This document shows positions 1 through 64,000 of a stretch of 64,000 nt of DNA, in pieces (positions within the stretch are counted from its first letter, which is position 1; each line of letters opens with the position of its first letter). The translations under genes were made by a program, and so were the position numbers. The notes below the pieces were generated by a model, which did not search any database, had not been told where the DNA came from, and saw only the letters and a program-made list of their open reading frames with translations. The stretch covers positions 328,549 through 392,548 of the forward strand of contig LCPF01000001.1 in NCBI GenBank assembly GCA_001003475.1. The letters are read 5' to 3'. Source of the DNA: Candidatus Jorgensenbacteria bacterium GW2011_GWA1_48_11. GTDB taxonomy: Bacteria; Patescibacteriota; Minisyncoccia; UBA6257; GWB1-50-10.

Positions 1-541
1 TGATTTCGCCGACATCAGATCCATTCTGAAAGAAGCCGGTCCGACCCTGGTCGGCGTCGGCACGGCCTCCGGTCAGGATCGAAGCATGAAATCAGTGAAC
101 GCGGCCATCAACTCGCCGCTCCTTGAGGTCTCGATGGAGGGCGCTAAGGGTCTGCTTTTCTCCGTTGCCGGCGGCCGGGATTTGAAGATGTCCGAAATTA
201 ACGATATTGCGAAAGCCATCGCCGCCAACCTCGATTCCAATGCCAAGGTCATTTTCGGCGCTTACCACGACCGCAATTTGAAGGACAAGAGTCTTAAGGT
301 GACGGTGATCGCGACGGGTTTTAACGGCATTTTCAGCAATCCGCGGATCGCGAACTCGGCGCCGACGCTTTTCGTGACCGGTTTGGGAAACAAAAGCGAA
401 GGGGATGAGTCGGATCAGGAAATAAGGGACAGGAAACGCCATGTAACGGTCGAGGAGCCTTCGAAGTCAGCCAAAAGCGGCGAATCCCAAAAGACCGAAG
501 TCTGGGAAGTGCCGGCCTTCCTCCGAAAAAAGAAGCGTTAA
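1..541 (+). CDS. ftsZ: Cell division GTPase FtsZ, C-terminal portion (5' end lies outside the window)
   Basis: Frame 2 reads through from position 2 (DFADIRSILKEAGPTLVGVGTASG...). It contains FtsZ C-domain motifs and the conserved basic C-terminal peptide (PAFLRKKKR). Confidence 0.85.
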   Translation, partial: DFADIRSILKEAGPTLVGVGTASGQDRSMKSVNAAINSPLLEVSMEGAKGLLFSVAGGRDLKMSEINDIAKAIAANLDSNAKVIFGAYHDRNLKDKSLKVTVIATGFNGIFSNPRIANSAPTLFVTGLGNKSEGDESDQEIRDRKRHVTVEEPSKSAKSGESQKTEVWEVPAFLRKKKR

Positions 542-572
542 AGAAAACGAAAAGGAATTTTTGTCAAAAAAG

Positions 573-600
573 CGGCCGTCCCTGGACGGCGTTTTTATTA
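573..600 (+). terminator. Rho-independent terminator after ftsZ
   Basis: A GCCGTCC/GGACGGC stem with a CTG loop is followed by a T-run. Confidence 0.5.
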
Positions 601-813
601 TTTGCGGCAGGAGTTGTCAAAAATAAAAAATTGGTATATTCTGGGGTTTTCTGGGGATAACTCGAGCTTGCCGCCCCCTTTTCAAGTTCGGTCCAGAACC
701 TAGAATGAATTTGTACCTCGTTGGAAAATTTAAAAATCTGAAAGCGGATTATTCGGAGAGCGGTTTGTGAATTTTCTAATGGGGTAAAACGGTCCCAAAT
801 CAATTTTTATTTC

Positions 814-3264
814 ATGAAGAACGGAAAAATCGGTTCTAAGAAAGTGTCGAGAATGAGCGACGATAAAGTCAATGCTTATTTTTCGGAAAACGCCTTAAAG
901 ATGATGCGCAAGCGATATCTGACGATCGACGAAAAGGGCAATCAGGAAATGCCGGCGCAAATGTTTCGCCGAGTCGCCCATTATTTGGCGACCGTGGAGA
1001 AAAATTACAAACACGACGACGAGTTTGTAAAAAATATTGAGCAGGATTTTTTTGAAATTATGGCGCGGCGAGAATATACGCCGGCGGGCCGAACCCTGAC
1101 GAACGCCGGGAGCGCGACGCCTTTGATCGCGAACTGCATTGTCTTGCCGATCCACGACTCGATGGACAGCATCTTTCAAACATTGAAAGACGCGGCGCTT
1201 CTCCAGCAAGCCGGTTCGGGGCTGGGATTCGCAATCGACGAAATGCGACCGGCGATGACGAAGACCGTGAAGTCGCGCGGCAACTCGTCCGGTCCGGTTT
1301 CCTTTTTGAAGATTTATAACGAAGCTTTCGGTACGATCAAGCAGCAGGGCCGGCACGGCGCGAATATGGCGATGATGTCGGTTGATCATCCGGATATTTT
1401 GGATTTCATCAGATCGAAAGAAACGGAAGGCGAGCTCCGGAATTTTAATATTTCCGTGAAGGTTACCGACGAATTTATGCGTCAAGCGACAGAAGCACCG
1501 GACACGCAATGGTACTGCGTTTGGAAAGGCGAAAAAATGAAACCGCACAAGATTTTGCGGCATCCGAACGGCGCGGTTTACGGCGTTGAGGAAATAAACA
1601 TCACCGCTGGTCAGCTTTTTGAAGAACTCGTAAACTATGCCTGGCTGAACGGTGAACCGGGAATTGCTTTTGAAGACGCTTGGCAGAGAACCAATCCCTT
1701 GCCGGGCTTGGGGCCGCTTCGGGCGACCAATCCTTGCGGCGAACAGGTTCTTCATCCTTACGACAATTGTAATTTGGGTTCCATTAACTTGGCGGTTTTT
1801 GCGAAGGGCCGGAGCGTGGATTATGACCGGTTGCGTTTCGTGACAAAGACAGCCGTCCGTCTCATGGACAATGTCATTGACCGTTTTGATTTTCCGGTGC
1901 CGCAAGTGACGGAACTCGCCAAAAAGAATCGCCGGATCGGATTGGGCATCATGGGTTTTGCCGATCTGCTTTACCAATTGGGCATTAGATATAATTCGGA
2001 AGCCGGTTTGGCGGTGGCCGAAAAAGTGATGGGTGTAATTCAGGAGACCGCCCACAAGACCTCGCGGGAATTGGCCAGGGAAAAAGGCGTTTTTCCGAAC
2101 ATCAGCCTCAGTGTTTTCAAGAAAAAACGGCTTAAAATGCGAAATGCCGCCCTCACGACCGTAGCCCCGACCGGTTCCATTTCCATGATGCTTGATACTT
2201 CTTCGGGCGTGGAGCCGAATTTTGCCCTGGCTTACGTGAAACAGGACAAGGACGGCCTGCAGTATCAGTATTTGAACAGGCATTTTGAAAAAGAACTGCA
2301 CCGGCGTCATTTTGACGAGAAGGTGATTGCCCGGATCAAGGAAGAAATTTTGAAGACCGGCAGTATCCAGGCTTTGACGGATTTGCCGAAGGATTTGCGC
2401 GACACTTTCGTGGTGGCGATGGATATGTCCGGCGAAGACCACGTGAAAATACAGGCGGCTTTCCAGCGGCACGTTGATAATTCCATTTCGAAGACGATCA
2501 ATTTTCCAAACAGCGCCACCTACGAAGACGTGCGGCAGGGTTTTGTTCAGGCTTGGAAATTCGGCTGCAAGAGCTGCACGGTTTACCGCGACGGCAGCCG
2601 CAATATCCAGATCTTGAATTTGGGGACGGGCGAAAACATCGTTTCCACCACCGAAGCGCCGACCAAGCTCGTCAAGGAAAAAGCCAATTTGGAAATTGAT
2701 AAAGGCAAGCTTTCGCCGCGGGTGCGGCCGGTTGTGATGAACGGCAAGACTTATAAAGTGAAAACCGGCTACGGCAATCTTTATATTACCGTGAACAACG
2801 ATGAAGTCGGCGCGCCTTTCGAAGTTTTTGCCACCCTGGGCAAGACTGGCGGTTTTTTCCAGGAGCAGACCGAGGGTCTTTGCCGCTTGATCTCCCTCTC
2901 GCTGCGGGCCGGCATTAAAGTGGAAGAAATCATCGATCACCTCAAAGGCATTCGGGGGCCGATGCCGACCTTTACCGAGAAAGGGACGATTCTTTCTCTG
3001 CCGGATGCGATCGCTAAGGTTTTGGAAGAGCACGTGAAAACGAATGGCCACATGAAGACCGATATGACGGTGCAAGAGATCGATAGTTTGAAAAAAGAAG
3101 TCTTGGAACCGGTTGCGGTGCACACGGCCGTGGGCGAAGAAGGAACCGCGAGATCGATGGCCGATTACGGTTTGATGCCCGGTTGTCCGGAATGCGGCGA
3201 AGCCCTGACTTTAAGCGAAGGCTGTTTGAGCTGCAAGCATTGCGGCTATTCGCGGTGCAGCTAA
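814..3264 (+). CDS. nrdJ: Class II (adenosylcobalamin-dependent) ribonucleotide reductase
   Basis: An 816-aa ORF carries the ATNPCGEQ active-site motif typical of class II RNR and a C-terminal CxxC...CxxC zinc ribbon. The antisense ORF 895-3123 is rejected. Confidence 0.9.
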   Translation: MKNGKIGSKKVSRMSDDKVNAYFSENALKMMRKRYLTIDEKGNQEMPAQMFRRVAHYLATVEKNYKHDDEFVKNIEQDFFEIMARREYTPAGRTLTNAGSATPLIANCIVLPIHDSMDSIFQTLKDAALLQQAGSGLGFAIDEMRPAMTKTVKSRGNSSGPVSFLKIYNEAFGTIKQQGRHGANMAMMSVDHPDILDFIRSKETEGELRNFNISVKVTDEFMRQATEAPDTQWYCVWKGEKMKPHKILRHPNGAVYGVEEINITAGQLFEELVNYAWLNGEPGIAFEDAWQRTNPLPGLGPLRATNPCGEQVLHPYDNCNLGSINLAVFAKGRSVDYDRLRFVTKTAVRLMDNVIDRFDFPVPQVTELAKKNRRIGLGIMGFADLLYQLGIRYNSEAGLAVAEKVMGVIQETAHKTSRELAREKGVFPNISLSVFKKKRLKMRNAALTTVAPTGSISMMLDTSSGVEPNFALAYVKQDKDGLQYQYLNRHFEKELHRRHFDEKVIARIKEEILKTGSIQALTDLPKDLRDTFVVAMDMSGEDHVKIQAAFQRHVDNSISKTINFPNSATYEDVRQGFVQAWKFGCKSCTVYRDGSRNIQILNLGTGENIVSTTEAPTKLVKEKANLEIDKGKLSPRVRPVVMNGKTYKVKTGYGNLYITVNNDEVGAPFEVFATLGKTGGFFQEQTEGLCRLISLSLRAGIKVEEIIDHLKGIRGPMPTFTEKGTILSLPDAIAKVLEEHVKTNGHMKTDMTVQEIDSLKKEVLEPVAVHTAVGEEGTARSMADYGLMPGCPECGEALTLSEGCLSCKHCGYSRCS

Positions 3265-3286
3265 TAAATTTATAATAATTAAAAAA

Positions 3287-3310
3287 AGTCGCCTTCTTAG
3301 GCGATTTTTT
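3287..3310 (+). terminator. Terminator hairpin after nrdJ
   Basis: A TCGCCT/AGGCGA stem with a TCTT loop is followed by a T-run. Confidence 0.45.
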
Positions 3311-3311
3311 G

Positions 3312-3384
3312 TCCGCCCACTAGGAATCGAACCTAGAACCTTCTCCTTAAAAGGGAGCTGCTCTGCCAATTGAGCTATGGGCGG
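3312..3384 (-). tRNA. tRNA-Lys (anticodon UUU)
   Basis: The reverse complement folds as a cloverleaf: acceptor CCGCCCA/TGGGCGG, D-arm GCTCAATTGGCAGAGC, anticodon loop CTTTTAA and T-loop TTCGATT. CCA is not encoded. Confidence 0.8.
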
Positions 3385-3523
3385 GTTTAACTTTTAGAGT
3401 TTAACTTATCATTTATTTTAATTCAAGGTTGATTTTTAGAACAGTGTTCAGTTGACCGTTTAAGAATTAGAAATTAAAATGATTCTGCAATTTGATATTC
3501 GAAAAAGCATAAGAAGGTTCAGC

Positions 3524-3784
3524 TCCGCGGTAGCTCAGCGGTAGAGCGGCTCCCTGTCGAGATAATGGCAGCCCCAGGCAGTAATGTTTGGAGGAAAAAC
3601 CGGGCTAATTCGGGGAACTCTTGTATAAAGACAATCCCGAGCTAAATTCGCCCCAGGGCGATAAACGTGTAGAGACTATATACCCGGGCCCCTTAGAAAA
3701 AGGGACATGAGATAGTCCAGCCCCCTTGGCGACAAGGGAAAAACTGTAAGGAGATGGTCGTAGGTTCGAATCCTACCCGCGGAG
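3524..3784 (+). tRNA. tRNA-Asn (inferred anticodon GUU) interrupted by a 189-nt group I intron in the anticodon loop
   Basis: The 5' exon (3524-3557) reads TCCGCGG-TA-GCTCAGCGGTAGAGC-G-GCTCC-CTGT. The 3' exon (3747-3784) reads TAA-GGAGA-TGGTC-GTAGG-TTCGAAT-CCTAC-CCGCGGA-G. The spliced anticodon loop is CUGUUAA. The exon boundary is inferred from a U at the 5' exon end and a G at the intron end. Confidence 0.65.
3558..3746 (+). ncRNA. Group I intron (subgroup IC3-like, tRNA-type) inside the tRNA anticodon loop
   Basis: Core blocks resemble the small bacterial pre-tRNA group I introns (Azoarcus tRNA-Ile-like): GCTAAATTCG, GTGTAGAGACTA and a 3'-terminal G. Length is 189 nt and no ORF is present. 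Confidence 0.6.
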
Positions 3785-3837
3785 CTGAGCCTTTTTGTAT
3801 GGACGTTGAAAGCGGAATAACCAAGTTGCCGGTCAAA

Positions 3838-3868
3838 AATGGCAGGTTCGAATCCTGCTCCCGGAGCC
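3838..3868 (+). other. tRNA-like 3' fragment (T-arm plus acceptor 3' strand with encoded CCA) with no matching 5' half
   Basis: GGCAGGTTCGAATCCTGCTCCCGGAGCCA lies immediately downstream of the tRNA-Asn. No D-arm or complementary 5' acceptor strand was found nearby. Confidence 0.3.
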
Positions 3869-3919
3869 AAGAAGGAAGAGCGGAGACAAAATCCCCGCTT
3901 ATCTTTATCTAACAGTCTC

Positions 3920-4660
3920 TTATTCCGAGGTCTGTAATATCACTTCTTTTGCTCTTTGAGTAAAATGAACAATGAGGTTTTTGGAAAACTTGGATTCCTT
4001 GAGAAAGGCCATGCCGTCGGAAATGGTTGCTCCGAAAAGCAAAAGCCTGTTTAAGGCCGTAGGCCTTACCCGCGCTCGACCCTTGCGGTAATCTTCTTTA
4101 AGATCGATAAAGGTATCGAAACTGTTTGCCGCCCTCCCCAACCTGGTTAAAACTTTCAATAACGCCGGGAATTTTTCGCTCTTGCGGTATTCTTCGGGCA
4201 GAAAAGGAATGAAAACCTTCCCCATTACTTGTCCCTCGAGCCTCGTGAGAGTCGTAAATTTCGAAGATTCTTCTTCTGTTTTGATCTTCTCCGTTATATT
4301 CAAAATCCTCGATATTGAATCAAGGAAGGATTTTCTCTGAACTTCCGACAAACCGTCAACCAAATCTTTCACATTGCCCAAGGCGTTATTAAGCCTCTCG
4401 TCCTGGGAAAAACTTGATACCTCGCCGTTTAAAAAATTCATTACCCCCGATGCGAACTGCTCTCTTTCTTTTTCTTCCGGAATGGCATCAAGCCGGTCAT
4501 CGATGATCCGCACCGCACCCAAAATTGCCCGCCACTTCCCGACCGTTTCCGGAGGGAGAGCCAATCCCGTGATTTGTTCCGTAACCTCCCGAAGCGTATC
4601 CGAAGAATTCTCGTAGTGTTCTTGGGATACATCGAGTCTTGATTCGCCCATTTCTCTCAT
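3920..4660 (-). CDS. Hypothetical protein (246 aa)
   Basis: The long ORF has balanced composition. No recognisable motif. Confidence 0.55.
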   Translation of the reverse strand: MREMGESRLDVSQEHYENSSDTLREVTEQITGLALPPETVGKWRAILGAVRIIDDRLDAIPEEKEREQFASGVMNFLNGEVSSFSQDERLNNALGNVKDLVDGLSEVQRKSFLDSISRILNITEKIKTEEESSKFTTLTRLEGQVMGKVFIPFLPEEYRKSEKFPALLKVLTRLGRAANSFDTFIDLKEDYRKGRARVRPTALNRLLLFGATISDGMAFLKESKFSKNLIVHFTQRAKEVILQTSE

Positions 4661-4746
4661 ATCCGTAATTATACAAGTTTATCGGCCGCCAACAATTTCC
4701 ACTGTGGTAGGCTATTAATCAGCAAACCCTAGCTACGAGGTGAATC

Positions 4747-5172
4747 ATGAAAGCGCTGAAGTTGTGGTGTCTTGCCGGAGCGGCGATCTTCGCCGTCGGT
4801 TGCCGGCTCCCTCTCGAGCCCTTGAGGGAGCACGTGGACGTGACGGTCGGCAGGCTTTCACTTCTGCACCTCACGCTCGGCCTCTCGATCAACGGCGAGC
4901 CCCAGGCTCAAGTCCTCGACGACTCCGTGTCGGAGCGCAGGTTCTCGCCCAGGATCAAGGTGGACCAGCAGTACAACCAGTACGGCATCGGCCAGGTCTA
5001 TTGCGGCTATGTCACGGTGAGCGCCGTGATCGTCGAGACCGGACTGCGTTCCAATCCGAAGACGGCCCACGTCTGTACCAACAACGGCCAGAGCCGGGCC
5101 GGCTACTTCACCTTCGGGCCATACGATTTCCCGGGCTACTTCAGCTCGGTGAACGCCACCGCCAGTCCCTAA
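4747..5172 (+). CDS. Hypothetical secreted/lipoprotein (141 aa) in a GC-rich patch
   Basis: An N-terminal signal peptide with a lipobox-like AVGC is present and an SD (GAGGTGA) lies upstream. The overlapping R/P-rich ORF 4740-5321 is rejected. Confidence 0.5.
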   Translation: MKALKLWCLAGAAIFAVGCRLPLEPLREHVDVTVGRLSLLHLTLGLSINGEPQAQVLDDSVSERRFSPRIKVDQQYNQYGIGQVYCGYVTVSAVIVETGLRSNPKTAHVCTNNGQSRAGYFTFGPYDFPGYFSSVNATASP

Positions 5173-5215
5173 CCGGACTGGCGGTTCCACATTTTACGCA
5201 TCAGTCGTCCGATGT

Positions 5216-5467
5216 TTATCCTTTGGCGTTACCAGTCGGGTTAGTCCCGGCGATTTGGTGGCGAGTTTGGGTTTTGGTCAAGGGCACCGGCACTTGCTCG
5301 GGCTTCGGGCCCGGTTCTTGAGCAGCTTGCGGCGCGGTGTTTTCATCCTTGAGCGAGGTGGAAAAGGGCTCAATGCTGGTTTTAGCGAGGCCGGAAGCGG
5401 CAAAAACAATGCCAATCAGGCTGATCACGCCGAAAATCAAAATAAAATTGGTTTGCAGGAAGTTCAT
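5216..5467 (-). CDS. Small membrane-anchored Pro-rich protein (about 84 aa)
   Basis: Reading from the internal Met (MNFLQTNFILIFGVISLIGIVF...) gives one TM helix followed by a P/Q-rich tail. The longer annotated ORF would run through the promoter of the divergent gene. Confidence 0.35.
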   Translation of the reverse strand: MNFLQTNFILIFGVISLIGIVFAASGLAKTSIEPFSTSLKDENTAPQAAQEPGPKPEQVPVPLTKTQTRHQIAGTNPTGNAKG

Positions 5468-5564
5468 GTGTTTCTCTATAGAATATAACGGGGGAATCGG
5501 GCAAATAGTTTCAAAATAAGCCTCGTTTTTTAAAAAGTCGGCATTTTTCTGGTATAATGTTTCA

Positions 5565-5951
5565 ATGAAAAAAGACACAAAAACCGTTATTGGCGTATTG
5601 GTTTTGATCGTAGCCGCTGTCGTAATTGTCATGGCGGTCTCGGCGAATCGGCCGCGCACCCCGGGCAAACTGGATGCTTTCGCCGCCTGCCTCAAGACGA
5701 GCGGCGTGGTCTTCTACGGCGCTTACTGGTGCTCCCACTGTCAGAATCAAAAAGCCATGTTCGGCAAATCCGAGGATTTATTGCCTTACGTCGAATGCTC
5801 CAATCCCAGCGGTACGGGCCAAACGGCGATTTGCACCCAAAAAGGAATTCAGGGCTATCCCACCTGGATCTTCAAGGACGGGAGCGAGTTGACCGGCGAA
5901 GTGCCGCTCGACCAATTGGCGCAAAAAACCGGCTGCGCCCTGCCCCAATAA
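5565..5951 (+). CDS. Thioredoxin-like membrane-anchored protein (CxxC; DsbB/VKOR-associated type)
   Basis: An N-terminal TM helix is followed by a YGAYWCSHCQNQK CxxC motif. The gene sits immediately upstream of a DsbB-like gene. A paralog lies at 40369-40731. Confidence 0.75.
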   Translation: MKKDTKTVIGVLVLIVAAVVIVMAVSANRPRTPGKLDAFAACLKTSGVVFYGAYWCSHCQNQKAMFGKSEDLLPYVECSNPSGTGQTAICTQKGIQGYPTWIFKDGSELTGEVPLDQLAQKTGCALPQ

Positions 5952-6506
5952 ATGGCGCCTTTCGTTGATTTGGCGACCAAGGTTTTTTCCGGCCTGACTC
6001 TTATCGGGGATATCGGGGTCGCAATCGTTGTTTTCGCCCTGATCTTTAAGGGTTTGGCCTGGGCCAGATTGGTGCTGGGCTTTTTGCGGAGCCAGTCCCT
6101 GTTTTTGGCTTTCGTGATCGCCTTGGGGGCGACCCTGGGCAGCCTTTTTTATTCGGAGGTGGCCGGCTTCGTGCCTTGCTCTTTGTGCTGGTGGCAGCGG
6201 CTTTTCCTTTATCCGCAGGTTCTCATTTTGGGTTTCGGCCTTTGGAAAAAAGACAGCCGGGTTTGGAATTGCGTTCTGGGCTTGTCCGTGATCGGGGCCC
6301 TCATCGCGGTTTACAACACTTACCTGCAGTTCGGCGGATTTTCTTTCTTGCCTTGTCCCCCCTCCGGCGTTTCTTGCGCCCAGCGTTATTTCCTGGAATT
6401 CGGCTACATTACCATTCCCACAATGTCCCTCACCGCCTTTCTTCTGCTCATTGTTCTGGGCTTGGCCGGCAAATCCAAAGCCGAAAAAGAACCCGGTAAT
6501 TCTTAA
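5952..6506 (+). CDS. Disulfide bond formation protein, DsbB/BdbC family
   Basis: A 4-TM protein with a CSLCWWQR motif (compare BdbC CxxCWYQR) and a second Cys pair (PCPPSGVSC). Confidence 0.7.
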   Translation: MAPFVDLATKVFSGLTLIGDIGVAIVVFALIFKGLAWARLVLGFLRSQSLFLAFVIALGATLGSLFYSEVAGFVPCSLCWWQRLFLYPQVLILGFGLWKKDSRVWNCVLGLSVIGALIAVYNTYLQFGGFSFLPCPPSGVSCAQRYFLEFGYITIPTMSLTAFLLLIVLGLAGKSKAEKEPGNS

Positions 6507-6604
6507 AAAATCGTATATAATGGAAAGAGACCACGGTTCCCGTCTCAACAGGCGGGGACGGATGTTGTTCAATAGCATAAGGTCGAAAAAATCAATTATT
6601 CATT

Positions 6605-6910
6605 ATGATGGACGAAAACAAGAAAAATCATCCGGCAGATTGCCGTTGCTGGATGTGCGAGGGGTGCGGCTCGTGTTGCCAGGGCCGGCGCCATTGGGCT
6701 TGGCTTATCGTGAAGATTCTGGTTATCCTGATCGTCTTCTGGTTCGGCGTGAAAGTCGGCGAATTGAAGTCCTTTATCGGTTATTCCTGGGGTTATCCCG
6801 GCGGGTATTCCAATATGCGCTCGATGATGTGGGGCGGCAATTACGGCGCGAACGCCTATGGCCCGGGCATGATGGGCTGGTATTGGAACGCCACTTCTAC
6901 AGAGAAATAA
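6605..6910 (+). CDS. Small Cys-rich membrane protein (101 aa)
   Basis: The N-terminal CRCWMCEGCGSCC cluster is followed by a TM helix and a Gly/Met/Tyr-rich tail. A strong terminator follows. Confidence 0.55.
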   Translation: MMDENKKNHPADCRCWMCEGCGSCCQGRRHWAWLIVKILVILIVFWFGVKVGELKSFIGYSWGYPGGYSNMRSMMWGGNYGANAYGPGMMGWYWNATSTEK

Positions 6911-6924
6911 CGGTTGGAAAACAA

Positions 6925-6955
6925 GACGCCCCTTCGGGGGTGTTTTGTTTTTTTC
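6925..6955 (+). terminator. Rho-independent terminator
   Basis: ACGCCCCTTCGGGGGTG hairpin followed by TTTTGTTTTTTT. Confidence 0.6.
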
Positions 6956-6995
6956 AACCGTTATTTTTTCTTACGTATGTTTATAATTATATGAG

Positions 6996-7367
6996 ATGAA
7001 AAAAGACGAAGAATTAACGCCCGAGCTTTACAAAGTGGCGCGGCAAAAAGGAACCGAGGCGCCTTTTACGGGCAAGTATTGGGATAATCACGGGAAAGGG
7101 ACGTACAAATGCGCGGTTTGCGGCGCCGAATTATTTTCCTCGGAGACGAAATTCGATTCGGGCACGGGCTGGCCGAGTTTTACCGAGCCGTCTGATTCGA
7201 GGAACGTTGAGTTGAAAGAAGATCTGAGTGGCGGCCTGCGCCGTACCGAAGTCGTCTGCAAAAATTGCGGTGCCCATCTGGGTCACGTTTTCGACGACGG
7301 TCCCAAGGAAAAAGGCGGGAAGCGTTTTTGCATCAATTCCGTCTGTTTGGAAATCGAGAAGAAATAA
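6996..7367 (+). CDS. msrB: Peptide methionine-(R)-sulfoxide reductase MsrB
   Basis: Carries the CxxC...CxxC zinc site and the GWPSF / [21 protein letters not shown] catalytic motifs. Confidence 0.9.
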
Positions 7368-7381
7368 GTTAAAATGAATTT

Positions 7382-7705
7382 ATGAAAATTTCTTTGGGCC
7401 TCAGGGCTTTTCTTCAGGCGGCCGGCGTCACAGCCTACGTGATTGTTTTCGCCTTTACGGTGCAGAATGCCGAGGCCTGGTTTACGGCTCATAACTTTCC
7501 GCCGAGCCCGATTTTGTCGATGGTCATCTTTCTTTTGACCTTCATTGTTTCGGCCCTGATCTGCAGTTCGCTGGTTTTTCTCCAGTCGGTCCGCCTTTTC
7601 GCCGAAGGCCAAAAAGACGCCGCTTGGAAATTGTTCTTTGGAAGCGTGGCTTGGCTCGCCTTCTTCCTCGTTTTTTTCGGCGCAATAACCCTGCTTACGC
7701 TTTAG
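7382..7705 (+). CDS. Hypothetical membrane protein (107 aa)
   Basis: Three predicted TM helices. No motif. Confidence 0.5.
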   Translation: MKISLGLRAFLQAAGVTAYVIVFAFTVQNAEAWFTAHNFPPSPILSMVIFLLTFIVSALICSSLVFLQSVRLFAEGQKDAAWKLFFGSVAWLAFFLVFFGAITLLTL

Positions 7706-7772
7706 GCGCTTCGGTTTTTCTCGTGAGCCAGAAGTAGAGATAAACGCCGGCTAATTATGTTAGAATGAAAAT

Positions 7773-7985
7773 ATGATCATTGACGGCCGTACTGTTGAGG
7801 GCGACGCCCGGGGCCTCCGTTATCTCCAGTCTCTGCAGGCGGATGAATCGAAGGTTTTGTTCGATGAGGCTCGCGACCACGGCAAGGCCAAATTCAAATA
7901 TTTGGACAAGCATTACGGTCTCCTCCGAACTTCGGCCGGCACCTACGTCGTCACCGACCTGCACCAGTCTTCCGGATTTTTTTAG
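7773..7985 (+). CDS. Hypothetical small protein (70 aa)
   Basis: Third-position GC bias is consistent with coding, and a TAGAAT -10-like box lies upstream. The antisense ORF 7755-8036 is rejected. Confidence 0.4.
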   Translation: MIIDGRTVEGDARGLRYLQSLQADESKVLFDEARDHGKAKFKYLDKHYGLLRTSAGTYVVTDLHQSSGFF

Positions 7986-7989
7986 GCTT

Positions 7990-8104
7990 ATGGATCCCGT
8001 TAGAAACATCCCCCTACGCCCATTTAAGAATATCAACCAGATGATCGAAGGTAATATAAACGGTCTAAATCAAACGTGGCATTTGTTCCGCTTCTAACGG
8101 GATG
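7990..8104 (+). promoter_or_regulatory. Conserved ~110-nt intergenic element, copy 1, whose 3' end includes the ATG of the downstream gene
   Basis: The 5' arm TCCCGTTAGAAAC pairs with the 3' arm GCTTCTAACGGGA. An internal block AAACGGTCTAAATCAAACGTGGCATTTGTTCC is shared with 50661-50767. Confidence 0.5.
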
Positions 8105-8314
8105 GATTTTTTAAATGCGCATCCGTTTTTGGTGATTCTGGGCGTGATCTGGACCTTGCCTTGGAAAGGCGTGGCGCTCTGGAGGGCCGCGAAACTGAAC
8201 CAGCCAAAATGGTTCGTTGCCCTTCTCATCGTGAATACCTTGGGCATCCTGGAGATCCTCTATATTTACGTCTTCAGCAAGAAGCAGGCGATCAAGAGCG
8301 GCGATTCCCAATAG
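8102..8314 (+). CDS. Small membrane protein (70 aa)
   Basis: Two TM helices. The start codon is embedded in the 3' arm of the conserved element. Confidence 0.5.
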   Translation: MDFLNAHPFLVILGVIWTLPWKGVALWRAAKLNQPKWFVALLIVNTLGILEILYIYVFSKKQAIKSGDSQ

Positions 8315-8317
8315 CCG

Positions 8318-9583
8318 ATGAAAATAAAAAACTTCGAGATTCTGGCCTCGAACGGCTTGCGGCGCAAGGCCTTGGCCGTCATTGAAGCCGGGCTGGAGGC
8401 GATCGATACGCCGACGGTGATCAAGAAAGACGTTTCGTTCGAAAAAGACGTTCTTCGGGTGAAAAACGAGTCTTTCCCGCTCAATTCCTTTGAGCGCGTT
8501 TTTTTTGTGGGGGTGGGCAAGTGCGCCTTGGAGGCCGGCGCCGCAGTCGAGGGGATTTTGGGCGAGCGGCTCTCGGACGGCATTATTTTGGACGTTCATA
8601 GGGGTGAGCTCAAAAAAATAAAAACCTTCGGCGGCACCCATCCTTTGCCGAGCATTGAGAACGAACGGGCGACGCGGGCGATTATCGGGCTTTTGGAAGG
8701 CGCGACCGGAAAAGATTTGGTTATTTTCGCGATTTCGGGCGGCGCCTCGACTCTGCTTTGCCAGCCGCAGGATTTGACCTGTGATGAGGAAGGGGAGATT
8801 TTCAGGATGCTTATGCGGCAGGGGGCGGCCATCGAGGAAATCAATACCGTGCGCAAACATTTGTCCCTGGCCCGCGGCGGCTATCTGGCCAAGCATGCTT
8901 ATCCGGCCAAGGTTCTCTCCTTGATTTTTTCCGACGTGCCGGGCGATGATTTGGAATTCGTCGCTTCCGGGCCGACCGTAAAGGACATAACCACGGTTGC
9001 AGACGCGAAAAAGGTTTTTGAAAAGTTCGGCTTGGAAAAGACGCACGGTCTCATCGAAACGCCCAAAGAAGACAAGTATTTCGAGAAAGTGAAAAATATT
9101 TTGCTTATTTCGAACAAAACAGCCTTGGAAGCGATGGCCGCAAAAGCGCGGACGTCGGGTTTCACGCCCGAAATCTGCACCGACTGCCTGCGCGGCGAAG
9201 CCAGGGAAGAAGGAGAAAAAATTATGGCCGCCCTCCATAAATCGAAACCAGGCGCGGCTCTTCTTTATGGTGGCGAGACCACGGTTACGGTGCGTGGGAA
9301 TGGGAAAGGCGGCCGCAATCAGGAACTCGCCCTTTCGGCCTTGCACTTCGTCAAGGACGGGGAGATTCTTGTTTCGATCGCTTCGGACGGCTGGGACAAC
9401 GGCGAAGCGGCCGGCGCCATTTGTGATAAAATAACGAAAGAAAAAGCCGGTAATTTGGACGTCGAGGATTATCTGGCGCGGAACGATTCCTACGCTTTTT
9501 TTGAAAAAACCGGCGCTCAAATTATGACCGGCGAAACCGGCTCCAATGTTTCGGATTTGATTATTGCAATAAAAACCCGATGA
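8318..9583 (+). CDS. Glycerate kinase, MOFRL family (glycerate 2-kinase / hydroxypyruvate reductase-like)
   Basis: A 421-aa protein with MOFRL-type motifs (GGETTVTVRGNGKGGRNQELAL). The antisense ORF 8111-9595 is rejected. Confidence 0.8.
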   Translation: MKIKNFEILASNGLRRKALAVIEAGLEAIDTPTVIKKDVSFEKDVLRVKNESFPLNSFERVFFVGVGKCALEAGAAVEGILGERLSDGIILDVHRGELKKIKTFGGTHPLPSIENERATRAIIGLLEGATGKDLVIFAISGGASTLLCQPQDLTCDEEGEIFRMLMRQGAAIEEINTVRKHLSLARGGYLAKHAYPAKVLSLIFSDVPGDDLEFVASGPTVKDITTVADAKKVFEKFGLEKTHGLIETPKEDKYFEKVKNILLISNKTALEAMAAKARTSGFTPEICTDCLRGEAREEGEKIMAALHKSKPGAALLYGGETTVTVRGNGKGGRNQELALSALHFVKDGEILVSIASDGWDNGEAAGAICDKITKEKAGNLDVEDYLARNDSYAFFEKTGAQIMTGETGSNVSDLIIAIKTR

Positions 9584-9759
9584 TTTGCATTTCAATATTA
9601 GGAGGCAACAGCCATTTTTTAAGAAAAGTGTGTCGGAGGCCGAGCGGGCATGGTGCCCGAAGGGCGAGCAAGGCCGAGGAACAAGCGGTGATTTTCTCGC
9701 TCCGAAGGAGTCCCTTTGGGACCGGGAAAATCAACCGCGTCTTTTCGTAAAGATGGCTG

Positions 9760-12186
9760 GTGCTGATTAAAACAATGAAATCAAAAAGCCGACAATTTAT
9801 TCTCTGGTTCAAGGATATCCGCTTGAAGGACGTGGCGCTCGTGGGCGGCAAAAACGCGGCTTTGGGCGAAATGTACGGCGAGCTCGTGAAATTGGGGGTG
9901 AATATCCCGAACGGTTTTGCTCTGACCGCGGCGGCTTACCGCTTTTTCCTCAAGAAAACGGGACTGGACAAAGAAATCCGGGAAATTTTGAAGGGCTTGG
10001 ATACGAAGGATTTGAAAAATCTCCAGGCGCGGGGCCAGGCCGTGCGCCAGGCGGTTCTAAGAGCCGAGTTGCCTCGGGAGCTTACGAACGAAATAAAAAA
10101 GTCCTACAAAAAGCTCGAAAAGATTTACGGTGCCGAAACGGACGTGGCCGTGCGTTCCTCGGCTACGGCCGAAGATCTGCCCGGCGCTTCTTTTGCCGGC
10201 CAGCAGGAGACTTATCTGAACGTCCGCGGCCTGGACGAGCTTTTTTTGGCCGTCAAGAAATGCATTGCTTCGCTTTTCACCGACCGGGCCATTTCTTACC
10301 GCGCGGACAAGGGTTTTGGCCAGTTGGACGTCGCGCTTTCGGTCGGCATCCAGAAAATGGTGCGTTCGGATTTGGGCGCGAGCGGCGTCACTTTCACCAT
10401 TGACACCGAATCCGGTTTTGACCAGGTCATTGTCATTGATTCGATTTACGGTTTGGGCGAATACATTGTCCAAGGCAAGGTCGTGCCCGATGAGTTCGTG
10501 GTCTGGAAGCCGGGTTTGGAAAAGGGTTTGAAGTCGATTATTGCGACCGATCTGGGGAAGAAAAACGTGAAGCTCGTTTACGGCCGGATCGGCACCAAGA
10601 TGGCGAAGGTGAGCGAAGCAAGCCAAAACAAATTTTCCCTGAAAGAAAGCGAGGTCCTCATTTTGGCCAAGTGGTCGCTCCAAATCGAAAAGCATTTTTC
10701 AAAACTTCACCGCAAATACACGCCCATGGATATCGAGTGGGCCAAGGACGGGAAAACCAAGGAACTTTTCATTGTCCAAGCCCGGCCCGAAACCGTGCAC
10801 GCCCTCGAGAGCAAAAATATTTACAAAGAGTACCGCTTGAGCGGCAAGGGCCGCGAGCTTTTATCCGGCATTGCCGTGGGCAATCGGATCGGTTCGGGCA
10901 AAGTGCGGGTCATCCTGGATGCGAAGCACATCGGCCAATTCAAAAAAGGCGAAGTGCTGGTGACGAAGATAACCGATCCCGATTGGGAACCGATAATGAA
11001 AATCGCCTCGGCGATCGTGACCGACGAGGGCGGCCGCACGTCGCATGCCGCGATCGTCTCGCGCGAGCTTGGTATTCCCTGCATCGTGGGTGCGGGGAAG
11101 GCCACCCGGGTTTTGAAAACGGGGGGGCCGGTCACCGTTGACTGTTCGGCAGGCGAGCGGGGCCGGGTTTTCTCCGGCCTAGTGCCTTTCCATGAGGTTA
11201 TCCACCGTTTGGACAAATTACCGAGGCCTAGAGCGAAAATAATGGTGAATATTGCCGCGCCGGATGAGGCTTTCAAGAACCACCATCTGCCGGTAGAGGG
11301 CGTGGGCTTGGGCCGGCTTGAGTTTATCATTGCTTCGCACATCCTGATCCATCCGAACGCCCTTTTGAATTTCAAGAAGCTTAAAAAAGGAAAGACAAAG
11401 GACGCGATCGAGAAACTGACTGCCGGTTATGCGGACAAAACCAAATATTACGTCGATGAGCTCGCCGAAGGCATCGCGAAAATCGCCGCCGCCTTTTGGC
11501 CTCACCCGGTCATCATCCGCTTTTCCGATTTCAAGACCAATGAGTATGCCACTCTTCTGGGCGGCGAAGCTTACGAGCCCAAGGAAGAAAATCCCATGCT
11601 CGGGTTTCGCGGCGCCTCGCGCTATTACGACCCGAAATTCGAAAAAGCTTTCGGCCTCGAAGTGAAGGCCATGAAAAAAGTGCGGGAGGCGATGGGGCTT
11701 ACGAACGTCATTCCGATGATCCCTTTCTGCCGCACGCCCGAAGAAGGCGAGAAGGTCATTAAGGTAATGGCCAAATATGGCTTAAAACGTAATCAGCATA
11801 AATCCGCCAAAAATCCGCATGCATCAGCGTTAAAGGTTTACGTCATGGCTGAGATTCCCTCGAATATATTGCTTGCCGACGAGTTTTTGAATATCTTTGA
11901 CGGCATGTCCATTGGTTCGAATGATCTGACCCAATTGGTTTTGGGTTTGGATCGGGACTCTGGCATCGTGACGCACATTGCGAACGAGAATAACCCGGCT
12001 GTTCGAAAAATGATTGCCGAGATTATTGCGAAATGTAAGAAGCGGAAAAAATACATCGGCATTTGCGGTCAAGCGCCGTCGGATTATCCCGATTTCGCCG
12101 CTTTTCTGGTCAAGCAAGGCATCGAAAGCATTTCCCTGAATCCCGACACGGTCATCAAGAATATCCTCGCTTTGGGCAAGCGCTAG
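9760..12186 (+). CDS. ppsA: Phosphoenolpyruvate synthase (pyruvate, water dikinase)
   Basis: An 808-aa protein with the GGKNAALGEM nucleotide-binding region, the phospho-His motif (GGRTSHAAIVSRELGIPCIVG) and a C-terminal PEP-utilising domain. Confidence 0.9.
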   Translation: MLIKTMKSKSRQFILWFKDIRLKDVALVGGKNAALGEMYGELVKLGVNIPNGFALTAAAYRFFLKKTGLDKEIREILKGLDTKDLKNLQARGQAVRQAVLRAELPRELTNEIKKSYKKLEKIYGAETDVAVRSSATAEDLPGASFAGQQETYLNVRGLDELFLAVKKCIASLFTDRAISYRADKGFGQLDVALSVGIQKMVRSDLGASGVTFTIDTESGFDQVIVIDSIYGLGEYIVQGKVVPDEFVVWKPGLEKGLKSIIATDLGKKNVKLVYGRIGTKMAKVSEASQNKFSLKESEVLILAKWSLQIEKHFSKLHRKYTPMDIEWAKDGKTKELFIVQARPETVHALESKNIYKEYRLSGKGRELLSGIAVGNRIGSGKVRVILDAKHIGQFKKGEVLVTKITDPDWEPIMKIASAIVTDEGGRTSHAAIVSRELGIPCIVGAGKATRVLKTGGPVTVDCSAGERGRVFSGLVPFHEVIHRLDKLPRPRAKIMVNIAAPDEAFKNHHLPVEGVGLGRLEFIIASHILIHPNALLNFKKLKKGKTKDAIEKLTAGYADKTKYYVDELAEGIAKIAAAFWPHPVIIRFSDFKTNEYATLLGGEAYEPKEENPMLGFRGASRYYDPKFEKAFGLEVKAMKKVREAMGLTNVIPMIPFCRTPEEGEKVIKVMAKYGLKRNQHKSAKNPHASALKVYVMAEIPSNILLADEFLNIFDGMSIGSNDLTQLVLGLDRDSGIVTHIANENNPAVRKMIAEIIAKCKKRKKYIGICGQAPSDYPDFAAFLVKQGIESISLNPDTVIKNILALGKR

Positions 12187-12214
12187 TCCTGAGCCACGTC
12201 GAAGGAAAACAATA

Positions 12215-12646
12215 ATGCAGAAAACCCTCGAGAAATTCCGCCATCCCAAATCCCTGGTCAAAGAATACGGGCATTGGCTCTTGCTTTGCCGCTACAAACA
12301 GGCGACTCTAGGCTCCTTGATTCTTATTTGCAAGGATAAGGTCTATGCTTTTTCCGAAATTTCCGCCGAAAGCTTCGCCGAATTTCCGAAGATCGTGAAA
12401 GAGATAGAGAAGAATCTCAAAGAGCTCTTCCAAAACGACAAAATAAATTATCTGATGTTCATGATGGCCGACCCCGAAGTGCATTTTCACATCCTGCCGC
12501 GGTATGCGAGCGATCGGAAATTCGAAAACAAGGTCTTTAAGGATGTCGGGTGGCCGAATCCGCCGGACACGAAGGCCGTGAACGAGATAAGCGAGGAGAT
12601 TTTCGAAAAATTAGTGGCGAAATTGAAGGAAAAATTCGCAAATTGA
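12215..12646 (+). CDS. HIT-family hydrolase-like protein
   Basis: Carries a histidine-triad-like motif (VHFHILPRY). Confidence 0.65.
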   Translation: MQKTLEKFRHPKSLVKEYGHWLLLCRYKQATLGSLILICKDKVYAFSEISAESFAEFPKIVKEIEKNLKELFQNDKINYLMFMMADPEVHFHILPRYASDRKFENKVFKDVGWPNPPDTKAVNEISEEIFEKLVAKLKEKFAN

Positions 12647-12801
12647 GTTTTTTGAGGCGAAAAATACGATTTGCGTTGAAGCGCCTGCACCGAGCCGCGT
12701 CGAGGTGTTGATAAAAACGCTTTCAATATTCCCCGGCAGACTTAAAATTAAATCAGCAACTTCCGCAGTCGTGGTCCAACTTCTTCGAGAGGGACGGCGA
12801 A

Positions 12802-13122
12802 TTGAACGGCAAGTCGAGGTTCTTTCGTCTTCACGCCAAACGGCGTCTCTCCAGGCGTTACGGCCTGAACCCCAGCAATGACGATGCCCGCGAATTGCGG
12901 CGTCTCATTACGTCCGGAAAGGCGGACGTGCTGCATGTGAAGAAGAACGGGGTGAACCGAATGACGGTCAGATTCAAAGGGAGGATCCTCTATCTTCTCT
13001 TCGATCCGCTGAAGCAGCAGATATTGACCTTCCTCACGCCGCCGGGTTCGCGGCAGCGCTGCCGGAAGGACAGAAGGACCATGACGTTCGTGAATCAGGG
13101 ACGGCGAGCGATTCGCCGCTAA
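12802..13122 (+). CDS. Hypothetical basic small protein (106 aa, alternative TTG start) in a GC-rich patch
   Basis: Periodic GC3 bias. Followed by a terminator. The antisense ORF 12748-13140 is rejected. Confidence 0.35.
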   Translation: MNGKSRFFRLHAKRRLSRRYGLNPSNDDARELRRLITSGKADVLHVKKNGVNRMTVRFKGRILYLLFDPLKQQILTFLTPPGSRQRCRKDRRTMTFVNQGRRAIRR

Positions 13123-13126
13123 GCCG

Positions 13127-13175
13127 CCGAGAGCCGCCAAGGCATCGGCGGCTCTCTCTTTGTTCTTGGTAACAC
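13127..13175 (+). terminator. Rho-independent terminator
   Basis: A GAGAGCCGCC/GGCGGCTCTC stem followed by TCTTTGTTCTT. Confidence 0.55.
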
Positions 13176-13290
13176 CGAGGGGCTTGTCCTGAATGGCATT
13201 GAAGGATTGTTTCTGTCATAAGTTTCTGATACGCTTTTATCCAGCAGTTCACATTCGGGAAGGACCAAACCAAAAACAAGGGGGACGAAG

Positions 13291-14214
13291 ATGGCTCTGT
13301 CGGCTAGTATTGCCAAGGAGAGTAGGGGCTATCTTCTCATCCCTACGAAGCGCATCCGCCGCTATCCGGGCCAGCCGAGGCTCTACATCGAGCCGCTCGC
13401 TCTCATGGGTCTTGAGGCGAGCATCAGACACATCGGTCAGCGACGGGCGATAACCGTAAAAGCGGTTACCGGTGATCCGGACCACGACTACGAGCTGATC
13501 GACGGCGAACGGCGCTGGCTTTGCTGCAAGCGCATCGGCACCGCGAAGATGAAGGCGGTCGTCGAGGAGCCGGAGAACGACGACGAGCAGTTCATCAGCT
13601 CGGTCATTCTGAACATTCCTTCGCAGGAGCACACGCCGCTCGAGATCGCCCACGCGATCGAGCGGATCCGGAAGAGCGAGAAGTTGAAGAGGATGCCGCG
13701 GACCGAGCAGATGAAGTACATCGGCGCGATGTTCGGCCACGACGAGATCTGGGCTTACCGGTATCTTCGTCTGCTCGAGCTCGATCATCGGGTGCACGTT
13801 CTGATGGACGGCAAGCGGTCCGAGGACGAGCGGTTGAATGTTTCGATCGCGTATTTCCTGCTGGGCTACTCGCCTGAGATCCAGGTGAAGAGTGCCTTGC
13901 GGGCGGTGACGATGGGCTGGAGCCTGCGGCAAGTCGAGGTCTACGCCGCGGGCCTTGCCGCCGAATCCGGGGAGATCAGGTCTGGCGTCCGGCCGAAAAG
14001 GCCCTCCGACAACTACCGGAATCTCCTGAGTTTCTTGAGGAGGCTCCACGAGGGGGCCGAGCTCGTTTTGAGCATGCCGAACCGGTCGTTCGAAGAGATG
14101 TTCCTGGCGCGCGACCCCAAGGATCGGGAGAAGACGATCGGGGAAGTGAGGGCCTGCCGGGCCGATCTCGCGGAGATCGAGCAGGTTCTCGAGCGCCTGA
14201 AGCAGAATGCGTGA
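13291..14214 (+). CDS. ParB-like nuclease (ParB/Srx) domain protein
   Basis: ParB N-terminal motif ELIDGERRWLCCKRIG. A strong SD (AAGGGGGA) lies upstream. The antisense ORF 13249-14049 is rejected. Confidence 0.7.
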   Translation: MALSASIAKESRGYLLIPTKRIRRYPGQPRLYIEPLALMGLEASIRHIGQRRAITVKAVTGDPDHDYELIDGERRWLCCKRIGTAKMKAVVEEPENDDEQFISSVILNIPSQEHTPLEIAHAIERIRKSEKLKRMPRTEQMKYIGAMFGHDEIWAYRYLRLLELDHRVHVLMDGKRSEDERLNVSIAYFLLGYSPEIQVKSALRAVTMGWSLRQVEVYAAGLAAESGEIRSGVRPKRPSDNYRNLLSFLRRLHEGAELVLSMPNRSFEEMFLARDPKDREKTIGEVRACRADLAEIEQVLERLKQNA

Positions 14215-14220
14215 GTAAAG

Positions 14221-14280
14221 CGATTAGCCCTGTTACGGAAAGGCCTAGTAGTCCTTTCCGGGACAGGGCCTTTTCTTTTT
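14221..14280 (+). terminator. Rho-independent terminator
   Basis: An imperfect 16-bp stem (CCCTGTTACGGAAAGG / CCTTTCCGGGACAGGG) followed by CCTTTTCTTTTT. Confidence 0.55.
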
Positions 14281-14323
14281 ATCTTGAACGGCATCGAAGG
14301 ATTTATACGGTGAAAATTCGGGG

Positions 14324-14347
14324 GGTGGTATACTGTAGTATACCACC
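14324..14347. promoter_or_regulatory. Perfect palindrome GGTGGTATAC-TGTA-GTATACCACC, about 80 nt upstream of dinB: candidate SOS/LexA-type operator
   Basis: A 10-bp perfect inverted repeat with a 4-nt spacer contains a TACTGTA half-site resembling CTGT-type SOS boxes. Confidence 0.4.
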
Positions 14348-14426
14348 TGGATTTTTTGATTTTAACTCTGTTTTTGGGGCGGAGTTTTCGGGAAAGGCGT
14401 TCTTTTGACTAAGCGCGGGATGTGGC

Positions 14427-15512
14427 ATGATAACGCCGATGCGCATAATCGGGCATTTGGACATGGATGCTTTCTTTGCCGCTGTCGAGGAGCGGGATAA
14501 TGACCGGTTCCGGGGGAAGCCGATCGTGGTCGGCGCCGATCCCGCGGGGGGCCGGGGCCGGGGCGTGGTTTCGACCGCCAATTACAAAGCGCGCGAATAC
14601 GGCATCCATTCGGCGATGGCTATTTCCGAAGCTTGGCGCCGGGCCGAGGAAGGCAAGCGCAAGGGCGGGCCGGCCGTTATATTTCTCGGCGGCAATTTCA
14701 AAAAATACGGCGCGGTCTCGGCCGAAATAATGGTCATTATCCGCGGGTACGCGCTCCTTGTCGAGGAAGCGAGCATTGACGAGGCTTATTTTGATCTGAG
14801 TTCCTGCGGCAGTTATGAAAAAGCCAGGGAGTTGGCTCTAAAGATCAAAGCCGAGGTTAAGGAAAAGGAAAGGCTCACGGCTACGATCGGCATTGGGCCG
14901 AACAAGTTGATCGCGAAGATCGCAAGCGATATGCAGAAGCCGGACGGCCTTACGGTCGTGAAAGATGATGAGGCCGAAAAATTTCTGGAGCCGCTCGCCA
15001 TTCGGAAAATTCCGGGCATCGGCCCCAAGACCCAAGAGTTTTTCAGGGCGAAGGGCGTGAAAATCGTCCGTGACCTTAAGAAATTCTCCAAAGCCGACCT
15101 TGAAAAATTTATGGGCAAGTGGGGGCTGGAACTTTACGAAAAGATCCGCGGCAAAGATGATTCGCCGATCGTTGAAGATTATGAAGTAAAGTCCATTGGC
15201 GAGCAGGAGACTTTTATGGCCGACACCCGCGACCTGAATTTCATTTCCGAGCGGCTTAGCGGGCTTTGCGAAAGCGTCATTGCCCGCTTCAAAGCAAGCG
15301 GTTTCAAGACCTATAAAACTATCATTTTGAGCGTTCGTTTTGCCGATTTCGAGACCAAGTCTCGCGCTCATACCTTGGAAAAGCCGGCCTGCGACCTTGC
15401 TACGCTCCGCTTCGAGGCCATGCGTCTTTTAGTGCCGTTTTTGGACAAAAGGGAAAACCCGCGCGGCAAGTTGATAAGGCTTATTGGCGTTAGGGTGGAG
15501 AAGCTGGTTTGA
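14427..15512 (+). CDS. dinB: DNA polymerase IV (Y-family translesion polymerase)
   Basis: N-terminal motif HLDMDAFFAAVE plus palm/finger/little-finger domains. 361 aa. Confidence 0.9.
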   Translation: MITPMRIIGHLDMDAFFAAVEERDNDRFRGKPIVVGADPAGGRGRGVVSTANYKAREYGIHSAMAISEAWRRAEEGKRKGGPAVIFLGGNFKKYGAVSAEIMVIIRGYALLVEEASIDEAYFDLSSCGSYEKARELALKIKAEVKEKERLTATIGIGPNKLIAKIASDMQKPDGLTVVKDDEAEKFLEPLAIRKIPGIGPKTQEFFRAKGVKIVRDLKKFSKADLEKFMGKWGLELYEKIRGKDDSPIVEDYEVKSIGEQETFMADTRDLNFISERLSGLCESVIARFKASGFKTYKTIILSVRFADFETKSRAHTLEKPACDLATLRFEAMRLLVPFLDKRENPRGKLIRLIGVRVEKLV

Positions 15513-15518
15513 ATAAAA

Positions 15519-15552
15519 AATCTCCTAAAAAAGGAGATTTCTTTTGTTTTTC
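15519..15552 (+). terminator. Rho-independent terminator after dinB
   Basis: AAATCTCCTAAAAAAGGAGATTT hairpin followed by a T-run. Confidence 0.6.
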
Positions 15553-15621
15553 AATTTTACCCAGCTTAGATTCTAAATTCTGAATTCTATATTCTAGACT
15601 TTGGGTGGTATAATTTAGGTA

Positions 15622-18309
15622 ATGAAAATTGAGGATTTTAGAAGCAAAATAGCTGATCTTATTCAAAAATATGAACGCGCTAAACAGTCAGGTTTAGTGA
15701 AGAAATATAGCGAAGAAGAGACAAAAAAGGATTTTATTTTGCCCCTTTTTGAGGCATTGGGTTGGGACGTTCGCGAAAAAAGAGAAGTTTCTGCTGAGGA
15801 AAAAATATCAGGAGATCGTGTTGATTATGGTTTTTATATCGACGGCCATATTAAATTCTATCTAGAAGCAAAACCATTAAGAGCAGATATACATAAGGAA
15901 GAATACGCTAAGCAAGCCATAAAATATTCTTGGAATAAGGGCGTTACTTGGGCAGTTCTTACCGACTTTGAAAGTCTTATCGTATTTAATACGCAAGACG
16001 TAAAGGCTTCTCTAGCGAGTAAGTTACTTTTTGAGATTCCATACAGTGAATATCTAGAACGATTCGACCAATTATCGCTTTTGTCTCGAGAATCTTTTAA
16101 AGAGAATTCTATCGATGATTGGGCTGAAAAAAATGGTAAAAAGTTTCAAAAAGTCCCGATTACTGCACTTCTGTATAACGATCTAAACGAATGCCGTGAA
16201 ATGCTTACAAAATCACTTGTTGCTTGGAATCCAAATCTCAAAAAAGATAGAAAACTTTTAGACGAAGGCGTCCAGAAATTATTAGATCGCCTTATTTTCT
16301 TGAGGGTAGCAGAAGATCGTGGCATTGAGCCACCTACACTTATTCCACTTTTACGTGAATGGCATTCCCGTAAGGATAAAAATGAAGTTCCATTATACGC
16401 TCATATGGTTAAAAAGTTTAGGGATTTGGACAAAACTTATAACTCTAATTTATTTTCTGAGCATCCATTTGAAAAATGGGAAGAATATGGAGATGCCACA
16501 GAAGAAGTCATTAAAATTTTATATGGTAAACCCGGTTATTATGAATATGATTTTAAAGTTATGCCTGCCGATATTTTGGGTACGGTCTATGAAAATTACC
16601 TCGGCTATAAGCTTTCTCAATCGAAAAAAGGAATTGATGTTCATAAAGATGCGAAGAAGCGCAAAGAACAAGGTATTTATTACACGCCTCATTTTATTGT
16701 TGAGTATATTGTTAAGAATGCACTTGGTCCTGTTTTAGATAGATGTGAAACAATTGAGGATCTAAAAAAAGTTAAGGTTCTGGATCCTGCTTGTGGTTCT
16801 GGTTCTTTTCTTGTTCAGGCACTTGAACTTATTAATGAAAAATATAAGCGGATGGGCGCGCCCGGCAACATTTTTACAAAAACCCAAATTCTTCTCCTAA
16901 ATATTTTTGGCGTTGATTTGGATGAACAAGCGGTTGAAATTGCTCGTCTTAATCTTTTAGTAAGCGCTTTAGATGGTAAAAATCCTTTACCCAAACTTGA
17001 TCAGAATATTAAATGTGGTAATTCTCTTATTTATGGTACTGATGCCGAATTAAAAAAGTATTTTGGTACGACCTTTAAGGATCAAAAACCCTTCAATTGG
17101 GAAGAAGAATTTCCCGATGTATTTGAGAAGGGTGGTTTTACCGTAGTAATTGGGAATCCGCCGTGGGGAGCGAGCATAGATAAGTTTAATAAGAGCTTTT
17201 ATAAAGATTTCTTTGTTTCTGGTAAGGGAATAATAGATACATTCGCATTATTTATAGAGAGATCACTTGGTCTTTTGAAAGAAGAGGGATATTTGGGTTT
17301 TATTCTCCCCGATATCGTTTTGTTGAAAAATTATCCTCAGATAAGAAAATTTATTTTGGATAATTGTCTTATTAAAAATCTTTATTATACAGGTATGGCG
17401 TTCCATGGTGTCAATTTAGATTCTGTGATTGCAATTTTAAAGAAGGAAAAATCAGAGGGAAAAAGGAATGAAAATTATATAGAAATTATTATGGACAGTA
17501 GGGAGAAAAGAATTAAACAACAACTATTTTTAAATAATTCTGATTATAAATTTAATTTATATTTCGATGACTACATCATTAAACTGAAAAATAAAGTAGA
17601 TAGTCAATCAATTAAGTTGGGGGGTTTGTTAGAAATTCATGAAGGAATACACTCTGGAAATATTAGGGATAAATTATTTTTGGATTCGCGATTGTCTAAT
17701 AAGTGCCAAAAACTTTTATTTAAAGGTGTTGAGGTAGAACGATATTTTGAAAAATGGGGAGGAAAATTCGTGAATTATGATAAAAGCATTATCAATAAAA
17801 CGGCAGGTAATTATGCAAACCTAGGTAAAGAAGAATATTTTTTAAGCAAAAAGATATTAGTTAGAAGAACCGGTGATAGGATTATTGCTACGATTGATAA
17901 CGATAAGTATTTCGTGAGTAATAATTTTTTTGTTTTGTATTATAAGAAATCTTTAAAAGAAGAAATTGATTTAAAATGTATTCTAGCGATTCTAAATTCC
18001 AAACTAGGAACATGGTATTTTACTGCAATTCAACCTCGTAAAGGGAAGTTATTTGCTGAAATTAAAATTAATCATTTAGCAGAGATCCCTATTTCTAAAA
18101 AGCGAGAATTCGATAAGATTTTTGTACTAGTTGATCAAATGTCTGAATCGCAGAAGAAATTTCATATCACTAAAGAGAATTCAAACGACTGGGAACGATT
18201 AGAATCCGAAATTGAAAAAACCGACAAGAAAATAGACGAAGAGATATATAAGCTTTACCGCCTTACGCCGGAGGAGATTAAAATAGTAGAAACAACAATA
18301 AAGGATTAA
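15622..18309 (+). CDS. Type IIG (MmeI-like) restriction-modification enzyme: N-terminal nuclease fused to a gamma-class N6-adenine methyltransferase and TRD
   Basis: HsdR-N/Mrr-like N-terminus (EEETKKDFILPLFEALGWDV), MTase motif I (VLDPACGSGSFLV) and motif IV (GNPPWG). 895 aa. Located in a ~33% GC island. Confidence 0.75.
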   Translation: MKIEDFRSKIADLIQKYERAKQSGLVKKYSEEETKKDFILPLFEALGWDVREKREVSAEEKISGDRVDYGFYIDGHIKFYLEAKPLRADIHKEEYAKQAIKYSWNKGVTWAVLTDFESLIVFNTQDVKASLASKLLFEIPYSEYLERFDQLSLLSRESFKENSIDDWAEKNGKKFQKVPITALLYNDLNECREMLTKSLVAWNPNLKKDRKLLDEGVQKLLDRLIFLRVAEDRGIEPPTLIPLLREWHSRKDKNEVPLYAHMVKKFRDLDKTYNSNLFSEHPFEKWEEYGDATEEVIKILYGKPGYYEYDFKVMPADILGTVYENYLGYKLSQSKKGIDVHKDAKKRKEQGIYYTPHFIVEYIVKNALGPVLDRCETIEDLKKVKVLDPACGSGSFLVQALELINEKYKRMGAPGNIFTKTQILLLNIFGVDLDEQAVEIARLNLLVSALDGKNPLPKLDQNIKCGNSLIYGTDAELKKYFGTTFKDQKPFNWEEEFPDVFEKGGFTVVIGNPPWGASIDKFNKSFYKDFFVSGKGIIDTFALFIERSLGLLKEEGYLGFILPDIVLLKNYPQIRKFILDNCLIKNLYYTGMAFHGVNLDSVIAILKKEKSEGKRNENYIEIIMDSREKRIKQQLFLNNSDYKFNLYFDDYIIKLKNKVDSQSIKLGGLLEIHEGIHSGNIRDKLFLDSRLSNKCQKLLFKGVEVERYFEKWGGKFVNYDKSIINKTAGNYANLGKEEYFLSKKILVRRTGDRIIATIDNDKYFVSNNFFVLYYKKSLKEEIDLKCILAILNSKLGTWYFTAIQPRKGKLFAEIKINHLAEIPISKKREFDKIFVLVDQMSESQKKFHITKENSNDWERLESEIEKTDKKIDEEIYKLYRLTPEEIKIVETTIKD

Positions 18310-18338
18310 AATTACGTTTAAGGCTATTAGAAAATAGT

Positions 18339-19232
18339 ATGAAAAACAGAATTCAAAAAATTCAAAAGTATTTAGAAGGAAAGAATATTAAGAACAAGCT
18401 TATTTCTAAAAATAAGTCAGATCATCTTCTTATTAATGGTGATTGTGATGAGGTAATGATGTTATTGCCCGAAAAGAGTGTCGATCTAATCATTACTGAT
18501 CCGCCGTATAATCAATCTCTAGATTACGGATTACGTTTTAATGATAATAAAAGCTGGGCGGAATATTATGCATGGTTGGAGCAAAAGCTTTCACAGATTC
18601 CAAGATTACTAAGTGATAAAGGAAGTTTCTATTTAATAAGTTATCCAGAAATTAACGCGCGAATATTACCATTTCTTGAGGATAGACTAAAGCTAAATTT
18701 CAGACGTTGGATTACTTGGCATTATCCAACAAATATTGGCCATTCATATAAAAATTTTACAAGAAGCCAACGCTCGATACTCTTTTTTACTAAGAGGGGA
18801 AAAGGATACGTTTTTAACCAAAAAGAAATCATACAACCATATAAGAATCCTACTGCTCCCGTAATTAAAGAACGCTACCGTCTGGGTTATAAAGGAAGAG
18901 CCGCTTACGATGCACTAGGTTTAGAGGATTTGATAGAGATAGATTTGCTTAAGAATAACTCTCCAGAAAGATTTCGAAATATTGATTCTAAATTTGTTTC
19001 TTTAGATAACAATAAGGAAAAGCTTAAAAAAATTGATCACCCATGCCAATTGCCGCTTAGTTTATTGGAGCTATTTATAAAAGTTAGTAGTAAATCAAAT
19101 TCTGTGATATTTGATCCTTTTGCTGGCACGTTCACCACGTCAGCCGCCGCAGCGAATTTGGGCAGAAATTCTATAGGAGTGGATTTAAATCCTAAATTTA
19201 TTAAATTTGGTGTTAAGAGATTAAAAAAATAA
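18339..19232 (+). CDS. DNA methyltransferase, beta class (N4-C or N6-A; DPPY before FxGxG)
   Basis: Motif IV (DPPYN) precedes motif I (FDPFAGTFTTSAAA). Confidence 0.8.
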   Translation: MKNRIQKIQKYLEGKNIKNKLISKNKSDHLLINGDCDEVMMLLPEKSVDLIITDPPYNQSLDYGLRFNDNKSWAEYYAWLEQKLSQIPRLLSDKGSFYLISYPEINARILPFLEDRLKLNFRRWITWHYPTNIGHSYKNFTRSQRSILFFTKRGKGYVFNQKEIIQPYKNPTAPVIKERYRLGYKGRAAYDALGLEDLIEIDLLKNNSPERFRNIDSKFVSLDNNKEKLKKIDHPCQLPLSLLELFIKVSSKSNSVIFDPFAGTFTTSAAAANLGRNSIGVDLNPKFIKFGVKRLKK

Positions 19233-19234
19233 AA

Positions 19235-20983
19235 ATGACTGGAGAAGAAGAATTAAAAAGTCTATTAGGATCTCTTGGTTTTAATGTTTTTGTATTTGAT
19301 GAGGGAGATGATAAAAGTGGTATTACCATACAACGCACGAAAGATCAGGAGCCTTGTGAAATAGATGCTATAGCTATACACGAAAACGTTATTATCTTAA
19401 TTAACGCTTATAGAGGTTTACGCAGTAGAAAGGCGTTTGATAAAATACCTGATTTTTTTCGACAACTAAGATATTTAGACACCCCTGATAAACTAAATCT
19501 AGTTGTTAGTAATCAGAAATTACCAGCTGGTAATAAAAATTTAAAATCCATAGGTCTTATCAAAGACCTTATACAAAAAAGTTCTTATGATTGGTTACTT
19601 ATAAAATTAGCATTTTCTCCAAACGTCCATATTCCCATCGGGAAAATTGAACTTAATAATCAGGAGATAATTTTTGATAAAAAACATAACGATTATTTTG
19701 GATATGGTATAGAAAATATAGGAGGAGAATACATGAGACAAGAATTTCTTTATTTTCTTAAGATTAAAATGCGGGAATTCAAACGTTTAAAGGGAAGTAG
19801 AGTTGGTGATGAGCCGGAGTTAACTGCAGATTTTCAAAGTATAGAAACTAAATTGAATGATAATCAGACAATGTATTCAACTAGTGTTTCTGTAAGTGAT
19901 ATTATTCCTTATATTCAGGTGTTGCGAGTTGCCGATGAATATAATGAACAGGCATTTCAACGAATGATAAATGGGGAAATTATAAAAAGAATTTCCAATG
20001 AGTATCTTAATAAAAATAAATCTTTCCCCAATAATATAATTCTTGCCTTTAATCCAGATATATATAATCATGGACGCGCTATTAATTTCGCAGGAGCTAA
20101 AAGAATAAAGTTTTATAAGGAGTTTGGTTCGCTAATCGTCATAGATGGACAACATAGATTACTTGCTCACCTTTTAGAAAAAAATAGAGATTATCTAAAA
20201 TCAGTTTTGGTAAATGTAATTTTATTTGAAACTAAAGATAGAGCTAAAGCATTTGATCAAATGGCTGAGTTGTTTTATCTCATTAATACTAAACAAAAGA
20301 AACTTACATCTCTGGTGTCGTTAAGAATACGTTCCAAAATTATTCCTTCCGATATGGAGTCAATATGGTATAGGGTTTTTGAAAAATTAAATAACATGGA
20401 TCAAAGAGACAATTATCTTTTTGAAAAAATTTCATTTGATGAAAAAGAAATACGTAAAGAGAAAAACGGGATTAATATAAGTAGTATAATATCTTATTCT
20501 GGCCTTAAAAGGATTTCTAATGGAGTAAAGAAAGGGAAAAAGAATTTAATAGGCTTAAAAGATATTTATTTACAGCAGGTCGTATTTAAGAACGAAGAGC
20601 AATTTTACGAAAATTTTGTTAGAAAATATTTCAGTATTATTGGAGAAATAATCGATAGAAATACAAAAATGGCGGCTCGTGATTTCGGTGGTTTATTAAG
20701 AATAGCAATACATTTCTTAAATGATTCTAAAACAAAAGATGTATTTAAAAACTTTGCTTTGGAAAATAATGCATTGCCTACAAAAATCGTTGAAGATATA
20801 AAAAGCTATTTTATTAGGATACCTTTTAATAAACTTGATCAATTAGAATATGGCGCTAATGCGTGGGCAATAATGGAAGGTTTTTTCCTTGGGAATATTC
20901 GAAAACATCATAGAGGATTTGGTATTTCTTCACTGTTGAGTAAAAAAGGACAGGCGGCAATGAAGAAAGGCAAAAAGTTTTAA
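19235..20983 (+). CDS. DGQHR-domain protein (DndB/DpdB-like ParB-fold) with an N-terminal nuclease-like region
   Basis: An exact DGQHR motif (SLIVIDGQHRLLAHL) sits at about residue 300. The start is only 3 nt downstream of the MTase stop. 582 aa. Confidence 0.65.
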   Translation: MTGEEELKSLLGSLGFNVFVFDEGDDKSGITIQRTKDQEPCEIDAIAIHENVIILINAYRGLRSRKAFDKIPDFFRQLRYLDTPDKLNLVVSNQKLPAGNKNLKSIGLIKDLIQKSSYDWLLIKLAFSPNVHIPIGKIELNNQEIIFDKKHNDYFGYGIENIGGEYMRQEFLYFLKIKMREFKRLKGSRVGDEPELTADFQSIETKLNDNQTMYSTSVSVSDIIPYIQVLRVADEYNEQAFQRMINGEIIKRISNEYLNKNKSFPNNIILAFNPDIYNHGRAINFAGAKRIKFYKEFGSLIVIDGQHRLLAHLLEKNRDYLKSVLVNVILFETKDRAKAFDQMAELFYLINTKQKKLTSLVSLRIRSKIIPSDMESIWYRVFEKLNNMDQRDNYLFEKISFDEKEIRKEKNGINISSIISYSGLKRISNGVKKGKKNLIGLKDIYLQQVVFKNEEQFYENFVRKYFSIIGEIIDRNTKMAARDFGGLLRIAIHFLNDSKTKDVFKNFALENNALPTKIVEDIKSYFIRIPFNKLDQLEYGANAWAIMEGFFLGNIRKHHRGFGISSLLSKKGQAAMKKGKKF

Positions 20984-21014
20984 TATTATTATTGTTTCTA
21001 GCTTTAGTTATATC

Positions 21015-21055
21015 GAAGCCTGCGCAAAGTGCGCGGGCTTCATTATTTTATATTT
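21015..21055 (+). terminator. Hairpin terminator at the end of the RM operon
   Basis: A GAAGCCTGCGC/GCGCGGGCTTC stem followed by an A/T-rich run. Confidence 0.4.
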
Positions 21056-21075
21056 TGGCGGCGGATTTGACGATT

Positions 21076-21501
21076 TTATTTTGAATAAGGAATTATATTT
21101 TCTTCCAAGAACATTCTTATTTTTGAAAGATAAAGATCTTTTTCTTTTGGTTTGCTTTCCGCGATTTCAACTGCGAATCGGTAGAGCTCGTTGTTCGAAA
21201 CCTTAAGCCACTTCCGGTTTTTGAAGAGAAAAACCAAAAGCGTCATTACCGCTAACCGCTTATTGCCGTTCTCGAACGGATGATTTTTTATCATCAAATA
21301 AAAAAGGATAGCTGCCTTCCCGGTTAATTTCCGATAAAGCGGCTTGCCGTACGTTTGGAACGGCGTTTGAATGTAGCTTTCAAGAACATTCGGGAACCTC
21401 GTGCCAAAGTCCGGTATTGGCTCATCGAAGGTCATCAATTCCTTGGCTAGCCTGAAAGCAGTATATTCAACCTCTTTTAAGTTGATTATTTTTATCTTCA
21501 T
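21076..21501 (-). CDS. doc: Doc (death-on-curing) family toxin, Fic fold
   Basis: Fic/Doc motif HPFENGNKR. Overlaps the upstream antitoxin gene by 4 nt (ATGA). Confidence 0.85.
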   Translation of the reverse strand: MKIKIINLKEVEYTAFRLAKELMTFDEPIPDFGTRFPNVLESYIQTPFQTYGKPLYRKLTGKAAILFYLMIKNHPFENGNKRLAVMTLLVFLFKNRKWLKVSNNELYRFAVEIAESKPKEKDLYLSKIRMFLEENIIPYSK

Positions 21502-21749
21502 TCCTGGCCGAGTTTTTTGAAAGCCGTTCCATATTCGGTCACGGCTCGCCGCACGGCTTTGTCTATTTCGCTTTTATTTTCTTCGCCGATCGATTTACCG
21601 AGGAGTTTCAAGACTTCTTCTTTGGGGATGACATAGTTCCGACCGATCTTGCTGGCCTTAATCTGGCCATTCACTATTTTTTTATGGATGGCTATTCGGC
21701 TGACTTTAAGCGCTTTCGCGACTTCGGCGGTGGAAAGGAAATCCGTCAT
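21498..21749 (-). CDS. HTH (MerR/excisionase-like) DNA-binding antitoxin
   Basis: N-terminal HTH (TAEVAKALKVSRIAIHKKI). The 83-aa gene is co-oriented and translationally coupled with doc. Confidence 0.7.
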   Translation of the reverse strand: MTDFLSTAEVAKALKVSRIAIHKKIVNGQIKASKIGRNYVIPKEEVLKLLGKSIGEENKSEIDKAVRRAVTEYGTAFKKLGQE

Positions 21750-21750
21750 A

Positions 21751-21780
21751 TTTATAGGTTAACATATGTTAACCTATAAA
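21751..21780. promoter_or_regulatory. 30-bp perfect palindrome TTTATAGGTTAACATATGTTAACCTATAAA abutting the antitoxin start: candidate TA autoregulatory operator
   Basis: Perfect dyad symmetry located 1 nt upstream of the antitoxin ATG. Confidence 0.6.
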
Positions 21781-21917
21781 TTCAAGACCGCAAGTAGATT
21801 TATGCCCTTAGAACCTGGACGACTGGCGTCGGCTTTGCCGGTTTTTTTTGGAGATTTACTTGACGAGAAGTGTAAAGAGTGCCATCCTTTTTAACAGTAC
21901 GAAAGGTGGTGATACCG

Positions 21918-22115
21918 ATGAAGGAAGAGCTGATTGGTTTGGTCCTTCTACTCGTCTACTGGGGCGTCTTCGTGGCCGTAGTGGTCTACCCGTACTTCAG
22001 ACAGCGGCGGGAGACAGAAGCGCTCCGGAGAACGGCATGCACGCTCATGGGCTTGCCGCCGGATACGAGCATTAAGGAGTTGAGGGAGATGCACCGGAAG
22101 ATGACGGAGAAGTAG
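21918..22115 (+). CDS. Small membrane protein (65 aa)
   Basis: SD AAGGTGGTGA is 6 nt before the ATG. One TM helix. Confidence 0.4.
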   Translation: MKEELIGLVLLLVYWGVFVAVVVYPYFRQRRETEALRRTACTLMGLPPDTSIKELREMHRKMTEK

Positions 22116-22310
22116 TATCACCATAGAACAATGGAATAGAAGCGGGATTCGTCCCCGCCCGGAGAAAGCGAAATTTCTCCCGTGAGACCCCTGCCCGGGC
22201 AATTACTCGGGTTAACCGTTAAGGGGTCTTTTTTTTCGACTAAATGGCGGCGGCTTTGCCCCCAGATCGTTATGTTTCAGTCGTCTCATTTCATCCGTCC
22301 CGCCACCCGC

Positions 22311-22340
22311 CTCAAAATCGCGTATATACGCGATTTTGAG
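22311..22340. promoter_or_regulatory. 30-bp perfect palindrome CTCAAAATCGCGTATATACGCGATTTTGAG upstream of tspO
   Basis: Perfect dyad. It is followed by a second 10-bp palindrome (GGATGCATCC) and a T-run. Confidence 0.4.
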
Positions 22341-22401
22341 GATGCATCCTTGTCTGGTTTTTATTGGCGGCGCCGTGTTTTGAAAATGATAGAATGAATT
22401 T

Positions 22402-22797
22402 ATGCAAACCTACGCGCAATTTTACGAAGCGATAAAAAAGCCGTTCTTTGCCCCGCCGGGGTGGGTTTTCGGGACGGCCTGGGGGATCATCTACCCGCTC
22501 ATCACGATCGCTTTCATCTATACCTGCGTTCTCGTGATCCGGAAAAGGGTTCCGACCAATCTCCTTTGGGTCTTGATCGCAAACCTCATTGCCAATTTTC
22601 TCTTTACGCCCATTCAACTCGGGTTCGCCGCTCTATGGCCGGCGTCTTTGGTCATTCTCTTCATTTTCGGCACGCTCGCTTTCTTCGAATACAAAATTTG
22701 GCGTCATTCGAAAGTCGTTTTCTTCCTCCTTCTGCCGTATCTTTTGTGGGGCGCCTTCGCGACGATTTTGCAGATCACGATAACTTTCATAAACTAA
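22402..22797 (+). CDS. tspO: TspO/MBR family tryptophan-rich sensory protein (short form)
   Basis: A Trp/Pro-rich 4-5 TM protein (PPGWVFGTAWGIIYPLI). Confidence 0.7.
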   Translation: MQTYAQFYEAIKKPFFAPPGWVFGTAWGIIYPLITIAFIYTCVLVIRKRVPTNLLWVLIANLIANFLFTPIQLGFAALWPASLVILFIFGTLAFFEYKIWRHSKVVFFLLLPYLLWGAFATILQITITFIN

Positions 22798-22950
22798 AAG
22801 CGACTCTCTGAAAAAAGAAGCCCTAGTTCTATTTTTTAATTCGAGCGCCTGCCTGCGCAGGCAGGAATAGAAGAATAGATGGTTTTCGAAAGTGAAACGA
22901 GCCCGTTGCTTTTGGCGCGGGGCCCGTTTGCGGTTCTGGCCGGCGAAAGG

Positions 22951-23097
22951 TCATTCGTCCTGGTCTCCCAGTTCGAGCGCGATATCGGCCAGGCGGACTT
23001 CGTCTTCGTCATCGAAACACTCCCCGACTTCGTCATCGAAACACTCTTCGCCTTCGTCGTCGAGGCATTCCTCGTTCTTTTCTCCCGGACCGAGCAC
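22951..23097 (-). CDS. Candidate 48-aa highly acidic Cys-containing repeat peptide (GTG start)
   Basis: SD GGGGAGGTG is 6 nt before the GTG. The sequence is M-LGPGEKNEECLDDEGEECFDDEVGECFDDEDEVRLADIALELGDQDE. It contains a tandem 24-bp nucleotide repeat. A TGcTATAAT extended -10 lies upstream. Confidence 0.3.
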   Translation of the reverse strand: MLGPGEKNEECLDDEGEECFDDEVGECFDDEDEVRLADIALELGDQDE

Positions 23098-23232
23098 GCG
23101 AATCACCTCCCCGGTTCTGGTTCTGCCATAATTATAGCATTTTTCCGGGTTTTTAAGCGGTTAATAATCCAGCTTTGACGGACTTTGGCCTTAGTGCTAT
23201 ATTCATTTTGGTAATTCCAACCAGGAGAGGGA

Positions 23233-23433
23233 ATGCGCTGCGATGATAAAATCGAGAGGGGCAGGACTTGCTTGCGTTGCGGCAAGTACTACTACGGCGG
23301 CAACGAGCATCTGAACTGCCCGGCTCGACGGAAACGGACCGCTTCATCGCGTTCGATCGATGACATTCTTCTTACTCCTGTTCCGCCGCGGGAACCGAAC
23401 ACGGTTGAAGGCCGGTTCGTCCTCCGGCGCTGA
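23233..23433 (+). CDS. Small zinc-ribbon protein (66 aa)
   Basis: SD AGGAGAGGGA. CxxC...C...C pattern (CLRCGKYYYGGNEHLNCP). A sigma70-like promoter (TTGACG-17-TATATT) lies at about 23176-23205. Confidence 0.45.
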   Translation: MRCDDKIERGRTCLRCGKYYYGGNEHLNCPARRKRTASSRSIDDILLTPVPPREPNTVEGRFVLRR

Positions 23434-23585
23434 GTTCGCATCGCCGCCCGAGAAGCCGCCCGCTCTCCGGGCGGCTTCTCTTTAATAAATTTCTTGACAT
23501 AAAACCGTTTTTATTTTAGACTTTCAGGTAGTTCCAAGGGGTATTCCCGAAAAAAAATCCAACGGATAAGGAAAGGAGGCGGACC

Positions 23586-24479
23586 GTGAGAGACGGAAGT
23601 CTTTTCCTCGGACTCATCGGAGTACTGGGAATCTGGTTGGGCAACGGGATCGGCCTGCCTCTGGTTCAGAGGTTCAAGGGTGAATTTTCTTCCCGCCAGC
23701 TGATGATCCTGCGCGGCGCAATGACGGCAATGATCGCGATGGGAATCCTGGGCGGCAGCCTCGAGGCGCCGTCCTGGGGCGTCGTCTGGATCGGCGTTAC
23801 GTTCGCCGTCGCCTGCCTCGCTCTCTACGAAGGCATCCATGCCTGGGGAGCAAACCTCACGATCGCGGTCATTACGACGACGCCGGTCGTGAACTTCGTC
23901 GCGGCCTTGCGCGACCGCCGGCCGGTGGCCGCGGTCGAGATCGCAAGCCTCGCCGTGATGTTCTTCGGCGTCGGCCTGGTCGTTTATTACGCCGAGCGCG
24001 AGTCGCGAACCGAAGCTTGCCGTTCCGGCAAGGAAAAGCCGAAGCGGAATTTCCGCGCCGGTCTTTTCTGGAGCGGGCTCGGGGTCTTGATGAACGGCCT
24101 TTATTACGAGGCGCTCCGTTCGACCCAGGGCGTGCCGTGGCTCGAACGTTGCTTCTGGCAGGCGGTGGTGCTTTTCCTCATCGGATTCGCGATGAGCCGG
24201 CGCGCCGACTGGTCGCCGCTCTGGTCGGGCTGGCGGAAACTCTCCGCCGTCGCCACCTTTGCGCTTCTCACCGGCTTCTTCTACTTCTGGGCGAACATCG
24301 CCGCCTTCGACAATTTGTCGACGACGGTGGCGAGCGTTCTGGCTCAGGGCGAGACGCCGGCGGTGATGCTCCTGGCCTATTTCCTGGTCGGCGAGCGCCT
24401 CAATCTTGTCCAGAAGTTCGGGGTCGCCGTCGCCCTCCTTGGCGCCGGATACCTCAGTTTCGTCTATGCCGGGGCCTGA
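23586..24479 (+). CDS. EamA/DMT-superfamily transporter
   Basis: A 10-TM, 297-aa protein with two EamA-like halves. Located in a GC-rich patch. The antisense ORF 23511-24482 is rejected. Confidence 0.7.
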   Translation: MRDGSLFLGLIGVLGIWLGNGIGLPLVQRFKGEFSSRQLMILRGAMTAMIAMGILGGSLEAPSWGVVWIGVTFAVACLALYEGIHAWGANLTIAVITTTPVVNFVAALRDRRPVAAVEIASLAVMFFGVGLVVYYAERESRTEACRSGKEKPKRNFRAGLFWSGLGVLMNGLYYEALRSTQGVPWLERCFWQAVVLFLIGFAMSRRADWSPLWSGWRKLSAVATFALLTGFFYFWANIAAFDNLSTTVASVLAQGETPAVMLLAYFLVGERLNLVQKFGVAVALLGAGYLSFVYAGA

Positions 24480-24493
24480 CACGTGTCAGGCCC
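24468..24493 (+). terminator. Strong hairpin GGGGCCTGACACGTGTCAGGCCCC overlapping the stop codon
   Basis: An 11-bp perfect inverted repeat. Confidence 0.5.
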
Positions 24494-24606
24494 CATTGCT
24501 TTTAAAAAGAGAACGGGCCAGTTGATGTTATCGCAGAGCTCAGTTTGAAGCGTCGGGCATGAGGCCGGAGAAGCGGCAAGTTTCGATTTTGAGGTAGAAT
24601 GTTCGT

Positions 24607-24984
24607 ATGGATCGTGAACGATTTGAGGAATTGGTGGCAGTCGGTCTAAAACGGATACCGGCCCGGTTTCTGGAAAAATTGAAGAATGTGGCGATTATGG
24701 TGGAGGACGAGCCGACCGCAGAACAGCTCCTAAGCGTGGGGATAAGGAAAGATGGCGGCGATACGCTTCTCGGCCTTTACGAGGGCGTCTCGAATCTTGA
24801 AGGCGGCCACACCCACCGGATTTTTCCGGACCGCATCACTATTTTTCGTTTTCCGATCCTTGAGCAAGCCGGGCGCGACGAAGAAATATCGATTATCGTC
24901 GCCGATACTATCCGGCACGAGATCGCCCACCATTTCGGCATGAGCGAGGACGAAGTGGCGCGCGCCGAGCGCGGCCGCCGTTAA
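24607..24984 (+). CDS. Minimal zinc metallopeptidase-like protein (HExxH)
   Basis: HEIAHHFG motif. 125 aa. Confidence 0.6.
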   Translation: MDRERFEELVAVGLKRIPARFLEKLKNVAIMVEDEPTAEQLLSVGIRKDGGDTLLGLYEGVSNLEGGHTHRIFPDRITIFRFPILEQAGRDEEISIIVADTIRHEIAHHFGMSEDEVARAERGRR

Positions 24985-25050
24985 AGTGACGGCCCGAATG
25001 GTAGAATTGAAAATTTTGACCGCTATAAAAATAAGGATTAGAATTTATTT

Positions 25051-25725
25051 ATGAAAAAAAGCGTAAAGTTTTTTCTCGATACCGCTAACTTAGACGATAT
25101 TAAGGGGGGTATAACTCTGGGAGTTTTTTCGGGCGTAACAACAAATCCAGTTATTGTTTCTAAGGAAACACACAACTACAAGGATTTTCTCATCAAAATA
25201 TTGGATACGATTCCCAAAAATTGGGAGTTAAGCGCAGAAGTGAAGGCGGGGAACACAGCAGATATGGTAAAACAGGCGAAGTTGTTGGCTGTTATGGATA
25301 AGCGGATTCGCGTGAAACTGCCGACAAACGTGGAAGGTCTTAAGGCTGCAGAGCAGTTGATCGAAAAGATTCCTTTGAACATGACTGTTGTAAAGCTTCC
25401 TGCGCAAGCCATGATGTGTCAGGCGTTGGCCGCGCGACATAAACCGAAAGACATCTTACTTTCCGTATTTTGCGGCCGAATCAATCAAGCCGGCTATGAC
25501 TGGAGGCCTATCCTTGAGAAAATATCACAGGTAGATTGGCCCGGAAAAATTTTGGCCGCATCTATAAAAACTCCGTTCGATATTGCGGAAGCCGTGGCTC
25601 ATGGCGCAGAAATCGTTACGGCACCGCTTGATGTTTATCAAACATCCCTCAGTTCGAAATTAGTTCAGGAGGACGTTGATTTGTTCAATAAGCCGTTTGA
25701 CGGCAAGGATTTTGAGGTCCGGTAA
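25051..25725 (+). CDS. Transaldolase / fructose-6-phosphate aldolase family protein (short TalC/FSA type)
   Basis: N-terminal FLDTANLDDIK...GVTTNP motif. 224 aa. Confidence 0.8.
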   Translation: MKKSVKFFLDTANLDDIKGGITLGVFSGVTTNPVIVSKETHNYKDFLIKILDTIPKNWELSAEVKAGNTADMVKQAKLLAVMDKRIRVKLPTNVEGLKAAEQLIEKIPLNMTVVKLPAQAMMCQALAARHKPKDILLSVFCGRINQAGYDWRPILEKISQVDWPGKILAASIKTPFDIAEAVAHGAEIVTAPLDVYQTSLSSKLVQEDVDLFNKPFDGKDFEVR

Positions 25726-25726
25726 A

Positions 25727-26605
25727 ATGAAATGTCTTCTGTGTAAAAACACGGAATTTGACCAAATTGCTCATTCACTCCGAGGAGGAGAGTTAATAAA
25801 TGTAAAAAAGTGTCTAAAATGCGGACACGTGCAGTTATATCCATTGCCAACCGAAAAAGAAATACAGGAGCGATACGAGACCGCGGCCGTATCAATACCG
25901 CAATCGGAAAAGAAAAGATTGAGCGATAAAGAGGTATTTTCTCTTCGAGATACTATTTATAATGCCGATCTTGTTTCTTCTCTCATCCCCAAAGGAGCAA
26001 CTGTTCTTGATTATGGATGCGGCTACGGCTTCTTTCTTAAAGAAATGAAAAAAAGGAAATATAATATAAGCGGAGTGGATATTTCTACAATCCGTACTGC
26101 CGTAGCAAAAAAAAATGCATCGAAGATAGAAATTAAACAAAATCTTACGGATCTTTCGCAAAAATCTTTTGACTGTATTACTGCTTTTCATGTTCTTGAA
26201 CATGTTCGTGATCCAATTGGTTTACTTATAACGCTGAAATCATATTTAAAACCGGGAGGCAGATTGATCATTGAGGTGCCAAACCTCGACGACCATTTGA
26301 TATCTCTCGTCCCGGAATATAAAGATTTTTATTGGAAAATAGAACATTTGTCGTACTTTAACGCGAAAACGCTAGCTTATTGTGTTCGTAAGGCCGGTCT
26401 TAAATTGCAAAAGACTTTTTACTACCAACGTTGGGATATTTTCAATTTGATGAATTGGGTATTACGGCGAGCGCCTCAACCGCCAGCCGAAGTCGTTTAT
26501 TTTGCCGAACGGCCGAAATTAATCAGCTGGTTGCAAAATCATTACAAGGAATATTTATCCAAGAATAAAACGGCGGACGCGGTTTTCATGGTGATAAAAT
26601 CGTGA
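25727..26605 (+). CDS. Class I SAM-dependent methyltransferase with N-terminal zinc ribbon
   Basis: CLLCKN...CLKCGH zinc ribbon followed by methyltransferase motif I (VLDYGCGYGFF). The start is 1 nt after the upstream stop. Confidence 0.75.
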   Translation: MKCLLCKNTEFDQIAHSLRGGELINVKKCLKCGHVQLYPLPTEKEIQERYETAAVSIPQSEKKRLSDKEVFSLRDTIYNADLVSSLIPKGATVLDYGCGYGFFLKEMKKRKYNISGVDISTIRTAVAKKNASKIEIKQNLTDLSQKSFDCITAFHVLEHVRDPIGLLITLKSYLKPGGRLIIEVPNLDDHLISLVPEYKDFYWKIEHLSYFNAKTLAYCVRKAGLKLQKTFYYQRWDIFNLMNWVLRRAPQPPAEVVYFAERPKLISWLQNHYKEYLSKNKTADAVFMVIKS

Positions 26606-27213
26606 CTAACGTAAAAAAAGACTTTTATGTAGTTGGGCTATACGGAATAAATTCTGCCGGTAAGACCGCTATTTCTCGGTTGCTTATGAAAGAAATCCCC
26701 ATATGCGAAATACAATCTACCGACAATTTAATGAAATTGTTTAAGTCTTATCACAAGGATCCAAAATACGTCGGCCTTTCGAGTCGTACGGCGTGGAAGC
26801 TTATCGGCGAAGAGAACGAAACTAACATTATTGAAGGGTTTAAAATATACAGGAGTATTGTTTCGTCCGATATAGATGTTTTAATAAACCGGGTGCCGAC
26901 AGAAAATTTTACAATGATATTTGAGGGAATCCATTTTTCGCCAAAGAATAGAGAAGCGGATAAAGCCGTAAAGATAATTCCCATATTACTTACCCTTCAG
27001 GACAAAGAGGCGCATAAGAGAAGAATTATTGAAAAATGCAATGGAAGAAACGAACTAGAACAGAGGTTGCTTGACGGCATGAAAACAGCAAGATTAATTC
27101 AGGAATTCCTTATAAGAGAAGCAAAAGAAAACGGGACGATTGTTGTGGATACAAGTTTTGATATCGTAAAACAAACTCTTAATAAAATTCTTAAAATTAT
27201 CAGTGATTACTGA
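26602..27213 (+). CDS. P-loop NTPase / predicted kinase
   Basis: Walker A motif GLYGINSAGKTAIS. Confidence 0.55.
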   Translation: MTNVKKDFYVVGLYGINSAGKTAISRLLMKEIPICEIQSTDNLMKLFKSYHKDPKYVGLSSRTAWKLIGEENETNIIEGFKIYRSIVSSDIDVLINRVPTENFTMIFEGIHFSPKNREADKAVKIIPILLTLQDKEAHKRRIIEKCNGRNELEQRLLDGMKTARLIQEFLIREAKENGTIVVDTSFDIVKQTLNKILKIISDY

Positions 27214-28162
27214 TCATACGCATATACTGACAAAGTGGGGAGATATAGTAACCGCAAGGGGTTTTAACGACGGTGATTTAATTTATGTAGTGCCTCTTTA
27301 TTTCCTTTCAGATAAAGGTAGCCGCACTTATAGCGGGGAAAAATACGAAAAATACGTCGATGAATTTGCAGAACGTTATCGGCATTTTCACCCGGAATTG
27401 GTTCGGTCTACGCCTTACGGCCAGCGAGTAGCGATACGGGAGGACCAGATTACGCGCGCCTTCGATCCTTTTGCAAACCCTCGGCTTATTTATGATTCTT
27501 TTGACAAAAAAATTTATCGGCGGGTTGTCGATATTCTTACTAAATTTGTCCCCAGAGAGAGCATTGGATTTATCGGGTCGAGCCTGGTCGGTTTCCAGAC
27601 GGCTGGTTCCGATTTGGATATAGTAATTCGCGGTCTAGAGAATTACCGGACCTTACGCGGCCAGTTCAAGGATTTTCTGAATGCTTTAGGGGCATGCGCC
27701 ACGATAACCAGGGAACAGTTTTATAAATCTGTTGTAAAATACGAACGGTTATTCAATGGAGTCAATAACGATTTCGCGACAATGATTAAAAACCGTTGGC
27801 CCACAATTCATATGCCAGGTGAATTGTTTTGTAAAATCCGTTTCACGTTGAATCCGGCCAATGACGTTATTTTCTCCGCACCTTCCAACCTTTCTTTAAG
27901 GGAAGGATCGGTCAATGGGAAAGTTATAGAGGACGAGGGCGTCGCTTTCATGCCCAGACATTTTCGATTACGTCTGAACGAAGGTGCAGAATACGAGACC
28001 ATTACTTACCATTGGGATTATTCTTACTGCGTAATGGTAGGCGACGAAGTGACGGTTAGAGGAGCAATTGATGAGAGCGAGAAAATTATAGTCGTTAGTG
28101 ATCGGAAGAATCACGGCATAACTTTTAAAAAACAGAATAATATTGCCTGTGCTATTGTATAA
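27203..28162 (+). CDS. Nucleotidyltransferase (Pol-beta superfamily) domain protein
   Basis: GS...D.D motif (IGSSLVGFQTAGSDLDIVI). Confidence 0.55.
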   Translation: MITDHTHILTKWGDIVTARGFNDGDLIYVVPLYFLSDKGSRTYSGEKYEKYVDEFAERYRHFHPELVRSTPYGQRVAIREDQITRAFDPFANPRLIYDSFDKKIYRRVVDILTKFVPRESIGFIGSSLVGFQTAGSDLDIVIRGLENYRTLRGQFKDFLNALGACATITREQFYKSVVKYERLFNGVNNDFATMIKNRWPTIHMPGELFCKIRFTLNPANDVIFSAPSNLSLREGSVNGKVIEDEGVAFMPRHFRLRLNEGAEYETITYHWDYSYCVMVGDEVTVRGAIDESEKIIVVSDRKNHGITFKKQNNIACAIV

Positions 28163-28166
28163 ATTT

Positions 28167-29138
28167 ATGGAAACACAAACCCTTTATAGAACTTTCGATA
28201 CGAGATTTGAAAAGGAAGTACTGCCTTACATTGAGAAAAAGCTTCCACGGGATTATTTTTCAGAACCGATTTATTACTATATTGATAATTTTCAAATGCG
28301 TCGTTTCCGCGCAGTATTGCCTCTTATTATCGCCGAACATACCGGCGTCAATTATGAAGACGCTTTGGCGCTTGGAGCGGCATCCGAGCTCATCTTTACC
28401 ATCGCCTTAGTTCAGGACGACTTTATAGACGGCGATAAGATGAGGGGTGATATTTTAGCAGCTCACGAGAAATACGGCGCAGGGCGAGTCTTAGCATCGG
28501 CTGATTATGCGTATGGTGCGGTCTACGATATGATTTCGGATTTATCTCGTGGCGATGTGCCTGCGGCCGCTTTTAAAACAATCCTGGAAGGATTTCAGAA
28601 ATCCCATAGAGATCTTTATCAGAGTTTTATTATGGAATTAGGCTTTCAATTTCCCACCATTGAGATTACCAAAGAATATGTGAGGAAGGTGCATTTAGCG
28701 AAAACGGCACAGGGAATTAACGCTCTTTATTGTATCGGGGTACTAGCAGAACAAAAATCGGCCGGAAAGTTATCTCGAATATTTAAACGCTACGCGGAAC
28801 TGTTGGGAAGCGCCGGACAGATTAAAAATGATGTTTATGATTTCACGCGATATGCCGAATCAAGGGGATTATCCGATTTTCGCAATGGATATATCACATA
28901 CCCTCTCGCATATCTTGCAGAAGTAGTCGATCGAGTTCATTTAAGCGATATTCTTAAGAAGAAAGACGTGGATGGTTTTATGGATTTAATGAAGGAATAT
29001 AATGTAGTTGAAATATTGCGTAAAGAGATAAATGATCTTGCCGATCAAGCGATTTCAATTATCAAAGAAATTCCTTTGCCGATGCCGCTTAAGGAGATCT
29101 TAGAGTGTTGGGCGGAAGGCAATAGATTTACTCGTTAA
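28167..29138 (+). CDS. Isoprenoid (polyprenyl/terpene) synthase-fold protein
   Basis: First Asp-rich motif DDFIDGDKMRG (DDxxD...RRG-like) and a second motif NDVYD. Confidence 0.55.
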   Translation: METQTLYRTFDTRFEKEVLPYIEKKLPRDYFSEPIYYYIDNFQMRRFRAVLPLIIAEHTGVNYEDALALGAASELIFTIALVQDDFIDGDKMRGDILAAHEKYGAGRVLASADYAYGAVYDMISDLSRGDVPAAAFKTILEGFQKSHRDLYQSFIMELGFQFPTIEITKEYVRKVHLAKTAQGINALYCIGVLAEQKSAGKLSRIFKRYAELLGSAGQIKNDVYDFTRYAESRGLSDFRNGYITYPLAYLAEVVDRVHLSDILKKKDVDGFMDLMKEYNVVEILRKEINDLADQAISIIKEIPLPMPLKEILECWAEGNRFTR

Positions 29139-30301
29139 TTTTCTTGATTAAAATAATGTTCATTCCTTAAAAGATTTTTATTAAAAATATCTAAGACTTG
29201 TCTTGCTCGGTTACGCCATTCATAACTTTTAACGTCAATTATTGCTTGTTTCGCTAGAGAACTAGCCAATTTTTTATCTTGAATAAGTTTTGCAATACCA
29301 TCAGCCAGTATTTTTGGATTATTCGGTTCAACCAAGAGAGCATTAGCATCATTTAATACTTCACGTATTGATGGCAAATTGCTAGCTATTATTGGTGTGT
29401 TGCTGGCCATATACTCAAAAAGTTTTAACGGAGAAGTCAGTTTTTCCGAGATTTGATTCCCCTTTTTATTAGGTAGTATCAGAATATCGGCTGCTTTAAG
29501 ATAGAGAGGGATTGAGGCGTGTGGCTGACGACCAACACATAAGACGTTTTCGGGCAAGAATTCTCCGGTAGATTTTTCCGCGTCCGACGAATTTCCACCC
29601 ACGACTACGAAAATAAAATCATTGGTGAAAAATTTCGCGGCTTTGATAAAAACATCTTCTCCTTTCCAATCCTTGTAAAATCCTACACTACCGCTATATA
29701 GGATAATTTTCTTGTTTAAGGGCAGATTTGTGATTTTTCTGGCTTCCAAATGATTTGTATTTAGGTCAAATTTTTTCAAATCGACCCCATCTGGAAGAAG
29801 AGAGATTTTTTGCGGTGAGATATAATACTGATTCTTAATTATTTCAACCATCGCTTTTGTAATGGTTACGATAAGATCGACTCGAGGAAAAACATATCGA
29901 TCAAGCGGAAAAGGTACGTGAGCTTCCATAACAATTCTAATGTTGCTGGAAAAAAGTTTTTTCCAAATCAAGGCGTAAGTCGCAAGACGCGTGTCTTTAA
30001 AATACAGAATGGTTTGGGAAACGGTTGATCGATTTGAGATCAATAAAAAAGGCATCCATAAAAAATAATAGTAGATGGAGAAAAAGCGTTTAAAGAAAGG
30101 GGGGTTTACGATATGGTGCGGTATTTTTGAAAGATTTTCATTTTCTTCTCCAGAGCAGACAAGAATAAATCCGTTACCGAGTAGTTGGCTGAAGGCTTGA
30201 GCCATCGAGAGTACTTGGATTTGGTTGGCAAAGCACGTCCTAAAGTTGAGAGGTGTAATATAAATAAGTTTTTTATTCTCCAGCATATCAATTATTTCCA
30301 T
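29135..30301 (-). CDS. Glycosyltransferase family 1 (GT-B, GT4-like)
   Basis: C-terminal EX7E-type motif region (EYMASNTPIIASNLPSIREVL). 388 aa. Confidence 0.8.
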   Translation of the reverse strand: MEIIDMLENKKLIYITPLNFRTCFANQIQVLSMAQAFSQLLGNGFILVCSGEENENLSKIPHHIVNPPFFKRFFSIYYYFLWMPFLLISNRSTVSQTILYFKDTRLATYALIWKKLFSSNIRIVMEAHVPFPLDRYVFPRVDLIVTITKAMVEIIKNQYYISPQKISLLPDGVDLKKFDLNTNHLEARKITNLPLNKKIILYSGSVGFYKDWKGEDVFIKAAKFFTNDFIFVVVGGNSSDAEKSTGEFLPENVLCVGRQPHASIPLYLKAADILILPNKKGNQISEKLTSPLKLFEYMASNTPIIASNLPSIREVLNDANALLVEPNNPKILADGIAKLIQDKKLASSLAKQAIIDVKSYEWRNRARQVLDIFNKNLLRNEHYFNQEN

Positions 30302-30422
30302 TTAGTAATTTATTTAATTTCATAAGATATGTTGTTTTTGGAATTCTAACCATCGATTTATAGATACTATACAATTCTCAAAGTACTATTCCAATTGGGG
30401 AATTCCGGGCGGGTTTGCTAGA

Positions 30423-30890
30423 ATGAATCTTATGTGGGAATTTCTGAAGCAGACTCATCTTGGATTAAAGGCGAAGAAAAGAAAGGAGCAGTTTCTTATT
30501 TTTTTGAGTTTTCTCGTTACTTTCATTGTCGCGCGGTTCGTCGCCGATCTGCAGGATTCCGGCTATCTTTCCTTTCTTTTCGTGGGCGGCGTCCACATCC
30601 ATCATTTGGTTTTCGGGATTTTCTTCCTGATCATGAGCGGCTACCTGGCCATTTCTTACAGCCACAAGGAAGATTTCAAATCATTTACGGCCGTGCTCTT
30701 CGGCATCGGCGCCGCTCTGACCGTGGACGAGTTCACGCTCTGGCTTTTCTTGGACAACAATTATTGGGATCGGGTTGGTCGCTACAATGTCGACGCCATG
30801 ATAGTACTCGCCGGCGTTTTTTTCATCATCTACCTTTTGGGCGAGGCCCACGACTGGAAGCTTTCGAAAAAGATAAAAAGCGGAGTTTGA
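30423..30890 (+). CDS. Hypothetical membrane protein (155 aa)
   Basis: Four TM helices. No motif. Confidence 0.5.
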   Translation: MNLMWEFLKQTHLGLKAKKRKEQFLIFLSFLVTFIVARFVADLQDSGYLSFLFVGGVHIHHLVFGIFFLIMSGYLAISYSHKEDFKSFTAVLFGIGAALTVDEFTLWLFLDNNYWDRVGRYNVDAMIVLAGVFFIIYLLGEAHDWKLSKKIKSGV

Positions 30891-30918
30891 GGAACTTTGG
30901 CAATGTTAGAATTGATTA

Positions 30919-32010
30919 ATGACTGAAAAGCAGTGGCGTTCGACGATTCTGGCTCTTGTGGCGGTGTTCCTCGTTGTGTTTTTTTTCATTCCCGGCGAAG
31001 GGAAGCGGCCAGCCCAAACCGAGGAGACGGTTTCTTTTATTCCTCCTCTTTCGATCCCGATGGCTTCGGTCGACGACGTCCGGGCGATCTATCTTACGGC
31101 TCAGACGGCGGCCAGGCCCGAACGGGTTCAGGCCCTGATCGATCTCGTGAAGACCACGGAATTGAATGCGGTCGTCATTAACGTCAAGGACAGTGACGGC
31201 ATTTATCTCGACGGGAACATGAGGCGGGTGGTCGAGAAACTTTTGGCGAACGGCATTTACCCGATCGCCCGGATGGTGGTTTTCCAAGACAACTTTTTGG
31301 CGAGAACCCGGCCGGAACTGGCTTTAAAGAACCGGGACAATTCCCTTTGGCGGGGCAATAACGGCGCTTTATGGATCGACCCCGCGAGCATCGCGGTCTG
31401 GGATTACAATGCCAATATCGCCGAAGAAGCGCTCGCCATCGGTTTCAAGGAAATAAACCTTGACTACATCCGTTTTCCCTCGGACGGCGACGTTTCGGAG
31501 ATAGTTTATCCTTTTTACAACGCCTCAAGCTCGAAGAGCGCGGTCATGCGGGATTTTTTCGATTATTTTTCTTCGCGTCTCAAAGCCGACCGGCCGCAAG
31601 CCGTTCTTTCGGCGGATCTTTTCGCTTTCAGTTTCATTCAGGATGACGGTTTGGGCGTAGGCCAAAGAGTGCCCGTGGCCGCCGAATATTTCGACGTTCT
31701 TTCGCCGATGATCTACCCTTCGCACTACACGCCCGGCAATTTCGGCTTCGAGAACCCGGCCGAGCACCCTTACGAGGTCGTCTCGAGCACCTTGGCTTCC
31801 GGCCAAAAGTTTTTTCCGGATTCTTTGAAGAAGGCGATCGTCCGACCCTGGCTCCAAAGTTTTAATTTGGGGGCCGAATATACGCCGGCAATGGTGCGGC
31901 AGGAAATTCAAGCTTTGCTCGATCGGGGTTTCCGCAACAGCTGGATGCTGTGGAATCCGAATAATGTCTATAATCCGGACAATTTTTTGAAACGCCGGGA
32001 GTATAATTAA
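30919..32010 (+). CDS. Putative glycoside hydrolase-like TIM-barrel protein (GHL/DUF4015-type), membrane-anchored
   Basis: An N-terminal TM helix. The central region resembles GHL-family putative glycosidases. Confidence 0.5.
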   Translation: MTEKQWRSTILALVAVFLVVFFFIPGEGKRPAQTEETVSFIPPLSIPMASVDDVRAIYLTAQTAARPERVQALIDLVKTTELNAVVINVKDSDGIYLDGNMRRVVEKLLANGIYPIARMVVFQDNFLARTRPELALKNRDNSLWRGNNGALWIDPASIAVWDYNANIAEEALAIGFKEINLDYIRFPSDGDVSEIVYPFYNASSSKSAVMRDFFDYFSSRLKADRPQAVLSADLFAFSFIQDDGLGVGQRVPVAAEYFDVLSPMIYPSHYTPGNFGFENPAEHPYEVVSSTLASGQKFFPDSLKKAIVRPWLQSFNLGAEYTPAMVRQEIQALLDRGFRNSWMLWNPNNVYNPDNFLKRREYN

Positions 32011-32013
32011 TTC

Positions 32014-32598
32014 ATGCGCAGGGTTTTTTTGATTCACGGCTGGATGGGTTCGCCGCACGGCGACTGGTTGCCGTGGCTGAAGAGGGAGCTTGAGAAAAAA
32101 GGTTTTGACGCCTTCGCGCCGCATATGCCCGAACCGGCCAAGCCGGAAATCAAATCTTGGATCTCGCAAATAGACGGTGCGGTCGGTTTGCCCGATGCAG
32201 AAACCTATTTCGTGGGCCATAGCGTCGGCTGTCAGGCCGTCCTGCGGTATTTGGCTGCGACGGGCGGCGAAATCGGCGGCGCCGTGCTCATCGCGCCCTG
32301 GTTTTCGCTCGCGGCCGGCGCCCTCGAGACTGCGGAAGACGAAGCGATCGCCGAGCCGTGGCTTAAGACGCCGATCGATTTCGAAAAGATCCGCGAAGCG
32401 ACCGGCAAATTCACGGCTATTTTTTCCGACAACGACCCTTGGGTGGATTGGCAGGAAAATTCGGAGATCGTGAAGGAAAAACTCGGCGCCAAGACCGTTA
32501 TTCTGCACGAGCAGGGGCATTTTTCCGAGATGGTTGGCGGCGTTTTGGAATTGCCGGTTGTTTTAGCCGAAATCCTGAAAATCGCCGGTAGGGTATAA
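32014..32598 (+). CDS. Alpha/beta hydrolase (RBBP9/YdeN-like serine hydrolase)
   Basis: Nucleophile elbow GHSVG. 194 aa. Confidence 0.65.
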   Translation: MRRVFLIHGWMGSPHGDWLPWLKRELEKKGFDAFAPHMPEPAKPEIKSWISQIDGAVGLPDAETYFVGHSVGCQAVLRYLAATGGEIGGAVLIAPWFSLAAGALETAEDEAIAEPWLKTPIDFEKIREATGKFTAIFSDNDPWVDWQENSEIVKEKLGAKTVILHEQGHFSEMVGGVLELPVVLAEILKIAGRV

Positions 32599-32607
32599 TA
32601 AAAACGT

Positions 32608-33621
32608 ATGCGGGGGATGAAAATCGCTTTTTTTGAGCTTGAAGGCTGGGAAGAAAAGATCATCCGAGCCAATTTTCCGAACGAAGAACTCTCATTTTTC
32701 GATGGGCATTTCGACGACCTGACGCCGCCGCCGAAAAACGAGTTCGACGTCGTCTCTATTTTCGTCGATTCCAAGATCACGCCCAAAACCCTGGCTCGGT
32801 TCCCGAACTTGAAATTTTTAACCACCCGTTCGACGGGTTATGACCATATTGATCTGAAAGCCCTGAAAAAAAGGAACGTTCAGGCGGCTTACGTGCCGGG
32901 CTACGGCGACAACACCGTGGCCGAGTTCGCCTTCGGCCTGATCCTGAACTTGACCCGCAAGATCTATCTGGCGATCGATCAGGTCAAGGAAATCGAATCA
33001 TTCGATTTGAAAAATCTGCGGGGCATGGATTTGAAGAATAAGACGATCGGCGTCGTCGGCACCGGCCGCATCGGCAAAGAGGTGATCAGGATCGCGAAGG
33101 GGTTCGGCCTGAACGTGCTGGCCTACGATCCTTTCCCGAAGAACGACTTGGCGAAGCTCATTGGTTACGAATATGTGAGCCTTACGGATTTGCTCAAGAA
33201 TTCGGACATCGTGACCATTCACTGTCCTTACAACAGGAAAACCCGCCACCTGCTGAATAAAAAGAACATTAAGTTCGTGAAACGCGGCGCCTATCTCGTG
33301 AATACCGCTCGGGGCGGCATTGTCGAAACCGAGGCTCTGGTTTTGGCACTGAACGAGGGGATTTTGGCCGGCGCGGCCTTGGACGTGCTTGAGGAAGAGG
33401 GCGAAACCAAGGACGAAATGAAATTTTTGAGCGCGATCGGCGGGCACGGCGAGAATCTCCGGACCATCCTCGAAAACCACATTTTGATGAAAATGCCGAA
33501 CGTTTTGATCACGCCCCACAACGCTTTCAATTCCCAGGAAGCGCTGGAGCGGATTCTGAATACGACGATCCAGAATATCAAAAGCTTCCTCGCCGGCCGG
33601 CCGGAAAACCTCGTGCCTTAA
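32608..33621 (+). CDS. D-isomer-specific 2-hydroxyacid dehydrogenase (NAD-dependent)
   Basis: GxGxxG motif (VVGTGRIGKEV) and a catalytic R/E/H region. Confidence 0.85.
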   Translation: MRGMKIAFFELEGWEEKIIRANFPNEELSFFDGHFDDLTPPPKNEFDVVSIFVDSKITPKTLARFPNLKFLTTRSTGYDHIDLKALKKRNVQAAYVPGYGDNTVAEFAFGLILNLTRKIYLAIDQVKEIESFDLKNLRGMDLKNKTIGVVGTGRIGKEVIRIAKGFGLNVLAYDPFPKNDLAKLIGYEYVSLTDLLKNSDIVTIHCPYNRKTRHLLNKKNIKFVKRGAYLVNTARGGIVETEALVLALNEGILAGAALDVLEEEGETKDEMKFLSAIGGHGENLRTILENHILMKMPNVLITPHNAFNSQEALERILNTTIQNIKSFLAGRPENLVP

Positions 33622-33691
33622 ATGAATTCAGAAACAAGGAATTGTCAGAATTGCCAGCCCAAGGCTGGTCCGCCTCGGGCGGACAAACATC

Positions 33692-35398
33692 ATGGCTGAA
33701 TCACAAACTAAAGTTTGTCAGAATTGTCATGGTTCATTCGTCATTGAACCGGAGGATTTCCAGTTTTACGAAAAAATCCAGGTCCCGCCGCCCACCTGGT
33801 GCCCGGAGTGTCGTAATCAGAGGCGCTTGGCTTTCCGAAACGAGCGTAGTTTGCACAAAAGAAAATGCGATTTTTCTGGAGAAAATATGATTTCGTTGTA
33901 TCCACCGAATACCCCATTCCCCGTTTATCAACAAAAATATTGGTGGAGCGACAAGTGGGACCCCCTTTCGTATGGAAAGGAAATAAATTGGAATGAGCCG
34001 TTTTTGAAACAGATACAAGAATTAAGAAACAGAACCCCGCGCATGAACCTAATCGGTTTGCATCAAACACTTGAGAATAGCGAATACGTGAATATGGCTC
34101 ATAATTTGAAGAATTGCTATCTTATTTTCAACTCCGACTATAACGAGAATTGTTTATATGGTTCTGAAATAGAAAGTTCCAAGGATTGCATTGATAACCT
34201 GATGATCGATTCTTGTACGCTCTGTTACGAATGCATTAATTGCAACAAGTGTTATAAAACTTTTTTCTCCGAGGACTGTAATGAATGCAACGACGTCTAT
34301 TTCTCAAAAGATTGCATCGGGTGCAATAATTGTTTCGGTTGCGTCAATCTCCGGAAAAAAAGCCATCACATTTTTAACAAACCTTATACGAGGGAAGAAT
34401 ATGAAGCAAGAATTAAGGAGTATAACCTGTCGTCTCGAGCGTCGCTTAGGGGTTGGCAAAAGAAAACCCAAGATTTTTGGGAAACCAAGGGAAAATATAA
34501 ACACTTTCACGGTTTACAAAACGATGACGTTTCCGGCGACTATATTAATAATTCAAAGAACATTCACAATTGCTTCATTGTTCGGGGGTCGAAGAATTGT
34601 AAATACTGCATGTGGTTGATTGTTGGAAACAATGAAGATTGTTACGACTATGCCCAATTTGGTCAGAATACAGAACTCATGTACGAAGTGATGCAAGCCG
34701 GATACCAAACCTCCAATGTGAAGTTTAGTTATCTTGTTGCCGCGATGAGCTCAAGTATCGAATACTCCGACTCTGTTTATGGTTCTTCCAACTGTTTCGG
34801 TTGCAGCAATCTGAGAGATAAGGAGTACTGCATTCTGAACAAGCAATATTCTAAAGAAGAATATAACGAATTTATTCCGAAGATTAAAAAGCATATGAAC
34901 GAAAAACCCTATGTTGATAAAAAGGGCAGGGTTTATAAATACGGCGAATTTTTCCCCATCGAGTTAAGTGTAATTCCGTACAATCAATCATCGGCTCAAG
35001 ATTTTTATCCTCTTTCCGAAAAAGACGCCGAAGAAAAAGGGTATTCTTGGAGCGAGATAAAGCTAACCGAGCACGAAATTTCACTATCGTTTGATAAGAT
35101 CCCGGATACAATCGATAAAACCGACGACACCATTATTAAAGAAGTAATTGCTTGTCGTGAATCGGGCAAAGCTTTTCGGATAGTTCCCGATGAACTCAGA
35201 TTGCATCGAGTTTTTAATCTGCCTCTTCCTGATTGTTTGCCAGAAGTGCGCCAAAAGAGAAGAATAGGGAGGCGGAACAAGCCCGTTCTTTACAATCGTG
35301 CCTGTGCCAAGTGCGGCAAGGGGATTCAAACTTCCTACGCTTCCGAGAGGCCGGAGGTAGTGTACTGTGAGCAGTGTTACAACGCCGAAGTGGTATGA
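33692..35398 (+). CDS. Cys-rich repeat protein with duplicated N- and C-terminal zinc-ribbon modules (568 aa)
   Basis: The N-terminus (CQNCHGSF...PPPTWCPECRNQRRLAFRNERSLHKRKCDFSG) is mirrored at the C-terminus (CRESGKAF...LPDCLPEVRQKRRIGRRNKPVLYNRACAKCG). The central region carries 11-12-residue repeats with regularly spaced Cys. Confidence 0.6.
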   Translation: MAESQTKVCQNCHGSFVIEPEDFQFYEKIQVPPPTWCPECRNQRRLAFRNERSLHKRKCDFSGENMISLYPPNTPFPVYQQKYWWSDKWDPLSYGKEINWNEPFLKQIQELRNRTPRMNLIGLHQTLENSEYVNMAHNLKNCYLIFNSDYNENCLYGSEIESSKDCIDNLMIDSCTLCYECINCNKCYKTFFSEDCNECNDVYFSKDCIGCNNCFGCVNLRKKSHHIFNKPYTREEYEARIKEYNLSSRASLRGWQKKTQDFWETKGKYKHFHGLQNDDVSGDYINNSKNIHNCFIVRGSKNCKYCMWLIVGNNEDCYDYAQFGQNTELMYEVMQAGYQTSNVKFSYLVAAMSSSIEYSDSVYGSSNCFGCSNLRDKEYCILNKQYSKEEYNEFIPKIKKHMNEKPYVDKKGRVYKYGEFFPIELSVIPYNQSSAQDFYPLSEKDAEEKGYSWSEIKLTEHEISLSFDKIPDTIDKTDDTIIKEVIACRESGKAFRIVPDELRLHRVFNLPLPDCLPEVRQKRRIGRRNKPVLYNRACAKCGKGIQTSYASERPEVVYCEQCYNAEVV

Positions 35399-36597
35399 AT
35401 ATAAAAGATTTAAATATTAAAGAGATTAAGGATTCGCGGGGCAACCCGACGATCGAGGTCGGTCTTGTGAGCGAAACAGGCGATTTTTTCAACGCTCAAG
35501 TTCCTTCGGGCAAGAGCGTGGGCGAGCGGGAGGCCATTGTTCTGCCTTTTGGGAAAGCGCGGGAAGTTTTGGACGGCCTTCTCAAAAAAGAGCTGATCGG
35601 CCGCGATTTCGGCGGTGTGAAAGAACTGGACGCGTTCTTGCTCCAGCTCGACCCCACTTCCCAAAAAGAAAGGCTGGGCGGCAATCTGACGCTGGGCCTT
35701 TCCTTGGCTTTCGCCCGGGCCTTGGCCGGGGAGAAAAAATTGGAGCTTTGGGAAATTCTGCGGGGAGAATTTTTTCCGGGTGAAACCGGCAAAATTCTGC
35801 CGCGGATTTTCTCAAACCTCATTAACGGCGGCGTCCACGCCGAAAACAATCTCGATTTCCAGGAATTTTTGGCGGTCGTTGAGCCGAAAGATTCGGTCGA
35901 GGCGGCCGTGGCCAAACTCGGGGATTTTTACGAAAAACTCGGCGAATGGTTCAAGAACGAAAGTGGCTTGGCAAACACTCGCTTGGGCGACGAGGGCGGC
36001 TATGCGCCGAATTTCAAGGACAATTTCGAGCCGTTCCGGATCTTGGGCGAGAGGATTGCGGCTGAAAACCTGGAAGGGGAATTTTCTTTGGGGATGGACG
36101 CGGCCGCCTCGGAACTCTGGAGCGAAGGCAAATACCGGTTCGAAAACCAGCGTCTTTCGGCCGATGAATTGAAACAGGTTTATTTGAACTATTTCCGCCG
36201 GGCACCGTTCCTGTTTTCGCTGGAAGATCCGTTCGACGAGGACGACGGCCAAAGCTTCGGCAATCTTCTGGCGCAGGCGCCGGGCAAGCTCATTATCGGC
36301 GACGATCTCACGACTACGCGGCCGGAAATGATCCAGTCCTGCGCCAGCCACAAATTCGTGAACGGCGTGATCATCAAAGCCAATCAGATCGGCACCCTGA
36401 AGGAGACCTGCGAAGCGGTCAAGGCGGCCAAGGAATCGAAAGTAGATGTGATCGTTTCCCATCGTTCCGGCGAAACAGCGGATAATTTTCTGATCCACAT
36501 CGCCCGGGCCGGGAACGCCCAAGGGGTGAAGATCGGCTCGCCTTACGGCGACCGACTCAGTAAATTTAAGGAACTGGTGAGGGTTTTTTCCCGATGA
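35395..36597 (+). CDS. eno: Enolase (phosphopyruvate hydratase)
   Basis: SRGNPTIEV motif. Overlaps the upstream stop by ATGA. Confidence 0.9.
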   Translation: MNIKDLNIKEIKDSRGNPTIEVGLVSETGDFFNAQVPSGKSVGEREAIVLPFGKAREVLDGLLKKELIGRDFGGVKELDAFLLQLDPTSQKERLGGNLTLGLSLAFARALAGEKKLELWEILRGEFFPGETGKILPRIFSNLINGGVHAENNLDFQEFLAVVEPKDSVEAAVAKLGDFYEKLGEWFKNESGLANTRLGDEGGYAPNFKDNFEPFRILGERIAAENLEGEFSLGMDAAASELWSEGKYRFENQRLSADELKQVYLNYFRRAPFLFSLEDPFDEDDGQSFGNLLAQAPGKLIIGDDLTTTRPEMIQSCASHKFVNGVIIKANQIGTLKETCEAVKAAKESKVDVIVSHRSGETADNFLIHIARAGNAQGVKIGSPYGDRLSKFKELVRVFSR

Positions 36598-36606
36598 AAA
36601 GACAAA

Positions 36607-36632
36607 CCCGCCCGATGATTTCGGGCGGGTCG
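36607..36632. terminator. Hairpin CCCGCCCGA-TGATT-TCGGGCGGG between convergent genes
   Basis: A 9-bp perfect stem. Confidence 0.5.
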
Positions 36633-36649
36633 GCGCTCAGGCGCCGCTT

Positions 36650-36853
36650 TTAGGCGAATTTCTTCTTGAAGATGGGACCCTTAGTGTTTCCTTCGACGAG
36701 CACGTAGAGCCAGAGGAGTTTCGGCCGGAGCTTGTCCCGGACGTCGAGGAGGAGCGAAGCGCAGATGCCGGCTCCCGAGGCCATTTTCTCCAGCCGTTCG
36801 CCGAAAGCGGCGAGAGCTTCGTCTAGGGTCTTGAAGAGGTCGGTCCGCTCCAT
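36650..36853 (-). CDS. Hypothetical small protein (67 aa from the internal ATG)
   Basis: The ATG lies 10 nt after the stop of the upstream ORF, in a different frame. GC-rich patch. Confidence 0.35.
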   Translation of the reverse strand: MERTDLFKTLDEALAAFGERLEKMASGAGICASLLLDVRDKLRPKLLWLYVLVEGNTKGPIFKKKFA

Positions 36854-36863
36854 GGCCCAGCGG

Positions 36864-37232
36864 TCAAGCCAGGGGTTCAGGACGATGAATCTCCGGGCCA
36901 GGAACGCCAAGCGCGTGGTTCACGAGGGTCTGGCCGGTTTCGAGGTCGAGCAAGAATTTCGTCTCGTTCGACGGACCCGGCTTCTGGAGGTCTTCCCAGG
37001 CCTCGCCGCGGATCGGGTAGAACTGGATGTTGGAGATGATGCTGTTCGGCCCGCTGTTGATGACGCGGACAATGGCCCAGTCCCCCCAGGGAAATATCTC
37101 CCCCAGCCGCTCGAGGATTTGCGACTCCTGGCCGAAGAACGGCTCGTCCAGCTGGACCTTTACCCGGCTGTCGGGGTAGCCCAAGCTGTTCACCGTTCCG
37201 AAACCGAATCTGGTAATCACTCTCATGTTCAC
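36864..37232 (-). CDS. Hypothetical protein (122 aa)
   Basis: SD AGAGGTGA upstream. Balanced composition. Confidence 0.5.
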   Translation of the reverse strand: MNMRVITRFGFGTVNSLGYPDSRVKVQLDEPFFGQESQILERLGEIFPWGDWAIVRVINSGPNSIISNIQFYPIRGEAWEDLQKPGPSNETKFLLDLETGQTLVNHALGVPGPEIHRPEPLA

Positions 37233-37378
37233 GGGTCACCTCTTTCGGAAGAATTGCCATGTATCAGGGCCGGAAGGAATTATCGGCTTCTATCGGGGAA
37301 TTTGCAAATTTCCGGGCGCTCATTGCTTTTATCCGGCGGCGGGTCTATAAAGTAAGCAGACCCTTTCCCGGAGCGTAT

Positions 37379-37639
37379 ATGGCCGATGCGGGCGAAGACC
37401 GGAATCCGCTGCCGATCCCGGCAGGGGTGACGCAGCAGAAGATCGAGGCGATGCTCGTGACCGACGGCAATTGGCGGCCGGCCAAAGGCTTCGTCTGCCT
37501 CAAGTGCGACGGTCCGGCCATGAAGAACCCCTACACGGACCAGATCTGGGGCTGCGGGCAGTGCGGTCGGACCACTCATTTGCCGGACGTATTCTTCGTG
37601 CCGGCGTCGACCGAGGTGCCCGCCGCCACTCCCGCCTAG
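37379..37639 (+). CDS. Small zinc-ribbon protein (about 87 aa from the internal Met; 126 aa from 37259)
   Basis: CLKCDG...CGQCG motif. Followed by a terminator. Confidence 0.35.
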   Translation: MADAGEDRNPLPIPAGVTQQKIEAMLVTDGNWRPAKGFVCLKCDGPAMKNPYTDQIWGCGQCGRTTHLPDVFFVPASTEVPAATPA

Positions 37640-37651
37640 CCGGAGGAGGTA

Positions 37652-37690
37652 TACCGCCGAGAACCGCTTGCGTTTCCGGCGGTTCTCTTT
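37652..37690 (+). terminator. Rho-independent terminator
   Basis: GAGAACCGC/GCGGTTCTC stem followed by TTTTTT. Confidence 0.6.
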
Positions 37691-38074
37691 TTTGACAAAC
37701 AGCGCCGGAAAGTGCTATTTTTATTTCCAGCATCAGGAAAGGATTTGGCAGATGCTGGCGCGCAGCTGGCAAGTGACCGACAGTGGGCGCTTGTGAGATT
37801 GTCCCGGTGGCCTTCTTCTTCGCCAACCATCGCCAAGCGTGGTGGCGCCGCTAACAGAGCCGGGGCTGCTCGCTTCCCGAAACAGTCTGCCTCGGGCCGG
37901 TGGCGCCTCGAGGAAAGCGGATGCCGATGATCTCGGCGATATCCGCGGCCGCCAGCCTGCCAAATCCGCTTTGCTCCCGGGACACGCCCATCCCGGGAGA
38001 ATCCAGTGAGCCGCTCGGTCGCCCGGCGGCTCATTTTATTCCCACTTCTTTACAAAAAAAGTTCGCGGTTTATA

Positions 38075-38482
38075 ATGAAACCAATGAAAACCTTGTTCAC
38101 CCCGTTCGTTGTTCTGATTTTCCTTGGAATTTCGGTTTTCGGCTTTGCGGCCCTGCATAACGGCATGCACGGCGCGAGTTGCCTGGCTTCCACCTTGGGC
38201 GGCGGCGTTTGCGTGCCCTCGGGCGACGGGTTTGGCTTCGCTTCTTTCCATCTGAACGCTTTTAAGATCTTTTCCAACGCCACTTTTGAACTGGCCTTGA
38301 TCGTACTCGTCATTTTTTTGATCGTGAGCTTGGCTTTGGTCTTCGCTCCGGGCGGCAGCGGCGGTCTTTTGAATCCGTCCGGGGAAATCAATTTCCGTCC
38401 GAGGGAGGTAAGACCGGACAATTCGAGCTTGAGGCAATGGCTAACGCTTTTTGAGAAGCGTGATCCGGCCCTTTCTTTCTGA
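38075..38482 (+). CDS. Hypothetical membrane protein
   Basis: The internal start MKPMKTLF follows an A-rich leader. Two TM helices and a Cys-containing loop. Confidence 0.5.
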   Translation: MKPMKTLFTPFVVLIFLGISVFGFAALHNGMHGASCLASTLGGGVCVPSGDGFGFASFHLNAFKIFSNATFELALIVLVIFLIVSLALVFAPGGSGGLLNPSGEINFRPREVRPDNSSLRQWLTLFEKRDPALSF

Positions 38483-38576
38483 GGTTATTCTGACAACTCT
38501 TCCTAGGAACGAATTTTTCGTCAGAAGAACCTTGATTTGGGAAAGGGCGTTTTTATTTGTCGAAAAAATCAAAAAC

Positions 38577-39080
38577 ATGAAAAAAAACAAAGATATAGTT
38601 ATAGGAATATTGGCCAGTTTGGCGATCGTGGCCGGCTTGATCGCCTGGTCGCAGTCAGCCGAGACCGGCGAAACAGCAGCCTTGAAAAACCTGGGGCCGA
38701 GCCAGCTTGTGGCCAATGAGTCCAGTTTCGATTTCGGCACGATTTCCATGGCCCGCGGCAAGGTGAGCCGCGTCTTCAAGTTCAGGAATGACGGGAGCGG
38801 CCCGGCTGTCCTAAGCCGGGTCTACACCTCCTGTATGTGCACGGAAGCGAGTCTTATTTCGGCGGCTGGCCGGCTCGGACCGTTCGGCATGCTGGGAATG
38901 GGCTTTAATCCGCCGATTAGGGAGACTATCCCGCCCGGCGGCGAAGGCGAGGTGGAAGTTGTTTTCGATCCGGCGGCGCACGGTCCGGCCGGCGTCGGCC
39001 GCATCAATCGGGTCGTCAGTTTGGAGCAGGCGTCGGCCGCGCCCCTCGAATTCAGCTTCACGGCCAACGTCATTCCCTAA
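38577..39080 (+). CDS. DUF1573 domain protein, membrane-anchored
   Basis: FDFGTI...FKFRNDGSGPAVLSRVYTSCMCT signature. Sits upstream of ccdA. Confidence 0.7.
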   Translation: MKKNKDIVIGILASLAIVAGLIAWSQSAETGETAALKNLGPSQLVANESSFDFGTISMARGKVSRVFKFRNDGSGPAVLSRVYTSCMCTEASLISAAGRLGPFGMLGMGFNPPIRETIPPGGEGEVEVVFDPAAHGPAGVGRINRVVSLEQASAAPLEFSFTANVIP

Positions 39081-39082
39081 CC

Positions 39083-39865
39083 ATGACCAGAAGATTCATC
39101 GTTCTCGTGTCTTTTGCAGTCGTGCTTTTGGCCGGCGTTCTTTTCTTCAAGCTGAGCGGTTTTGGCACGCAGGCCCTTTGGGGAATTTCGAACGGCGGCC
39201 AGTGGTTTTTCCCGCTGGTCCTCGTGGCGGCCCTGATTGATAGCGTAAATCCCTGCGCTTTCTCGATTCTGGTCCTTACGATTGCTTTTCTTTTCAGCTT
39301 GGGCCGCCTGCGGCAGGATATTCTGAAGATCGGTGGATTCTACATTCTGGGAATTTTCCTGGTTTATGTCCTGATCGGGCTGGGTATTGTGGGCACTCTT
39401 CATCTCTTTTCCATCCCGCATTTCATGGCTAAAGTCGGCGCCGTCCTGCTTATCGCTTTCGGCGCGATCAATCTCGTGAACGAATTTTTCCCGGCTTTTC
39501 CGGTGAAGCTGAGGATTCCGCACGCGGCCCATCGGAAAATCGCCGAGCTCATGGAAAAAGCCTCGCTGCCGACCGCTTTCCTCTTGGGCGTCCTGGTCGG
39601 GCTTTGCGAATTTCCCTGCACCGGCGGACCGTACCTGATGATCTTGGGATTCTTGCACGACCAGGCCCGGTTTTGGAGCGGTTTTGCCTACCTCGTTTTC
39701 TACAACGTCGTTTTCGTCCTGCCGCTCGCGATCATTCTTTTGATCGGCAGCGATAAAAACCTGTTAGAAAAGGTCCAAGCCTGGCGGAAATCGGAGACCG
39801 GCAAAATGCGCCTGTGGAGCGGAGTGGCCATGGTCGTTTTAGGTCTTTTGGTCTTCGCGATATAA
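39083..39865 (+). CDS. ccdA: Cytochrome c-type biogenesis / thiol-disulfide electron transporter CcdA (DsbD TM domain)
   Basis: NPCAFSIL and CEFPCTGGPYL motifs. 6-8 TM helices. Confidence 0.85.
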   Translation: MTRRFIVLVSFAVVLLAGVLFFKLSGFGTQALWGISNGGQWFFPLVLVAALIDSVNPCAFSILVLTIAFLFSLGRLRQDILKIGGFYILGIFLVYVLIGLGIVGTLHLFSIPHFMAKVGAVLLIAFGAINLVNEFFPAFPVKLRIPHAAHRKIAELMEKASLPTAFLLGVLVGLCEFPCTGGPYLMILGFLHDQARFWSGFAYLVFYNVVFVLPLAIILLIGSDKNLLEKVQAWRKSETGKMRLWSGVAMVVLGLLVFAI

Positions 39866-39875
39866 TTAAATCGAC

Positions 39876-40376
39876 ATGACTCAAGATAGAAAAAGTTTCG
39901 ACGCGCTTCTCGAAAAGATCGAGGGCTTGAAGAAGGCGGGCCAGATCGATTTGTCCATGGACGAGGACTTGTCGATCGCAGTCATGAATCTTTTGAGTTT
40001 GGAGGAACACTTCTTTTTCACGGCCGAGAAAACCGGCAAGACCGATTATTTCGATCTCTTGAAGGAAGTAAGGGAAGCGAGAAAGGTCTTGATGGGCCGT
40101 TTGATCCCGAGCCATGAGGGCGAGACTTGGTGCATTTCGAAGCACTTGCTTGCCACGACCATGCGCCTCATCGAAGTCGGCACCAAGCTCCATAAAGAAG
40201 GGAAGCCGGCCGAAGCCAAAGAGACGTTCGATTACGCCTACAAAATGTACTCGTTCTTCTGGGGTTTGCGTTTGAATTTGATCAAGACTGCGGATTTCAA
40301 GGAAACGGCGGCAAAAGACAAGCCTTGGACCTTGGGCGATATCGTGGATAAGCTGGTGGATTGTTGCGATGAATAA
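39876..40376 (+). CDS. Hypothetical protein (166 aa) with C-terminal CCDE
   Basis: Balanced composition. Overlaps the next gene. Confidence 0.5.
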   Translation: MTQDRKSFDALLEKIEGLKKAGQIDLSMDEDLSIAVMNLLSLEEHFFFTAEKTGKTDYFDLLKEVREARKVLMGRLIPSHEGETWCISKHLLATTMRLIEVGTKLHKEGKPAEAKETFDYAYKMYSFFWGLRLNLIKTADFKETAAKDKPWTLGDIVDKLVDCCDE

Positions 40377-40731
40377 AGACAAGAAAGCGGTCGTAACCCT
40401 CCTTGTTTTGGCGGTCGTCGTACTGGCGGTTTATCTTTTTTACAGGCGGGGACCGGTCTTCGGCCAGTACGACGATTTCGCCAAATGCCTCGCCTCAAAA
40501 CCAGTGACGATGTACGGCGCTTACTGGTGCGCGCATTGCGAGAGCCAAAAAAATGCTTTCGGCGGTTCTTTCAAGTACGTGCCTTATGTTGAGTGCACGC
40601 GGGACGTCCAGGAATGCCTGGTTCAGAAGATCAACGGTTATCCGACCTGGATTTTTCCCGACGGCAGGAGACTGGAAGGCGAAATGAGTTTGAACGATTT
40701 GTCGGCGCAAAGCGGGTGCGTGTTGAATTAA
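40369..40731 (+). CDS. Thioredoxin-like membrane-anchored protein (paralog of 5565-5951)
   Basis: YGAYWCAHCESQK. Same architecture as 5565-5951. Confidence 0.75.
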   Translation: MNKDKKAVVTLLVLAVVVLAVYLFYRRGPVFGQYDDFAKCLASKPVTMYGAYWCAHCESQKNAFGGSFKYVPYVECTRDVQECLVQKINGYPTWIFPDGRRLEGEMSLNDLSAQSGCVLN

Positions 40732-40764
40732 GTCAGATAACTGATAACAAATAACCAATAACAT

Positions 40765-41679
40765 ATGACTAATAACACAGAAGAGGAAATTAAAAATAAA
40801 AAAGACAGGTTTTTGCCAGTAAGCATTGTTTTGGCGGCGATATTGATCGCTGGCGCTTTTGTGTACAAAACCGGCGTCAATACGAATAACATCACGGCGC
40901 AGTCGAGCGATTTCGAGGCTGATAGTCTGGCGGCGATGCTTTTCGCGACAGACGGCATTCAACTGCCGGTAAGGTGGGGGGATTTGGGAAAGCAGCTTAT
41001 CGCGAAAGGCGTAATCGATGCCGACAAATTCGAAGCGATTTATGCCAACCGGGGCGGACTCACGCCTGAAGAGAAACAGCTGCTTTACGGCGCGGCTAAC
41101 GGCAATTTGACCATTAATGCCCGAAATTCCGGCGTTATCCTCAATTTGCTCTGGGCTTTCGGTTTGGCTAATAAGAATGAAATCCTTGAAAACGGGCCGA
41201 TGACGGATCCGCGCTACGGCGGTGCGGGGAATTTCGCCTCGACCGGCGGCTGGACCATTGCCAAAGGCGGCGCCATGGATCATTACAGCAAGTATTCTTT
41301 GGTGGTTTTGAATTCCGAGCAGCAGAAATTGGTGGAGGCGGTGAGTGGGGGTATTTACCGGCCCTGCTGCGGCAATTCCGCTTATTTTCCGGACTGCAAC
41401 CACGGCATGGCCATGCTGGGACTCTTGGAACTCATGGCGAGCCAGGGCGCGAGCGAGGCCGACATGTACAAAGCGGCCTTGGTCGTCAATTCTTTCTGGT
41501 TCTCGGACACTTATCTTACGATCGAAAAATACTTGCAAAGCAAGGGCATCGGTTGGCAGAGCGTTGACCCGAAACAGGTTTTGGGAGTGGATTTTTCGAG
41601 CGGTTCCGGCTTCCAAAACATCTTGAAGCAAATTGCGCCAGTCCAGAATTCAACCGGCGGCGGCTGCAGTGTGCAGTGA
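40765..41679 (+). CDS. Hypothetical membrane-anchored extracytoplasmic protein (304 aa) with PCCGNS/PDCNHG Cys motifs
   Basis: An N-terminal TM helix. No recognised family. Confidence 0.5.
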   Translation: MTNNTEEEIKNKKDRFLPVSIVLAAILIAGAFVYKTGVNTNNITAQSSDFEADSLAAMLFATDGIQLPVRWGDLGKQLIAKGVIDADKFEAIYANRGGLTPEEKQLLYGAANGNLTINARNSGVILNLLWAFGLANKNEILENGPMTDPRYGGAGNFASTGGWTIAKGGAMDHYSKYSLVVLNSEQQKLVEAVSGGIYRPCCGNSAYFPDCNHGMAMLGLLELMASQGASEADMYKAALVVNSFWFSDTYLTIEKYLQSKGIGWQSVDPKQVLGVDFSSGSGFQNILKQIAPVQNSTGGGCSVQ

Positions 41680-41733
41680 TTTTTGAACGAATTTACTTTG
41701 GTTAGGCTGTGGATGATCGCGACTTGATTTTAA

Positions 41734-41750
41734 ATACCCCCAGGGGGTAT
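41734..41750. promoter_or_regulatory. CsoR-type operator ATACCCCCAGGGGGTAT overlapping the -10 region upstream of csoR
   Basis: A GC-rich 8-1-8 palindrome of the kind bound by CsoR-family repressors. It is 11 nt upstream of the csoR ATG. Confidence 0.6.
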
Positions 41751-41760
41751 CATATAAGGC

Positions 41761-42030
41761 ATGAGGAGGCAAATCAAGAAAAAAGTTCTGCGGCGACTTC
41801 AAATTATCAAGGGTCAGGTGAACGGTTTGGAAAGAATGGTTGATGATGAAAAATATTGCATTGATATTATTACTCAATCCTCTGCCGTAAGGCAGGCGCT
41901 TTCTGGTTTTGAAAACTTGATTTTGGAAAACCATTTAGCCAGTCACGTCGTGGAACAGGTTAAGCTCGGTCAAAAATCAAAAGCCATGCGAGAAATCCTT
42001 TCTGTTTATAAACTTTCGCAAAGAAAATGA
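41761..42030 (+). CDS. csoR: CsoR/RcnR-family metal-sensing transcriptional repressor
   Basis: RLQIIKGQVNGLERMVDDEKYCIDIITQSSAVRQAL signature (C...H...C ligands). Confidence 0.85.
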   Translation: MRRQIKKKVLRRLQIIKGQVNGLERMVDDEKYCIDIITQSSAVRQALSGFENLILENHLASHVVEQVKLGQKSKAMREILSVYKLSQRK

Positions 42031-42072
42031 AAATCTTGAATCCAAAGGTCGCGTTAAATGTATTGTAAAAAT

Positions 42073-42327
42073 ATGGAACTAAACAAAAAAAGATTCGCTT
42101 TAGCGGCCACTGAAGTCATAGGCGTTTGGTACGTCATTTGTGCGTTATTGGTAGCTATCGTTCCCGATTTAGCCATGAAGCTTTTCAGTTGGATGGTCCA
42201 TTTGGTGAATCTTCAAGCGGGCGTGAGTTTTCCGGAGGCCATTTATGGATTTTTGGAGGTGGTGATATTGACTTATGCGACGGCTTATATTTTCGCCTGG
42301 CTGCACAATAGATCAATTACGAAGTAG
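42073..42327 (+). CDS. Small membrane protein
   Basis: Two TM helices. In the csoR-copA operon. Confidence 0.4.
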   Translation: MELNKKRFALAATEVIGVWYVICALLVAIVPDLAMKLFSWMVHLVNLQAGVSFPEAIYGFLEVVILTYATAYIFAWLHNRSITK

Positions 42328-42381
42328 TTTCTGAACGGCAGTATTGTCGGGTTTTTATCCGGCAATTTTAGATTAAATCAT

Positions 42382-43101
42382 ATGCAATATGCTTGGTTAA
42401 TTTGGAGTTTGCTTTTTCTGGTTCTTTGGGCGGTGTTTTATTTTTCTCTCAAAAACAAAGAAAGCAAAAAAGAAATGTTTAGAGTGAGCTTATGGACAAT
42501 GCTTGCCGGTTTCACCGAACCTTTTTTCGTGCCCCGATATTGGAATCCGCCATCACTCTTCGATTTGACCCAGAGGACCGGTTTTGACATAGAAAGCTTC
42601 ATTTTCGCCTTTGCGGTCGGCGGCCTGGCCGTCGTGATTTACGAGGGACTGTTTAGAACTGAGCATCAGCCGATGCGGCCGGCCGAAAAGCATGAAGTGC
42701 GTCACAAATACCACCTTTGGGCGCTTGTTTCCGGGCCGGTCTTATTTGTCGCGTTCGTGATTTTTACCGATTGGAATCCGATTTATTCGGCTTTTATCGC
42801 TCTCATGGCCGCCGGACTTTTCGCCTGGTATTGCCGCCCCGATTTGAAAAAGAAAATGATCGTAAGCGCTTTCTTGTTCCTGGGCCTGTACGTTTTTTAT
42901 TTTTTAACTCTTATTATTTTGTACCCCGGTTATGTCGAGCGGGTTTGGAACCTAAAAGCCTTATCAGGCATTTTGATATTGGGTATTCCGCTTGAAGAGT
43001 TGATGTTCGCTTTTGGGGTGGGGTTTTTGTGGTCGAGCTATTACGAGCATTTTACCTGGCATAAAGTAAGATTAAATATAAATAATCGTCATGAATCATA
43101 A
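42382..43101 (+). CDS. Hypothetical polytopic membrane protein (239 aa)
   Basis: Six TM helices. No motif. Confidence 0.5.
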   Translation: MQYAWLIWSLLFLVLWAVFYFSLKNKESKKEMFRVSLWTMLAGFTEPFFVPRYWNPPSLFDLTQRTGFDIESFIFAFAVGGLAVVIYEGLFRTEHQPMRPAEKHEVRHKYHLWALVSGPVLFVAFVIFTDWNPIYSAFIALMAAGLFAWYCRPDLKKKMIVSAFLFLGLYVFYFLTLIILYPGYVERVWNLKALSGILILGIPLEELMFAFGVGFLWSSYYEHFTWHKVRLNINNRHES

Positions 43102-45304
43102 TCATTGTCATCACGACCATTCGGCTGGGCATCACGAAGAGGCGGCCGGCACCGGGAAAATTTACATTTGTCCCATGCATCCCAACGTCAGATCGGACAA
43201 GCCGGGGCTTTGTTCGGAGTGCGGAATGAACTTACTGCCGCAGAAAGCCGGCAAAAAAGAGAGTCACGAGCATCATGGGGGCGGCGAAAACGGTTTCGAC
43301 AAGCATGCCGGCCACAACGTAAATATTTTCGCCAAAAAATTCTGGCTGAGTTTGGTTTTGACCGTACCGATCGTTTTGTATTCGGATTTGTTTTTCAATT
43401 TGTTCGGTTGGACCGCGCCGGCTTTTCCCGGGTCAGCTTATTTGCCGTTTTTCCTGGGATCCATCGTTTTCTTTTACGGCGGCTGGGTTTTCATCGGCAG
43501 CGCTTGGCGCGAGCTCAAGGCGAAATTGCCGGGCATGATGACCCTGATCGCTTTGGCCATTACGACGGCTTACGTTTGGAGCGTTTATGAAATAATCGTC
43601 GGCGAAACGCATACGCTTTTCTGGGAATTGGCGACCCTGATTACCATCATGCTTTTGGGCCATTGGGTGGAAATGAAAGCCGTCCAGGGCGCCCAAGGCG
43701 CTTTGAAAGAACTTTCGAAACTCCTGCCTGACAAAGCCGAAATAATCCGCGACGGCCAGAACGTCGTCGTAAATTTGAGCGAGCTTAAAACCGGCGACAT
43801 TGTCGTCGTGCGGCCGGGTGCGAAAATCCCCGCCGACGGCGTGATTACGGACGGCCGTTCCCAGGTAAACGAGTCGATGATCACCGGCGAATCGAAACCG
43901 GTCGAAAAGAACGTCGGGAACGAAGTCATTGCCGGCACCATTAACGGCGACGGCGCTTTCAAAGCGAAAGTGACGAAAATCGGCGAAGGGACTTTCCTGG
44001 CCGGCGTGATGCGCCTCGTTGCCGAAGCCCAGGCTTCGAAATCGCGTTTGCAGATTCTTTCGGACAGAGCCGCTTTTTACCTGACTTTGGTGGCCGTGGG
44101 CGTGGGCGCCCTGACTTTGGTTTTATGGCTTTTGGCGAAAGCCACACCGTCTTTCGCTCTGGAACGGCTGGTGGCGGTTCTCGTGATCGCCTGCCCGCAT
44201 GCCTTGGGCCTGGCTATCCCTCTCGTGGCTTCGATCTCCACGACTCTCGCGGCCAAAAACGGATTTCTGGTGCGAAACCGCCTGGCCTTGGAACTTGCGA
44301 GGAAAATTGACGTGGTTCTTTTCGATAAAACTGGCACTTTGACCAAGGGCGAATACGGCGTGGAAAAAATCCGGGTGATCGAAGGAAGCGAAGAAGAGAT
44401 TCTGCGTTTGGCGGCTTCGGTTGATTTTCATTCCGAGCATTTCGTGGCCAAGGCCATCGTGGCCAAGGCTAAAGAAAAAAATCTAAGCTTGTTCGACGTG
44501 AAGAATTTCAGCCGTCTAGCCGGCAAAGGGACGCAGGGTGACATCGGGAATGAAAGAATTTCCGTGGGCGGGCTGGGGATGCTGGTTCAGCCGCTGCCGC
44601 CGCCGATCGAAGACGAAGTCGGGGCCGAAGGCCGGAAGGGCAAAACCGTCATTTTCGTTTTGAAGAACGGGAAGTTACTGGGTTTTTTCGCGCTGGCCGA
44701 TTTGATTCGGGAAGAATCGAGAGCGGCCATAAAAACCCTGACGCAAATGGGCGTAAAAACGGCCATGGTGACCGGCGATTCGGAAGAAGTCGCTAAACGG
44801 GTAGCTGGGGAATTGGGAATCGATTTTTACTTTGCTAGGGTGTTACCGGACGGAAAAGCGAAAATAGTAAAGGAACTCCAAGAGAAAAAATTTGAAAATT
44901 GGAAATTAGAAATTGAAAATTCCAGCCGGCGACTGACCGTGGCTATGGTCGGCGACGGCATTAATGATGCGCCGGCCCTGACCCAGGCCGATTTGGGGAT
45001 TGCCATCGGTGCCGGCACGAACGTGGCCATTGAATCGGCTGGTATCATTCTGGTTCGGAACGACCCGCGCGACATCGCGAAGATCTTCGAGCTTTCCAAA
45101 GCCACCTACAATAAAATGGTTCAGAATCTGTTCTGGGCGACGGGCTACAACGTCATTGCCATGCCTTTGGCCGCCGGCATTCTGGCCTCGAAGGGGATTT
45201 TGCTCCAGCCGGCTTTGGCGGCGGTTTTCATGTCTTTAAGCACGGTCATTGTGGCTTTTAACGCCCTCCTGTTGAAAAAAGTCGGAGGTAAATTAAAATC
45301 ATAA
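43091..45304 (+). CDS. copB: Copper-translocating P1B-type ATPase (CopB-like: His-rich N-terminus, CPH motif)
   Basis: His-rich N-terminus HNHCHHDHSAGHH, metal-binding CPMH...CSECGM, CPH motif, DKTGTLT and GDGINDAPAL. Confidence 0.9.
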   Translation: MNHNHCHHDHSAGHHEEAAGTGKIYICPMHPNVRSDKPGLCSECGMNLLPQKAGKKESHEHHGGGENGFDKHAGHNVNIFAKKFWLSLVLTVPIVLYSDLFFNLFGWTAPAFPGSAYLPFFLGSIVFFYGGWVFIGSAWRELKAKLPGMMTLIALAITTAYVWSVYEIIVGETHTLFWELATLITIMLLGHWVEMKAVQGAQGALKELSKLLPDKAEIIRDGQNVVVNLSELKTGDIVVVRPGAKIPADGVITDGRSQVNESMITGESKPVEKNVGNEVIAGTINGDGAFKAKVTKIGEGTFLAGVMRLVAEAQASKSRLQILSDRAAFYLTLVAVGVGALTLVLWLLAKATPSFALERLVAVLVIACPHALGLAIPLVASISTTLAAKNGFLVRNRLALELARKIDVVLFDKTGTLTKGEYGVEKIRVIEGSEEEILRLAASVDFHSEHFVAKAIVAKAKEKNLSLFDVKNFSRLAGKGTQGDIGNERISVGGLGMLVQPLPPPIEDEVGAEGRKGKTVIFVLKNGKLLGFFALADLIREESRAAIKTLTQMGVKTAMVTGDSEEVAKRVAGELGIDFYFARVLPDGKAKIVKELQEKKFENWKLEIENSSRRLTVAMVGDGINDAPALTQADLGIAIGAGTNVAIESAGIILVRNDPRDIAKIFELSKATYNKMVQNLFWATGYNVIAMPLAAGILASKGILLQPALAAVFMSLSTVIVAFNALLLKKVGGKLKS

Positions 45305-45307
45305 TAT

Positions 45308-45784
45308 ATGACTAAATCGCAAAAATCGTCTTTGTTCATTTTGAGGATCGTTCTCGGCTGGCTTTATTTTTACGCCGGCATCACCAAGGTTTTGAATCCG
45401 GCCTGGTCAGCGGGCGGTTATTTGGAAAAAGCGAAAACTTTCCCTGACTTTTATCACTGGCTAGCCGGTCCCTCGATCCTGCCGGTCATTAATTTTTTGA
45501 ATGCTTGGGGGCTAACCCTGATCGGGGCGGCTTTGATTCTGGGGGTATTCGTCAGGTTAAGTTCTTTTTCCGCGATCATCTTAATGGTTCTTTACTATTT
45601 GCCGGTTTTGGATTTTCCCTACCCCAATACCAATTTTTTCATCGTTGACGAGCATATAATTTTTATCGGCGCCCTGATCGTGCTCGCGGTTTTCCGGGCC
45701 GGCCGGGCTTGGGGCTTGGAAAATTGGTGCGCGAACCTGCCGCTTTGCCGCAAATTTCCGAAATTGCGCGAGTGGTTGGGTTAA
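45308..45784 (+). CDS. DoxX-family membrane protein
   Basis: A 4-TM DoxX-like protein. 158 aa. Confidence 0.65.
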   Translation: MTKSQKSSLFILRIVLGWLYFYAGITKVLNPAWSAGGYLEKAKTFPDFYHWLAGPSILPVINFLNAWGLTLIGAALILGVFVRLSSFSAIILMVLYYLPVLDFPYPNTNFFIVDEHIIFIGALIVLAVFRAGRAWGLENWCANLPLCRKFPKLREWLG

Positions 45785-45816
45785 TCCGGAAAAATTGATA
45801 TAATGAAGGCGTTTCG

Positions 45817-47259
45817 ATGAACTTTCTAAAGCGAAAATGGTTTATTGTTGCCGGCCTGGTTCTGATCGTCGTTCTGGGCGGTTATTTTTTGTTCAGCGGT
45901 AAAGACAAATCGGCGTTCCAGACCGTGACCGTGGTCCGGGGCGATGTTTCCGAGGAGGTTTCGGTGACCGGCCAGGTCGAACCGATCAAAAGCGTCGATT
46001 TGGCTTTCGAGCAGTCGGGCCGGATCGCCGGCGTTTACGCCGAAGTCGGGGACAAGGTTTATGCGGGCGAGGCCTTGGTGACCCTGGATAAATCCGCTCT
46101 CGCGGCCCAACTGGCCAAGGCCGAGGCGGACTTGGCCACCCAAGAGGCCGATTTGAACAAAGATAACGTCGATCTGGCGAATTACTACGGCGTCATCCCG
46201 AATCTCTTGAACGACGCTTATGCCAAGGCCGATGACGCAACGAGAAAACAACTGGACGGACTTTTCAATAACGACGAATCGCGGAACCCGACGTTGACTT
46301 TCGTGGTCGCGGATATCGCCGTCGATAACGACGTGAGGGGTTTAAGACTTAATGCGACGGGTATTTTAAACCAGTGGGCCGGCGAGCTCAAGGGAATCAG
46401 TGGCGTTTCCGTGCCGGCGGATTTGCGGGTCGAGCTCGACAAGGCCGAAGGTTATTTGCTGACCATCCGTTCCCTGCTTTCGCGATCAATGGATGCGGTC
46501 GTGGGCGCGGCCAGCGGCGGATCATTGAGTTCTTCCACCGCCGACGCTTATAAAGCGAACATCAATACGGCCCGGACCAATGTCAATGCGGCCCTGTCCG
46601 ATCTGACGGCCCAATCCCAGTCCATCGCCGCCCAGGAAGCGACGATCGCCTCGGTTCGGGCCGGCGTCAAATCTTACGAAGCCAGCATTGATAATATCAA
46701 GGCCCAGATGGCGAAGATGACGATTCATTCTCCCATAAACGGCGTGGTCACCGTCGAGAATGCCAAGGTCGGCGAAATCGCGGCGGCCAATACCGCGATG
46801 GTTTCGGTGATTTCCGGGAGTAAGTTCGAAGTGGAAGCGAACGTGGCCGAAGCCGACATTGCCAAAGTGAAAGTCGGCGATTCCGCCCAGATCACCCTCG
46901 ACGCTTACGGCAACGACGTAATTTTTGACGCCGCGGTTTCTTCGATCGATCCCGGCGAAACAATGATCGAGGGCGTCGCCACCTACAGAACGAAATTTCA
47001 ATTCGTCAAATCGGACGACCGGGTAAAATCCGGCATGACGGCCAATATCGATATTTTCACGAATAAAAAAGAAAACGTTTTGGTCATTCCCCAGCGGGCG
47101 GTCACGACCAAGAACGGCATCAGAAGCGTGACAGTGGATTTAGGCAAGGGTTTTTCCGAAGAAAGGCAGATCGAGATAGGCCTCAGGGGCGCGGACGGCA
47201 GCGTGGAAGTGCTCGGGGGCCTCCAGGAAGGCGATAAAGTCATTGTCAACAATTCCTGA
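45817..47259 (+). CDS. Efflux transporter periplasmic adaptor / membrane-fusion protein (HlyD/MacA-like)
   Basis: An N-terminal TM helix, long coiled-coil region and a beta-barrel C-terminus. Confidence 0.8.
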   Translation: MNFLKRKWFIVAGLVLIVVLGGYFLFSGKDKSAFQTVTVVRGDVSEEVSVTGQVEPIKSVDLAFEQSGRIAGVYAEVGDKVYAGEALVTLDKSALAAQLAKAEADLATQEADLNKDNVDLANYYGVIPNLLNDAYAKADDATRKQLDGLFNNDESRNPTLTFVVADIAVDNDVRGLRLNATGILNQWAGELKGISGVSVPADLRVELDKAEGYLLTIRSLLSRSMDAVVGAASGGSLSSSTADAYKANINTARTNVNAALSDLTAQSQSIAAQEATIASVRAGVKSYEASIDNIKAQMAKMTIHSPINGVVTVENAKVGEIAAANTAMVSVISGSKFEVEANVAEADIAKVKVGDSAQITLDAYGNDVIFDAAVSSIDPGETMIEGVATYRTKFQFVKSDDRVKSGMTANIDIFTNKKENVLVIPQRAVTTKNGIRSVTVDLGKGFSEERQIEIGLRGADGSVEVLGGLQEGDKVIVNNS

Positions 47260-47262
47260 TTC

Positions 47263-47979
47263 ATGGCTCTGATCGAAGTCAGCCGTCTTGAAAAGATATA
47301 TGCCGACGACGGCGTCATGACGCCGGCGGTGCGGGGCGTGACTTTTGAAGTTCAAAAAGGGGAATTTGTGGCGATCATGGGTCCGTCGGGTTCCGGCAAA
47401 TCGACCCTGCTCCACGTCCTGGGTTTTCTGGACCGGCAGACCGCCGGTTCTTACCGTTTTAGCGGCAAAACCATCGATGATTATTCGTCCAAAGAATTGG
47501 CTCGAGTGCGCAACAAGGAAATGGGTTTTGTTTTCCAGACTTTCAATTTATTGGCGCGGATAAACGTTTTGGAAAACGTGAAACTGCCTTTGCTTTATTC
47601 GGGCATCAAAGAATCGTTGTGGGATCACATGGCTAAGGAAGCCATTGAAGCCGTCGGCCTTTCCCACCGGCTGGAACACGAATCAGCGAAGCTCTCGGGC
47701 GGCGAAAAGCAGCGGGTGGCGATCGCCCGAGCCCTGGTCCTGAATCCGCAGGTGATTTTCGCGGATGAGCCGACCGGCAACCTCGATTCCAAATCCGGCC
47801 AGGCGATCATGGAAACCCTCCAGCATTTGAACGAGGAGCACGGCCACACCGTGATCCTCATTACCCACGAGACTTACACGGCGGAACACGCCCAAAGGAT
47901 CATCCATATTTTGGACGGAAAAATAGACAGCGATGAAAAAGTCGACCGGCGCCGCAAAAGCAACGAATTTTCAAAATGA
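47263..47979 (+). CDS. ABC transporter ATP-binding protein (MacB/LolD-type)
   Basis: Walker [13 protein letters not shown] signature [15 protein letters not shown] and Walker B. Confidence 0.9.
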
Positions 47980-49217
47980 CGCTGAAATACAGTTTTAAAA
48001 CAGCCTTAAACGGCCTCAAAACCCACAAGTCGCGTTCGGTTTTGACGATTTTGGGCATCGTGATAGGCATCATGGCCATAATCCTCGTGATGTCTTTGGG
48101 CCAGGGCGCGCAAGACCTGATATTGGGCCAGATACAGGGCCAGGTCAGTTCGAGCGTCATCGAAATCGCTCCGGGCCGGCAGCCGAAAGGACCGACGGAT
48201 TTTCTATCCATGTTTTCCGACTCTTTGAAGCAAAAAGACCTTGAAGCGCTCATGAAAAAAAGCAACGTGCCCCACGCGGAAAAGATCATGCCCTTGGTTT
48301 TTGGCAGCGAGAGCGCCGTTTACGGCAGTGAGACTTACCAGGCGACGCTTTACGGAATGACCGACGCCGCCGGCACGATGTACAACGTTTATCCGGGCGA
48401 CGGCCGATTCATTACCGAAGAAGACGTGAAGAGCTATGCCGATGTCGTAGTCCTGGGTTCGAAGGTGAAAGAGGAGCTTTTCGGCAACGATAGCGCCGTC
48501 GGCCAGAAAATAAAGATAAAAGGAAGAAATTTCAATGTCGTCGGCATTCTGGCCAGCAAGGGGCAGGGGATGATCATTAGTTTTGACGATACGGTGATCG
48601 TCCCGTACACCACGGCCCAACGCTACATCTTGGGCATAAAGTATTTCAATCACATAATCATTCAGGCTGACTCCGACGCCAACGTTCCGGAGACCGTGAA
48701 CGACATAAAAATCACCTTGAGGAATTCCCATAACATTACCGATCCGGCCAAAGACGACTTTAACGTGAACAGCCAAGCCGATGCCTTGAAGATGGTCAGT
48801 ACGATTACCGATGCGCTCACGCTTTTTCTGGCGGCCATCGCCACGATTTCGCTTTTGGTTGGCGGCATCGGCATCATGAATATCATGCTTGTTTCGGTGA
48901 CCGAACGGACGCGGGAAATCGGTTTGCGCAAGGCCTTGGGAGCGACCGAAAGCGACGTTTTAACCCAATTTCTTTTGGAAGCCGTGATTTTAACGGCCAT
49001 CGGCGGCATTATCGGGATTTTCTTGGGCGCATCGCTTTCATTTTTGACTTCCTTGGTGCTGAGCAATGTTTTGGCCACGAATTGGGCTTTTACTTTTCCG
49101 GTCGGTGCGGCGATCCTGGGCTTGGGCGTGGCGGCTTTGGTCGGCTTGATCTTCGGCCTTTATCCGGCCCGCCAAGCCTCCCGCAAGAGTCCCATTGAGG
49201 CTTTAAGATATGAGTAA
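47976..49217 (+). CDS. ABC transporter permease (FtsX/MacB family)
   Basis: An N-terminal TM helix, a large periplasmic domain and three C-terminal TM helices. Overlaps the ATPase gene by 4 nt. Confidence 0.85.
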   Translation: MTLKYSFKTALNGLKTHKSRSVLTILGIVIGIMAIILVMSLGQGAQDLILGQIQGQVSSSVIEIAPGRQPKGPTDFLSMFSDSLKQKDLEALMKKSNVPHAEKIMPLVFGSESAVYGSETYQATLYGMTDAAGTMYNVYPGDGRFITEEDVKSYADVVVLGSKVKEELFGNDSAVGQKIKIKGRNFNVVGILASKGQGMIISFDDTVIVPYTTAQRYILGIKYFNHIIIQADSDANVPETVNDIKITLRNSHNITDPAKDDFNVNSQADALKMVSTITDALTLFLAAIATISLLVGGIGIMNIMLVSVTERTREIGLRKALGATESDVLTQFLLEAVILTAIGGIIGIFLGASLSFLTSLVLSNVLATNWAFTFPVGAAILGLGVAALVGLIFGLYPARQASRKSPIEALRYE

Positions 49218-49249
49218 AATTATTTTTCATGGAAGTCTGGTTCGACTTG

Positions 49250-49280
49250 CCCCGTACCAACGCGTAGCTTCGGTGCGGGG
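49250..49280. repeat. Short GC-clamped palindromic element (CCCCGTACC...GGTGCGGGG), a member of the family seen at the uvr locus
   Basis: The ends match the termini of the elements at 54981, 56990 and 60161. Confidence 0.4.
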
Positions 49281-49302
49281 TTGAAGCTTTGCGCTACGAA
49301 CA

Positions 49303-50106
49303 ATGCTTTACAAAAAAACAGCCATCGCCGCGTTTTCCCTTTTAGTCGTTCTGGCTTTGGCTTTGATATTGGTTTTTAATCTCCGGGAAAAAACCTCGGC
49401 CGAAGTGACGGTTTCCGTGACGCCGAACCAAATCATCGAGAGTCCGTTGGCCGTGAGCGGCGAGGCGCGGGGGTATTGGTTTTTCGAAGCGAGTTTTCCG
49501 GCCAAGGTTTTTGACGGCAACGGCCGCGAACTTGGGGTGGGCATCATGCAGGCTAAAAGTGACTGGATGACGGAAAATTTCGTGCCGTTTTCCGGCACGA
49601 TCGAGTTTCAGCCGCCGGTTACGGCGACCGGCAAGCTGGTTATCCAAAAAGACAATTCCTCAGGTCTCCCGGAAAACGACAAACAGATCGAAATCCCGAT
49701 CCGTTTCAATAAAACCGAATCGCAAACGATCCAGGCGTTTTTCAACAACAGCCGGCTTGATCCGGAATTTTCCTGCAACAGGGTTTTTAGCGTGACGAGA
49801 ACAATTCCGAAAACGCAAAGCGTGGGCCAAGCCGCCCTGAACGAGCTCTTGAACGGCCCGACCCAAGCCGAAAAAGACAATGGTTTTTTCACGAGTTTCA
49901 ACCCGGGCGTCCGGCTCCAGAGCCTGGTTATAACCGGCGGTTTGGCCAAGGCTGATTTCGATGAGGCTTTGGAGTGGGCCGTGGGCGGATCCTGCCGCGT
50001 TTCGGCTATCCGCGCCCAGATTACGGAAACCCTGAAACAGTTTCCGACCGTGCGCGACGTGATTATATCCATAAACGGTCGGACCGAGGATATTCTGCAG
50101 CCGTAA
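49303..50106 (+). CDS. GerMN-domain (plus Gmad2-like Ig) lipoprotein-like protein
   Basis: C-terminal GerMN signature (LNELLNGPTQAEKDNGFFTSF). An N-terminal TM/signal sequence. Confidence 0.6.
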   Translation: MLYKKTAIAAFSLLVVLALALILVFNLREKTSAEVTVSVTPNQIIESPLAVSGEARGYWFFEASFPAKVFDGNGRELGVGIMQAKSDWMTENFVPFSGTIEFQPPVTATGKLVIQKDNSSGLPENDKQIEIPIRFNKTESQTIQAFFNNSRLDPEFSCNRVFSVTRTIPKTQSVGQAALNELLNGPTQAEKDNGFFTSFNPGVRLQSLVITGGLAKADFDEALEWAVGGSCRVSAIRAQITETLKQFPTVRDVIISINGRTEDILQP

Positions 50107-50165
50107 CGGTCCCCAGGGAAACCCGGGATGTTGAAAGTTTGCCGCCGGAAAGTTAAAATTAACCA

Positions 50166-50654
50166 ATGATCGATTCAAATCCGCTCAAAACCTCGCCCAA
50201 GGATTTTTTCCTTCACCTCTTGAGCATCATCGCCCTTTATACGAGCGCGACGGCTTTTTTGGTTTTGATTTTCCAGTACGTGAACATTTGGTTCCCGGAC
50301 GTCCTTGAAGGGGGCGGTTACTACGCCCGCTTTGCCAATTACGGCCCGATTCGTTGGTCTTTGGCGACGCTTCTGGTTTTCTTTCCGATTTACCTTTTCG
50401 TCGGCCGGTTCTTGAATAAGAACTACGAATCTAATCCAGCCAAGAGAAATCTTCGCATCCGGAAGTGGCTTTTGTATTTCACGCTTTTTGCGGCGGCCCT
50501 GATCATCATCGGCGACCTCGTTGTCCTGATCAACAACTTTTTGGAAGGGGGATTGACCATTAGGTTCATCTTGAAGGTTCTGGCCGTGTTTTTCGTCGCC
50601 GGTTCGGTTTTTTACTACTATTTTTCCGATTTGAAAAAGCACGGTACGGAATGA
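50166..50654 (+). CDS. Hypothetical membrane protein (DUF5671-like)
   Basis: Four TM helices. Confidence 0.5.
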   Translation: MIDSNPLKTSPKDFFLHLLSIIALYTSATAFLVLIFQYVNIWFPDVLEGGGYYARFANYGPIRWSLATLLVFFPIYLFVGRFLNKNYESNPAKRNLRIRKWLLYFTLFAAALIIIGDLVVLINNFLEGGLTIRFILKVLAVFFVAGSVFYYYFSDLKKHGTE

Positions 50655-50660
50655 CATGAA

Positions 50661-50767
50661 TCCCGTTAGAAGCGGCCCCAATATCCAAAAAATACTTGCA
50701 AGATGATTCATCATAATTTAAACGGTCCAAACCAAATGCGGAATTTTGTTCCGTTTCTAACGGGATG
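50661..50767 (+). promoter_or_regulatory. Conserved ~110-nt intergenic element, copy 2, ending at the ATG of the downstream gene
   Basis: The 5' arm TCCCGTTAGAAGC pairs with the 3' arm GTTTCTAACGGGA. The internal block AAACGGTCCAAACCAAATGCGGAATTTTGTTCC is shared with copy 1. Confidence 0.5.
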
Positions 50768-51226
50768 AAATTCTTCGTTTATGCCGTTATTTTGATAGTT
50801 GCGGCGGCCGTCGTCGCCGGTTTTTTTATGGTCGGTTCGCCGCAGGAAGAAAGACTGAGGCGGTTCGACGACAAACGGGTGAGCGATCTGCAGTTCCTGC
50901 AGTCGGAAATAATAAGTTATTGGCAGAATAAGAACAAATTGCCGGACGATCTCGTTGCCCTGCGCGACGACATCCGCGGCATTTACCCGCCTAACGATCC
51001 CGAAAGCGGCGCCGCTTACGGTTACGAAGTCCGGGGGCCGCTTTCTTTTTCGCTCTGTGCGAATTTTGTTTTGCCCAGCCTTGACCGGAACGAACCGGCC
51101 GTCGCCGCTCCCTATGGCCCAACCTCCTATTACGCCAGCCAGAATTGGACCCATGATGCCGGCAGCGTTTGCTTCGAACGGACGATCGACAAGGATATTT
51201 ACGGTTTGAAGACGTTAAGGCAATGA
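50765..51226 (+). CDS. Hypothetical membrane-anchored protein (153 aa)
   Basis: An N-terminal TM helix. Unrelated in sequence to the protein downstream of copy 1. Confidence 0.5.
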   Translation: MKFFVYAVILIVAAAVVAGFFMVGSPQEERLRRFDDKRVSDLQFLQSEIISYWQNKNKLPDDLVALRDDIRGIYPPNDPESGAAYGYEVRGPLSFSLCANFVLPSLDRNEPAVAAPYGPTSYYASQNWTHDAGSVCFERTIDKDIYGLKTLRQ

Positions 51227-51978
51227 ACGGAAAAACGAACGGTCAGCGCACGAAAAATCTCTTTAATCCCTCCTCTGACGAACCATTCAAACTGAGCCGT
51301 TCCAAGCTGGAGCTTTTTACCGAATGCCCGCGCTGTTTTTACCTGGACCGCCGACTGGGCGTGGGCCGGCCTCAGGGCCCGGGTTTCACTTTGAATGCGG
51401 CCGTTGACCATCTTTTAAAGAAAGAATTTGACGTTCATCGCGCCGCCGGCTCCGCCCACCCCTTGATGGAAGCTTACGGCATCGACGCCGTGCCATTCCA
51501 GCACGAGATGCTGGCTGAGTGGCGGGAAAATTTTAAAGGCGTCCAATATTTGGACCGCGACAACAATCTGATTATTACCGGGGCGATTGACGACGTTTGG
51601 ATCAATCCCAAAAAAGAACTGATGGTCGTTGATTATAAGGCGACGAGCATTCAAGGCGAGATTACCCTTGAGACCGAATATCGCCAGTCTTACAAGCGGC
51701 AAATGGAGATCTATCAGTGGCTCTTGCGCCGCAACGGTTTTAAGGTTTCGGATACGGGTTATTTTGTTTATGCGAACGGCCGGAAAGACAAGGAGGCTTT
51801 CGATGCTAACCTTGAATTCAGGGTTCAGATCATTCCTTATAAGGGCGATGATAAATGGGTGCCGGTGACGATTTTGGCCGCCAAAAAATGCTTGTTGGGC
51901 GACTTGCCGCCGCCGGGCGCGCGTTGCGAGTACTGCTTTTACCGTTCGGCCGCCGAAAAATACGAAAATCAGTTATAA
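51223..51978 (+). CDS. PD-(D/E)xK nuclease superfamily protein (Cas4/RecB-like, Cys-containing)
   Basis: Catalytic motifs D...IDDVW...VVDYK, N-terminal ECPRC and C-terminal CEYC cysteines. Confidence 0.6.
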   Translation: MNGKTNGQRTKNLFNPSSDEPFKLSRSKLELFTECPRCFYLDRRLGVGRPQGPGFTLNAAVDHLLKKEFDVHRAAGSAHPLMEAYGIDAVPFQHEMLAEWRENFKGVQYLDRDNNLIITGAIDDVWINPKKELMVVDYKATSIQGEITLETEYRQSYKRQMEIYQWLLRRNGFKVSDTGYFVYANGRKDKEAFDANLEFRVQIIPYKGDDKWVPVTILAAKKCLLGDLPPPGARCEYCFYRSAAEKYENQL

Positions 51979-51986
51979 TCAAAAAA

Positions 51987-52289
51987 ATGGCCATCATTTC
52001 CAAGGTTCATCGCGGTCTGCTCGGTCTTTTGGAGAAAGTCTTGATTTTCGTGGAAGTCATTTTGGCCTTGCGGTTGGTCTTGAAGTTTTTGACGGCCAAT
52101 CCCGATGCCTGGATCGTGAATCTCCTTTATCAAACGACGCAAATTTTGATCTGGCCGTTTAATTTCATTTTTCCGAACGCTTATTTGGGCCGGCATCTTT
52201 TTGACGTCGTCGCTCTTTCAGCCATGATCGGTTACCTGATACTTTTTTTCCTCGCGCAGTGGTTCTTAAGACTGATCTGGAAAGAATGA
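51987..52289 (+). CDS. YggT-like small membrane protein
   Basis: About 100 aa and two TM helices, YggT-family-like. Confidence 0.45.
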   Translation: MAIISKVHRGLLGLLEKVLIFVEVILALRLVLKFLTANPDAWIVNLLYQTTQILIWPFNFIFPNAYLGRHLFDVVALSAMIGYLILFFLAQWFLRLIWKE

Positions 52290-52298
52290 TTCAAACCG

Positions 52299-52640
52299 AT
52301 GATCTCTCTGGAAGATTTTAAAAAGCTGGATTTGCGGGTGGCCCGGATTCTTGCGGCGGAAAAAGTAGAGGGAGCCGATAAGCTCCTGAAATTGCAATTG
52401 GATTTGGGCGACCCTGCGACGGGCTCGGGGCTGGGTCAAAAACAGATCGTTTCCGGCATCGCCGGATCTTACGCGCCCGATGATTTAATCGGACGGGAAA
52501 TCATCGTGATTGCCAATTTGGAGCCTCGCGTCCTGCGGGGCGTGGAAAGCCAAGGCATGCTCTTGGCTGCAAGCGACAACGGCCAAATAATATTGCTTCA
52601 GCCCGACAGGGAAGCGGCGCCCGGCAGCAAAGTCAGTTAA
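52299..52640 (+). CDS. tRNA-binding domain protein (CsaA/Trbp111-like OB fold)
   Basis: DLRVARI...VESQGMLLAAS signature of the MetG-C/EMAP tRNA-binding domain. Confidence 0.8.
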   Translation: MISLEDFKKLDLRVARILAAEKVEGADKLLKLQLDLGDPATGSGLGQKQIVSGIAGSYAPDDLIGREIIVIANLEPRVLRGVESQGMLLAASDNGQIILLQPDREAAPGSKVS

Positions 52641-52973
52641 TTAACTTTGTATCATTTTCTCGCTAGATCTCCAAGGCAAATAAATAATATTCGTGCCGCT
52701 GGATTTTCCGGCTAAATCTTGTGTCATCGGAAAATCATCGCCTCACTCATTTATTTATTATTGCCTTTCCGGCATTCGTTCGAAAACAATACGAAGTTAA
52801 TTTTAGTTGAGAGTTATAAAGAAGGCTTCTTCGGAAAGAAAAAGGTTTTTCGGACGTATGAAAAACCGGGTCTTGGAAATTATTGGAAGAGAGGTTTGAC
52901 TTTTCGGCTTTAGAAAACTAGATTGGAGTAAAGGTTCTCCGGAGGCAAGACTTCCGGAGGTTTTGGATTTTAA

Positions 52974-54980
52974 TTGCAGATGGATAAATTTAAACTGATT
53001 TCAAAAAATAAGCCCGCTGGGGATCAACCCAGGGCAATAAAAGAGCTGGTTAACGGCCTCTCGAAAGGTTTGAATCGTCAAACGCTTTTGGGCGTGACCG
53101 GTTCGGGCAAGACCTTTACTGTGGCGAACGTGATTGCCGAAACCAATCGGCCGACATTGGTTATTGCTCATAACAAAACCCTGGCGGCCCAGCTTACGAA
53201 CGAATTCCGAGAGCTTTTTCCCCAAAATTCCGTGAATTATTTCGTTTCTTACTATGATTATTACCAGCCCGAGGCTTACATTCCCACGACCGACACTTAT
53301 ATCGGCAAGGAAGCGATGATCAACGATGAGATTGACAAGCTGCGGCATGCGGCGACAACGGCCCTGCTCACGCGGCGGGACGTAATCGTGGTGGCCTCGG
53401 TTTCCTGCATTTACGGCTTGGGCGCGCCCGAGGTTTACGCCGAAAACATCTTTCATTTCAAGATTGGTGACAGGATTAAACGGGCGGAATTCGCCAAAAA
53501 ACTGATTGAACTGCAGTTCAGCCGGACCAACGCCGATCTCACGCGCGGCACCTTCCGTCTGCGGGGCGATAACTGGGAGATCATGCCGCCGGACAGGGAA
53601 TTGATTTACAATTTCGAGCTCAAGGACGATACGATTCGGAAGATCTACGAGATCGATCCGGTTTTGGGCTTCGTTCCGGAAAAGACGAAAACCTTGCCTA
53701 AGCTTTACATTTCGCCGGCCAAACATTTCATTACTCTCACGCCGGAGCGGGAACGGGCTATCAAGGCTATTAGGGAGGAATTGAAAGAGCGGCTGAAATA
53801 TTTCGAGAAGAACGGCAAATTATTGGAAGCCGAAAGGCTGGAGCGCCGGACAAAATTCGACCTGGCTATGATCAAGGAGGTCGGCTACTGCCACGGTATC
53901 GAGAATTATTCCCGCCCCTTGTCGGGCCGGGCGCCCGGCGCGCCGCCGGACACGCTTCTGGATTATTTCCCCGATGGTTTTTTGACGGTGATCGACGAAT
54001 CACACGTTTCAGTGCCCCAGATCCGGGGAATGTATGAGGGGGACGCTTCGCGCAAGAAGACGCTTATCGAATACGGTTTCCGGCTGCCTTCGGCCGCCGA
54101 TAACCGGCCTTTGCGCTTCGCTGAATTCGAGAAAAGAATCGGCCAGACCGTTTTCACCTCGGCCACGCCCGGCCCTTATGAAAGAAAAACGAGCGCGAAA
54201 GTGGTGGAGCAGATCATTCGGCCGACCGGCCTCATTGACCCCGAAATCGTGATGAAGCCGGTGAAGGGCCAGGTGCCGGATTTGATCGCGAGAATAAAAG
54301 AAAGAGCCGACAAAAAGGAAAGGGTGCTCGTGACGACCCTGACCAAGCGGATGGCCGAGGATTTATCGGCTTATCTCGAGGATTTGAAAATCAAGGTTAC
54401 TTATTTGCACAGCGACGTGAAGACTTTGGATCGGATCAGGATTTTGACCAGTTTGCGGAAAGGGGATTTTGACGTTTTGGTCGGCGTGAATTTGTTGCGG
54501 GAAGGCTTGGACTTGCCCGAGGTGTCCCTGGTGGCGATTCTGGATGCGGATAAGGAGGGGTTTTTGCGAAGCGAGACTTCCTTGATCCAAACGATCGGCC
54601 GGGCGGCCCGGAATGTTCGCGGCCAGGTTCTGATCTACGCCGACCATATCACCGGCTCGATCGAGCGGGCAGTCGGTGAGACCGAACGCCGGCGAAAAAT
54701 CCAGCTTGCCTACAATAAAAGGCACCGGATCACGCCCAAGACCATTATTCGGGCGATTACCGATATTTTGCCGACCGAGGAGATTTTGAAATTGGAAATG
54801 AAACCGATTCCGAAATCCAAGAAGGCTCTAGAGCAAACAATAAAAGACAAAGAAAGGGAGATGAGAAATGCTGCAAAACGTTTGGATTTTGAGTTAGCTA
54901 CTATATTGAGAGATGAAATTAGGGCTTTGTCTAAAAATTTGAGTCCAGCTGGACGAAAAATTTTTAGTAACAAAATCTAA
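52974..54980 (+). CDS. uvrB: Excinuclease ABC subunit B. The probable true start is 52980 (MDKFKLIS). The last ~37 codons are AT-rich relative to the gene body.
   Basis: Helicase motifs ([10 protein letters not shown]), beta-hairpin and a C-terminal UVR domain. Confidence 0.9.
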
Positions 54981-55058
54981 CCCCGTCACTAAAAGAGCAT
55001 TATTAAAAATCGCTCCGAGCGGAAGCTCGCAGAGCACAATGCTCTTTTTGGTGCGGGG
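54981..55058. repeat. GC-clamped palindromic element, copy 1
   Basis: Arms CCCCGTCACTAAAAGAGCATT ... AATGCTCTTTTTGGTGCGGGG. They are exact reverse complements of the arms of the copy at 56990-57066. Confidence 0.6.
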
Positions 55059-55060
55059 TG

Positions 55061-55144
55061 CGGGAAGCGGCTAAGCGGCTGGATTTCGAACTGGCGGCGA
55101 TTTTGCGGGATGAGCTTAAGGAATTAAGCAGGAAAATAAAATAA
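55061..55144 (+). pseudogene. Displaced duplicate of the uvrB 3' end (27 codons plus stop) with its own terminator
   Basis: Translates to [27 protein letters not shown]. It matches the current UvrB C-terminus ([22 protein letters not shown]) but uses GC-richer codons. The terminator at 55148-55180 follows. Confidence 0.6.
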
Positions 55145-55147
55145 AAC

Positions 55148-55180
55148 TCCGCCGCTCAAGAGAGCGGCGGTGAGACGTTT
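55148..55180. terminator. Terminator hairpin CCGCCGCTC-AAGA-GAGCGGCGG, bidirectional between the uvrB remnant and a minus-strand gene
   Basis: A 9-bp perfect stem. Confidence 0.55.
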
Positions 55181-55189
55181 GCGGCGGCG

Positions 55190-55558
55190 TTAGGCATTGC
55201 AGTAGCGGGTATACCAGGCCCGAGCCGCCTTTTCGATGATCTCGCGATCGGCCCGCTCTTCGAGAAGCTGGTGGGCGGCAAGAGGAGAAAAGGAAAGGTC
55301 AAGCGTCCGGAAGTGCGGCGACCGCCAGGCGCAGAAGCCGAGCGCTTGCGCCTGGGAGAGGGTAGTGTGAAATTCCTTGTAGCGTCCGGTGACGGGGTCG
55401 CGGTAGAAGAAAGCTAATTCGTCGCGCAGAATTTCGAGGGCGGCCGGGAGCGCTTTTTCCAGTTTGTCCCCGTCAAGGCCCATTCTCCCGCTGAGTTTCG
55501 CCATTGCGGCCAGGAGAGCGAGCACGATGTCGACATTCTGCTGTTCTGGAGTCGGCAT
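55190..55558 (-). CDS. Hypothetical protein (122 aa), GC-rich cargo gene
   Basis: Ends at the bidirectional terminator. No motif recognised. Confidence 0.5.
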   Translation of the reverse strand: MPTPEQQNVDIVLALLAAMAKLSGRMGLDGDKLEKALPAALEILRDELAFFYRDPVTGRYKEFHTTLSQAQALGFCAWRSPHFRTLDLSFSPLAAHQLLEERADREIIEKAARAWYTRYCNA

Positions 55559-55716
55559 TCTGACCTCACGGAAGAACGTGGGAACGTCAAGATGGCTGAT
55601 TTCATTATTCGATTTTTTTCAAAAAAGACAAGCTTTTAAAAGCGAAAATCTCCCGGCAGAGGGCCTGCCGGGAGATTCGGATGCGGTGGGAAATTCGTTT
55701 AAGCGGCGGTCCGGTT

Positions 55717-56649
55717 CTAAACCATTTCCGGCTTGAAGCCGGTGGCCCAGCCGGATTGCCCGGAGCCGCCGCCGAAAAGGCAGAGCTCGAGCGAAAGCGT
55801 CTTCTCGCGCTTGAGGTAGCTGAAGCAGACGGTGCGTCTCGGTCCGTTTCCGTCCGTGACGATCTGGTTGCCGCCGCAGCCGACCGTGAGATTCCGGCCG
55901 TTCACGAGCCGTTCGGGGTGGGTGAGGAGCGTGGCGGTGACGCACACCAAGTCCAGGTGAAACTCGTTCTCCATGAACCTGGCGATGCTGCCCTTGGCCG
56001 AGTCGCCGCCGTGCTGACGGCCGAATTGGCCGTCGATGACGAGGATCGGGTTGCCTTCCTGATCGTCGGCGACGGCATCCAGGGCTTCGGCGGTTTCGGG
56101 CGCGATGAAGATCTGGTCCGGCGTGATCGTCATGTCCGGATCGATCTCGAGTCCCCGCTTCTTGCCGAGAATTTCGACCAGGTGCCGGACGACGGCGCAG
56201 TAGCGGCTCCGCGGGTCGCGGAATCGGTTGAAGAAGGTGCCGCTGAGGTGTTGATGCCAGGGGACGGCGAACTTGCCTTCGGCGCCGATCGAAACGTCTG
56301 CCGCGAGCCTGTTCTCGATGAAGGCGAGGGTGCCCTCGACCGGGAGGTCGAGAAGCTGGCCGAGTTGGATCGCCTGCTCGGCGATGTCCCGCAGGCGGTA
56401 GCTCGCGGGGTAGGCGTTGGGGACCATCTGCTGGATCGCGTCGAATGGTCTCGATACGCCGAGGTTCGCGATCTCCCTTCTCACGATGGCGGCGAGTGCG
56501 GGGAAGTGCTTGAGGACGTTTCGGATCTGGCTGTCGTGGCCAGCCAGATCCTTCTCGGCTTGCCGGCCGAGGCCCTCCATGAGCTCGCTCAGGGTTGCTT
56601 CGGTCGCGATGCCTTCGAGGGTGGGGGCTAGCGTGGCGGTCATTATCAC
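55717..56649 (-). CDS. Hypothetical protein (310 aa), GC-rich cargo gene
   Basis: The minus-frame composition is diverse. The plus-strand ORF 55681-56631 is Ala/Gly/Asp/Arg-rich and is rejected as antisense. Confidence 0.5.
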   Translation of the reverse strand: MIMTATLAPTLEGIATEATLSELMEGLGRQAEKDLAGHDSQIRNVLKHFPALAAIVRREIANLGVSRPFDAIQQMVPNAYPASYRLRDIAEQAIQLGQLLDLPVEGTLAFIENRLAADVSIGAEGKFAVPWHQHLSGTFFNRFRDPRSRYCAVVRHLVEILGKKRGLEIDPDMTITPDQIFIAPETAEALDAVADDQEGNPILVIDGQFGRQHGGDSAKGSIARFMENEFHLDLVCVTATLLTHPERLVNGRNLTVGCGGNQIVTDGNGPRRTVCFSYLKREKTLSLELCLFGGGSGQSGWATGFKPEMV

Positions 56650-56950
56650 CAGTCCTTTATATGGGTGGTTGGGCGGACGACTGCCGTTAGAATTCCCTTT
56701 TACCTTATTGTCAAATCAAAGAGCGGTAATATTATATTTCTAATTCACGTTTTTGTCAAATCAATTTCTCTTTTTTGCTTTGACTTTCCCGGTTTCGAAC
56801 CTTAAACTGGTGATACTACCCCCCGTGACCTTAAGAAGGGGGACGGTTTCTTGTTTAGTCGTCCGCCTTCTCTAAAAGCTTCGGCGGGATGCTCATAATT
56901 GTAGTGAAATTTTCTTCGCTATAAACTATGAGCTAGAAAATTTCAACAAT

Positions 56951-56992
56951 TATGGCACAGGATAAAATAATCATTAAAGGCGCCCGCGAGCA
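56951..56992 (+). pseudogene. Displaced duplicate of the uvrA 5' end (ATG plus 13 codons)
   Basis: Translates to [14 protein letters not shown], against the current uvrA start [13 protein letters not shown]. It is GC-rich in codon use and abuts element copy 2. Confidence 0.55.
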
Positions 56993-57066
56993 CCCCGCAC
57001 CAAAAAGAGCATTGCTTGCTTCGGCTACCGCCGGCAAGCCTTTGAAAATGCTCTTTTAGTGACGGG
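56990..57066. repeat. GC-clamped palindromic element, copy 2 (inverted relative to copy 1)
   Basis: Arms CACCCCGCACCAAAAAGAGCATT ... AATGCTCTTTTAGTGACGGGG. Confidence 0.6.
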
Positions 57067-57084
57067 GCAGGCAATCTTAAACAT

Positions 57085-59601
57085 ATGCAAGATAAAATCA
57101 TTATAAAAGGAGCAAGAGAACATAACCTGAAAAATATAAATCTCGAGATCCCGCGCGATAAGATGGTGATTTTTACGGGTCTTTCCGGTTCGGGCAAGTC
57201 TTCTTTGGCCTTCGACACGATTTTTGCCGAAGGCCAGCGCCGCTATATCGAGTCGCTCTCGGCTTATGCCCGGCAGTTTTTGGGCCGGCTCGACAAGCCG
57301 GACGTGGATGAGATTGACGGCTTATCGCCCGCGATCTCGATTGACCAAAAAAGCCATTCTTCGAACCCGCGCTCGACCGTGGCGACGATCACGGAAATCT
57401 ACGATTATCTGCGGGTGCTTTTTGCCCGGGCCGGCAAGCCGCATTGCCCGATTTGCGGTCTCGAGATTAAAAAAATGACGAATGAGGAGATAGTGGACGT
57501 CGCCACCGAGGTGTACAAAGAAAATGTTTCCCGGAAAAACATGGTGGTTTTGGCGCCGGTCGTGCGCGGCCGCAAAGGCGAGTATTACCAGATGCTTTAC
57601 GATTTTTTGGGCGCCGGGTTTTCCGAAGTGCGGGTGGACGGCATTTTCATGTCGTTGCGCGACCGAATCGAGCTCAGCCGTTACAAGATCCACAGCATTG
57701 ATTTGGTCGTGGATCGGTTGCCGGCCGGACTTGATTTCGGGACCAAGGAAAACCGTTTGCGTTTGGCCGAAGCCGTGGAGACGGGGTTGAAATATGGCCA
57801 CGACGTCGTGACCCTGATTACCGACAAAGAAACCTCCCTTTCGGCCAAATTCACCTGCCCCCACGACGGTTTTTCTTTTCCGGAGATCGAGCCGCGGCTT
57901 TTCTCTTTCAATAGTCCCTACGGGGCGTGCCCGGCCTGCAACGGCTTGGGTACGGAAACCGTCTGGTCGGAAAAGATCTGCCCGGTTTGTTTGGGAAAAA
58001 GATTGCGGCCTGAAGCCCTGAACGTCCTCATTAATAAGAAGAACATCGCGGCGACCACGGCTTTTTCCATCGCCGAGGCTTATGATTTTTTCAACAAGCT
58101 GGAATTGACCGGCAAAAACACTTTTAAGGAGATTTCGGAAGTGCCTTTGCGCGAGATTAAGAACCGTTTGAAATTCATGATCGACGTCGGTTTGGATTAT
58201 TTGACCCTGGCCCGCAAGGCCGGCACCCTTTCGGGCGGCGAAGCCCAGCGTATCAGGCTGGCTTCCCAGATCGGTTCGCGCTTGACCGGCACCCTATATA
58301 TCCTGGACGAACCGACGATCGGTCTCCACCAGCGGGATAACGCCAAATTGATCCGGACGCTTCATGATTTGCGCGATTTGGGCAATACCGTGATTGTCGT
58401 GGAGCATGACGAGGAGACCATCTGTTCCGGCGATTATCTGGTGGACATCGGCCCGGCGGCCGGGGTCCACGGCGGAAAAATCGTGGCGTACGGCAAAATG
58501 CCGGAGATTATAAAAGACAAAAACCAAAATTCGCTTACCCTGGAATACCTCCGTGGCAAGCGTTTTATTGAAGTGCCGTCACGTAGGCGGAAAGTGACGA
58601 AAGACCACGATTTTTTGAAGATCAAGGGCGCCGCCGAAAATAATCTTCAGAACATCGACGTCAACGTTCCTTTGCGGCGGTTCACGGCCGTGACCGGCGT
58701 TTCCGGCTCGGGCAAAAGCACTTTGGTTTACGACGTGCTCTATAAGACTTTGGCCAATAAATTCAACGGCGCGGCTTACAAGGCCGGTGTTCATAAAACC
58801 ATGACCGGTCTCGAATACGTCAATCGGGTGGTGAATATTGACCAGTCTCCGATCGGCCGCACGCCCCGTTCCAATCCAGCGACCTATGTCGGCGCCTGGA
58901 CCTTCATTCGGGATCTGTTTGCTTCGACTGAAGACGCCCGCGTCCGCGGCTATAAGCCCGGCCGGTTCAGTTTCAACGTCAAGGGCGGCCGCTGCGAAAA
59001 CTGCGAAGGCCACGGCTTGATTGCGATCGAGATGCATTTCCTGCCCACGGTTTACGTGGTTTGCGACATTTGCAAAGGCAAGCGTTTCGACCGGGAAACC
59101 TTGGCCGTGGAATACAAAGGCAAAAATATTTATGACGTGCTTCAAATGACGGTTGAGGAAGCGGTTAGTTTTTTCGAGGACATTCCCTGGCTGCATGACC
59201 GGCTGCGGGTTTTGAACGAAGTGGGCTTGGGCTATCTGGAACTCGGCCAGTCGGCCACGACCCTCTCCGGCGGCGAAGCCCAGCGTATTAAGCTTACGGC
59301 CGAGCTCGGCAAGCGCGACACCCGAAAAACGATCTATCTTTTGGATGAACCGACGACGGGCCTTCATTTCGCCGACGTGGACAATTTATTGAACGTTTTG
59401 AACCGGCTCGTGGAGCGGGGGAATACAATTGTCGTGATCGAGCATAATTTGGACGTGATCAAAACCGCGGATTGGGTGATCGATCTGGGGCCCGAGGGCG
59501 GGGACAAGGGTGGCCGGATCGTGGCCCAAGGTACGCCCGAGGACATTTCCAAAAAAAACGGCAGCTTTACGGCCGAATATTTGAGGAAAGTTCTAAAATA
59601 A
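57085..59601 (+). CDS. uvrA: Excinuclease ABC subunit A (838 aa; the insertion domain between the zinc-finger pairs appears to be absent)
   Basis: Two ABC modules ([24 protein letters not shown]), zinc fingers and the UvrB-binding region are present. The protein is about 100 aa shorter than typical UvrA. Confidence 0.9.
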
Positions 59602-59738
59602 TCCCTCACCCTTCAAAGATAAGAAGCTTAATCGATAAACCGATTTATGAACTCATTAGAAAACAATATTAGTCTAAAAAGGTCTTTATTGATCAAAGAT
59701 TACTTCCTTAGAAGTGTAATCTTTGAAGGGTGAGGGAT
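59601..59738. repeat. 138-bp MITE-like element with perfect 20-bp terminal inverted repeats, lying exactly between the uvrA stop and the uvrC ATG
   Basis: ATCCCTCACCCTTCAAAGAT at 59601-59620 is the reverse complement of 59719-59738. The right terminus supplies GAAGGGTGAGGG and then the ATG of uvrC. Confidence 0.55.
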
Positions 59739-61098
59739 GGAAAAGCTTTATAAAAATTTGCCTGAGACGCCCGGCGTTTATCTGATGAAAGACGCCGCCG
59801 GCCGGATTTTATACGTCGGCAAGGCCGTCAATCTGCGGCGGCGGGTGGCGAGTTATTTCACGTTTACCCGCCGAAGCGAAGGCGAAGGAGGGCGGTCCCC
59901 CGCCGTCGCTTACGCTTTGGCGGGCAAGCATGATTTGCGCTTGGAAAAATTGGTCCGGGAGATAAAAAAAATAGATCTTAAGAAAACCGATACGGCTTTG
60001 GAAGCATTGATTCTGGAGTCGGCGCTCATAAAAAAACACCAGCCGCCCTGGAATATCCGGGAAAAGGACGATACGAGTTTCCTCTATGTCGGCATCACTG
60101 ATGATTATTTCCCGAGAGTAATTTTGGTACGAGGTAAGGTTATAAAAGGGAAGGCGCTTGCCCCGTCACTAACCGAGCGCTACCAAAATCGCTTCGCGCG
60201 GAAGCGCGAAGAGCGCGGTGCTCGGTTTAGTGCGGGGTTCGGGCCGTATACTTCAGCTTCGGATATCCGGGAGGCCCTAAGGATCATCCGCCGGATTTTT
60301 CCCTTTAGTACTCATTCGGCCGAAGCCATCGGTAAATTTAAAAGACCTTGCTTTGACTATCAGTTGGGTTTGTGCCCGGGTACTTGTATCGGCATCATTG
60401 ACCGTGGGGATTATCTCAAGAACATCAAAAACATAATTTTGCTTTTCCAGGGTAAAAAAAAGGAAATTTTGAAAAATCTTCAGTCGGCCATGAAATCGGC
60501 TAGCAAAAAGCTGGAATTCGAAAAAGCCGGGAAAATCCGCCGTCAGATCTTCGCCTTGCAGCATATTCAGGATACTGCGCTCATCACGGATGGGCGAATT
60601 CAAAATTTAAAATTTAAAATTCAAAATTCCTTCCGGATTGAAGGGTATGACATATCGAATATTTCGGGGCTCTCGGCCGTGGGGAGCATGGTGGTTTTTT
60701 CCGCCCAAGGCGGACCAGCCTCGGGCAGGATATTAAAGCCGGACAAAAACCAATATCGGAAATTCAAAATCGGCACGGTTTTTGGCTCTAATGACACGGC
60801 TATGCTTGCGGAAATGCTGGGTCGCCGGTTGAACCACCGCGAATGGCCCTTGCCGGATCTGTTCCTGATCGACGGCGGCAAGCCCCAAGTGAACGCCGTT
60901 CGCTCGGTTTTGGACGAATTTGGATTGCAACTGCCCGTCGTGGGCATTGCGAAGGGCGCAAAGAGGAAGAAAAACGAATTTATCGGTCCGGTGCCGAAAG
61001 AAATCGGTGAAAAAACCCTGATTCAGGTTCGGGATGAAGCTCATCGTTTCGCCGTGAGTTATCACAAAAAATTAAGAAGTTATAGCTCTCTGTTATAA
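59737..61098 (+). CDS. uvrC: Excinuclease ABC subunit C, short form (453 aa: GIY-YIG, UVR and RNase H-like endonuclease domains, no C-terminal (HhH)2), with an in-frame palindromic-element insertion
   Basis: GIY-YIG motif (GVYLMKD...YVGKA), UVR motif (FEKAGKIRRQIFALQ), endonuclease motifs (IEGYDISN, LIDGGK). Confidence 0.8.
   Translation: MEKLYKNLPETPGVYLMKDAAGRILYVGKAVNLRRRVASYFTFTRRSEGEGGRSPAVAYALAGKHDLRLEKLVREIKKIDLKKTDTALEALILESALIKKHQPPWNIREKDDTSFLYVGITDDYFPRVILVRGKVIKGKALAPSLTERYQNRFARKREERGARFSAGFGPYTSASDIREALRIIRRIFPFSTHSAEAIGKFKRPCFDYQLGLCPGTCIGIIDRGDYLKNIKNIILLFQGKKKEILKNLQSAMKSASKKLEFEKAGKIRRQIFALQHIQDTALITDGRIQNLKFKIQNSFRIEGYDISNISGLSAVGSMVVFSAQGGPASGRILKPDKNQYRKFKIGTVFGSNDTAMLAEMLGRRLNHREWPLPDLFLIDGGKPQVNAVRSVLDEFGLQLPVVGIAKGAKRKKNEFIGPVPKEIGEKTLIQVRDEAHRFAVSYHKKLRSYSSLL
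60161..60237. repeat. GC-clamped palindromic element, copy 3, inserted in-frame within uvrC
   Basis: CCCCGTCACTAACCGAGCG...CGCTCGGTTTAGTGCGGGG. It is translated as APSLTERYQNRFARKREERGARFSAGF with no stop. Confidence 0.55.
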
Positions 61099-61105
61099 TT
61101 AGGAA

Positions 61106-62743
61106 ATGCTTGCAGGCGAAATTAAGAAGTTTTTCAGCGGCGACGTTTCAAACGACGAGAAAACCCTAAATCTTTACAGCGAGGACTATTCAATTTTTAA
61201 GGTCAGGCCCGAGGTCGTGGTTTTTCCCAAAAACGCCGAAGATTTGAAAAAACTTGTCAAATTCGCCGCAGAGAAAGCCAAAACCGGAGAAAAAGTATCC
61301 CTGACCGGCCGGGCGGCCGGCACGGACATGAGCGGCGGTCCTTTGAACGATTCGATCATCGTTTCTTTCACCAAATATTTCAACCATATCAGGGAAATCG
61401 GCAAGGATTACGCCGTGGTCGAGCCGGGCGTTTATTTTCGGGATTTTGAAAAAGAACTCGCGAAGCGGGAGTTGCTCTACCCGCCTTATCCGGCCTCGAA
61501 AGACTTGTGCGCTTTAGGCGGCATGATCAATAATAATTCCGGCGGCGAAAAAACCCTCTTCTACGGCAAAACCGAAGATTATGTGGAGGGTATTGATATT
61601 GTTTTGGCCGACGGCGAAGAGCATCGTTTCGAGCCTCTCGAAGGCGAAGAACTACGGGCCAAGCTCAGGAAAAAAAGTTTTGAAGGCGACATTTACCGCC
61701 AACTTTACAAGCTCATCGAAGACAATTACGAAATGATCCAAAAGGCCAAGCCGGGGGTTTCCAAGAACTCGGCTGGCTATTATTTATGGAACGTTTGGGA
61801 CAGGAAAACCTTTGATATCACGAAGTTGCTCGTGGGCTCCCAGGGTACGCTGGGGCTTTTAACCGCGGCCCGTCTGAAGCTTGTGCCGGCAAAGAGATAT
61901 TCGAGGCTCGTCGTGGTTTTTAGCAAAAGCCTTGCGCCAATTCCAGATTTGGTCAGGGATTTGCTAAAAATGGATCCGGAAAGCATCGAATCTTATGACG
62001 ATAAGACTTTCGGTTTGGCACTGAGATTTTTCCCGGCCATGTTGAAGCTGATGAAAGGAGATGTTTTTAAATTGGCTTTCAGGTTCCTGCCGGAGCTTTG
62101 GATGTTCATCCGCGGCGGCAATCCCAAGATGGTGCTTTTAATATCGCTCACGGCGGACAACGAAAAGGATTTGGAGGAAAAAGCCGCCGCCGCCACAGTC
62201 GTCGCCAAAAAATACCCGGTTCTGGCGCGGAACGTTAAAAACGATGCCGAAGCCCAGGAATATTGGACGATCCGGCGGCAGAGTTTCAACCTTCTCCACA
62301 GTCACGTCAAGGGCCTTTACGCCGCGGCTTTCATAGACGACATTATCGTGGACCCGAAATACATGCCCGAGTTTTTGCCGCAAGTGAACGCGATTCTGGA
62401 TAAATACAAAAAACAGCTGATTTACACCATTGCCGGCCATCCGGGCAACGGCAATTTCCACATCATCCCGCTCGTGAAGCTCAGCGATCCGGAGACGAGA
62501 AGGATTATTCCGATCGTGACCGAAGAGATCTACCAATTGGTTTTCAAATATCACGGCTCGATTACGGCTGAACACAACGACGGCCTGATTCGGACGCCTT
62601 ATTTGGCGGAAATGTACGGCGATAAGATCGTCGCTTTATTCGAAAAGGTCAAGAATATTTTCGATCCCCTGAATATCATGAATCCCGGAAAAAAGGTTTT
62701 TGCCGGCCTGAATTATTCCCTGGATCACATCAAAAACGCCTGA
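61106..62743 (+). CDS. FAD-linked oxidase (PCMH-type FAD-binding; GlcD/D-lactate dehydrogenase-like)
   Basis: N-terminal FAD-binding domain (GRAAGTDMSGG) and a C-terminal oxidase domain. 545 aa. Confidence 0.8.
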   Translation: MLAGEIKKFFSGDVSNDEKTLNLYSEDYSIFKVRPEVVVFPKNAEDLKKLVKFAAEKAKTGEKVSLTGRAAGTDMSGGPLNDSIIVSFTKYFNHIREIGKDYAVVEPGVYFRDFEKELAKRELLYPPYPASKDLCALGGMINNNSGGEKTLFYGKTEDYVEGIDIVLADGEEHRFEPLEGEELRAKLRKKSFEGDIYRQLYKLIEDNYEMIQKAKPGVSKNSAGYYLWNVWDRKTFDITKLLVGSQGTLGLLTAARLKLVPAKRYSRLVVVFSKSLAPIPDLVRDLLKMDPESIESYDDKTFGLALRFFPAMLKLMKGDVFKLAFRFLPELWMFIRGGNPKMVLLISLTADNEKDLEEKAAAATVVAKKYPVLARNVKNDAEAQEYWTIRRQSFNLLHSHVKGLYAAAFIDDIIVDPKYMPEFLPQVNAILDKYKKQLIYTIAGHPGNGNFHIIPLVKLSDPETRRIIPIVTEEIYQLVFKYHGSITAEHNDGLIRTPYLAEMYGDKIVALFEKVKNIFDPLNIMNPGKKVFAGLNYSLDHIKNA

Positions 62744-62745
62744 AC

Positions 62746-63681
62746 ATGACGGATTTTATTTTACTCATTTTATCGTTGTTCATCGTCGTGAAGAGCGCCC
62801 AGTTTGCCGTCCGTTACTCCTCGCGGATTGGAAGGAGTTTTCAAATCACCGAATACATCATTGGTTTTCTGGTCGTGGCCGTCATCTCCATACTGCCGGA
62901 AGCGTTCATTTCGATCATCTCCGCCCTCAAGGGCGTTCCCGAATTCGGGTTGAGCGTTCTCTTCGGTTCCAACGTGGCTGATTTGGCTTTGGTTTTCGCC
63001 ATCGTCGTTTTAGCTTCGCGACATAAAGGACTGCGGGTGCAAAGCAGCGTTTTGAAGGAAAGTAGCTTTTTTCTTTATCTTCTGGCGTTGCCGATCGCGT
63101 TGGGACTGAACGGCTATTATTCGCGTCTCGACGGGTTTATTTTGGTGTCGGCCGGCATCTTTTTCTACCTTCGGCTTTTGAGAAATGATCACAAGTTTCT
63201 AGCTGGCAATCGCGGCTTGAGGCCGCCGCAAAATTTTTCGAACTTTGTTTTTCTATTGATCAGTTTGGGAGTGATGCTTTTTGGCGCCTATCTCACCGTT
63301 CGCTTCGGCAACTCGTTAGCCCGCGTTATCGCCATTAATCCGGCTTTCATCGGCTTGCTTTTTGTCGGGTTAAGCACGACCATGCCCGAACTTTTCTTTT
63401 CGCTCCGGGCATCCCGCGTGCGGCACGACGAACTGGCCTTGGGCGACATTTTGGGAACGGTTATCAGCGACGCCGTCATCGTGGTGGGCGTGATGGCGTT
63501 GATCCATCCTTTCGACTTTAACCCGCGCATCGTCTACGTCACCGGCATTTTCATGCTTTTGGCCGGTTTGATTCTGTTCCGTTTCATGAAAACCGGCCGC
63601 TTGATCACGAAAAGAGAAGGCGTGGCATTGCTCGCTTTTTATTTGATTTTCATAATCGTTGAATATATTTTCAACCATTAA
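62746..63681 (+). CDS. CaCA-family cation/Ca2+ antiporter (YrbG-like)
   Basis: Two alpha-repeat motifs (ISILPEAF, LSTTMPELFFSL). About 10 TM helices. Confidence 0.7.
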   Translation: MTDFILLILSLFIVVKSAQFAVRYSSRIGRSFQITEYIIGFLVVAVISILPEAFISIISALKGVPEFGLSVLFGSNVADLALVFAIVVLASRHKGLRVQSSVLKESSFFLYLLALPIALGLNGYYSRLDGFILVSAGIFFYLRLLRNDHKFLAGNRGLRPPQNFSNFVFLLISLGVMLFGAYLTVRFGNSLARVIAINPAFIGLLFVGLSTTMPELFFSLRASRVRHDELALGDILGTVISDAVIVVGVMALIHPFDFNPRIVYVTGIFMLLAGLILFRFMKTGRLITKREGVALLAFYLIFIIVEYIFNH

Positions 63682-63704
63682 CCATTCTCTGCTGTTTGGC
63701 CGTT

Positions 63705-64000
63705 ATGTTTCAGGTAATAAAATCCGCCGATGATTCAAGGGCTCGTTTGGGTTTGTTAAAGATTGGACACGGCGTTGTGGAAACGCCGGCTTACGTGGTT
63801 GTCGGCACCCACGCCGCCGTGCGGACTTTGGCGCCGGCGGATCTGGTCGCCACGAAGATCCAGGTCGTTATCGCGAACACCTATCATCTTTGGCGGACAT
63901 TGGGAGATGAGCTCGATCGTTTCGAGGGCTTGCATAAGAAAATGGATTGGCCGGGACCGATCATGACCGACAGCGGCGGGTTTCAAGTTTTTAGTTTGGG
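63705..64000 (+). CDS. tgt: Queuine tRNA-ribosyltransferase, N-terminal part (3' end lies outside the window)
   Basis: ETPAYVVVGTHAAVRTLAP...NTYHL...GLHKKMDWPGPIMTDSGGFQVFSL. Confidence 0.85.
   Translation, partial: MFQVIKSADDSRARLGLLKIGHGVVETPAYVVVGTHAAVRTLAPADLVATKIQVVIANTYHLWRTLGDELDRFEGLHKKMDWPGPIMTDSGGFQVFSL

Follow-up and report, generated by a model that had tools for sequence, protein, structure and literature searches.

A conserved methyltransferase–DGQHR gene pair, most likely a variant restriction-modification module, in Candidatus Jorgensenbacteria

The gene pair and its surroundings

The window examined here, a 64,000-nt stretch of the Candidatus Jorgensenbacteria genome, carries two closely spaced genes, one for a DNA methyltransferase (MTase) of the beta class and one for a 582-residue protein with a DGQHR domain (Table 1). 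Both open reading frames were found exactly where the first-pass annotation had placed them, and the tight coupling it described, downstream of a Type IIG gene, is borne out: the ATG of the DGQHR gene (19235) lies only 2 nt past the TAA stop of the MTase gene (19230-19232). Since the DGQHR reading frame extends for 1749 nt in DNA of 30% GC and has full-length homologs at ~50% identity, it is not a product of chance. Public gene calls shorten this protein, dropping its nuclease-like domain.

Table 1. Features of the gene pair and its flanks (window coordinates)
Feature	Position	Strand	Remarks
Terminator preceding the Type IIG gene	15518-15540		
Type IIG restriction-modification fusion enzyme	15622..18309	+	895 aa; directly upstream of the MTase gene
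Beta-class (DPPY) DNA methyltransferase	18339..19232	+	297 aa
DGQHR protein	19235..20983	+	ORF, 582 aa
N-terminal domain, residues 1-195, modelled restriction-endonuclease-like (PD-(D/E)xK) fold	19235..19819	+	AF2 + Foldseek
DGQHR domain, residues ~200-482, ParB/Srx-CTPase fold, predicted NTP-binding switch	19832..20680	+	TIGR03187
C-terminal helical region, residues 483-582, and stop codon	20681..20983	+	AF2 helices 481-581
Intrinsic-terminator-like hairpin (12-bp stem, 8 GC pairs) and T-tract	21015..21051	+	ends transcription unit 3' of the DGQHR gene

The Type IIG gene is separated from the MTase gene by 29 nt without a terminator; all three genes are co-oriented, with GC contents of 27-37%, and terminators lie on both sides of the group. 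The Type IIG enzyme has Eco57I, N6_Mtase, TaqI_C and HSDR_N domains, matches the PADLOC model REase_MTase_IIG at 2.6e-102, and carries both an NPPW motif and the nuclease motif D...EAK. We regard its gene as part of the context, or possibly as an operon partner, rather than as a conserved component of the module. Profile and PADLOC searches found no dnd or dpd genes within ~10 kb of the pair; in keeping with the first-pass annotation, the two genes do not belong to a Dnd or Dpd system. Att-like direct repeats and an integrase were looked for at the edges of the low-GC island; none were found.

Composition of the two proteins

The MTase matches PF01555 (N6_N4_Mtase, E 2.3e-43) and has complete catalytic motifs, DPPY at residues 54-57 (18498-18509) and FxGxG, motif I reading FAGTF at residue 261. 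With PADLOC it scores far better as MTase_II (1.5e-45) than with the Type III model (7.6e-14). Its nearest solved structures are the m6A MTases M.MboIIA and M.RsrI, and it is probably of the N6-adenine type. Its subfamily, 435 homologs at E<=1e-40, is conserved through the central region, the site of beta-class TRDs; this conservation suggests a single, discoverable methylation motif for the subfamily.

The N-terminal extension of the DGQHR protein, put at ~290 aa by the first-pass annotation, measures ~195 aa, the DGQHR domain beginning near residue 200. Its AF2 model (pLDDT 91.5, pTM 0.88) has an alpha-beta-beta-beta-alpha-beta core, as in the PD-(D/E)xK superfamily. All Foldseek matches of significant probability in the PDB were PD-(D/E)xK nucleases—R2 RLE, the best of them, at E 2e-3, with none at or below 1e-3, and further Can2 (prob 0.96), Card1, Bax1, AF1548, the small subunit of R.BspD6I, Hjc, NucS and McrC. 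NERD was the sole recurrent Pfam match, and weak; sequence and profile searches of PDB sequences with the full protein and with the N-domain gave noise only. As modelled, then, the domain adopts a restriction-endonuclease-like fold, on weak fold-search statistics. The nuclease core that had been proposed for this region is upheld as to fold but not as to canonical motif: N57-A-Y59 (19403-19411) occupies the (D/E)xK position in this protein and its clade, leaving the D ... (D/E)-x-K catalytic motif without its second half.

Candidate active-site residues are D22, E42-x-D44 (19358-19366), K124, D148-K149 (19676-19681), Y154 and E170. F21-D22 and E42-I-D44, within two of the motifs to which the first-pass annotation had drawn attention, are conserved; E50 of the third, 'ENVIIL', is not, though N51 is. 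The half-motif E42-x-D44 is invariant across the family, as are Y154 and E/D170. The canonical ExK position is highly variable family-wide; the second half-motif is kept in P0012, P0025, P0034, P0046, P0064, P0065 and Bacteroidota relatives, with identical D-x13-E-x-K spacing in P0012 ('EID..IEIK') and the Bacteroidota proteins ('QID..VECK'). An acidic residue stands at position 57 and/or 148 in 64 of 67 non-redundant members, and members without E57, the 582-aa protein among them, nearly always have D148-K149; D148 is present in 25 of the 28 members lacking E/D57, in a plain co-occurrence count that ignores kinship. The invariant residues together with the acidic 57/148 argue that an active site is maintained; catalysis in the window's clade is plausible, though solely by way of E42/D44 and a putatively relocated D148-K149.

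The DGQHR domain falls marginally under the cut-off of TIGR03187 (58.7 bits against 58.85; E 7.5e-16, residues 210-482). A QR pair, a DGQHR pentapeptide and FxxxN make up the signature of such domains (PMC4619093), and all three, at Q242-R243 (19958-19963), residues 304-308 (20144-20158) and F347..N351 (20273-20287), are invariant in a 14-sequence alignment, including R308. The Pfam DndB model PF14072 gives 19.9 bits against a cut-off of 29.1 (E 4e-4), and is matched by 13 of 14 family members, at best with E 3e-8. Membership of the characterised families was considered and rejected: for DndB, TIGR04172 scores 26.5 bits where 450 are required, and dnd genes are absent near the window pair and related loci; for DpdB, NF041060 scores 37 bits against 300 (E 1.7e-9; PADLOC DpdB 3.3e-8), and there is neither a TGT-like (dpdA) neighbour nor dpdC. 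With the full 582-aa model, the top Foldseek match was the ParB N-domain 5k5a. Other DGQHR and DGQQR domains bind NTP and have ATPase roles (PMC10164549, PMC12704722), and by analogy this one is predicted to be an NTP-binding switch.

In the C-terminal region R489, H493, F494, W544 and E548 are invariant. Searches of Pfam and the PDB gave no match to it; identification of its helices as HEPN or DUF1524 lacks Pfam support, and R489-x3-H493 does not fit Rx4-6H. By analogy with the C-terminal domain of DpdB, the region is possibly a DNA-binding or dimerisation module.

Distribution and evolution of the pair

An exhaustive profile search among 1.84 billion representatives found the N-domain in only ~51 clusters (50% identity), always fused to DGQHR. 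Among distinct N-domain-positive members, 24 have sequence available upstream of the gene, and 23 of these have a PF01555 MTase within ~0.6 kb. In 16 cases the MTase gene immediately precedes the DGQHR gene on the same strand, in one it lies 611 nt away, and in six it is adjacent and divergent. Stop and start codons of same-strand upstream MTase genes and DGQHR genes usually overlap, which points to co-translation. Conversely, each of four MTase-anchored loci sampled has a DGQHR protein directly downstream. Bacteria and archaea alike show this near-obligate, reciprocal linkage, even where the DGQHR proteins share as little as 22-27% identity; relatives with an organism label belong to DPANN archaea and CPR bacteria. 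The pairing singled out by the first-pass annotation is thus a real, conserved two-gene module, and the MTase belongs to a dedicated subfamily, almost always partnered with a DGQHR-nuclease-like protein. The exception is one member (L003/L004) without an adjacent MTase. Two findings that the annotation had named as telling against its proposal, a non-catalytic N-terminal fold and a gene family dissociated from MTases elsewhere, were both looked for, and neither was encountered, the former on the weak fold-search statistics given above.

In annotated phage and plasmid collections tblastn gave matches at the level of the DGQHR domain only (28-31%, residues 208-400), with none to the N-domain, and a scan of viral contigs did not find relatives. 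PADLOC models miss the family, and in literature searches we did not find a pairing of an MTase with a REase-fold/DGQHR protein described.

The two genes have evolved at different rates: median identity is 61% for the MTase and 31% for its partner, and the MTase is the more conserved in 99% of pairs. Their phylogenies are weakly coupled (r 0.23-0.36). Two near-identical contigs, L006 and L028, match without a difference for 5 kb, then diverge from the middle of the MTase gene onward, their DGQHR genes being 28% identical; they differ by an exchanged cassette comprising the 3' half of the MTase gene and the DGQHR gene. In L008 and L009, conversely, the DGQHR proteins are 61% identical and the MTases just 29%. 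That the partner evolves twice as fast and is swapped as part of a cassette argues for an effector under conflict rather than a housekeeping co-factor.

A restriction-modification reading and its alternatives

The pair has most in common with restriction-modification (R-M) systems. Like the Type II systems MboII and RsrI it has a small solo beta-class DPPY MTase coupled to an adjoining gene of PD-(D/E)xK fold, an MTase far more conserved than its nuclease partner, and the character of a mobile, low-GC module in a defence island; as expected of Type II, the MTase has complete motifs and adjoins a nuclease-like gene, and this linkage recurs elsewhere (23/24 and 4/4). It departs from Type II in that the canonical ExK is replaced in its clade, and in two further domains of the nuclease subunit: a helical one at the C-terminus, and a DGQHR domain of ParB-CTPase fold whose NTP-pocket signature is intact. 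To our knowledge a DGQHR domain has no precedent among characterised Type II REases, and literature searches revealed none. With Type III it shares a PF01555-family, mod-like MTase gene placed first, followed by a subunit joining an NTPase module to a PD-(D/E)xK nuclease; conservation of the MTase, central region included, beside a diverging nuclease subunit would be consistent with an MTase that carries the specificity. Unlike Type III, however, its NTP module is of ParB/DGQHR fold without a helicase/SF2 domain (profile searches of the 582-aa protein for helicase, ResIII and DEAD gave no match), its nuclease domain is N-terminal, not C-terminal, and its MTase, at ~300 aa, scores far better as Type II. 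The first-pass view that the pairing fits no classical R-M type is therefore half right: the architecture of the nuclease subunit is novel, but the organisation, MTase gene then nuclease gene, is classical.

Other proteins with related domains differ in composition or company. GmrSD, SspE and BrxU, Type IV enzymes also found in defence islands, likewise join a DGQ(H/Q)R ParB-fold NTPase to a nuclease domain in one polypeptide, but theirs is a C-terminal HNH (DUF1524), here an N-terminal PD-(D/E)xK fold, and they are solitary and modification-dependent, whereas the DGQHR protein is MTase-linked. DndB and DpdB have the same QR, DGQHR and FxxxN motifs and a gene adjoining that of a DNA-modification enzyme, but the 582-aa protein has an extra 195-aa REase-fold domain and its partner is a simple methyltransferase. 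Uncharacterised Bacteroidota proteins of 770-790 aa (L015-L018, L022, L025, L027) also have PD-(D/E)xK followed by DGQHR, match the family profile with E of about 1e-24 to 1e-28 and show the same D-x13-E-x-K spacing. Their greater length comes with an additional N-terminal segment (HARE-HTH in P0016), their ECK motif is canonical, and linkage to the PF01555 subfamily is absent; in two loci, L017 and L018, their neighbours are instead an HNH nuclease, an AAA_21 ATPase and a D12-class MTase. Fusion of ParB-like cores to R-M-linked PD-(D/E)xK nucleases has been noted before in general terms (PMC3632139).

We favour, with a probability of roughly 0.6, a self-contained R-M-like module whose restriction subunit would be a nuclease under the control of a ParB-fold NTP switch; the estimate applies jointly to this defence role and to the pair's location on a horizontally acquired low-GC island. 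The upstream MTase, probably m6A-forming, would mark host DNA, and the 582-aa protein would act as restriction subunit, its N-terminal domain cutting DNA. The central DGQHR domain would bind and probably hydrolyse NTP, and so drive dimerisation or clamping on DNA, such that two single-site nuclease domains meet only on unmethylated DNA, with the C-terminal helices contributing DNA contact or dimerisation. We infer nuclease activity in the window's clade, and likewise NTP dependence and protection by methylation; target recognition may be built into the nuclease subunit, as in Type II, or borrowed from the MTase, as in Type III. The modification-dependent alternative raised by the first-pass annotation found no support, and is disfavoured because an enzyme cutting the mark of its own linked MTase would be self-destructive. 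A bolder version of our reading, which we regard as tentative and rather less probable than its negation, is that the pair represents a distinct R-M class: the DGQHR ParB-CTPase-fold switch would replace the helicase-like motor or switch of Types I and III and gate a PD-(D/E)xK nuclease whose active site has migrated, specificity coming from the Mod-like beta-class MTase and not from the nuclease subunit. Specificity supplied by the MTase, if true, would account for the swapping of very divergent nuclease subunits behind the same MTase.

The weak coupling of MTase and DGQHR phylogenies, the reversed identities in L008 and L009 and the loss of the canonical half-motif in the window's clade speak against the favoured reading. 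Two more observations count against a nuclease: the biochemically characterised DGQHR proteins, DndB and DpdB only, are no nucleases but serve modification or its regulation—DpdB is an ATPase that DpdA needs to modify DNA, and DndB an ATP-modulated repressor of its modification operon—and the orphan L003/L004 lacks the MTase beside which a toxic restriction enzyme would be expected. Both would suit a non-nucleolytic partner that loads, stimulates or limits the MTase, its N-domain binding DNA after loss of catalysis, as would the missing canonical ExK of the window's clade at so variable a position, and the recurrent fusion of phage ParB-CTPase folds to N6_N4 MTases (PMC12704722). Such a role nevertheless seems unlikely to us: the small Type II beta-class MTases nearest to this one, M.MboIIA and M.RsrI, act alone; several lineages retain a fully canonical D...ExK, and E42-x-D44, Y154, E/D170 and the acidic 57/148 are under the constraint described above; and the fast divergence and cassette exchange of the partner, and the location of pairs in defence islands, suit an effector better.

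Those islands hold Type I, Type IIG and GmrSD systems, and some arrangements in them could suggest a single system made up of the Type IIG enzyme, the beta-class MTase and the DGQHR protein, in which the pair serves as accessory to gamma-class N6_Mtase-based (Type I/IIG) enzymes, for example by second-strand methylation and as a back-up or anti-evasion nuclease. Besides the shared terminators and GC content of the three genes in the window, in L075 an IIG-like homolog (39% identity over 700 aa) precedes the pair by 25 nt, in L006 and L028 genes for an HSDR_N/N6_Mtase/Eco57I protein and an S subunit come before the pair, and in L076 it is inserted between hsdM and hsdS, overlapping the hsdM stop; COG1479/DGQHR genes had been noted earlier within Type I loci (PMC3632139). 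We consider this improbable: the IIG homolog is missing from most loci with the pair, L001, L005, L030, L008-L010, L077 and L078 having no Type I or IIG neighbour at all; the mixture of upstream systems, Type I, IIG and GmrSD-like, is what defence-island clustering predicts; and the IIG enzyme should be self-sufficient, since it has a TRD, an NPPW MTase motif and a nuclease motif itself. Some Type IIG systems do require a second MTase, as Eco57I does, and the MTase might then be an unrelated neighbour of a stand-alone Type IV or abortive-infection nuclease like GmrSD or SspE, which, with BrxU, offer a precedent for ParB-fold NTPase joined to nuclease. This we hold to be highly improbable, given the reciprocal linkage in loci without a IIG gene, the stop/start overlaps, a recombination cassette that covers both genes, the absence of DUF262/GmrSD_N and DUF1524/HNH signatures (PF03235, PF07510 and HNH have no match in the 582-aa protein), and the attack on self DNA to be expected of an MTase-linked Type IV enzyme recognising that mark. 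As the main explanation of the MTase, a companion role to the Type IIG enzyme is rejected, the pair recurring without any IIG gene.

The pair is therefore most likely a new architectural variant of R-M defence system. It is small, at 2.6 kb, and its family rare, with labelled relatives in DPANN archaea and CPR bacteria, groups whose defence systems are poorly charted. If confirmed, it would provide a so far uncharacterised restriction-subunit architecture, a REase fold combined with a ParB-type NTP switch, and a restriction-side role for DGQHR domains, hitherto known only from the modification and regulatory proteins DpdB and DndB; it would also add to the emerging picture in which ParB-CTPase folds serve as nucleotide switches in processes far removed from chromosome segregation.

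The low-GC island and its gene pair

Between 15.45 and 21.1 kb lies a low-GC island (27–37% GC, against a host background of ~52%) of three co-oriented genes, with terminator-like hairpins on both sides and no terminator between the three. The last two, a beta-class methyltransferase and a DGQHR protein, had been singled out in the first-pass annotation, and the ORFs, the PF01555 and DGQHR model matches and the 2-nt gap between them uphold that observation. The closest solved relatives of the methyltransferase are M.MboIIA and M.RsrI, both m6A enzymes. Its partner is classed by its motifs as a DGQHR-domain protein, with a borderline model score (58.7 bits; cut-off 58.85); the QR, DGQHR and FxxxN motifs are all invariant.

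Features of the island and of the rest of the window
Feature	Position	Strand	Details
tRNA-Lys(UUU)	3311–3384	-	
Group I catalytic intron	3438–3739	+	gathering-level Rfam match, 56.7 bits, full model
Exons of apparent split tRNA	~3523–3560; ~3745–3790	+	5' exon GCTCCGCGGTAGCTCAGCGG...; 3' exon ...GGTTCGAATCCTACCCGCGGAGC
ParB-domain protein, 307 aa	13291–14214	+	ParB N-terminal domain PF02195, E 2e-10
Terminator-like hairpins	15518–15540; 21015–21041		
Type IIG RM fusion	15622–18309	+	complete; HSDR_N, N6_Mtase/Eco57I, TaqI_C domains; PADLOC 2.6e-102; D...EAK and NPPW motifs
Beta-class methyltransferase, 297 aa	18339–19232	+	PF01555 E 2.3e-43; DPPY at residues 54–57
DGQHR protein, 582 aa	19235–20983	+	ATG 2 nt past methyltransferase stop codon; DGQHR model match, residues 210–482
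Doc/Fic toxin (141 aa) and HTH_17/excisionase-like antitoxin (83 aa)	21076–21781	-	genes overlap by 4 nt
Palindrome	21750–21781		perfect, 32 nt
Second low-GC patch	26000–30000		GC 0.39–0.40
ORFs	26602–28162		no Pfam match; adjoin polyprenyl synthetase and glycosyltransferase

The flanks of the island are housekeeping genes (PEP synthase, DinB, TspO), then the Doc/HTH toxin-antitoxin pair on the opposite strand, whose GC content (41–45%) is intermediate compared with the RM core; the palindrome immediately upstream of it is likely an operator. Public annotation calls the window's DGQHR protein (P0001, locus L031 on an ENA metagenome contig) as 416 aa starting at an internal Met, and so omits most of the nuclease-like N-domain (window 19235–19732); the methyltransferase is likewise called short, at 257 aa.

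Elsewhere, the gene of the 307-aa ParB-domain protein, a little upstream of dinB, stands in DNA with the GC content of the host, and its product has no sequence relationship with the DGQHR protein. The group I intron lies beside tRNA-Lys(UUU), in an apparent split tRNA that ARAGORN did not call.

The N-terminal domain and the DGQHR domain

The part of the 582-aa protein outside the DGQHR region spans ~195 aa, not the ~290 aa first proposed. AlphaFold2 gave confident models of the whole protein (pLDDT 85.8, pTM 0.80) and of residues 1–195 (pLDDT 91.5, pTM 0.88). Searched against the PDB with Foldseek, the full-length model matched a ParB N-domain, and both models otherwise matched PD-(D/E)xK nucleases exclusively (R2 RLE, Can2/Card1, Bax1, AF1548, the R.BspD6I small subunit, Hjc, NucS, McrC and Cas4, with probabilities up to 0.96). 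The structure search thus agrees with the earlier suggestion of a nuclease core, with modest statistics (best E-value 2e-3, TM-scores ~0.3). NERD, a member of the PD-(D/E)xK superfamily, is the sole Pfam family recurring among the weak matches of the N-domain.

An invariant E42-x-D44 stands at the start of the second core strand. Several lineages keep the canonical cross-strand (D/E)-x-K at an identical D-x13-E spacing ('IEIK' in the family member P0012, 'VECK' in Bacteroidota relatives); this position is highly variable family-wide, and reads N/S/T-x-Y in the window clade. Of 67 non-redundant members 64 are acidic at position 57, at position 148 or at both, and among the 28 without E/D57, 25 have D148, usually followed by K149 (Fisher p 0.0014, uncorrected for phylogeny); the window protein is one with D148-K149 and no E/D57. 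Migration of catalytic residues is well known in this superfamily, and we infer from the alignment that the 57/148 pattern reflects it. Nuclease activity of the window clade is a prediction, and the main uncertainty of this analysis.

Published work has shown the DGQHR-type fold to be a nucleotide switch: the ATPase DpdB is stimulated by DNA, and its DGQQR motif equates to the ParB GxxRxxA CTP-binding motif (PMC10164549); in a DndB-like protein, binding of ATP and GTP requires the P-motif arginine (PMC12704722). In SspE and GmrSD the same module acts as an NTPase and is coupled to a nuclease of HNH type, and comparative-genomics papers had remarked in broad terms that fusion to HNH, PD-(D/E)xK or HEPN domains is frequent among COG1479/DUF262/DGQHR cores, as is a link to RM (PMC3632139). 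The window protein is none of these known proteins. The DpdB and DndB models match it weakly, far under their cut-offs, and the partner genes are absent, which rules out either identity; PADLOC sees the family solely as a faint DpdB match. GmrSD/SspE is ruled out by the missing DUF262 and DUF1524 signatures, by a nuclease domain of different fold and position, and by the methyltransferase linkage, and a Type III Res subunit by the absence of an SF2 domain.

Relatives of ~780 aa in Bacteroidota, with the REase fold, a canonical 'QID..VECK' and then DGQHR, cluster with a D12-class methyltransferase, an AAA_21 ATPase and an HNH nuclease at L017 (Brumimicrobium, 7455–13720) and L018 (Saonia, 3602–9797), with a gene order that is not shared by the two genomes. 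The four genes may form a system of their own.

Linkage, rarity and turnover

Among loci gathered by protein look-ups and by genome and metagenome scans, and scored with family HMMs, upstream sequence sufficed for 24 distinct N-domain-positive members, 23 of them with a nearby PF01555 methyltransferase. In 16 it immediately precedes the DGQHR gene on the same strand, and its stop codon usually overlaps the start codon of that gene; in one it lies 611 nt upstream, and in six it is adjacent, divergent and larger. The sole exception (P0009, loci L003/L004) has small unknown genes upstream and its closest PF01555 methyltransferase, of 457 aa, 3.8 kb off; its conserved residues are identical to those of the window protein, and under an RM model it is an apparent orphan needing explanation. 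Reciprocally, in 4/4 members of the methyltransferase subfamily, picked solely on contig extent and identity range, a DGQHR protein of 513–582 aa begins at the methyltransferase stop. The co-occurrence is conserved almost without exception. The paired methyltransferases form a dedicated subfamily that is conserved from end to end, and so also in the central part, in which the target-recognition domains of beta-class enzymes lie.

The pair recurs directly behind or inside RM operons based on gamma-class N6_Mtase, as in the window and at L075 (1868–3976), L006 (535–4784) and L076 (70–4008 and 7524–8111); at L076 it sits between hsdM and hsdS, overlapping the hsdM stop.

The family is rare. Among 5.8 billion proteins a word-indexed search turned up 13 relatives, ~10 of them full-length at ~50% identity, and a profile search raised the number to 18; an exhaustive HMM search of 1.84 billion representatives with the N-domain alone gave 51 clusters, of which 33 reach E<=1e-10, and nearly all are of 550–630 aa with the domain N-terminal. 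Every full-length member has DGQHR at residues ~270–320, and the N-domain is thus confined to this architecture. In a set of 185,579 species, each represented by a single genome, there was no close member, only ~30%-identity relatives in Pacearchaeota, Aenigmatarchaeota and Kaiserbacteria; viral contigs yielded no relatives, and matches in annotated phages and plasmids were confined to the DGQHR domain. We found no description of this particular methyltransferase-linked family in the literature.

Methyltransferase identity exceeds partner identity in 99% of pairwise comparisons (medians 61% and 31%), and the two sets of distances are weakly correlated (r 0.23–0.36). Metagenome contigs L006 (carrying P0008) and L028 (carrying P0014) are essentially identical over ~5 kb, with 3 mismatches, and diverge from about methyltransferase residue 177, beyond which their DGQHR genes are only 28% identical: a cassette of methyltransferase 3' half and DGQHR gene has been swapped in near-identical genomes. 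Such quick turnover behind a conserved methyltransferase is expected of a restriction or effector gene, unlike a housekeeping co-factor.

A proposed RM-like module and its alternatives

The linkage of the two genes, their coupling, the fold, the conserved motifs and the mode of evolution are observed, and the reading of them that we favour, at a probability of about 0.6, is an RM-like module. The methyltransferase would methylate, and presumably protect, host DNA; the DGQHR protein would bind NTP through its ParB-fold domain, dimerise or clamp on unmodified DNA, and cleave with its REase-fold domain.

The DGQHR protein could instead be a modification-side helper or regulator, like DpdB or DndB, as the known biochemistry of DGQHR proteins, ParB-methyltransferase fusions in phages, loss of ExK in the window clade and the L003/L004 orphan would allow; we think this unlikely, given that acidic and Lys residues are maintained, that relatives have the canonical motif, that the DGQHR gene evolves like an effector and that methyltransferases of this kind are self-sufficient. 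Less probable still is an integrated three-gene system that includes the Type IIG enzyme: the upstream IIG-like genes of the window and L075 are homologous (39% identity over 700 aa) and the pair lies inside Type I/IIG operons at L006/L028 and L076, but such a gene is missing from most loci. That the DGQHR protein is a Type IV or Abi nuclease acting alone, and the methyltransferase an unrelated neighbour, is contradicted by the reciprocal linkage and seems very improbable.

Within the RM-like module, the nuclease subunit might read sequence itself, as in Type II, or rely on the methyltransferase, as in Type III, and we consider both. The methyltransferase is conserved in its TRD region although the nuclease subunits behind it differ greatly, which fits the Type III-like option, as does the L006/L028 swap; the methyltransferase is, however, small and scores in PADLOC as Type II. 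In operational terms, and as known here from sequence, the two genes qualify as a Type II-like RM pair. The first-pass lead was a good one, needing correction in domain size, in motif assignment, in its 'modification-dependent' option and in its view that no classical RM type applies. The two-gene module is real, conserved and rare, and most likely represents a new architectural variant of restriction-modification.

Follow-up and report, generated by a model that had tools for sequence, protein, structure and literature searches.

The Rickettsia palindromic elements are small palindromic insertions that lie in frame inside genes. Another kind of interruption is found in phage T4 gene 60 and in the yeast mitochondrial 'byp' sequences, where matching codons flank a hairpin gap that stems from a mobile GC-rich palindrome; the bypass gap of gene 60 is about 50 nt. 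Upstream leader ORFs and ORFs coupled by ATGA or ATGnnTGA sequences are characterised by an overlap between the stop codon of one frame and the start codon of the next. The locus described here has features in common with all of these systems. Like the Rickettsia elements, it contains a short GC-rich hairpin sequence of which different genomes have copies and which uvrC tolerates in frame, but its core is only about 30 nt, it does not preserve the reading frame in the zinc-finger family reported here, and the cassette to which it belongs brings a replacement start with N-terminal codons of its own, between two copies of a 12-nt host-coding repeat. It shares with gene 60 and byp the matching codons around a hairpin gap, but differs from them by its downstream ATG and by longer gaps. 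The stop-start overlap is common to this locus and to coupled or leader ORFs, and the operon around it is built in the same manner; in contrast to known leader ORFs, however, the leader here copies the N-terminus of the very protein that would be regulated. In the literature searched, neither the protein family nor the palindromic insertions were found to be described.

The window (the whole 64-kb stretch of DNA that was analysed) contains an operon in which abutting ORFs form a chain. One of these ORFs encodes a 568-aa Cys-rich protein, and its stop codon overlaps the ATG of enolase at 35395 (ATGA). A 25-codon upstream ORF (uORF, here called the stub) has its ATG directly after the TAA stop (33619-33621) of a dehydrogenase-like ORF, and its own stop overlaps the ATG of the main ORF in ATGGCTGA. 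The original prediction of a real Cys-rich ORF preceded by a mini-ORF that copies its N-terminus was borne out, although the mini-ORF had been placed at 33627-33704 and its true position is 33622..33699. The dodecamer TTGTCAGAATTG is indeed doubled, with copies at 33642 and 33715 (the second had been put at 33713). It occurs exactly twice in the 64 kb, against 0.01 copies expected by chance, and we explain it as a CQNC-coding direct repeat that would bound an inserted cassette. The features of the leader, and a second copy of its hairpins in the window, are as follows:

33622..33699, + strand: stub uORF of 25 codons (MNSETRNCQNCQPKAGPPRADKHHG, then a stop codon), recurring in L001 and in 34 distinct loci
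33643..33654, + strand: first block of CQNC codons TGTCAGAATTGC, which forms the direct repeat on the left and the putative left boundary of the cassette
33655..33667, + strand: hairpin 1, CAGCC-CAA-GGCTG, with 3 of 5 pairs compensatory across 8 loci
33668..33684, + strand: hairpin 2, GTCCGCC-TCG-GGCGGAC, with 4 of 7 pairs compensatory and a purine-rich 3' arm
33685..33691, + strand: AAACATC, an A-rich tail that leads from hairpin 2 to the main start codon
33692..35398, + strand: main ORF of 568 aa, a member of a Patescibacteria family
33716..33727, + strand: second block of CQNC codons TGTCAGAATTGT, which forms the direct repeat on the right and encodes the mature protein's first zinc knuckle
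60687..60728, - strand: second copy of the two hairpins, identical at 26 of 30 nt, in frame within a uvrC-like ORF (59737..61098)

We consider it probable that the mini-ORF is the displaced start of the family gene, cut off from it by a hairpin cassette that spreads. The first 11 codons of the stub (M-N-S-E-T-R-N-C-Q-N-C) would then represent the original N-terminus of the gene, and the remaining stub codons would result from reading through the cassette. The 73-nt cassette between the two CQNC codon copies would thus part the original start from the gene body, and would consist of the 30-nt hairpin pair and the A-rich tail, followed by a new ATG and by 8 codons for a replacement N-terminus.

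The same layout was found in 34 distinct loci, each opening with a stub of the form M..ET[KR].CQNC and continuing with a pair of covarying hairpins, an A-rich tail and a new ATG, from which about seven codons lead to the second CQNC. The A-rich stretch is 7-9 nt long and is kept in all minimal-type cassettes. The hairpin positions were paired in 94.8% of cases and 7 of the 12 pairs were compensatory, whereas slid controls gave about 40% pairing; the covariance model R1, recorded for hairpin 2, reached 54 bits (E=6e-11). Hairpin 1 no longer pairs in L001 and is therefore not strictly required. Searching Rfam 15 with the leader of the window and that of L076 gave snoRNA and sRNA noise far below the gathering scores. 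With regard to the reading frame, the offsets from stub to gene divide the 34 loci 15/13/6, so that all three frames occur, and 15 loci have a uORF stop that overlaps with the main ATG, while it lies at most 20 nt upstream of this codon in 8 and more than 20 nt before it in 10. Among the genome-collection loci, for which the regular expression required only the upstream C-x-N-C motif, stubs were seen at 7 of 139 family genes (about 5%). The metagenome stubs were collected with a pattern demanding an intact stub, and their intactness is for that reason no sign of selection.

One contig (L132) contains four paralogs with a near-identical cassette while both stubs and gene bodies differ, and the stretch of identity reaches from the first CQNC to the second. 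The identity boundary between the window and L001 is the first CQNC block. Moreover, serial cassettes, one after another, are present in L151 and in L132_c/L200, and near-identical copies were found in unrelated genomes (L054, L050, L031 and L168). We suggest that cassettes spread among paralogs, likely by gene conversion or recombination at the CQNC-coding dodecamer, the identity boundaries being the one line of evidence that points to gene conversion. The hairpin pair itself would belong to a dispersed palindromic element that also enters other genes in frame. The copy in uvrC encodes SAQGGPASG, and a UvrC ortholog with 61% identity is without these 9 residues. The pair is, as small palindromic elements are, dispersed, hairpin-forming and tolerated in frame in a conserved gene; in-frame insertions of this sort in housekeeping genes (uvrC) influence gene prediction and sequence alignment in these organisms. 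Neither a transposase nor another means of mobility was identified for the cassette. When GAGGATCCACGAT and related motifs were searched with mismatches, the long-type spacer motif occurred only at family gene starts, the other hits being noise, and in viral contigs the stub pattern matched only one unrelated phage sequence, repeated 8 times.

The position of the uORF stop over the main ATG suggests that the two frames are translationally coupled. SD-like sequences precede few of the start codons in the window, and at several of its genes TATAAT is found 7-12 nt upstream of the ATG. Ribosomes on the stub would open the hairpins, re-initiate at the main ORF and thereby keep the chain of coupled ORFs unbroken; we infer re-initiation because there is little SD use, because the stub starts at the upstream stop and because it ends on the main ATG. 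Hairpin 2 might hide an SD sequence, as its purine-rich arms would fit, but in view of the few window genes with an SD-like sequence we retain this as no more than a possibility. With regard to attenuation, an A-rich tail and not a T-run follows hairpin 2, a terminator scan found nothing there, and the terminator/anti-terminator pair typical of attenuators is absent at the leader. The leader appears to show that a gene can accept a small palindromic insertion right at its beginning and still remain active.

The conservation of the stub could also be taken to mean that stub and hairpins form an old, selected regulatory leader, in which translation of the peptide, or stalling on it, controls the main ORF, and not a selfish insertion. 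Indeed, the stub motif M-x-x-E-T-[KR]-x-CQNC is far better conserved than the host proteins (39-46% identical), most differences among the stubs concern the third position of a codon, 23 of 34 loci have a stub stop that abuts the main ATG or overlaps with it, both hairpins covary, and every stub found without an ATG requirement is intact. However, the codon-like substitution pattern may be inherited from functional N-termini, and a selected leader sits poorly with identity boundaries exactly at the two CQNC blocks and different stubs before the same cassette, with serial cassettes at the same gene start, with the same hairpin pair inside unrelated coding genes, and with a stub at only some 5% of the family genes in the genome-collection loci; we regard this explanation as unlikely. 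An origin by deletion of an upstream tandem paralog, with just its first codons left, has some basis in the family, in which tight tandem arrays (often 2-8 diverged paralogs) are frequent and internal deletions and pseudogenes are many (e.g. L134, L157, L168 and L131). It would nevertheless demand that the deletions in dozens of loci all ended directly behind CQNC, at one and the same codon, and that the same kind of hairpin pair came after every relic, while four identical cassettes in one contig and serial cassettes are unexpected from independent deletions. A relic of this kind is thus very unlikely.

Translational bypass would make a single protein from the two frames: ribosomes that had initiated on the stub would leave the message at the first CQNC, pass over the hairpins and the second start, and resume at the second CQNC. 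The product would carry the junction peptide MNSETRNCQNCHGSF, whereas an independent main start would give MAESQTKV. The matching codon blocks TGYCARAAYTGY at the take-off and landing sites, the stable hairpin directly after the take-off site and the stub N-termini, which are nearer to the family consensus than the second N-termini, are all in keeping with such a jump. But an in-frame ATG and 4-9 sense codons precede the second CQNC in 34 of 34 arrangements, and because the second CQNC has its own in-frame ATG, the complete protein needs no bypass. Furthermore, no stop codon directly follows the take-off codon, the gaps of 70-280 nt are longer than that of T4 gene 60, and the clustering of uORF stops at the main ATG agrees with re-initiation; we judge bypass to be highly improbable. 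Finally, a sequencing or assembly frameshift that split one longer ORF, named earlier as a possible explanation of the uORF, has next to no probability. In its favour, the uORF is shifted by +1 against the main frame and runs into the main ATG, but no aligned homolog has the two successive N-termini and the two CQNC knuckles that a merged ORF would contain, and an independent assembly (L001, with a 99% identical protein) has the same out-of-frame uORF. Together with L001, the recurrence in 34 loci in all three frame offsets rules out this artefact. We retain the displaced start, cut off by a spreading cassette, as the probable origin of the stub. For the annotation of these genomes it means that short ORFs copying the N-terminus of the next gene should be treated as stubs, not as frameshift errors.

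The protein downstream of the stub was modelled with AlphaFold at full length (pLDDT 90.9, pTM 0.92). We read it as a cytoplasmic protein with a double zinc-finger module at each end, both modules having an invariant Arg-rich helix, and a rigid, internally duplicated beta-solenoid centre. Its predicted parts are:

33704..33865, + strand: ZnF1 (residues 5-58), zf_Tbcl-like, with C9, C12, C37 and C40 and an Arg-rich helix (R41/R44/R45)
33866..33955, + strand: ZnF2 (residues 59-88), degenerate, C59 being the sole remaining ligand and family positions 62/80/83 being S/Q/Y
34055..34387, + strand: half A of the beta-solenoid (residues 122-232), with a Cys ladder and about eight coils of 12 residues each
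34391..34489, + strand: helical hairpin (residues 234-266) that joins both solenoid halves in the AlphaFold model
34493..34849, + strand: half B of the beta-solenoid (residues 268-386), a homolog of half A
34853..35011, + strand: helix 388-404 and, from family alignments, the conserved segment PYVDxxGxxYxYGEFFPxExSxxxYNxxxAQ
35141..35386, + strand: C-module (residues 484-565), with a degenerate ZnF3 that keeps R520/R524 and with ZnF4 (C538, C541, C559 and C562)

Profile-profile comparison with hhalign confirmed that the terminal modules are duplicated (residues 5-86 versus 484-565, P=99.7%, E=3.4e-26), but they are direct copies and not mirrored, as they had been described. The two pairs of CxxC knuckles, C9/C12/C37/C40 and C538/C541/C559/C562, are each at least 93% conserved among 264 homologs. 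R41/R44/R45 are conserved to 93-98%, and the range is 93-100% when R520/R524 are included. In the window protein the outer fingers ZnF1 and ZnF4 are intact while the inner ZnF2 and ZnF3 are without ligands, and in many relatives ligand loss in ZnF2 and ZnF3 goes together (odds ratio 10.8, p=7e-16).

The regular spacing of Cys in the centre, also part of the original prediction, is real: the period is 12 residues with CxxC sub-spacing (Cys at 142, 154, 166, 175/178/181/184/187, 196/199 and 208/211/214/217), and the AlphaFold model places strands at 188-191, 200-203, 212-215 and 224-227, that is, every 12 residues. What had been missed is that the centre itself is duplicated (residues 122-244 versus 274-398, E=1.1e-27, hhalign). 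The middle of half B (about residues 310-360) is variable and was modelled with lower confidence. When the central domain was refolded alone, the model was poorer (pLDDT 78) and had another strand pattern, and it should be underlined that our reading of the structure is based on the full-length model and not on this refold. The ladder Cys are mostly interchangeable with Ser, Val or Leu, and a disulfide-filled solenoid core is unlikely because the protein has no signal peptide. Half A ends in C211-x2-C214-x2-C217 (nt 34322-34342), which is 91-95% conserved, with no CP after it and no Fer4 match; this motif could instead bind an Fe-S cluster, in which case a redox or enzymatic role would be conceivable.

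Of the described domains, the 'probable treble clef' models zf_Tbcl (PF13451) and zf_Tbcl_2 (PF23477) share their two CxxC knuckles with ZnF1/ZnF3 and ZnF4. Residues 534-565 of the window protein score 15.8 bits against PF23477, below its cut-off of 27, and this was the only match to Pfam, in which nothing was significant; among 20 relatives, 7 match PF23477 and 6 match PF13451 at E<=0.01. These models cover about 35-40 residues of the 568-aa protein, and the Pfam entries come without a function. In addition, 'zinc-ribbon domain' proteins in BFVD superpose on the finger with an rmsd of 0.6 over 41-44 residues. In a comparison of the family profile with the PDB, the C-terminal C-x2-C...C-x2-C-Y aligned marginally with the second finger of the LIM proteins CRP1/CRP2 (E=0.0013), whereas LIM PF00412 gave 14.1 bits against a cut-off of 22.9 and matched only model positions 29-56 of 58. 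The alignment covers half a LIM domain, and the His/Asp ligands and tandem-finger spacing of LIM are absent from the window protein.

The centre has stacked short coils and a regular inward ladder in common with beta-solenoids, but its period is 12 and not the 18, 20 or about 22 residues of other solenoids. Foldseek returned only beta-helix proteins for it, none with E<0.01 and with TM-scores of 0.2 or less. The best left-handed beta-helix (hexapeptide) hit had E=0.014 and TM below 0.1, with no Hexapep match in Pfam, and the pentapeptide-repeat or right-handed parallel beta-helix hits, obtained with the domain-only model, had E>=0.02 and TM<=0.19, so that the protein belongs to neither class by these searches. 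The repeat of the antifreeze protein of the beetle Tenebrio is Cys-rich and 12 residues long, a likeness in period that is a lead and not a test. With the full model against PDB and BFVD, nothing significant was found by Foldseek except the isolated zinc finger. Searches of NCBIfam, PADLOC and PDB sequences gave no match to the protein, nor did it match any family of known anti-phage defence proteins in PADLOC-DB.

The original prediction that no known family is recognised thus stands for curated libraries, but the protein has thousands of unnamed homologs and is no oddity of the window. More than 7,853 family matches were found, full length, with 45-61% identity and all unnamed. They form 3,863 clusters at 50% identity, of which 1,551 have E<1e-30, and their lengths are uniform, about 550-610 aa. 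A pattern scan of a species-representative genome collection showed that at least 592 of the 600 matches listed encode a relative, and the labels of 80 fetched loci were Patescibacteria-type or unclassified in 79 cases and Gammaproteobacteria in one. The family is very large, uncharacterised and almost entirely limited to the ultra-small Patescibacteria, many of which carry, in their tiny genomes, 2-8 or more copies of a protein of about 570 aa that is unaccounted for in publications, curated families and solved structures. The confident model without a structural relative, and the link to orphan ATPases described below, place it among the larger unexplained families of the Patescibacteria radiation.

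Family genes often adjoin genes for soluble VirD4/TrwB-like ATPases. In the fetched loci, T4CP-like ATPases are directly adjacent to a family gene in 24 of 41 cases and represent the only recurrent non-family neighbour. They are P-loop proteins that match TrwB_AAD_bind, TraG-D_C and T4SS-DNA_transf. Canonical coupling proteins carry membrane anchors, and unlike these, an example of the neighbouring ATPases has no N-terminal hydrophobic stretch as judged by eye. No ATPase gene was found in the 64-kb window, nor within 6 kb in 54 of the 80 genome-collection loci. Drawing on sequence features and gene neighbourhood, we propose with low confidence that the protein depends on zinc and serves to bind nucleic acid or a partner protein, or to act as an adaptor for one of them. 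The variable face of solenoid half B would give it its specificity, and it would work together with the soluble VirD4/TrwB-like ATPases that are frequent neighbours of the family. Orphan homologs of VirD4-type coupling proteins (T4CP) in Patescibacteria have been reported, their role being an open question, in a paper where the zinc-finger family goes unmentioned (PMC12102498). A bolder proposal, tentative and on balance doubtful, is that the cassette is a new mobile one that homes to the CQNC dodecamer and that the family is the missing partner or adaptor of the orphan VirD4-like ATPases. If this were true, the cassette would spare its target by bringing its own start and N-terminal codons, the old N-terminus becoming a coupled uORF, and thousands of orphan VirD4-like ATPases in Patescibacteria would have found a partner. 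The neighbouring ATPase type also matches the PADLOC models mad8 and HerA.

The start of the cysteine-rich gene was resolved by reading the ORFs of the window:

33622..33699, + strand: uORF (stub) of 25 codons, in a frame different from that of the main ORF
33692..35398, + strand: main ORF of 568 codons

The original prediction of a 25-codon uORF was right as to its existence, while its coordinates were 5 nt too high. The TGA of the uORF overlaps codons 2-3 of the main ORF (ATGGCTGA, 33692-33699), the TAA of an upstream dehydrogenase-like ORF (33619-33621) lies immediately 5' of the uORF ATG (TAA/ATG, 33619-33624), and the stop of the main ORF overlaps the enolase ATG at 35395 (ATGA, 35395-35398). 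Since these four successive ORFs (dehydrogenase-like, stub, zinc-finger protein and enolase) abut or overlap, and a scan of the window found no promoter-like or terminator-like sites between them, the stretch reads as a chain of abutting ORFs. The dodecamer TTGTCAGAATTG is present only at 33642 and 33715 in the 64 kb, with 0.01 copies expected by chance.

The same out-of-frame uORF is present in L001, an independent assembly encoding a 99% identical protein; hairpin 2 of the leader has an intact stem there, and the sequence 5' of the first CQNC block is quite different. Among the genome-collection loci, a stub of the form M-x-x-E-T-[KR]-x-C-Q-N-C precedes 7 of 139 family genes (the search pattern demanded only a C-x-N-C motif upstream), lying 70-175 nt 5' of the gene's own ATG and CQNC; the seven host proteins are only 39-46% identical to one another. 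A scan of metagenomes gave 122 matches to the stub pattern, comprising 71 ordinary family N-termini, 12 truncated at the edge of a contig and 39 that open short ORFs, the majority of the latter being a stub followed by a family gene. Altogether 34 distinct stub arrangements are known, in which the offset from CQNC to CQNC falls in frames 1, 2 and 0 in 15, 13 and 6 cases, respectively. The suspicion that the uORF reflects a sequencing frameshift is excluded by its presence in L001 and by this recurrence with offsets in all three frames. In 15 of the 34 arrangements the stop of the uORF and the main ATG overlap, and in 8 more the stop lies at most 20 nt upstream, a geometry typical of termination-reinitiation.

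Every spacer between the two starts folds into a pair of hairpins with a 7-9 nt A-rich tail on their 3' side. In eight examples of the minimal type, 94.8% of the hairpin positions pair, as against about 40% in slid controls, and 7 of the 12 pairs show compensatory changes. Long spacers retain the hairpin bases and have extended tips. Rfam holds no family matching the leader.

Contig L132 (12 kb) demonstrates how the leader is bounded. The covariance model of the hairpins (R1) finds four copies in it, each 5' of a different family paralog. These cassettes are essentially identical from the first CQNC up to the second, a span that takes in the hairpins, the A-rich tail, the ATG and the seven codons encoding MNKETKV, whereas the stubs (MNTSETWN, MEKTETRN, MNSETKT and MKSAQKT) and the gene bodies differ. 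The window and L001 split at the same left boundary, the first CQNC. L151 and L132_c/L200 have two successive cassettes each, the first lying between a stub and a second stub and the other between the second stub and the gene. A second class of cassette is displaced inward by a few codons, to a site behind CQNCxxxFxIEPE (L038, L114 and L132_c).

The hairpin pair is also found outside the family:

59737..61098, + strand: uvrC-like ORF holding a second hairpin pair
60687-60728, - strand: second hairpin pair, R1 match; 30 nt, of which 26 match the leader

This copy is in frame and encodes SAQGGPASG, and an UvrC ortholog with 61% identity (L033) lacks exactly these nine residues. Two further short segments of the window UvrC (residues ~42-64 and ~134-171) are missing from the ortholog: some 13 residues around RRSEGEGGRSPAVAYA, and some 19, split into two blocks, within IKGKALAPSLTERYQ...FSAG. 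These may be additional small insertions in this housekeeping gene. Unrelated genomes carry near-identical copies of the pair at positions other than family gene starts (L054, L050 and L058), and in L031 (~8227-8270) and L168 (~9572-9610, - strand) the pair supplies the opening codons of a different protein. The proteins of these two genomes begin MSA[QK]GGSASGGK and continue with unrelated sequence, as in an in-frame insertion just after the start codon.

As judged by the sequences, we conclude that the hairpin pair is probably a dispersed palindromic element which, within the family, would travel as a CQNC-bounded cassette with a replacement start. The leader shares features with in-frame palindromic insertions, with coupled uORFs and with bypass elements; unlike the first it is out of frame, unlike the second it copies the N-terminus of its host, and unlike the third it is followed in all cases by an ORF with a start of its own. 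The comparative data demonstrate the structure, boundaries and recurrence of the cassette, together with hairpin covariation and stop/start overlaps, and they suggest mobility and coupling. Recombination or gene conversion, acting at the conserved dodecamer, might spread the cassette, for which no mobility enzyme was found. Ribosomes translating the stub would melt the hairpins and re-initiate on the main ORF, leading to its expression. The sequence upstream of long ORFs bears on this, examples being:

3920..4660, - strand: long ORF
15622..18309, + strand: long ORF
32608..33621, + strand: long ORF
45817..47259, + strand: long ORF
61106..62743, + strand: long ORF

An SD-like sequence precedes the start codon in few window genes. 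In several, a TATAAT-like box lies 7-12 nt 5' of the ATG, suggesting that mRNAs of this organism are leaderless or carry very short leaders. Because of these two features and the abutting ORFs, coupling between stub and main ORF would fit this genome.

With regard to the protein, it is far from unique, and the finding is real and of more interest than a one-off oddity. A search of 5.8 billion proteins gave more than 7,853 homologs, of which the best 120 are all full-length, 45-61% identical and "hypothetical" or unnamed; an exhaustive search of 50%-identity representatives gave 3,863 homologous clusters (1,551 at E<1e-30), nearly all of 550-610 aa. In a species-representative genome collection, a relative is encoded in 592 of the first 600 pattern matches listed, and 79 of 80 fetched loci are labelled Patescibacteria, its candidate phyla or plain "bacterium" (the other is Gammaproteobacteria). 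The literature searched contained no mention of the family. Searches of NCBIfam, PADLOC and PDB sequences gave no significant match, and Pfam matches were sub-threshold and C-terminal only (PF23477 zf_Tbcl_2, scoring 15.8 bits where 27 is required, and LIM). The fingers bear a resemblance to the "probable treble clef" families of Pfam and a marginal one to the LIM half-domain, the window protein being below threshold for both.

The alignment consensus gives an N-module of ZnF1 (CQNC...CPxCR, then an Arg-rich helix) and ZnF2 (CxxC...CxxCWW), whose plan is repeated in the C-module as ZnF3 and ZnF4. Profile-profile comparison shows the terminal modules to be homologous (residues 5-86 versus 484-565, P=99.7%, E=3.4e-26) and the centre to be duplicated (122-244 versus 274-398, E=1.1e-27), giving the order Z-S-S'-linker-Z'. 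In the AlphaFold2 model (120 homologs, pLDDT 90.9, pTM 0.92), the strands of half A recur every 12 residues (e.g. 188-191, 200-203, 212-215 and 224-227), in agreement with the regular cysteine spacing noted originally. Foldseek of the full model against PDB and BFVD gave nothing below E=0.001, returning only generic beta-helices (TM<0.2) and small "zinc-ribbon domain" proteins of phages, which superpose on a single finger; a domain-only model of the centre was poorer and likewise without a match. Hexapeptide, pentapeptide and pectate-lyase-type helices were rejected for the solenoid, given the 12-residue period and the lack of a Foldseek match.

Cysteine conservation among 264 homologs is 93% or more in the outer fingers (ZnF1 and ZnF4), and ligands are kept in 58% for ZnF2 and 72% for ZnF3. 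Loss of these inner fingers is coupled (odds ratio 10.8, p=7e-16, uncorrected for phylogeny), and the window protein has lost both. Conservation of R41/R44/R45 and R520/R524 stands at 93-100%, also in proteins that have lost the adjacent cysteines. Among the solenoid cysteines, C211-x2-C214-x2-C217, C371 and C380 reach 91-96%, while the remaining ladder cysteines interchange with Ser, Val or Leu; C211/C214/C217 could possibly be an Fe-S site. The two invariant Arg-rich fingers, held at the ends of a rigid solenoid, might bind nucleic acid or a partner, and the variable part of half B might confer the specificity of each paralog.

At most of the 80 genome-collection loci, tblastn detected diverged paralogs (30-50% identity) in tandem arrays, the largest (L006) packing 8 copies into 14 kb. 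Outside the species, the closest relative (L002, 61% identity) has three family copies; the window has one. Decayed or internally deleted family genes were seen in L131, L134, L157 and L168; in one of them the N-terminus is fused to the last finger (76 aa), and in another a stub is joined to the end of solenoid half B (215 aa). Such frequent deletion, decay and rearrangement is consistent with rapid turnover.

Clustering of all neighbouring ORFs singled out one recurrent non-family partner, a P-loop ATPase of about 500 aa resembling type IV coupling proteins (matching TrwB_AAD_bind, TraG-D_C, T4SS-DNA_transf and DUF87), which directly adjoins a family gene in 24 of 41 cases and might act as a motor; the 64-kb window contains none. 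A 2025 survey counted 5,713 VirD4-type coupling-protein homologs in Patescibacteria (PMC12102498). Near family arrays and these ATPases, a gene pair recurs in six loci (upstream parts of L039, L048/L038, L063 and L071), encoding a Sigma70_r4 plus HARE-HTH protein and a protein of about 450 aa whose N-terminal part includes a hydrophobic segment and which matches no Pfam family. TrmB-family regulator genes flank the three-gene array of L002 on both sides (5420-6208 and 11381-12127, both - strand), and TrmB-like genes occur in 6 of the 80 loci.

Follow-up and report, generated by a model that had tools for sequence, protein, structure and literature searches.

A probable non-autonomous mobile DNA element of a previously undescribed family at a start codon in a Candidatus Jorgensenbacteria genome

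In a 64-kb window of a Candidatus Jorgensenbacteria genome (the whole stretch of DNA that was analysed), we identify the segment at positions 50661-50765, with a probability of roughly 70%, as a non-autonomous mobile DNA element of foldback, MITE-like type, which belongs to a previously undescribed family and is bounded by a 4-bp duplication of the form TNNA. The element lies on the forward strand, as do all other features located below, between a gene for a DUF5671 protein and a gene for a 153-aa protein, and its last base is the first base of the downstream start codon.

The element proper (copy B, 105 nt) ends in bases T...A that pair with each other. Its core terminal inverted repeats occupy 50661-50673 (TCCCGTTAGAAGC, with an imperfect continuation to approximately 50686) and 50753-50765 (GTTTCTAACGGGA, with a TAA inside at 50758-50760), and the inverted arms extend over 27 nt with 78% complementarity. 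Directly outside these repeats, TGAA is found at 50657-50660 and again at 50766-50769, which we interpret as the left and right target-site duplications. The layout reads ...GAA TGA C A(TGAA)T-CCCGTTAGAA-GC ...79 nt... GT-TTCTAACGGG-A(TGAA)A TTC..., with the duplications in brackets. Together with A50656, the left duplication appears to be the relic of the original start (ATGAA), and the right duplication supplies bases 2-5 of the 153-aa ORF (50765-51226, ATG at 50765-50767), which takes the A of its start codon from A50765, the final base of the right arm. The upstream DUF5671 gene (162 aa, 50166-50654) stops at TGA 50652-50654, 1 nt before the relic ATG. At the foot of the stem, pairing ends with the A and T of the 153-aa ORF's ATG, which agrees with a preliminary description of this segment as an intergenic element with an embedded start codon. 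The longest ORFs in copy B comprise 16 and 21 codons and provide no coding capacity for a transposase.

Comparison with related genomes indicates how the start codon came to lie inside the hairpin. Homologues of the 153-aa gene occur in many Parcubacteria, and in three of these lineages (P0012, P0013 and P0029; 58-63% protein identity) the homologue begins 3-16 nt after the DUF5671 stop, with ATGAAATTTTT... or ATGCGT..., and the element is absent. Deleting 50661-50769 from the window, i.e. the element and one TGAA, leaves ...GAA TGA C ATG AAA TTC TTC GTT (TGA-C-ATGAAATTCTTC), which matches both the junction architecture of the relatives and their N-terminus MKFF.... Based on these matching empty junctions we therefore interpret copy B as an insertion into A(TGAA)A and the right-hand ATG as the real start, which is embedded because the insertion duplicated the TGAA of the original ATGAAA. 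The element would have entered a tight junction composed of the DUF5671 stop, a single C and the ATGAAA of the following gene; the 4-bp duplication would leave the relic ATGAA on the left, and the element's terminal A followed by the duplicated TGAA would rebuild the genuine start on the right. For both copies in the window (copy A is described below), every listed contig with the exact flanking proteins carries an element-sized gap, no filled/empty polymorphism was found among these contigs, and the reconstructed empty site of copy B had no match in JGI metagenomes. The insertion is fixed in the sampled population. Two contigs stop approximately 43 nt into copy B, as assemblies do at repeats.

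The other good copy in the window (copy A, 108 nt, 7995-8102) adjoins the start of a DUF5652 gene (8102-8314) and is flanked by TGGA at 7991-7994 and 8103-8106, in the layout ...TAG GCTT A(TGGA)T-CCCGTTAGAA-AC ...82 nt... GC-TTCTAACGGG-A(TGGA)T TTT.... Its inverted arms are 12 nt long and perfect. Copies A and B are 79% identical over the aligned stretch, with the 3' half far better conserved than the 5' half, and the shared architecture and coordinates reported in the preliminary description proved correct. Its statement that the downstream proteins are unrelated, and no duplicated gene is involved, was likewise confirmed: the two proteins gave no BLASTP alignment at E<=100, and Pfam assigns the one downstream of copy A to DUF5652, whereas the 153-aa protein has no match. 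It had further placed the conservation in the nucleotide element itself. Indels between A and B shift the reading frame inside the conserved core, and conservation is therefore at the nucleotide rather than the peptide level; a protein-coding reading of the conserved region was rejected for this reason. The swapped substitutions that the same description reported at the arm ends are real (GAAAC/GCTTC in A, GAAGC/GTTTC in B), but they are single ordinary mismatches, A.C and G.T respectively, and are not compensatory. Since the family pairs A:T or G:C at that stem position (A:T 69, G:C 35, A:C 6 and G:T 3 among the matches listed), A and B are each one transition away from a perfect pair.

Upstream of a ribonucleotide reductase gene, the segment 716-784 has arms CTCGTTGGAA / TTCTAATGGG with flanks TGTA / TAAA and is, tentatively and on weak evidence, probably a decayed third copy. 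The 64 kb would accordingly hold two copies and one decayed copy at unrelated loci with unrelated neighbour genes. The presence of just two good copies in the window would fit a chance inverted repeat, or a segmental duplication confined to this genome, yet the probability of either is negligible. The 23-nt internal core TAAACGGTCYAAAYCAAAYGYGG is found only at copies A and B, with 0.00 matches expected in shuffles, and the same arms, paired ends and flanking repeat recur at no fewer than 119 loci elsewhere; the shuffles, these loci and their common anatomy rule this explanation out.

These loci were recovered by a family scan with the pattern CCCGTTAGAA-N65-95-TTCTAACGGG, which requires exact 10-nt arms, describes elements of 85-115 bp and was applied to one genome per species. 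The scan matched at least 119 loci in species-representative genomes, compared with approximately 17 by chance (our own arithmetic under uniform composition, 596 Gb x 31 spacings / 4^20), and the exact arms and the 65-95 nt interior limit the diversity and size range of the family as counted here, with many matches at the upper length bound. The hosts include Patescibacteria/CPR (many classes), Omnitrophota, Planctomycetota, Thermodesulfobacteriota, other 'Deltaproteobacteria', Nitrospirota, Bdellovibrionales and others. Interiors show no relationship between genomes, but within a genome they resemble each other, as seen for the window copies A and B and for the loci L089/L110, L086 and L011/L070; L089/L110 comprise 3-5 related copies with flanks that differ beyond the hexamer described below. 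A regulatory leader specific to one locus is not consistent with a multi-copy, cross-phylum family that has unrelated interiors and neighbours and is missing from the orthologous junction in three lineages.

The common unit is (TNNA)Y-CCCGTTAGAA-RY ... RY-TTCTAACGGG-R(TNNA), in which the 13-bp repeat is YCCCGTTAGAARY and the interior is variable and non-coding. In the 122 listed instances, positions -1 and +1 form a Watson-Crick pair in 118 and covary (C:G in 66, T:A in 50); stem positions 11-12 also covary, and pairing decays past position 14. An exact 4-mer direct repeat, with left positions -5 to -2 equal to right positions +2 to +5, is present in 73 of these instances, compared with 0-5 matches in registers outside the repeat's own diagonal. 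The repeat takes the form TNNA, most often TGAA/TTCA (26) and TAAA/TTTA (21), followed by TGAG (8) and others among the matches listed. The outer positions of the flanking hexamer RTNNAY agree only about half the time, and no longer duplication, i.e. a direct repeat beyond the hexamer, was found in the 122 listed instances. Several cases with ATGAAC on the left and GTGAAx (e.g. GTGAAT) on the right precede real genes; the +1 purine is therefore element-borne, and in these cases the element turns an ATG start into a GTG. Terminal inverted repeats combined with a 4-bp duplication are the signature of a cut-and-paste element. This signature favours insertion over the dedicated cis-regulatory structure, evolved to embed a start, that the preliminary description had implied.

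The same stem is also found with loops of 4-25 nt, such that the loop spans from 4 to more than 100 nt across the family. At one locus it encloses a complete tRNA-Ala gene. A conserved hairpin with so variable a loop could instead belong to an element that moves as single-stranded DNA, such as REP/REPIN or IS200/IS605 (HUH, peel-and-paste), and the tetranucleotide would then be a recognised cleavage or target site. In agreement with this, the tetranucleotide is lineage-specific and the insertions have a fixed orientation relative to an asymmetric target, as IS608-type elements do. The lack of a transposase linked in cis at the searched loci also fits, since REPs lack a cis-linked transposase and are served by a single-copy RAYT. 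However, one and the same genome has TGGA on both sides of copy A and TGAA on both sides of copy B, and different tetranucleotides that are each repeated on both sides fit a duplication and not an element-borne cleavage site. Moreover, the covariation between tetranucleotide and stem positions 11-13 that an IS608-type guide would entail is absent, there is no conserved GTAG-type 5' tetranucleotide, and no HUH protein was seen in the family loci. We regard movement as single-stranded DNA as quite unlikely.

For the cut-and-paste element that we favour, mobilisation would occur in trans by a DDE-type transposase that makes 4-bp staggered cuts, an enzyme that was not found in the searched loci. 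Between arm pairs spaced 0.5-3.5 kb from each other lie housekeeping genes only and no transposase, and the ORFs beside solitary arms are housekeeping or unknown, with no transposase, integrase or HUH protein among them. All-against-all clustering of 1025 ORFs from the 119 listed loci yielded no element-linked protein family, and for the 40 larger ORFs of the window no transposase or integrase is among the 25 of 65 matched Pfam families listed. No account of the family emerged from a literature search for CPR MITEs and with the arm sequences. A metagenome scan for further copies of the right end of the subfamily studied here gave no match, and viral contigs gave five matches, which belong to one phage locus, lack the characteristic flanks and are therefore uninformative. 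In the MAG DX4.bin27, one element is nested in a larger repeat, (TTAA)CCCG...CGGG(TTAA). Recent transposition of the element in this MAG was considered and rejected, as the four identical copies ride in the larger TTAA-flanked repeat.

With regard to known systems, the element resembles bacterial MITEs such as the Correia elements of Neisseria, ERIC/IRU, RUP and MITEAba12, which are approximately 100-150 bp long, lack a transposase gene, carry terminal repeats that form a long hairpin, generate a short duplication and occur in many intergenic copies; such MITEs are co-transcribed with their neighbours and can alter expression. A MITE is defined structurally by the very features seen here, namely its small size, inverted repeats, a duplication and the presence of several copies, and no parent element was found in the searched loci. 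It differs from these families in its 4-bp TNNA duplication, its 13-bp repeat YCCCGTTAGAARY shared across many phyla, its unrelated interiors and the position of most CPR copies exactly on a start codon, which they rebuild; furthermore, no parent insertion sequence is known. A sequence-specific 4-bp duplication of the T..A type and ends with an initial CCC recall the piggyBac superfamily, its prokaryotic relative IS1380 and derived MITEs; piggyBac itself uses TTAA, with rare TAAA/TCAA variants, and has terminal repeats that start with CCC (PMC10813416). In contrast to those elements, an extra paired base (Y:R) here separates CCCG from the duplication, none of the listed instances has TTAA as its duplication, and no such transposase was found. 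The likeness of CCCGTTAGAAA to what we take to be the corresponding piggyBac sequence, CCCTAGAAAG, may be coincidence.

REP/REPIN sequences (RAYT/TnpA-REP) are similarly short intergenic palindromes with a variable loop, a high copy number, a stop-to-start position in operons and an unlinked transposase. In REPs, a conserved GTAG-like tetranucleotide precedes the palindrome on its 5' side, a target duplication is lacking, the RAYT gene is flanked by REPs and the distribution is species-specific, unlike the variable 4-bp repeat on both sides, the RTNNAY flanks and the cross-phylum 13-bp stem found here. IS200/IS605-type elements have the target tetranucleotide at the left end only, together with an internal guide and no duplication. 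Rickettsia palindromic elements (RPEs) resemble the family as palindromes of approximately 100-150 bp that touch coding sequence and survive by preserving expression. However, RPEs lie in frame inside ORFs and are translated into protein, whereas the element described here sits at the ORF boundary, where it regenerates a start or supplies a stop, and is fused in frame in few members.

A position between a stop codon and the following start is also what would be expected of a site-specific recombination site, i.e. an integron attC-like or Xer/dif-like hairpin at gene-cassette boundaries. The length of approximately 100 nt, the imperfect palindrome and the occurrence in phyla known for chromosomal integrons are in line with such a site, and by our comparison GTTAGAA and TTCTAAC in the arms each agree at 6/7 positions with GTTRRRY and RYYYAAC. 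We nevertheless consider this explanation very improbable. Relative to attC sites (5'-RYYYAAC ... GTTRRRY-3'), the order of the core-like motifs is inverted, with GTT... 5' and ...AAC 3', the 4-bp flanking direct repeats are variable, and copies lie within conserved operons of housekeeping genes, the secY ribosomal-protein cluster among them, rather than in cassette arrays, which in integrons adjoin intI. In addition, no integrase was found near the family loci or among the listed Pfam matches of the window.

The relationship of the element to genes was evaluated with simple in-house ORF calls on family and subfamily members that are statistically non-independent, and the counts given here and below are to be read in this light. 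Among the matches listed, the flank beside an arm reads ATG, GTG or TTG outward in 80 cases, and in 60 of these the codon begins an ORF of at least 50 aa. The neighbour genes are housekeeping genes (secY, pgi, ackA, an aminoacyl-tRNA synthetase and a GlmU-like nucleotidyl/acetyltransferase), and at one locus (L089) copies fill four junctions within a ribosomal-protein/secY operon. The upstream stop falls inside the left duplication, indicating an ancestral ATGA overlap, in at least 13 cases, and the upstream gene now ends at the TAG of the arm in at least 12. Two sub-populations are apparent among the matches listed: in CPR copies, T...A ends and TGAA, TGAG or TGGA duplications predominate, and 44 of the 69 (64%) adjoin a gene start; in non-CPR copies, C...G ends and TAAA predominate, and only 8 of the 41 do so. 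Start codons account for only 3% of unoccupied non-genic RTNNA sites at the same CPR loci and for 21% of the favoured RTG[AG][AG]A sites; the start-codon excess in CPR genomes (64% versus 3-21%) is therefore real. In the GCGGAC subfamily (10/10 members), in all five BLAST-related pairs and in the two window copies, the element keeps one orientation towards the gene. The excess together with this constant orientation therefore implies that targeting or selection at translation starts is involved, and the orientation bias could also be explained by an asymmetric target preference.

Such a bias towards starts raises the possibility that the segment is primarily a functional cis-acting RNA. Its long-range stem would mask the start codon and regulate or couple translation of the downstream gene, or it would mark a site of RNA processing at which a 5'-AUG is restored for leaderless translation, and the family would have spread through usefulness. 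The fixed orientation wherever it can be scored and the 64% of CPR copies at starts, compared with the 3-21% expected, count in its favour. Copy B folds as RNA with a 16-bp closing stem (-32.3 kcal/mol, z = -4.07) in which the A and U of the AUG are paired, placing the AUG at the foot of a stable stem. The better conserved 3' half of copies A and B points the same way, as does the family member that encloses a tRNA gene in the manner of a processing stem. By our own reading, many relic ATGs appear to have a -10-like hexamer 6-10 nt to their 5' side, an arrangement known from leaderless genes; a promoter scan of copies A and B gave nothing convincing, and the 'terminator-like' scan matches are alternative hairpins that use the right arm.

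On the other side, the sense-strand fold of copy A is no better than that of shuffled sequences (z = -0.78), and folding is no worse on the antisense than on the sense strands. Stem mismatches in gene-oriented copies comprise 12 G.T and 11 A.C, i.e. the sense strand shows no preference for G.U over A.C; the constraint on pairing is therefore the same for both strands and fits DNA repeats rather than a sense-strand RNA helix. Rfam gave no match at gathering thresholds for the window or 20 related loci, and nothing credible at E<=10 for copies A and B. The interior is unconserved between genomes, the downstream genes are functionally unrelated, and only 8 of the 41 listed non-CPR copies lie at starts. 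Moreover, the direct repeats and the empty orthologous junctions demand an insertion in any case. Taken as the primary explanation, a cis-acting RNA is unlikely.

A mobile DNA element could nonetheless influence the gene behind it, and its small ORFs are of interest in this respect. The sequence AGATGAT is common to both window copies, and its ATG opens a mini-ORF in each. In copy A, two ORFs, one of 35 codons that opens at the relic ATG (7990) and one of 18 codons that opens at the internal ATG (8041), stop at the arm TAA (8095-8097), 4 nt 5' of the real ATG, with the ending UAACGGGAUG. In copy B, a short ORF from the relic start codon (MNPVRSGPNIQKILAR followed by a stop) covers 50656-50706, and the internal mini-ORF (MIHHNLNGPNQMRNFVPFLTG followed by a stop) runs from 50703 to 50768, where a 1-nt indel moves its end to the TGA of an ATGA that overlaps the real start. 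A role of this mini-ORF in translational coupling is possible, and the antisense strand of copy B carries a 17-codon ORF.

Across the family, the distance from relic to real ATG equals 1 mod 3 in 27 of the 51 gene-adjoining listed copies, and the relic ORF reaches the arm TAA, an ATGA or an in-frame fusion in 21 of the 51. Sense ORFs of at least 10 codons that end at the arm TAA, 4 nt before the AUG, are found in 23/55 copies versus 9/55 for the antisense strand (p=0.0015), an excess that would also be expected of a cis-acting RNA; with all three coupling frames pooled, the difference is weak (39 sense versus 30 antisense of 55, p=0.09).

These features are reminiscent of termination-reinitiation as known from ATGA overlaps and UAA-N4-AUG junctions: the mini-ORF of copy B ends with an ATGA on the start, that of copy A with UAACGGGAUG, and the base of the stem places the upstream stop next to the real start. 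Here, in contrast, the junction is supplied by the terminal repeat of a mobile element, and the coupling is deduced from sequence statistics only. In the mRNA, the 16-bp stem would bring the upstream stop or relic ATG beside the real ATG, and an element ORF that ends at most 7 nt from the real ATG, or overlaps it, could allow ribosomes to terminate and reinitiate. It is plausible that the hairpin, the ATGA-ending mini-ORF and the orientation bias reflect an effect on downstream translation. We hypothesise that insertions at starts would persist only where their orientation and form preserve translation of the gene behind them.

Neither the lineage-biased tetranucleotide (TGAA versus TAAA) nor the start-codon excess in CPR genomes would be expected from simple random insertion. 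It is conceivable, though not likely, that the mobile element is specialised for translation starts, being either targeted to ATG/ATGA junctions or leaderless starts or surviving there as expression-neutral, with a mover that is not encoded nearby and is perhaps of an unrecognised kind. The features that could render it expression-neutral are the terminal purine that rebuilds ATG or GTG, the TAA and TAG stops in the arms, a sense mini-ORF that would hand over ribosomes, and a stem that would juxtapose the old and new junctions. Unusual about the family are the 13-bp end conserved across phyla, the absence of a linked enzyme at the searched loci and the marked, orientation-specific occupation of rebuilt start codons.

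If the interpretation as a non-autonomous mobile element is correct, it gives a name to repeats that are strewn through the small genomes of Patescibacteria/CPR and several other uncultured phyla. In practice, such repeats would lead to broken assemblies, spurious "MNPVR..." small-protein calls and shifted apparent gene starts. Essential genes such as secY could then survive a selfish insertion on their start codons, because the 4-bp duplication and the element's last base rebuild the start. The start-codon excess and fixed orientation further provide a testable handle on the enzyme that recognises the cross-phylum 13-bp end, and on translation initiation and coupling in CPR bacteria, many genes of which appear leaderless or tightly coupled. 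Should the specialised start-site element prove true, the family would be a widespread modifier of translational coupling in compact CPR genomes, even in ribosomal-protein operons.

Beyond copies A (7995-8102) and B (50661-50765), the window probably holds a third, decayed copy of the hairpin element, tentatively identified in the region 716-805, with arms CTCGTTGGAA and TTCTAATGGG. Just after this remnant, and outside any element, lies a core-like motif, AAACGGTCCCAAATCAA (787-805), similar to TAAACGGTCYAAAYCAAA, the internal core of copies A and B. A ribonucleotide reductase gene is found downstream of the decayed copy.

Reduced forms also occur among the family loci and contigs from other genomes (L-numbers), where the same stem is found with a short loop, as CCCGTTAGAA, 4-25 nt and TTCTAACGGG (L045 6015-6041, L050 1263-1290, L068 2990-3013, L072 3953-3979, L099 6817-7099 and L105 7078-7124), with CCCGTTAGAT/ATCTAACGGG covariation in some of these stems. 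Internal deletion of element copies probably gave rise to them. One locus common to five related viral contigs from IMG/VR (L135-L139) has the family's 10-nt arms around a 71-nt interior, but both the RTNNAY flank hexamers typical of the family and the direct repeat are missing. It therefore probably has no relation to the family or arose as a palindrome by chance.

In MAG DX4.bin27, the hairpin element is nested in a ~330-bp repeat (L007 ~2050-2390 and ~4830-5170; L004 1-230; L048 ~1280-1498) with ends TTAA|CCCGAAAAATGC...GCATTTTTCGGG|TTAA, a piggyBac/IS1380-like signature occurring here in a bacterium, and two inverted copies of this repeat enclose the gene for a 686-aa Big_5-domain protein. 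In a Bdellovibrionales MAG, family arms (L085 5058-5165) enclose a complete tRNA-Ala(CGC) gene (5074-5147) with spacers of 6 and 8 nt; the tRNA could be cargo of the element, or the arms could instead form a processing stem. Family members further occupy four junctions of one ribosomal-protein/secY operon, within 6 kb, in Patescibacteria MAG FK_Sedi_B_Bin.322 (L089 326-6372). We read three of these four (L089 326, L089 6263 and L110 5991) as carrying an internal GGGAG-led ORF of 19 codons, which ends at the arm TAA, 4 nt before the ATG of the next gene.

The window also encodes a group I intron (3438-3739; Rfam, 56.7 bits) within a region (3438-3795, + strand) adjoined by a tRNA-Lys gene (3311-3384, - strand). 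The intron is surrounded by tRNA-like halves, a 5′ half at ~3524-3560 and a T-arm/acceptor 3′ half at ~3750-3795, and ARAGORN called tRNAs of ambiguous anticodon, possibly Arg-CCT, on the region spliced in silico. This region is probably a tRNA gene split by the intron.

The elements would also affect assembly and annotation. Two independent metagenome contigs with the DUF5671 gene (L127 and L128) end ~43 nt past its stop, within element B, as is typical of assembly breaks at repeats. Some homologues of the 153-aa protein (P0063, P0076 and P0112) are annotated as DUF5671 fusions. Across the family, gene-calling software would take the relic start plus left arm for small proteins starting M(N/S/D)PVR(N/S), and would read the right arm as ...FLTG or ...ISNGV.
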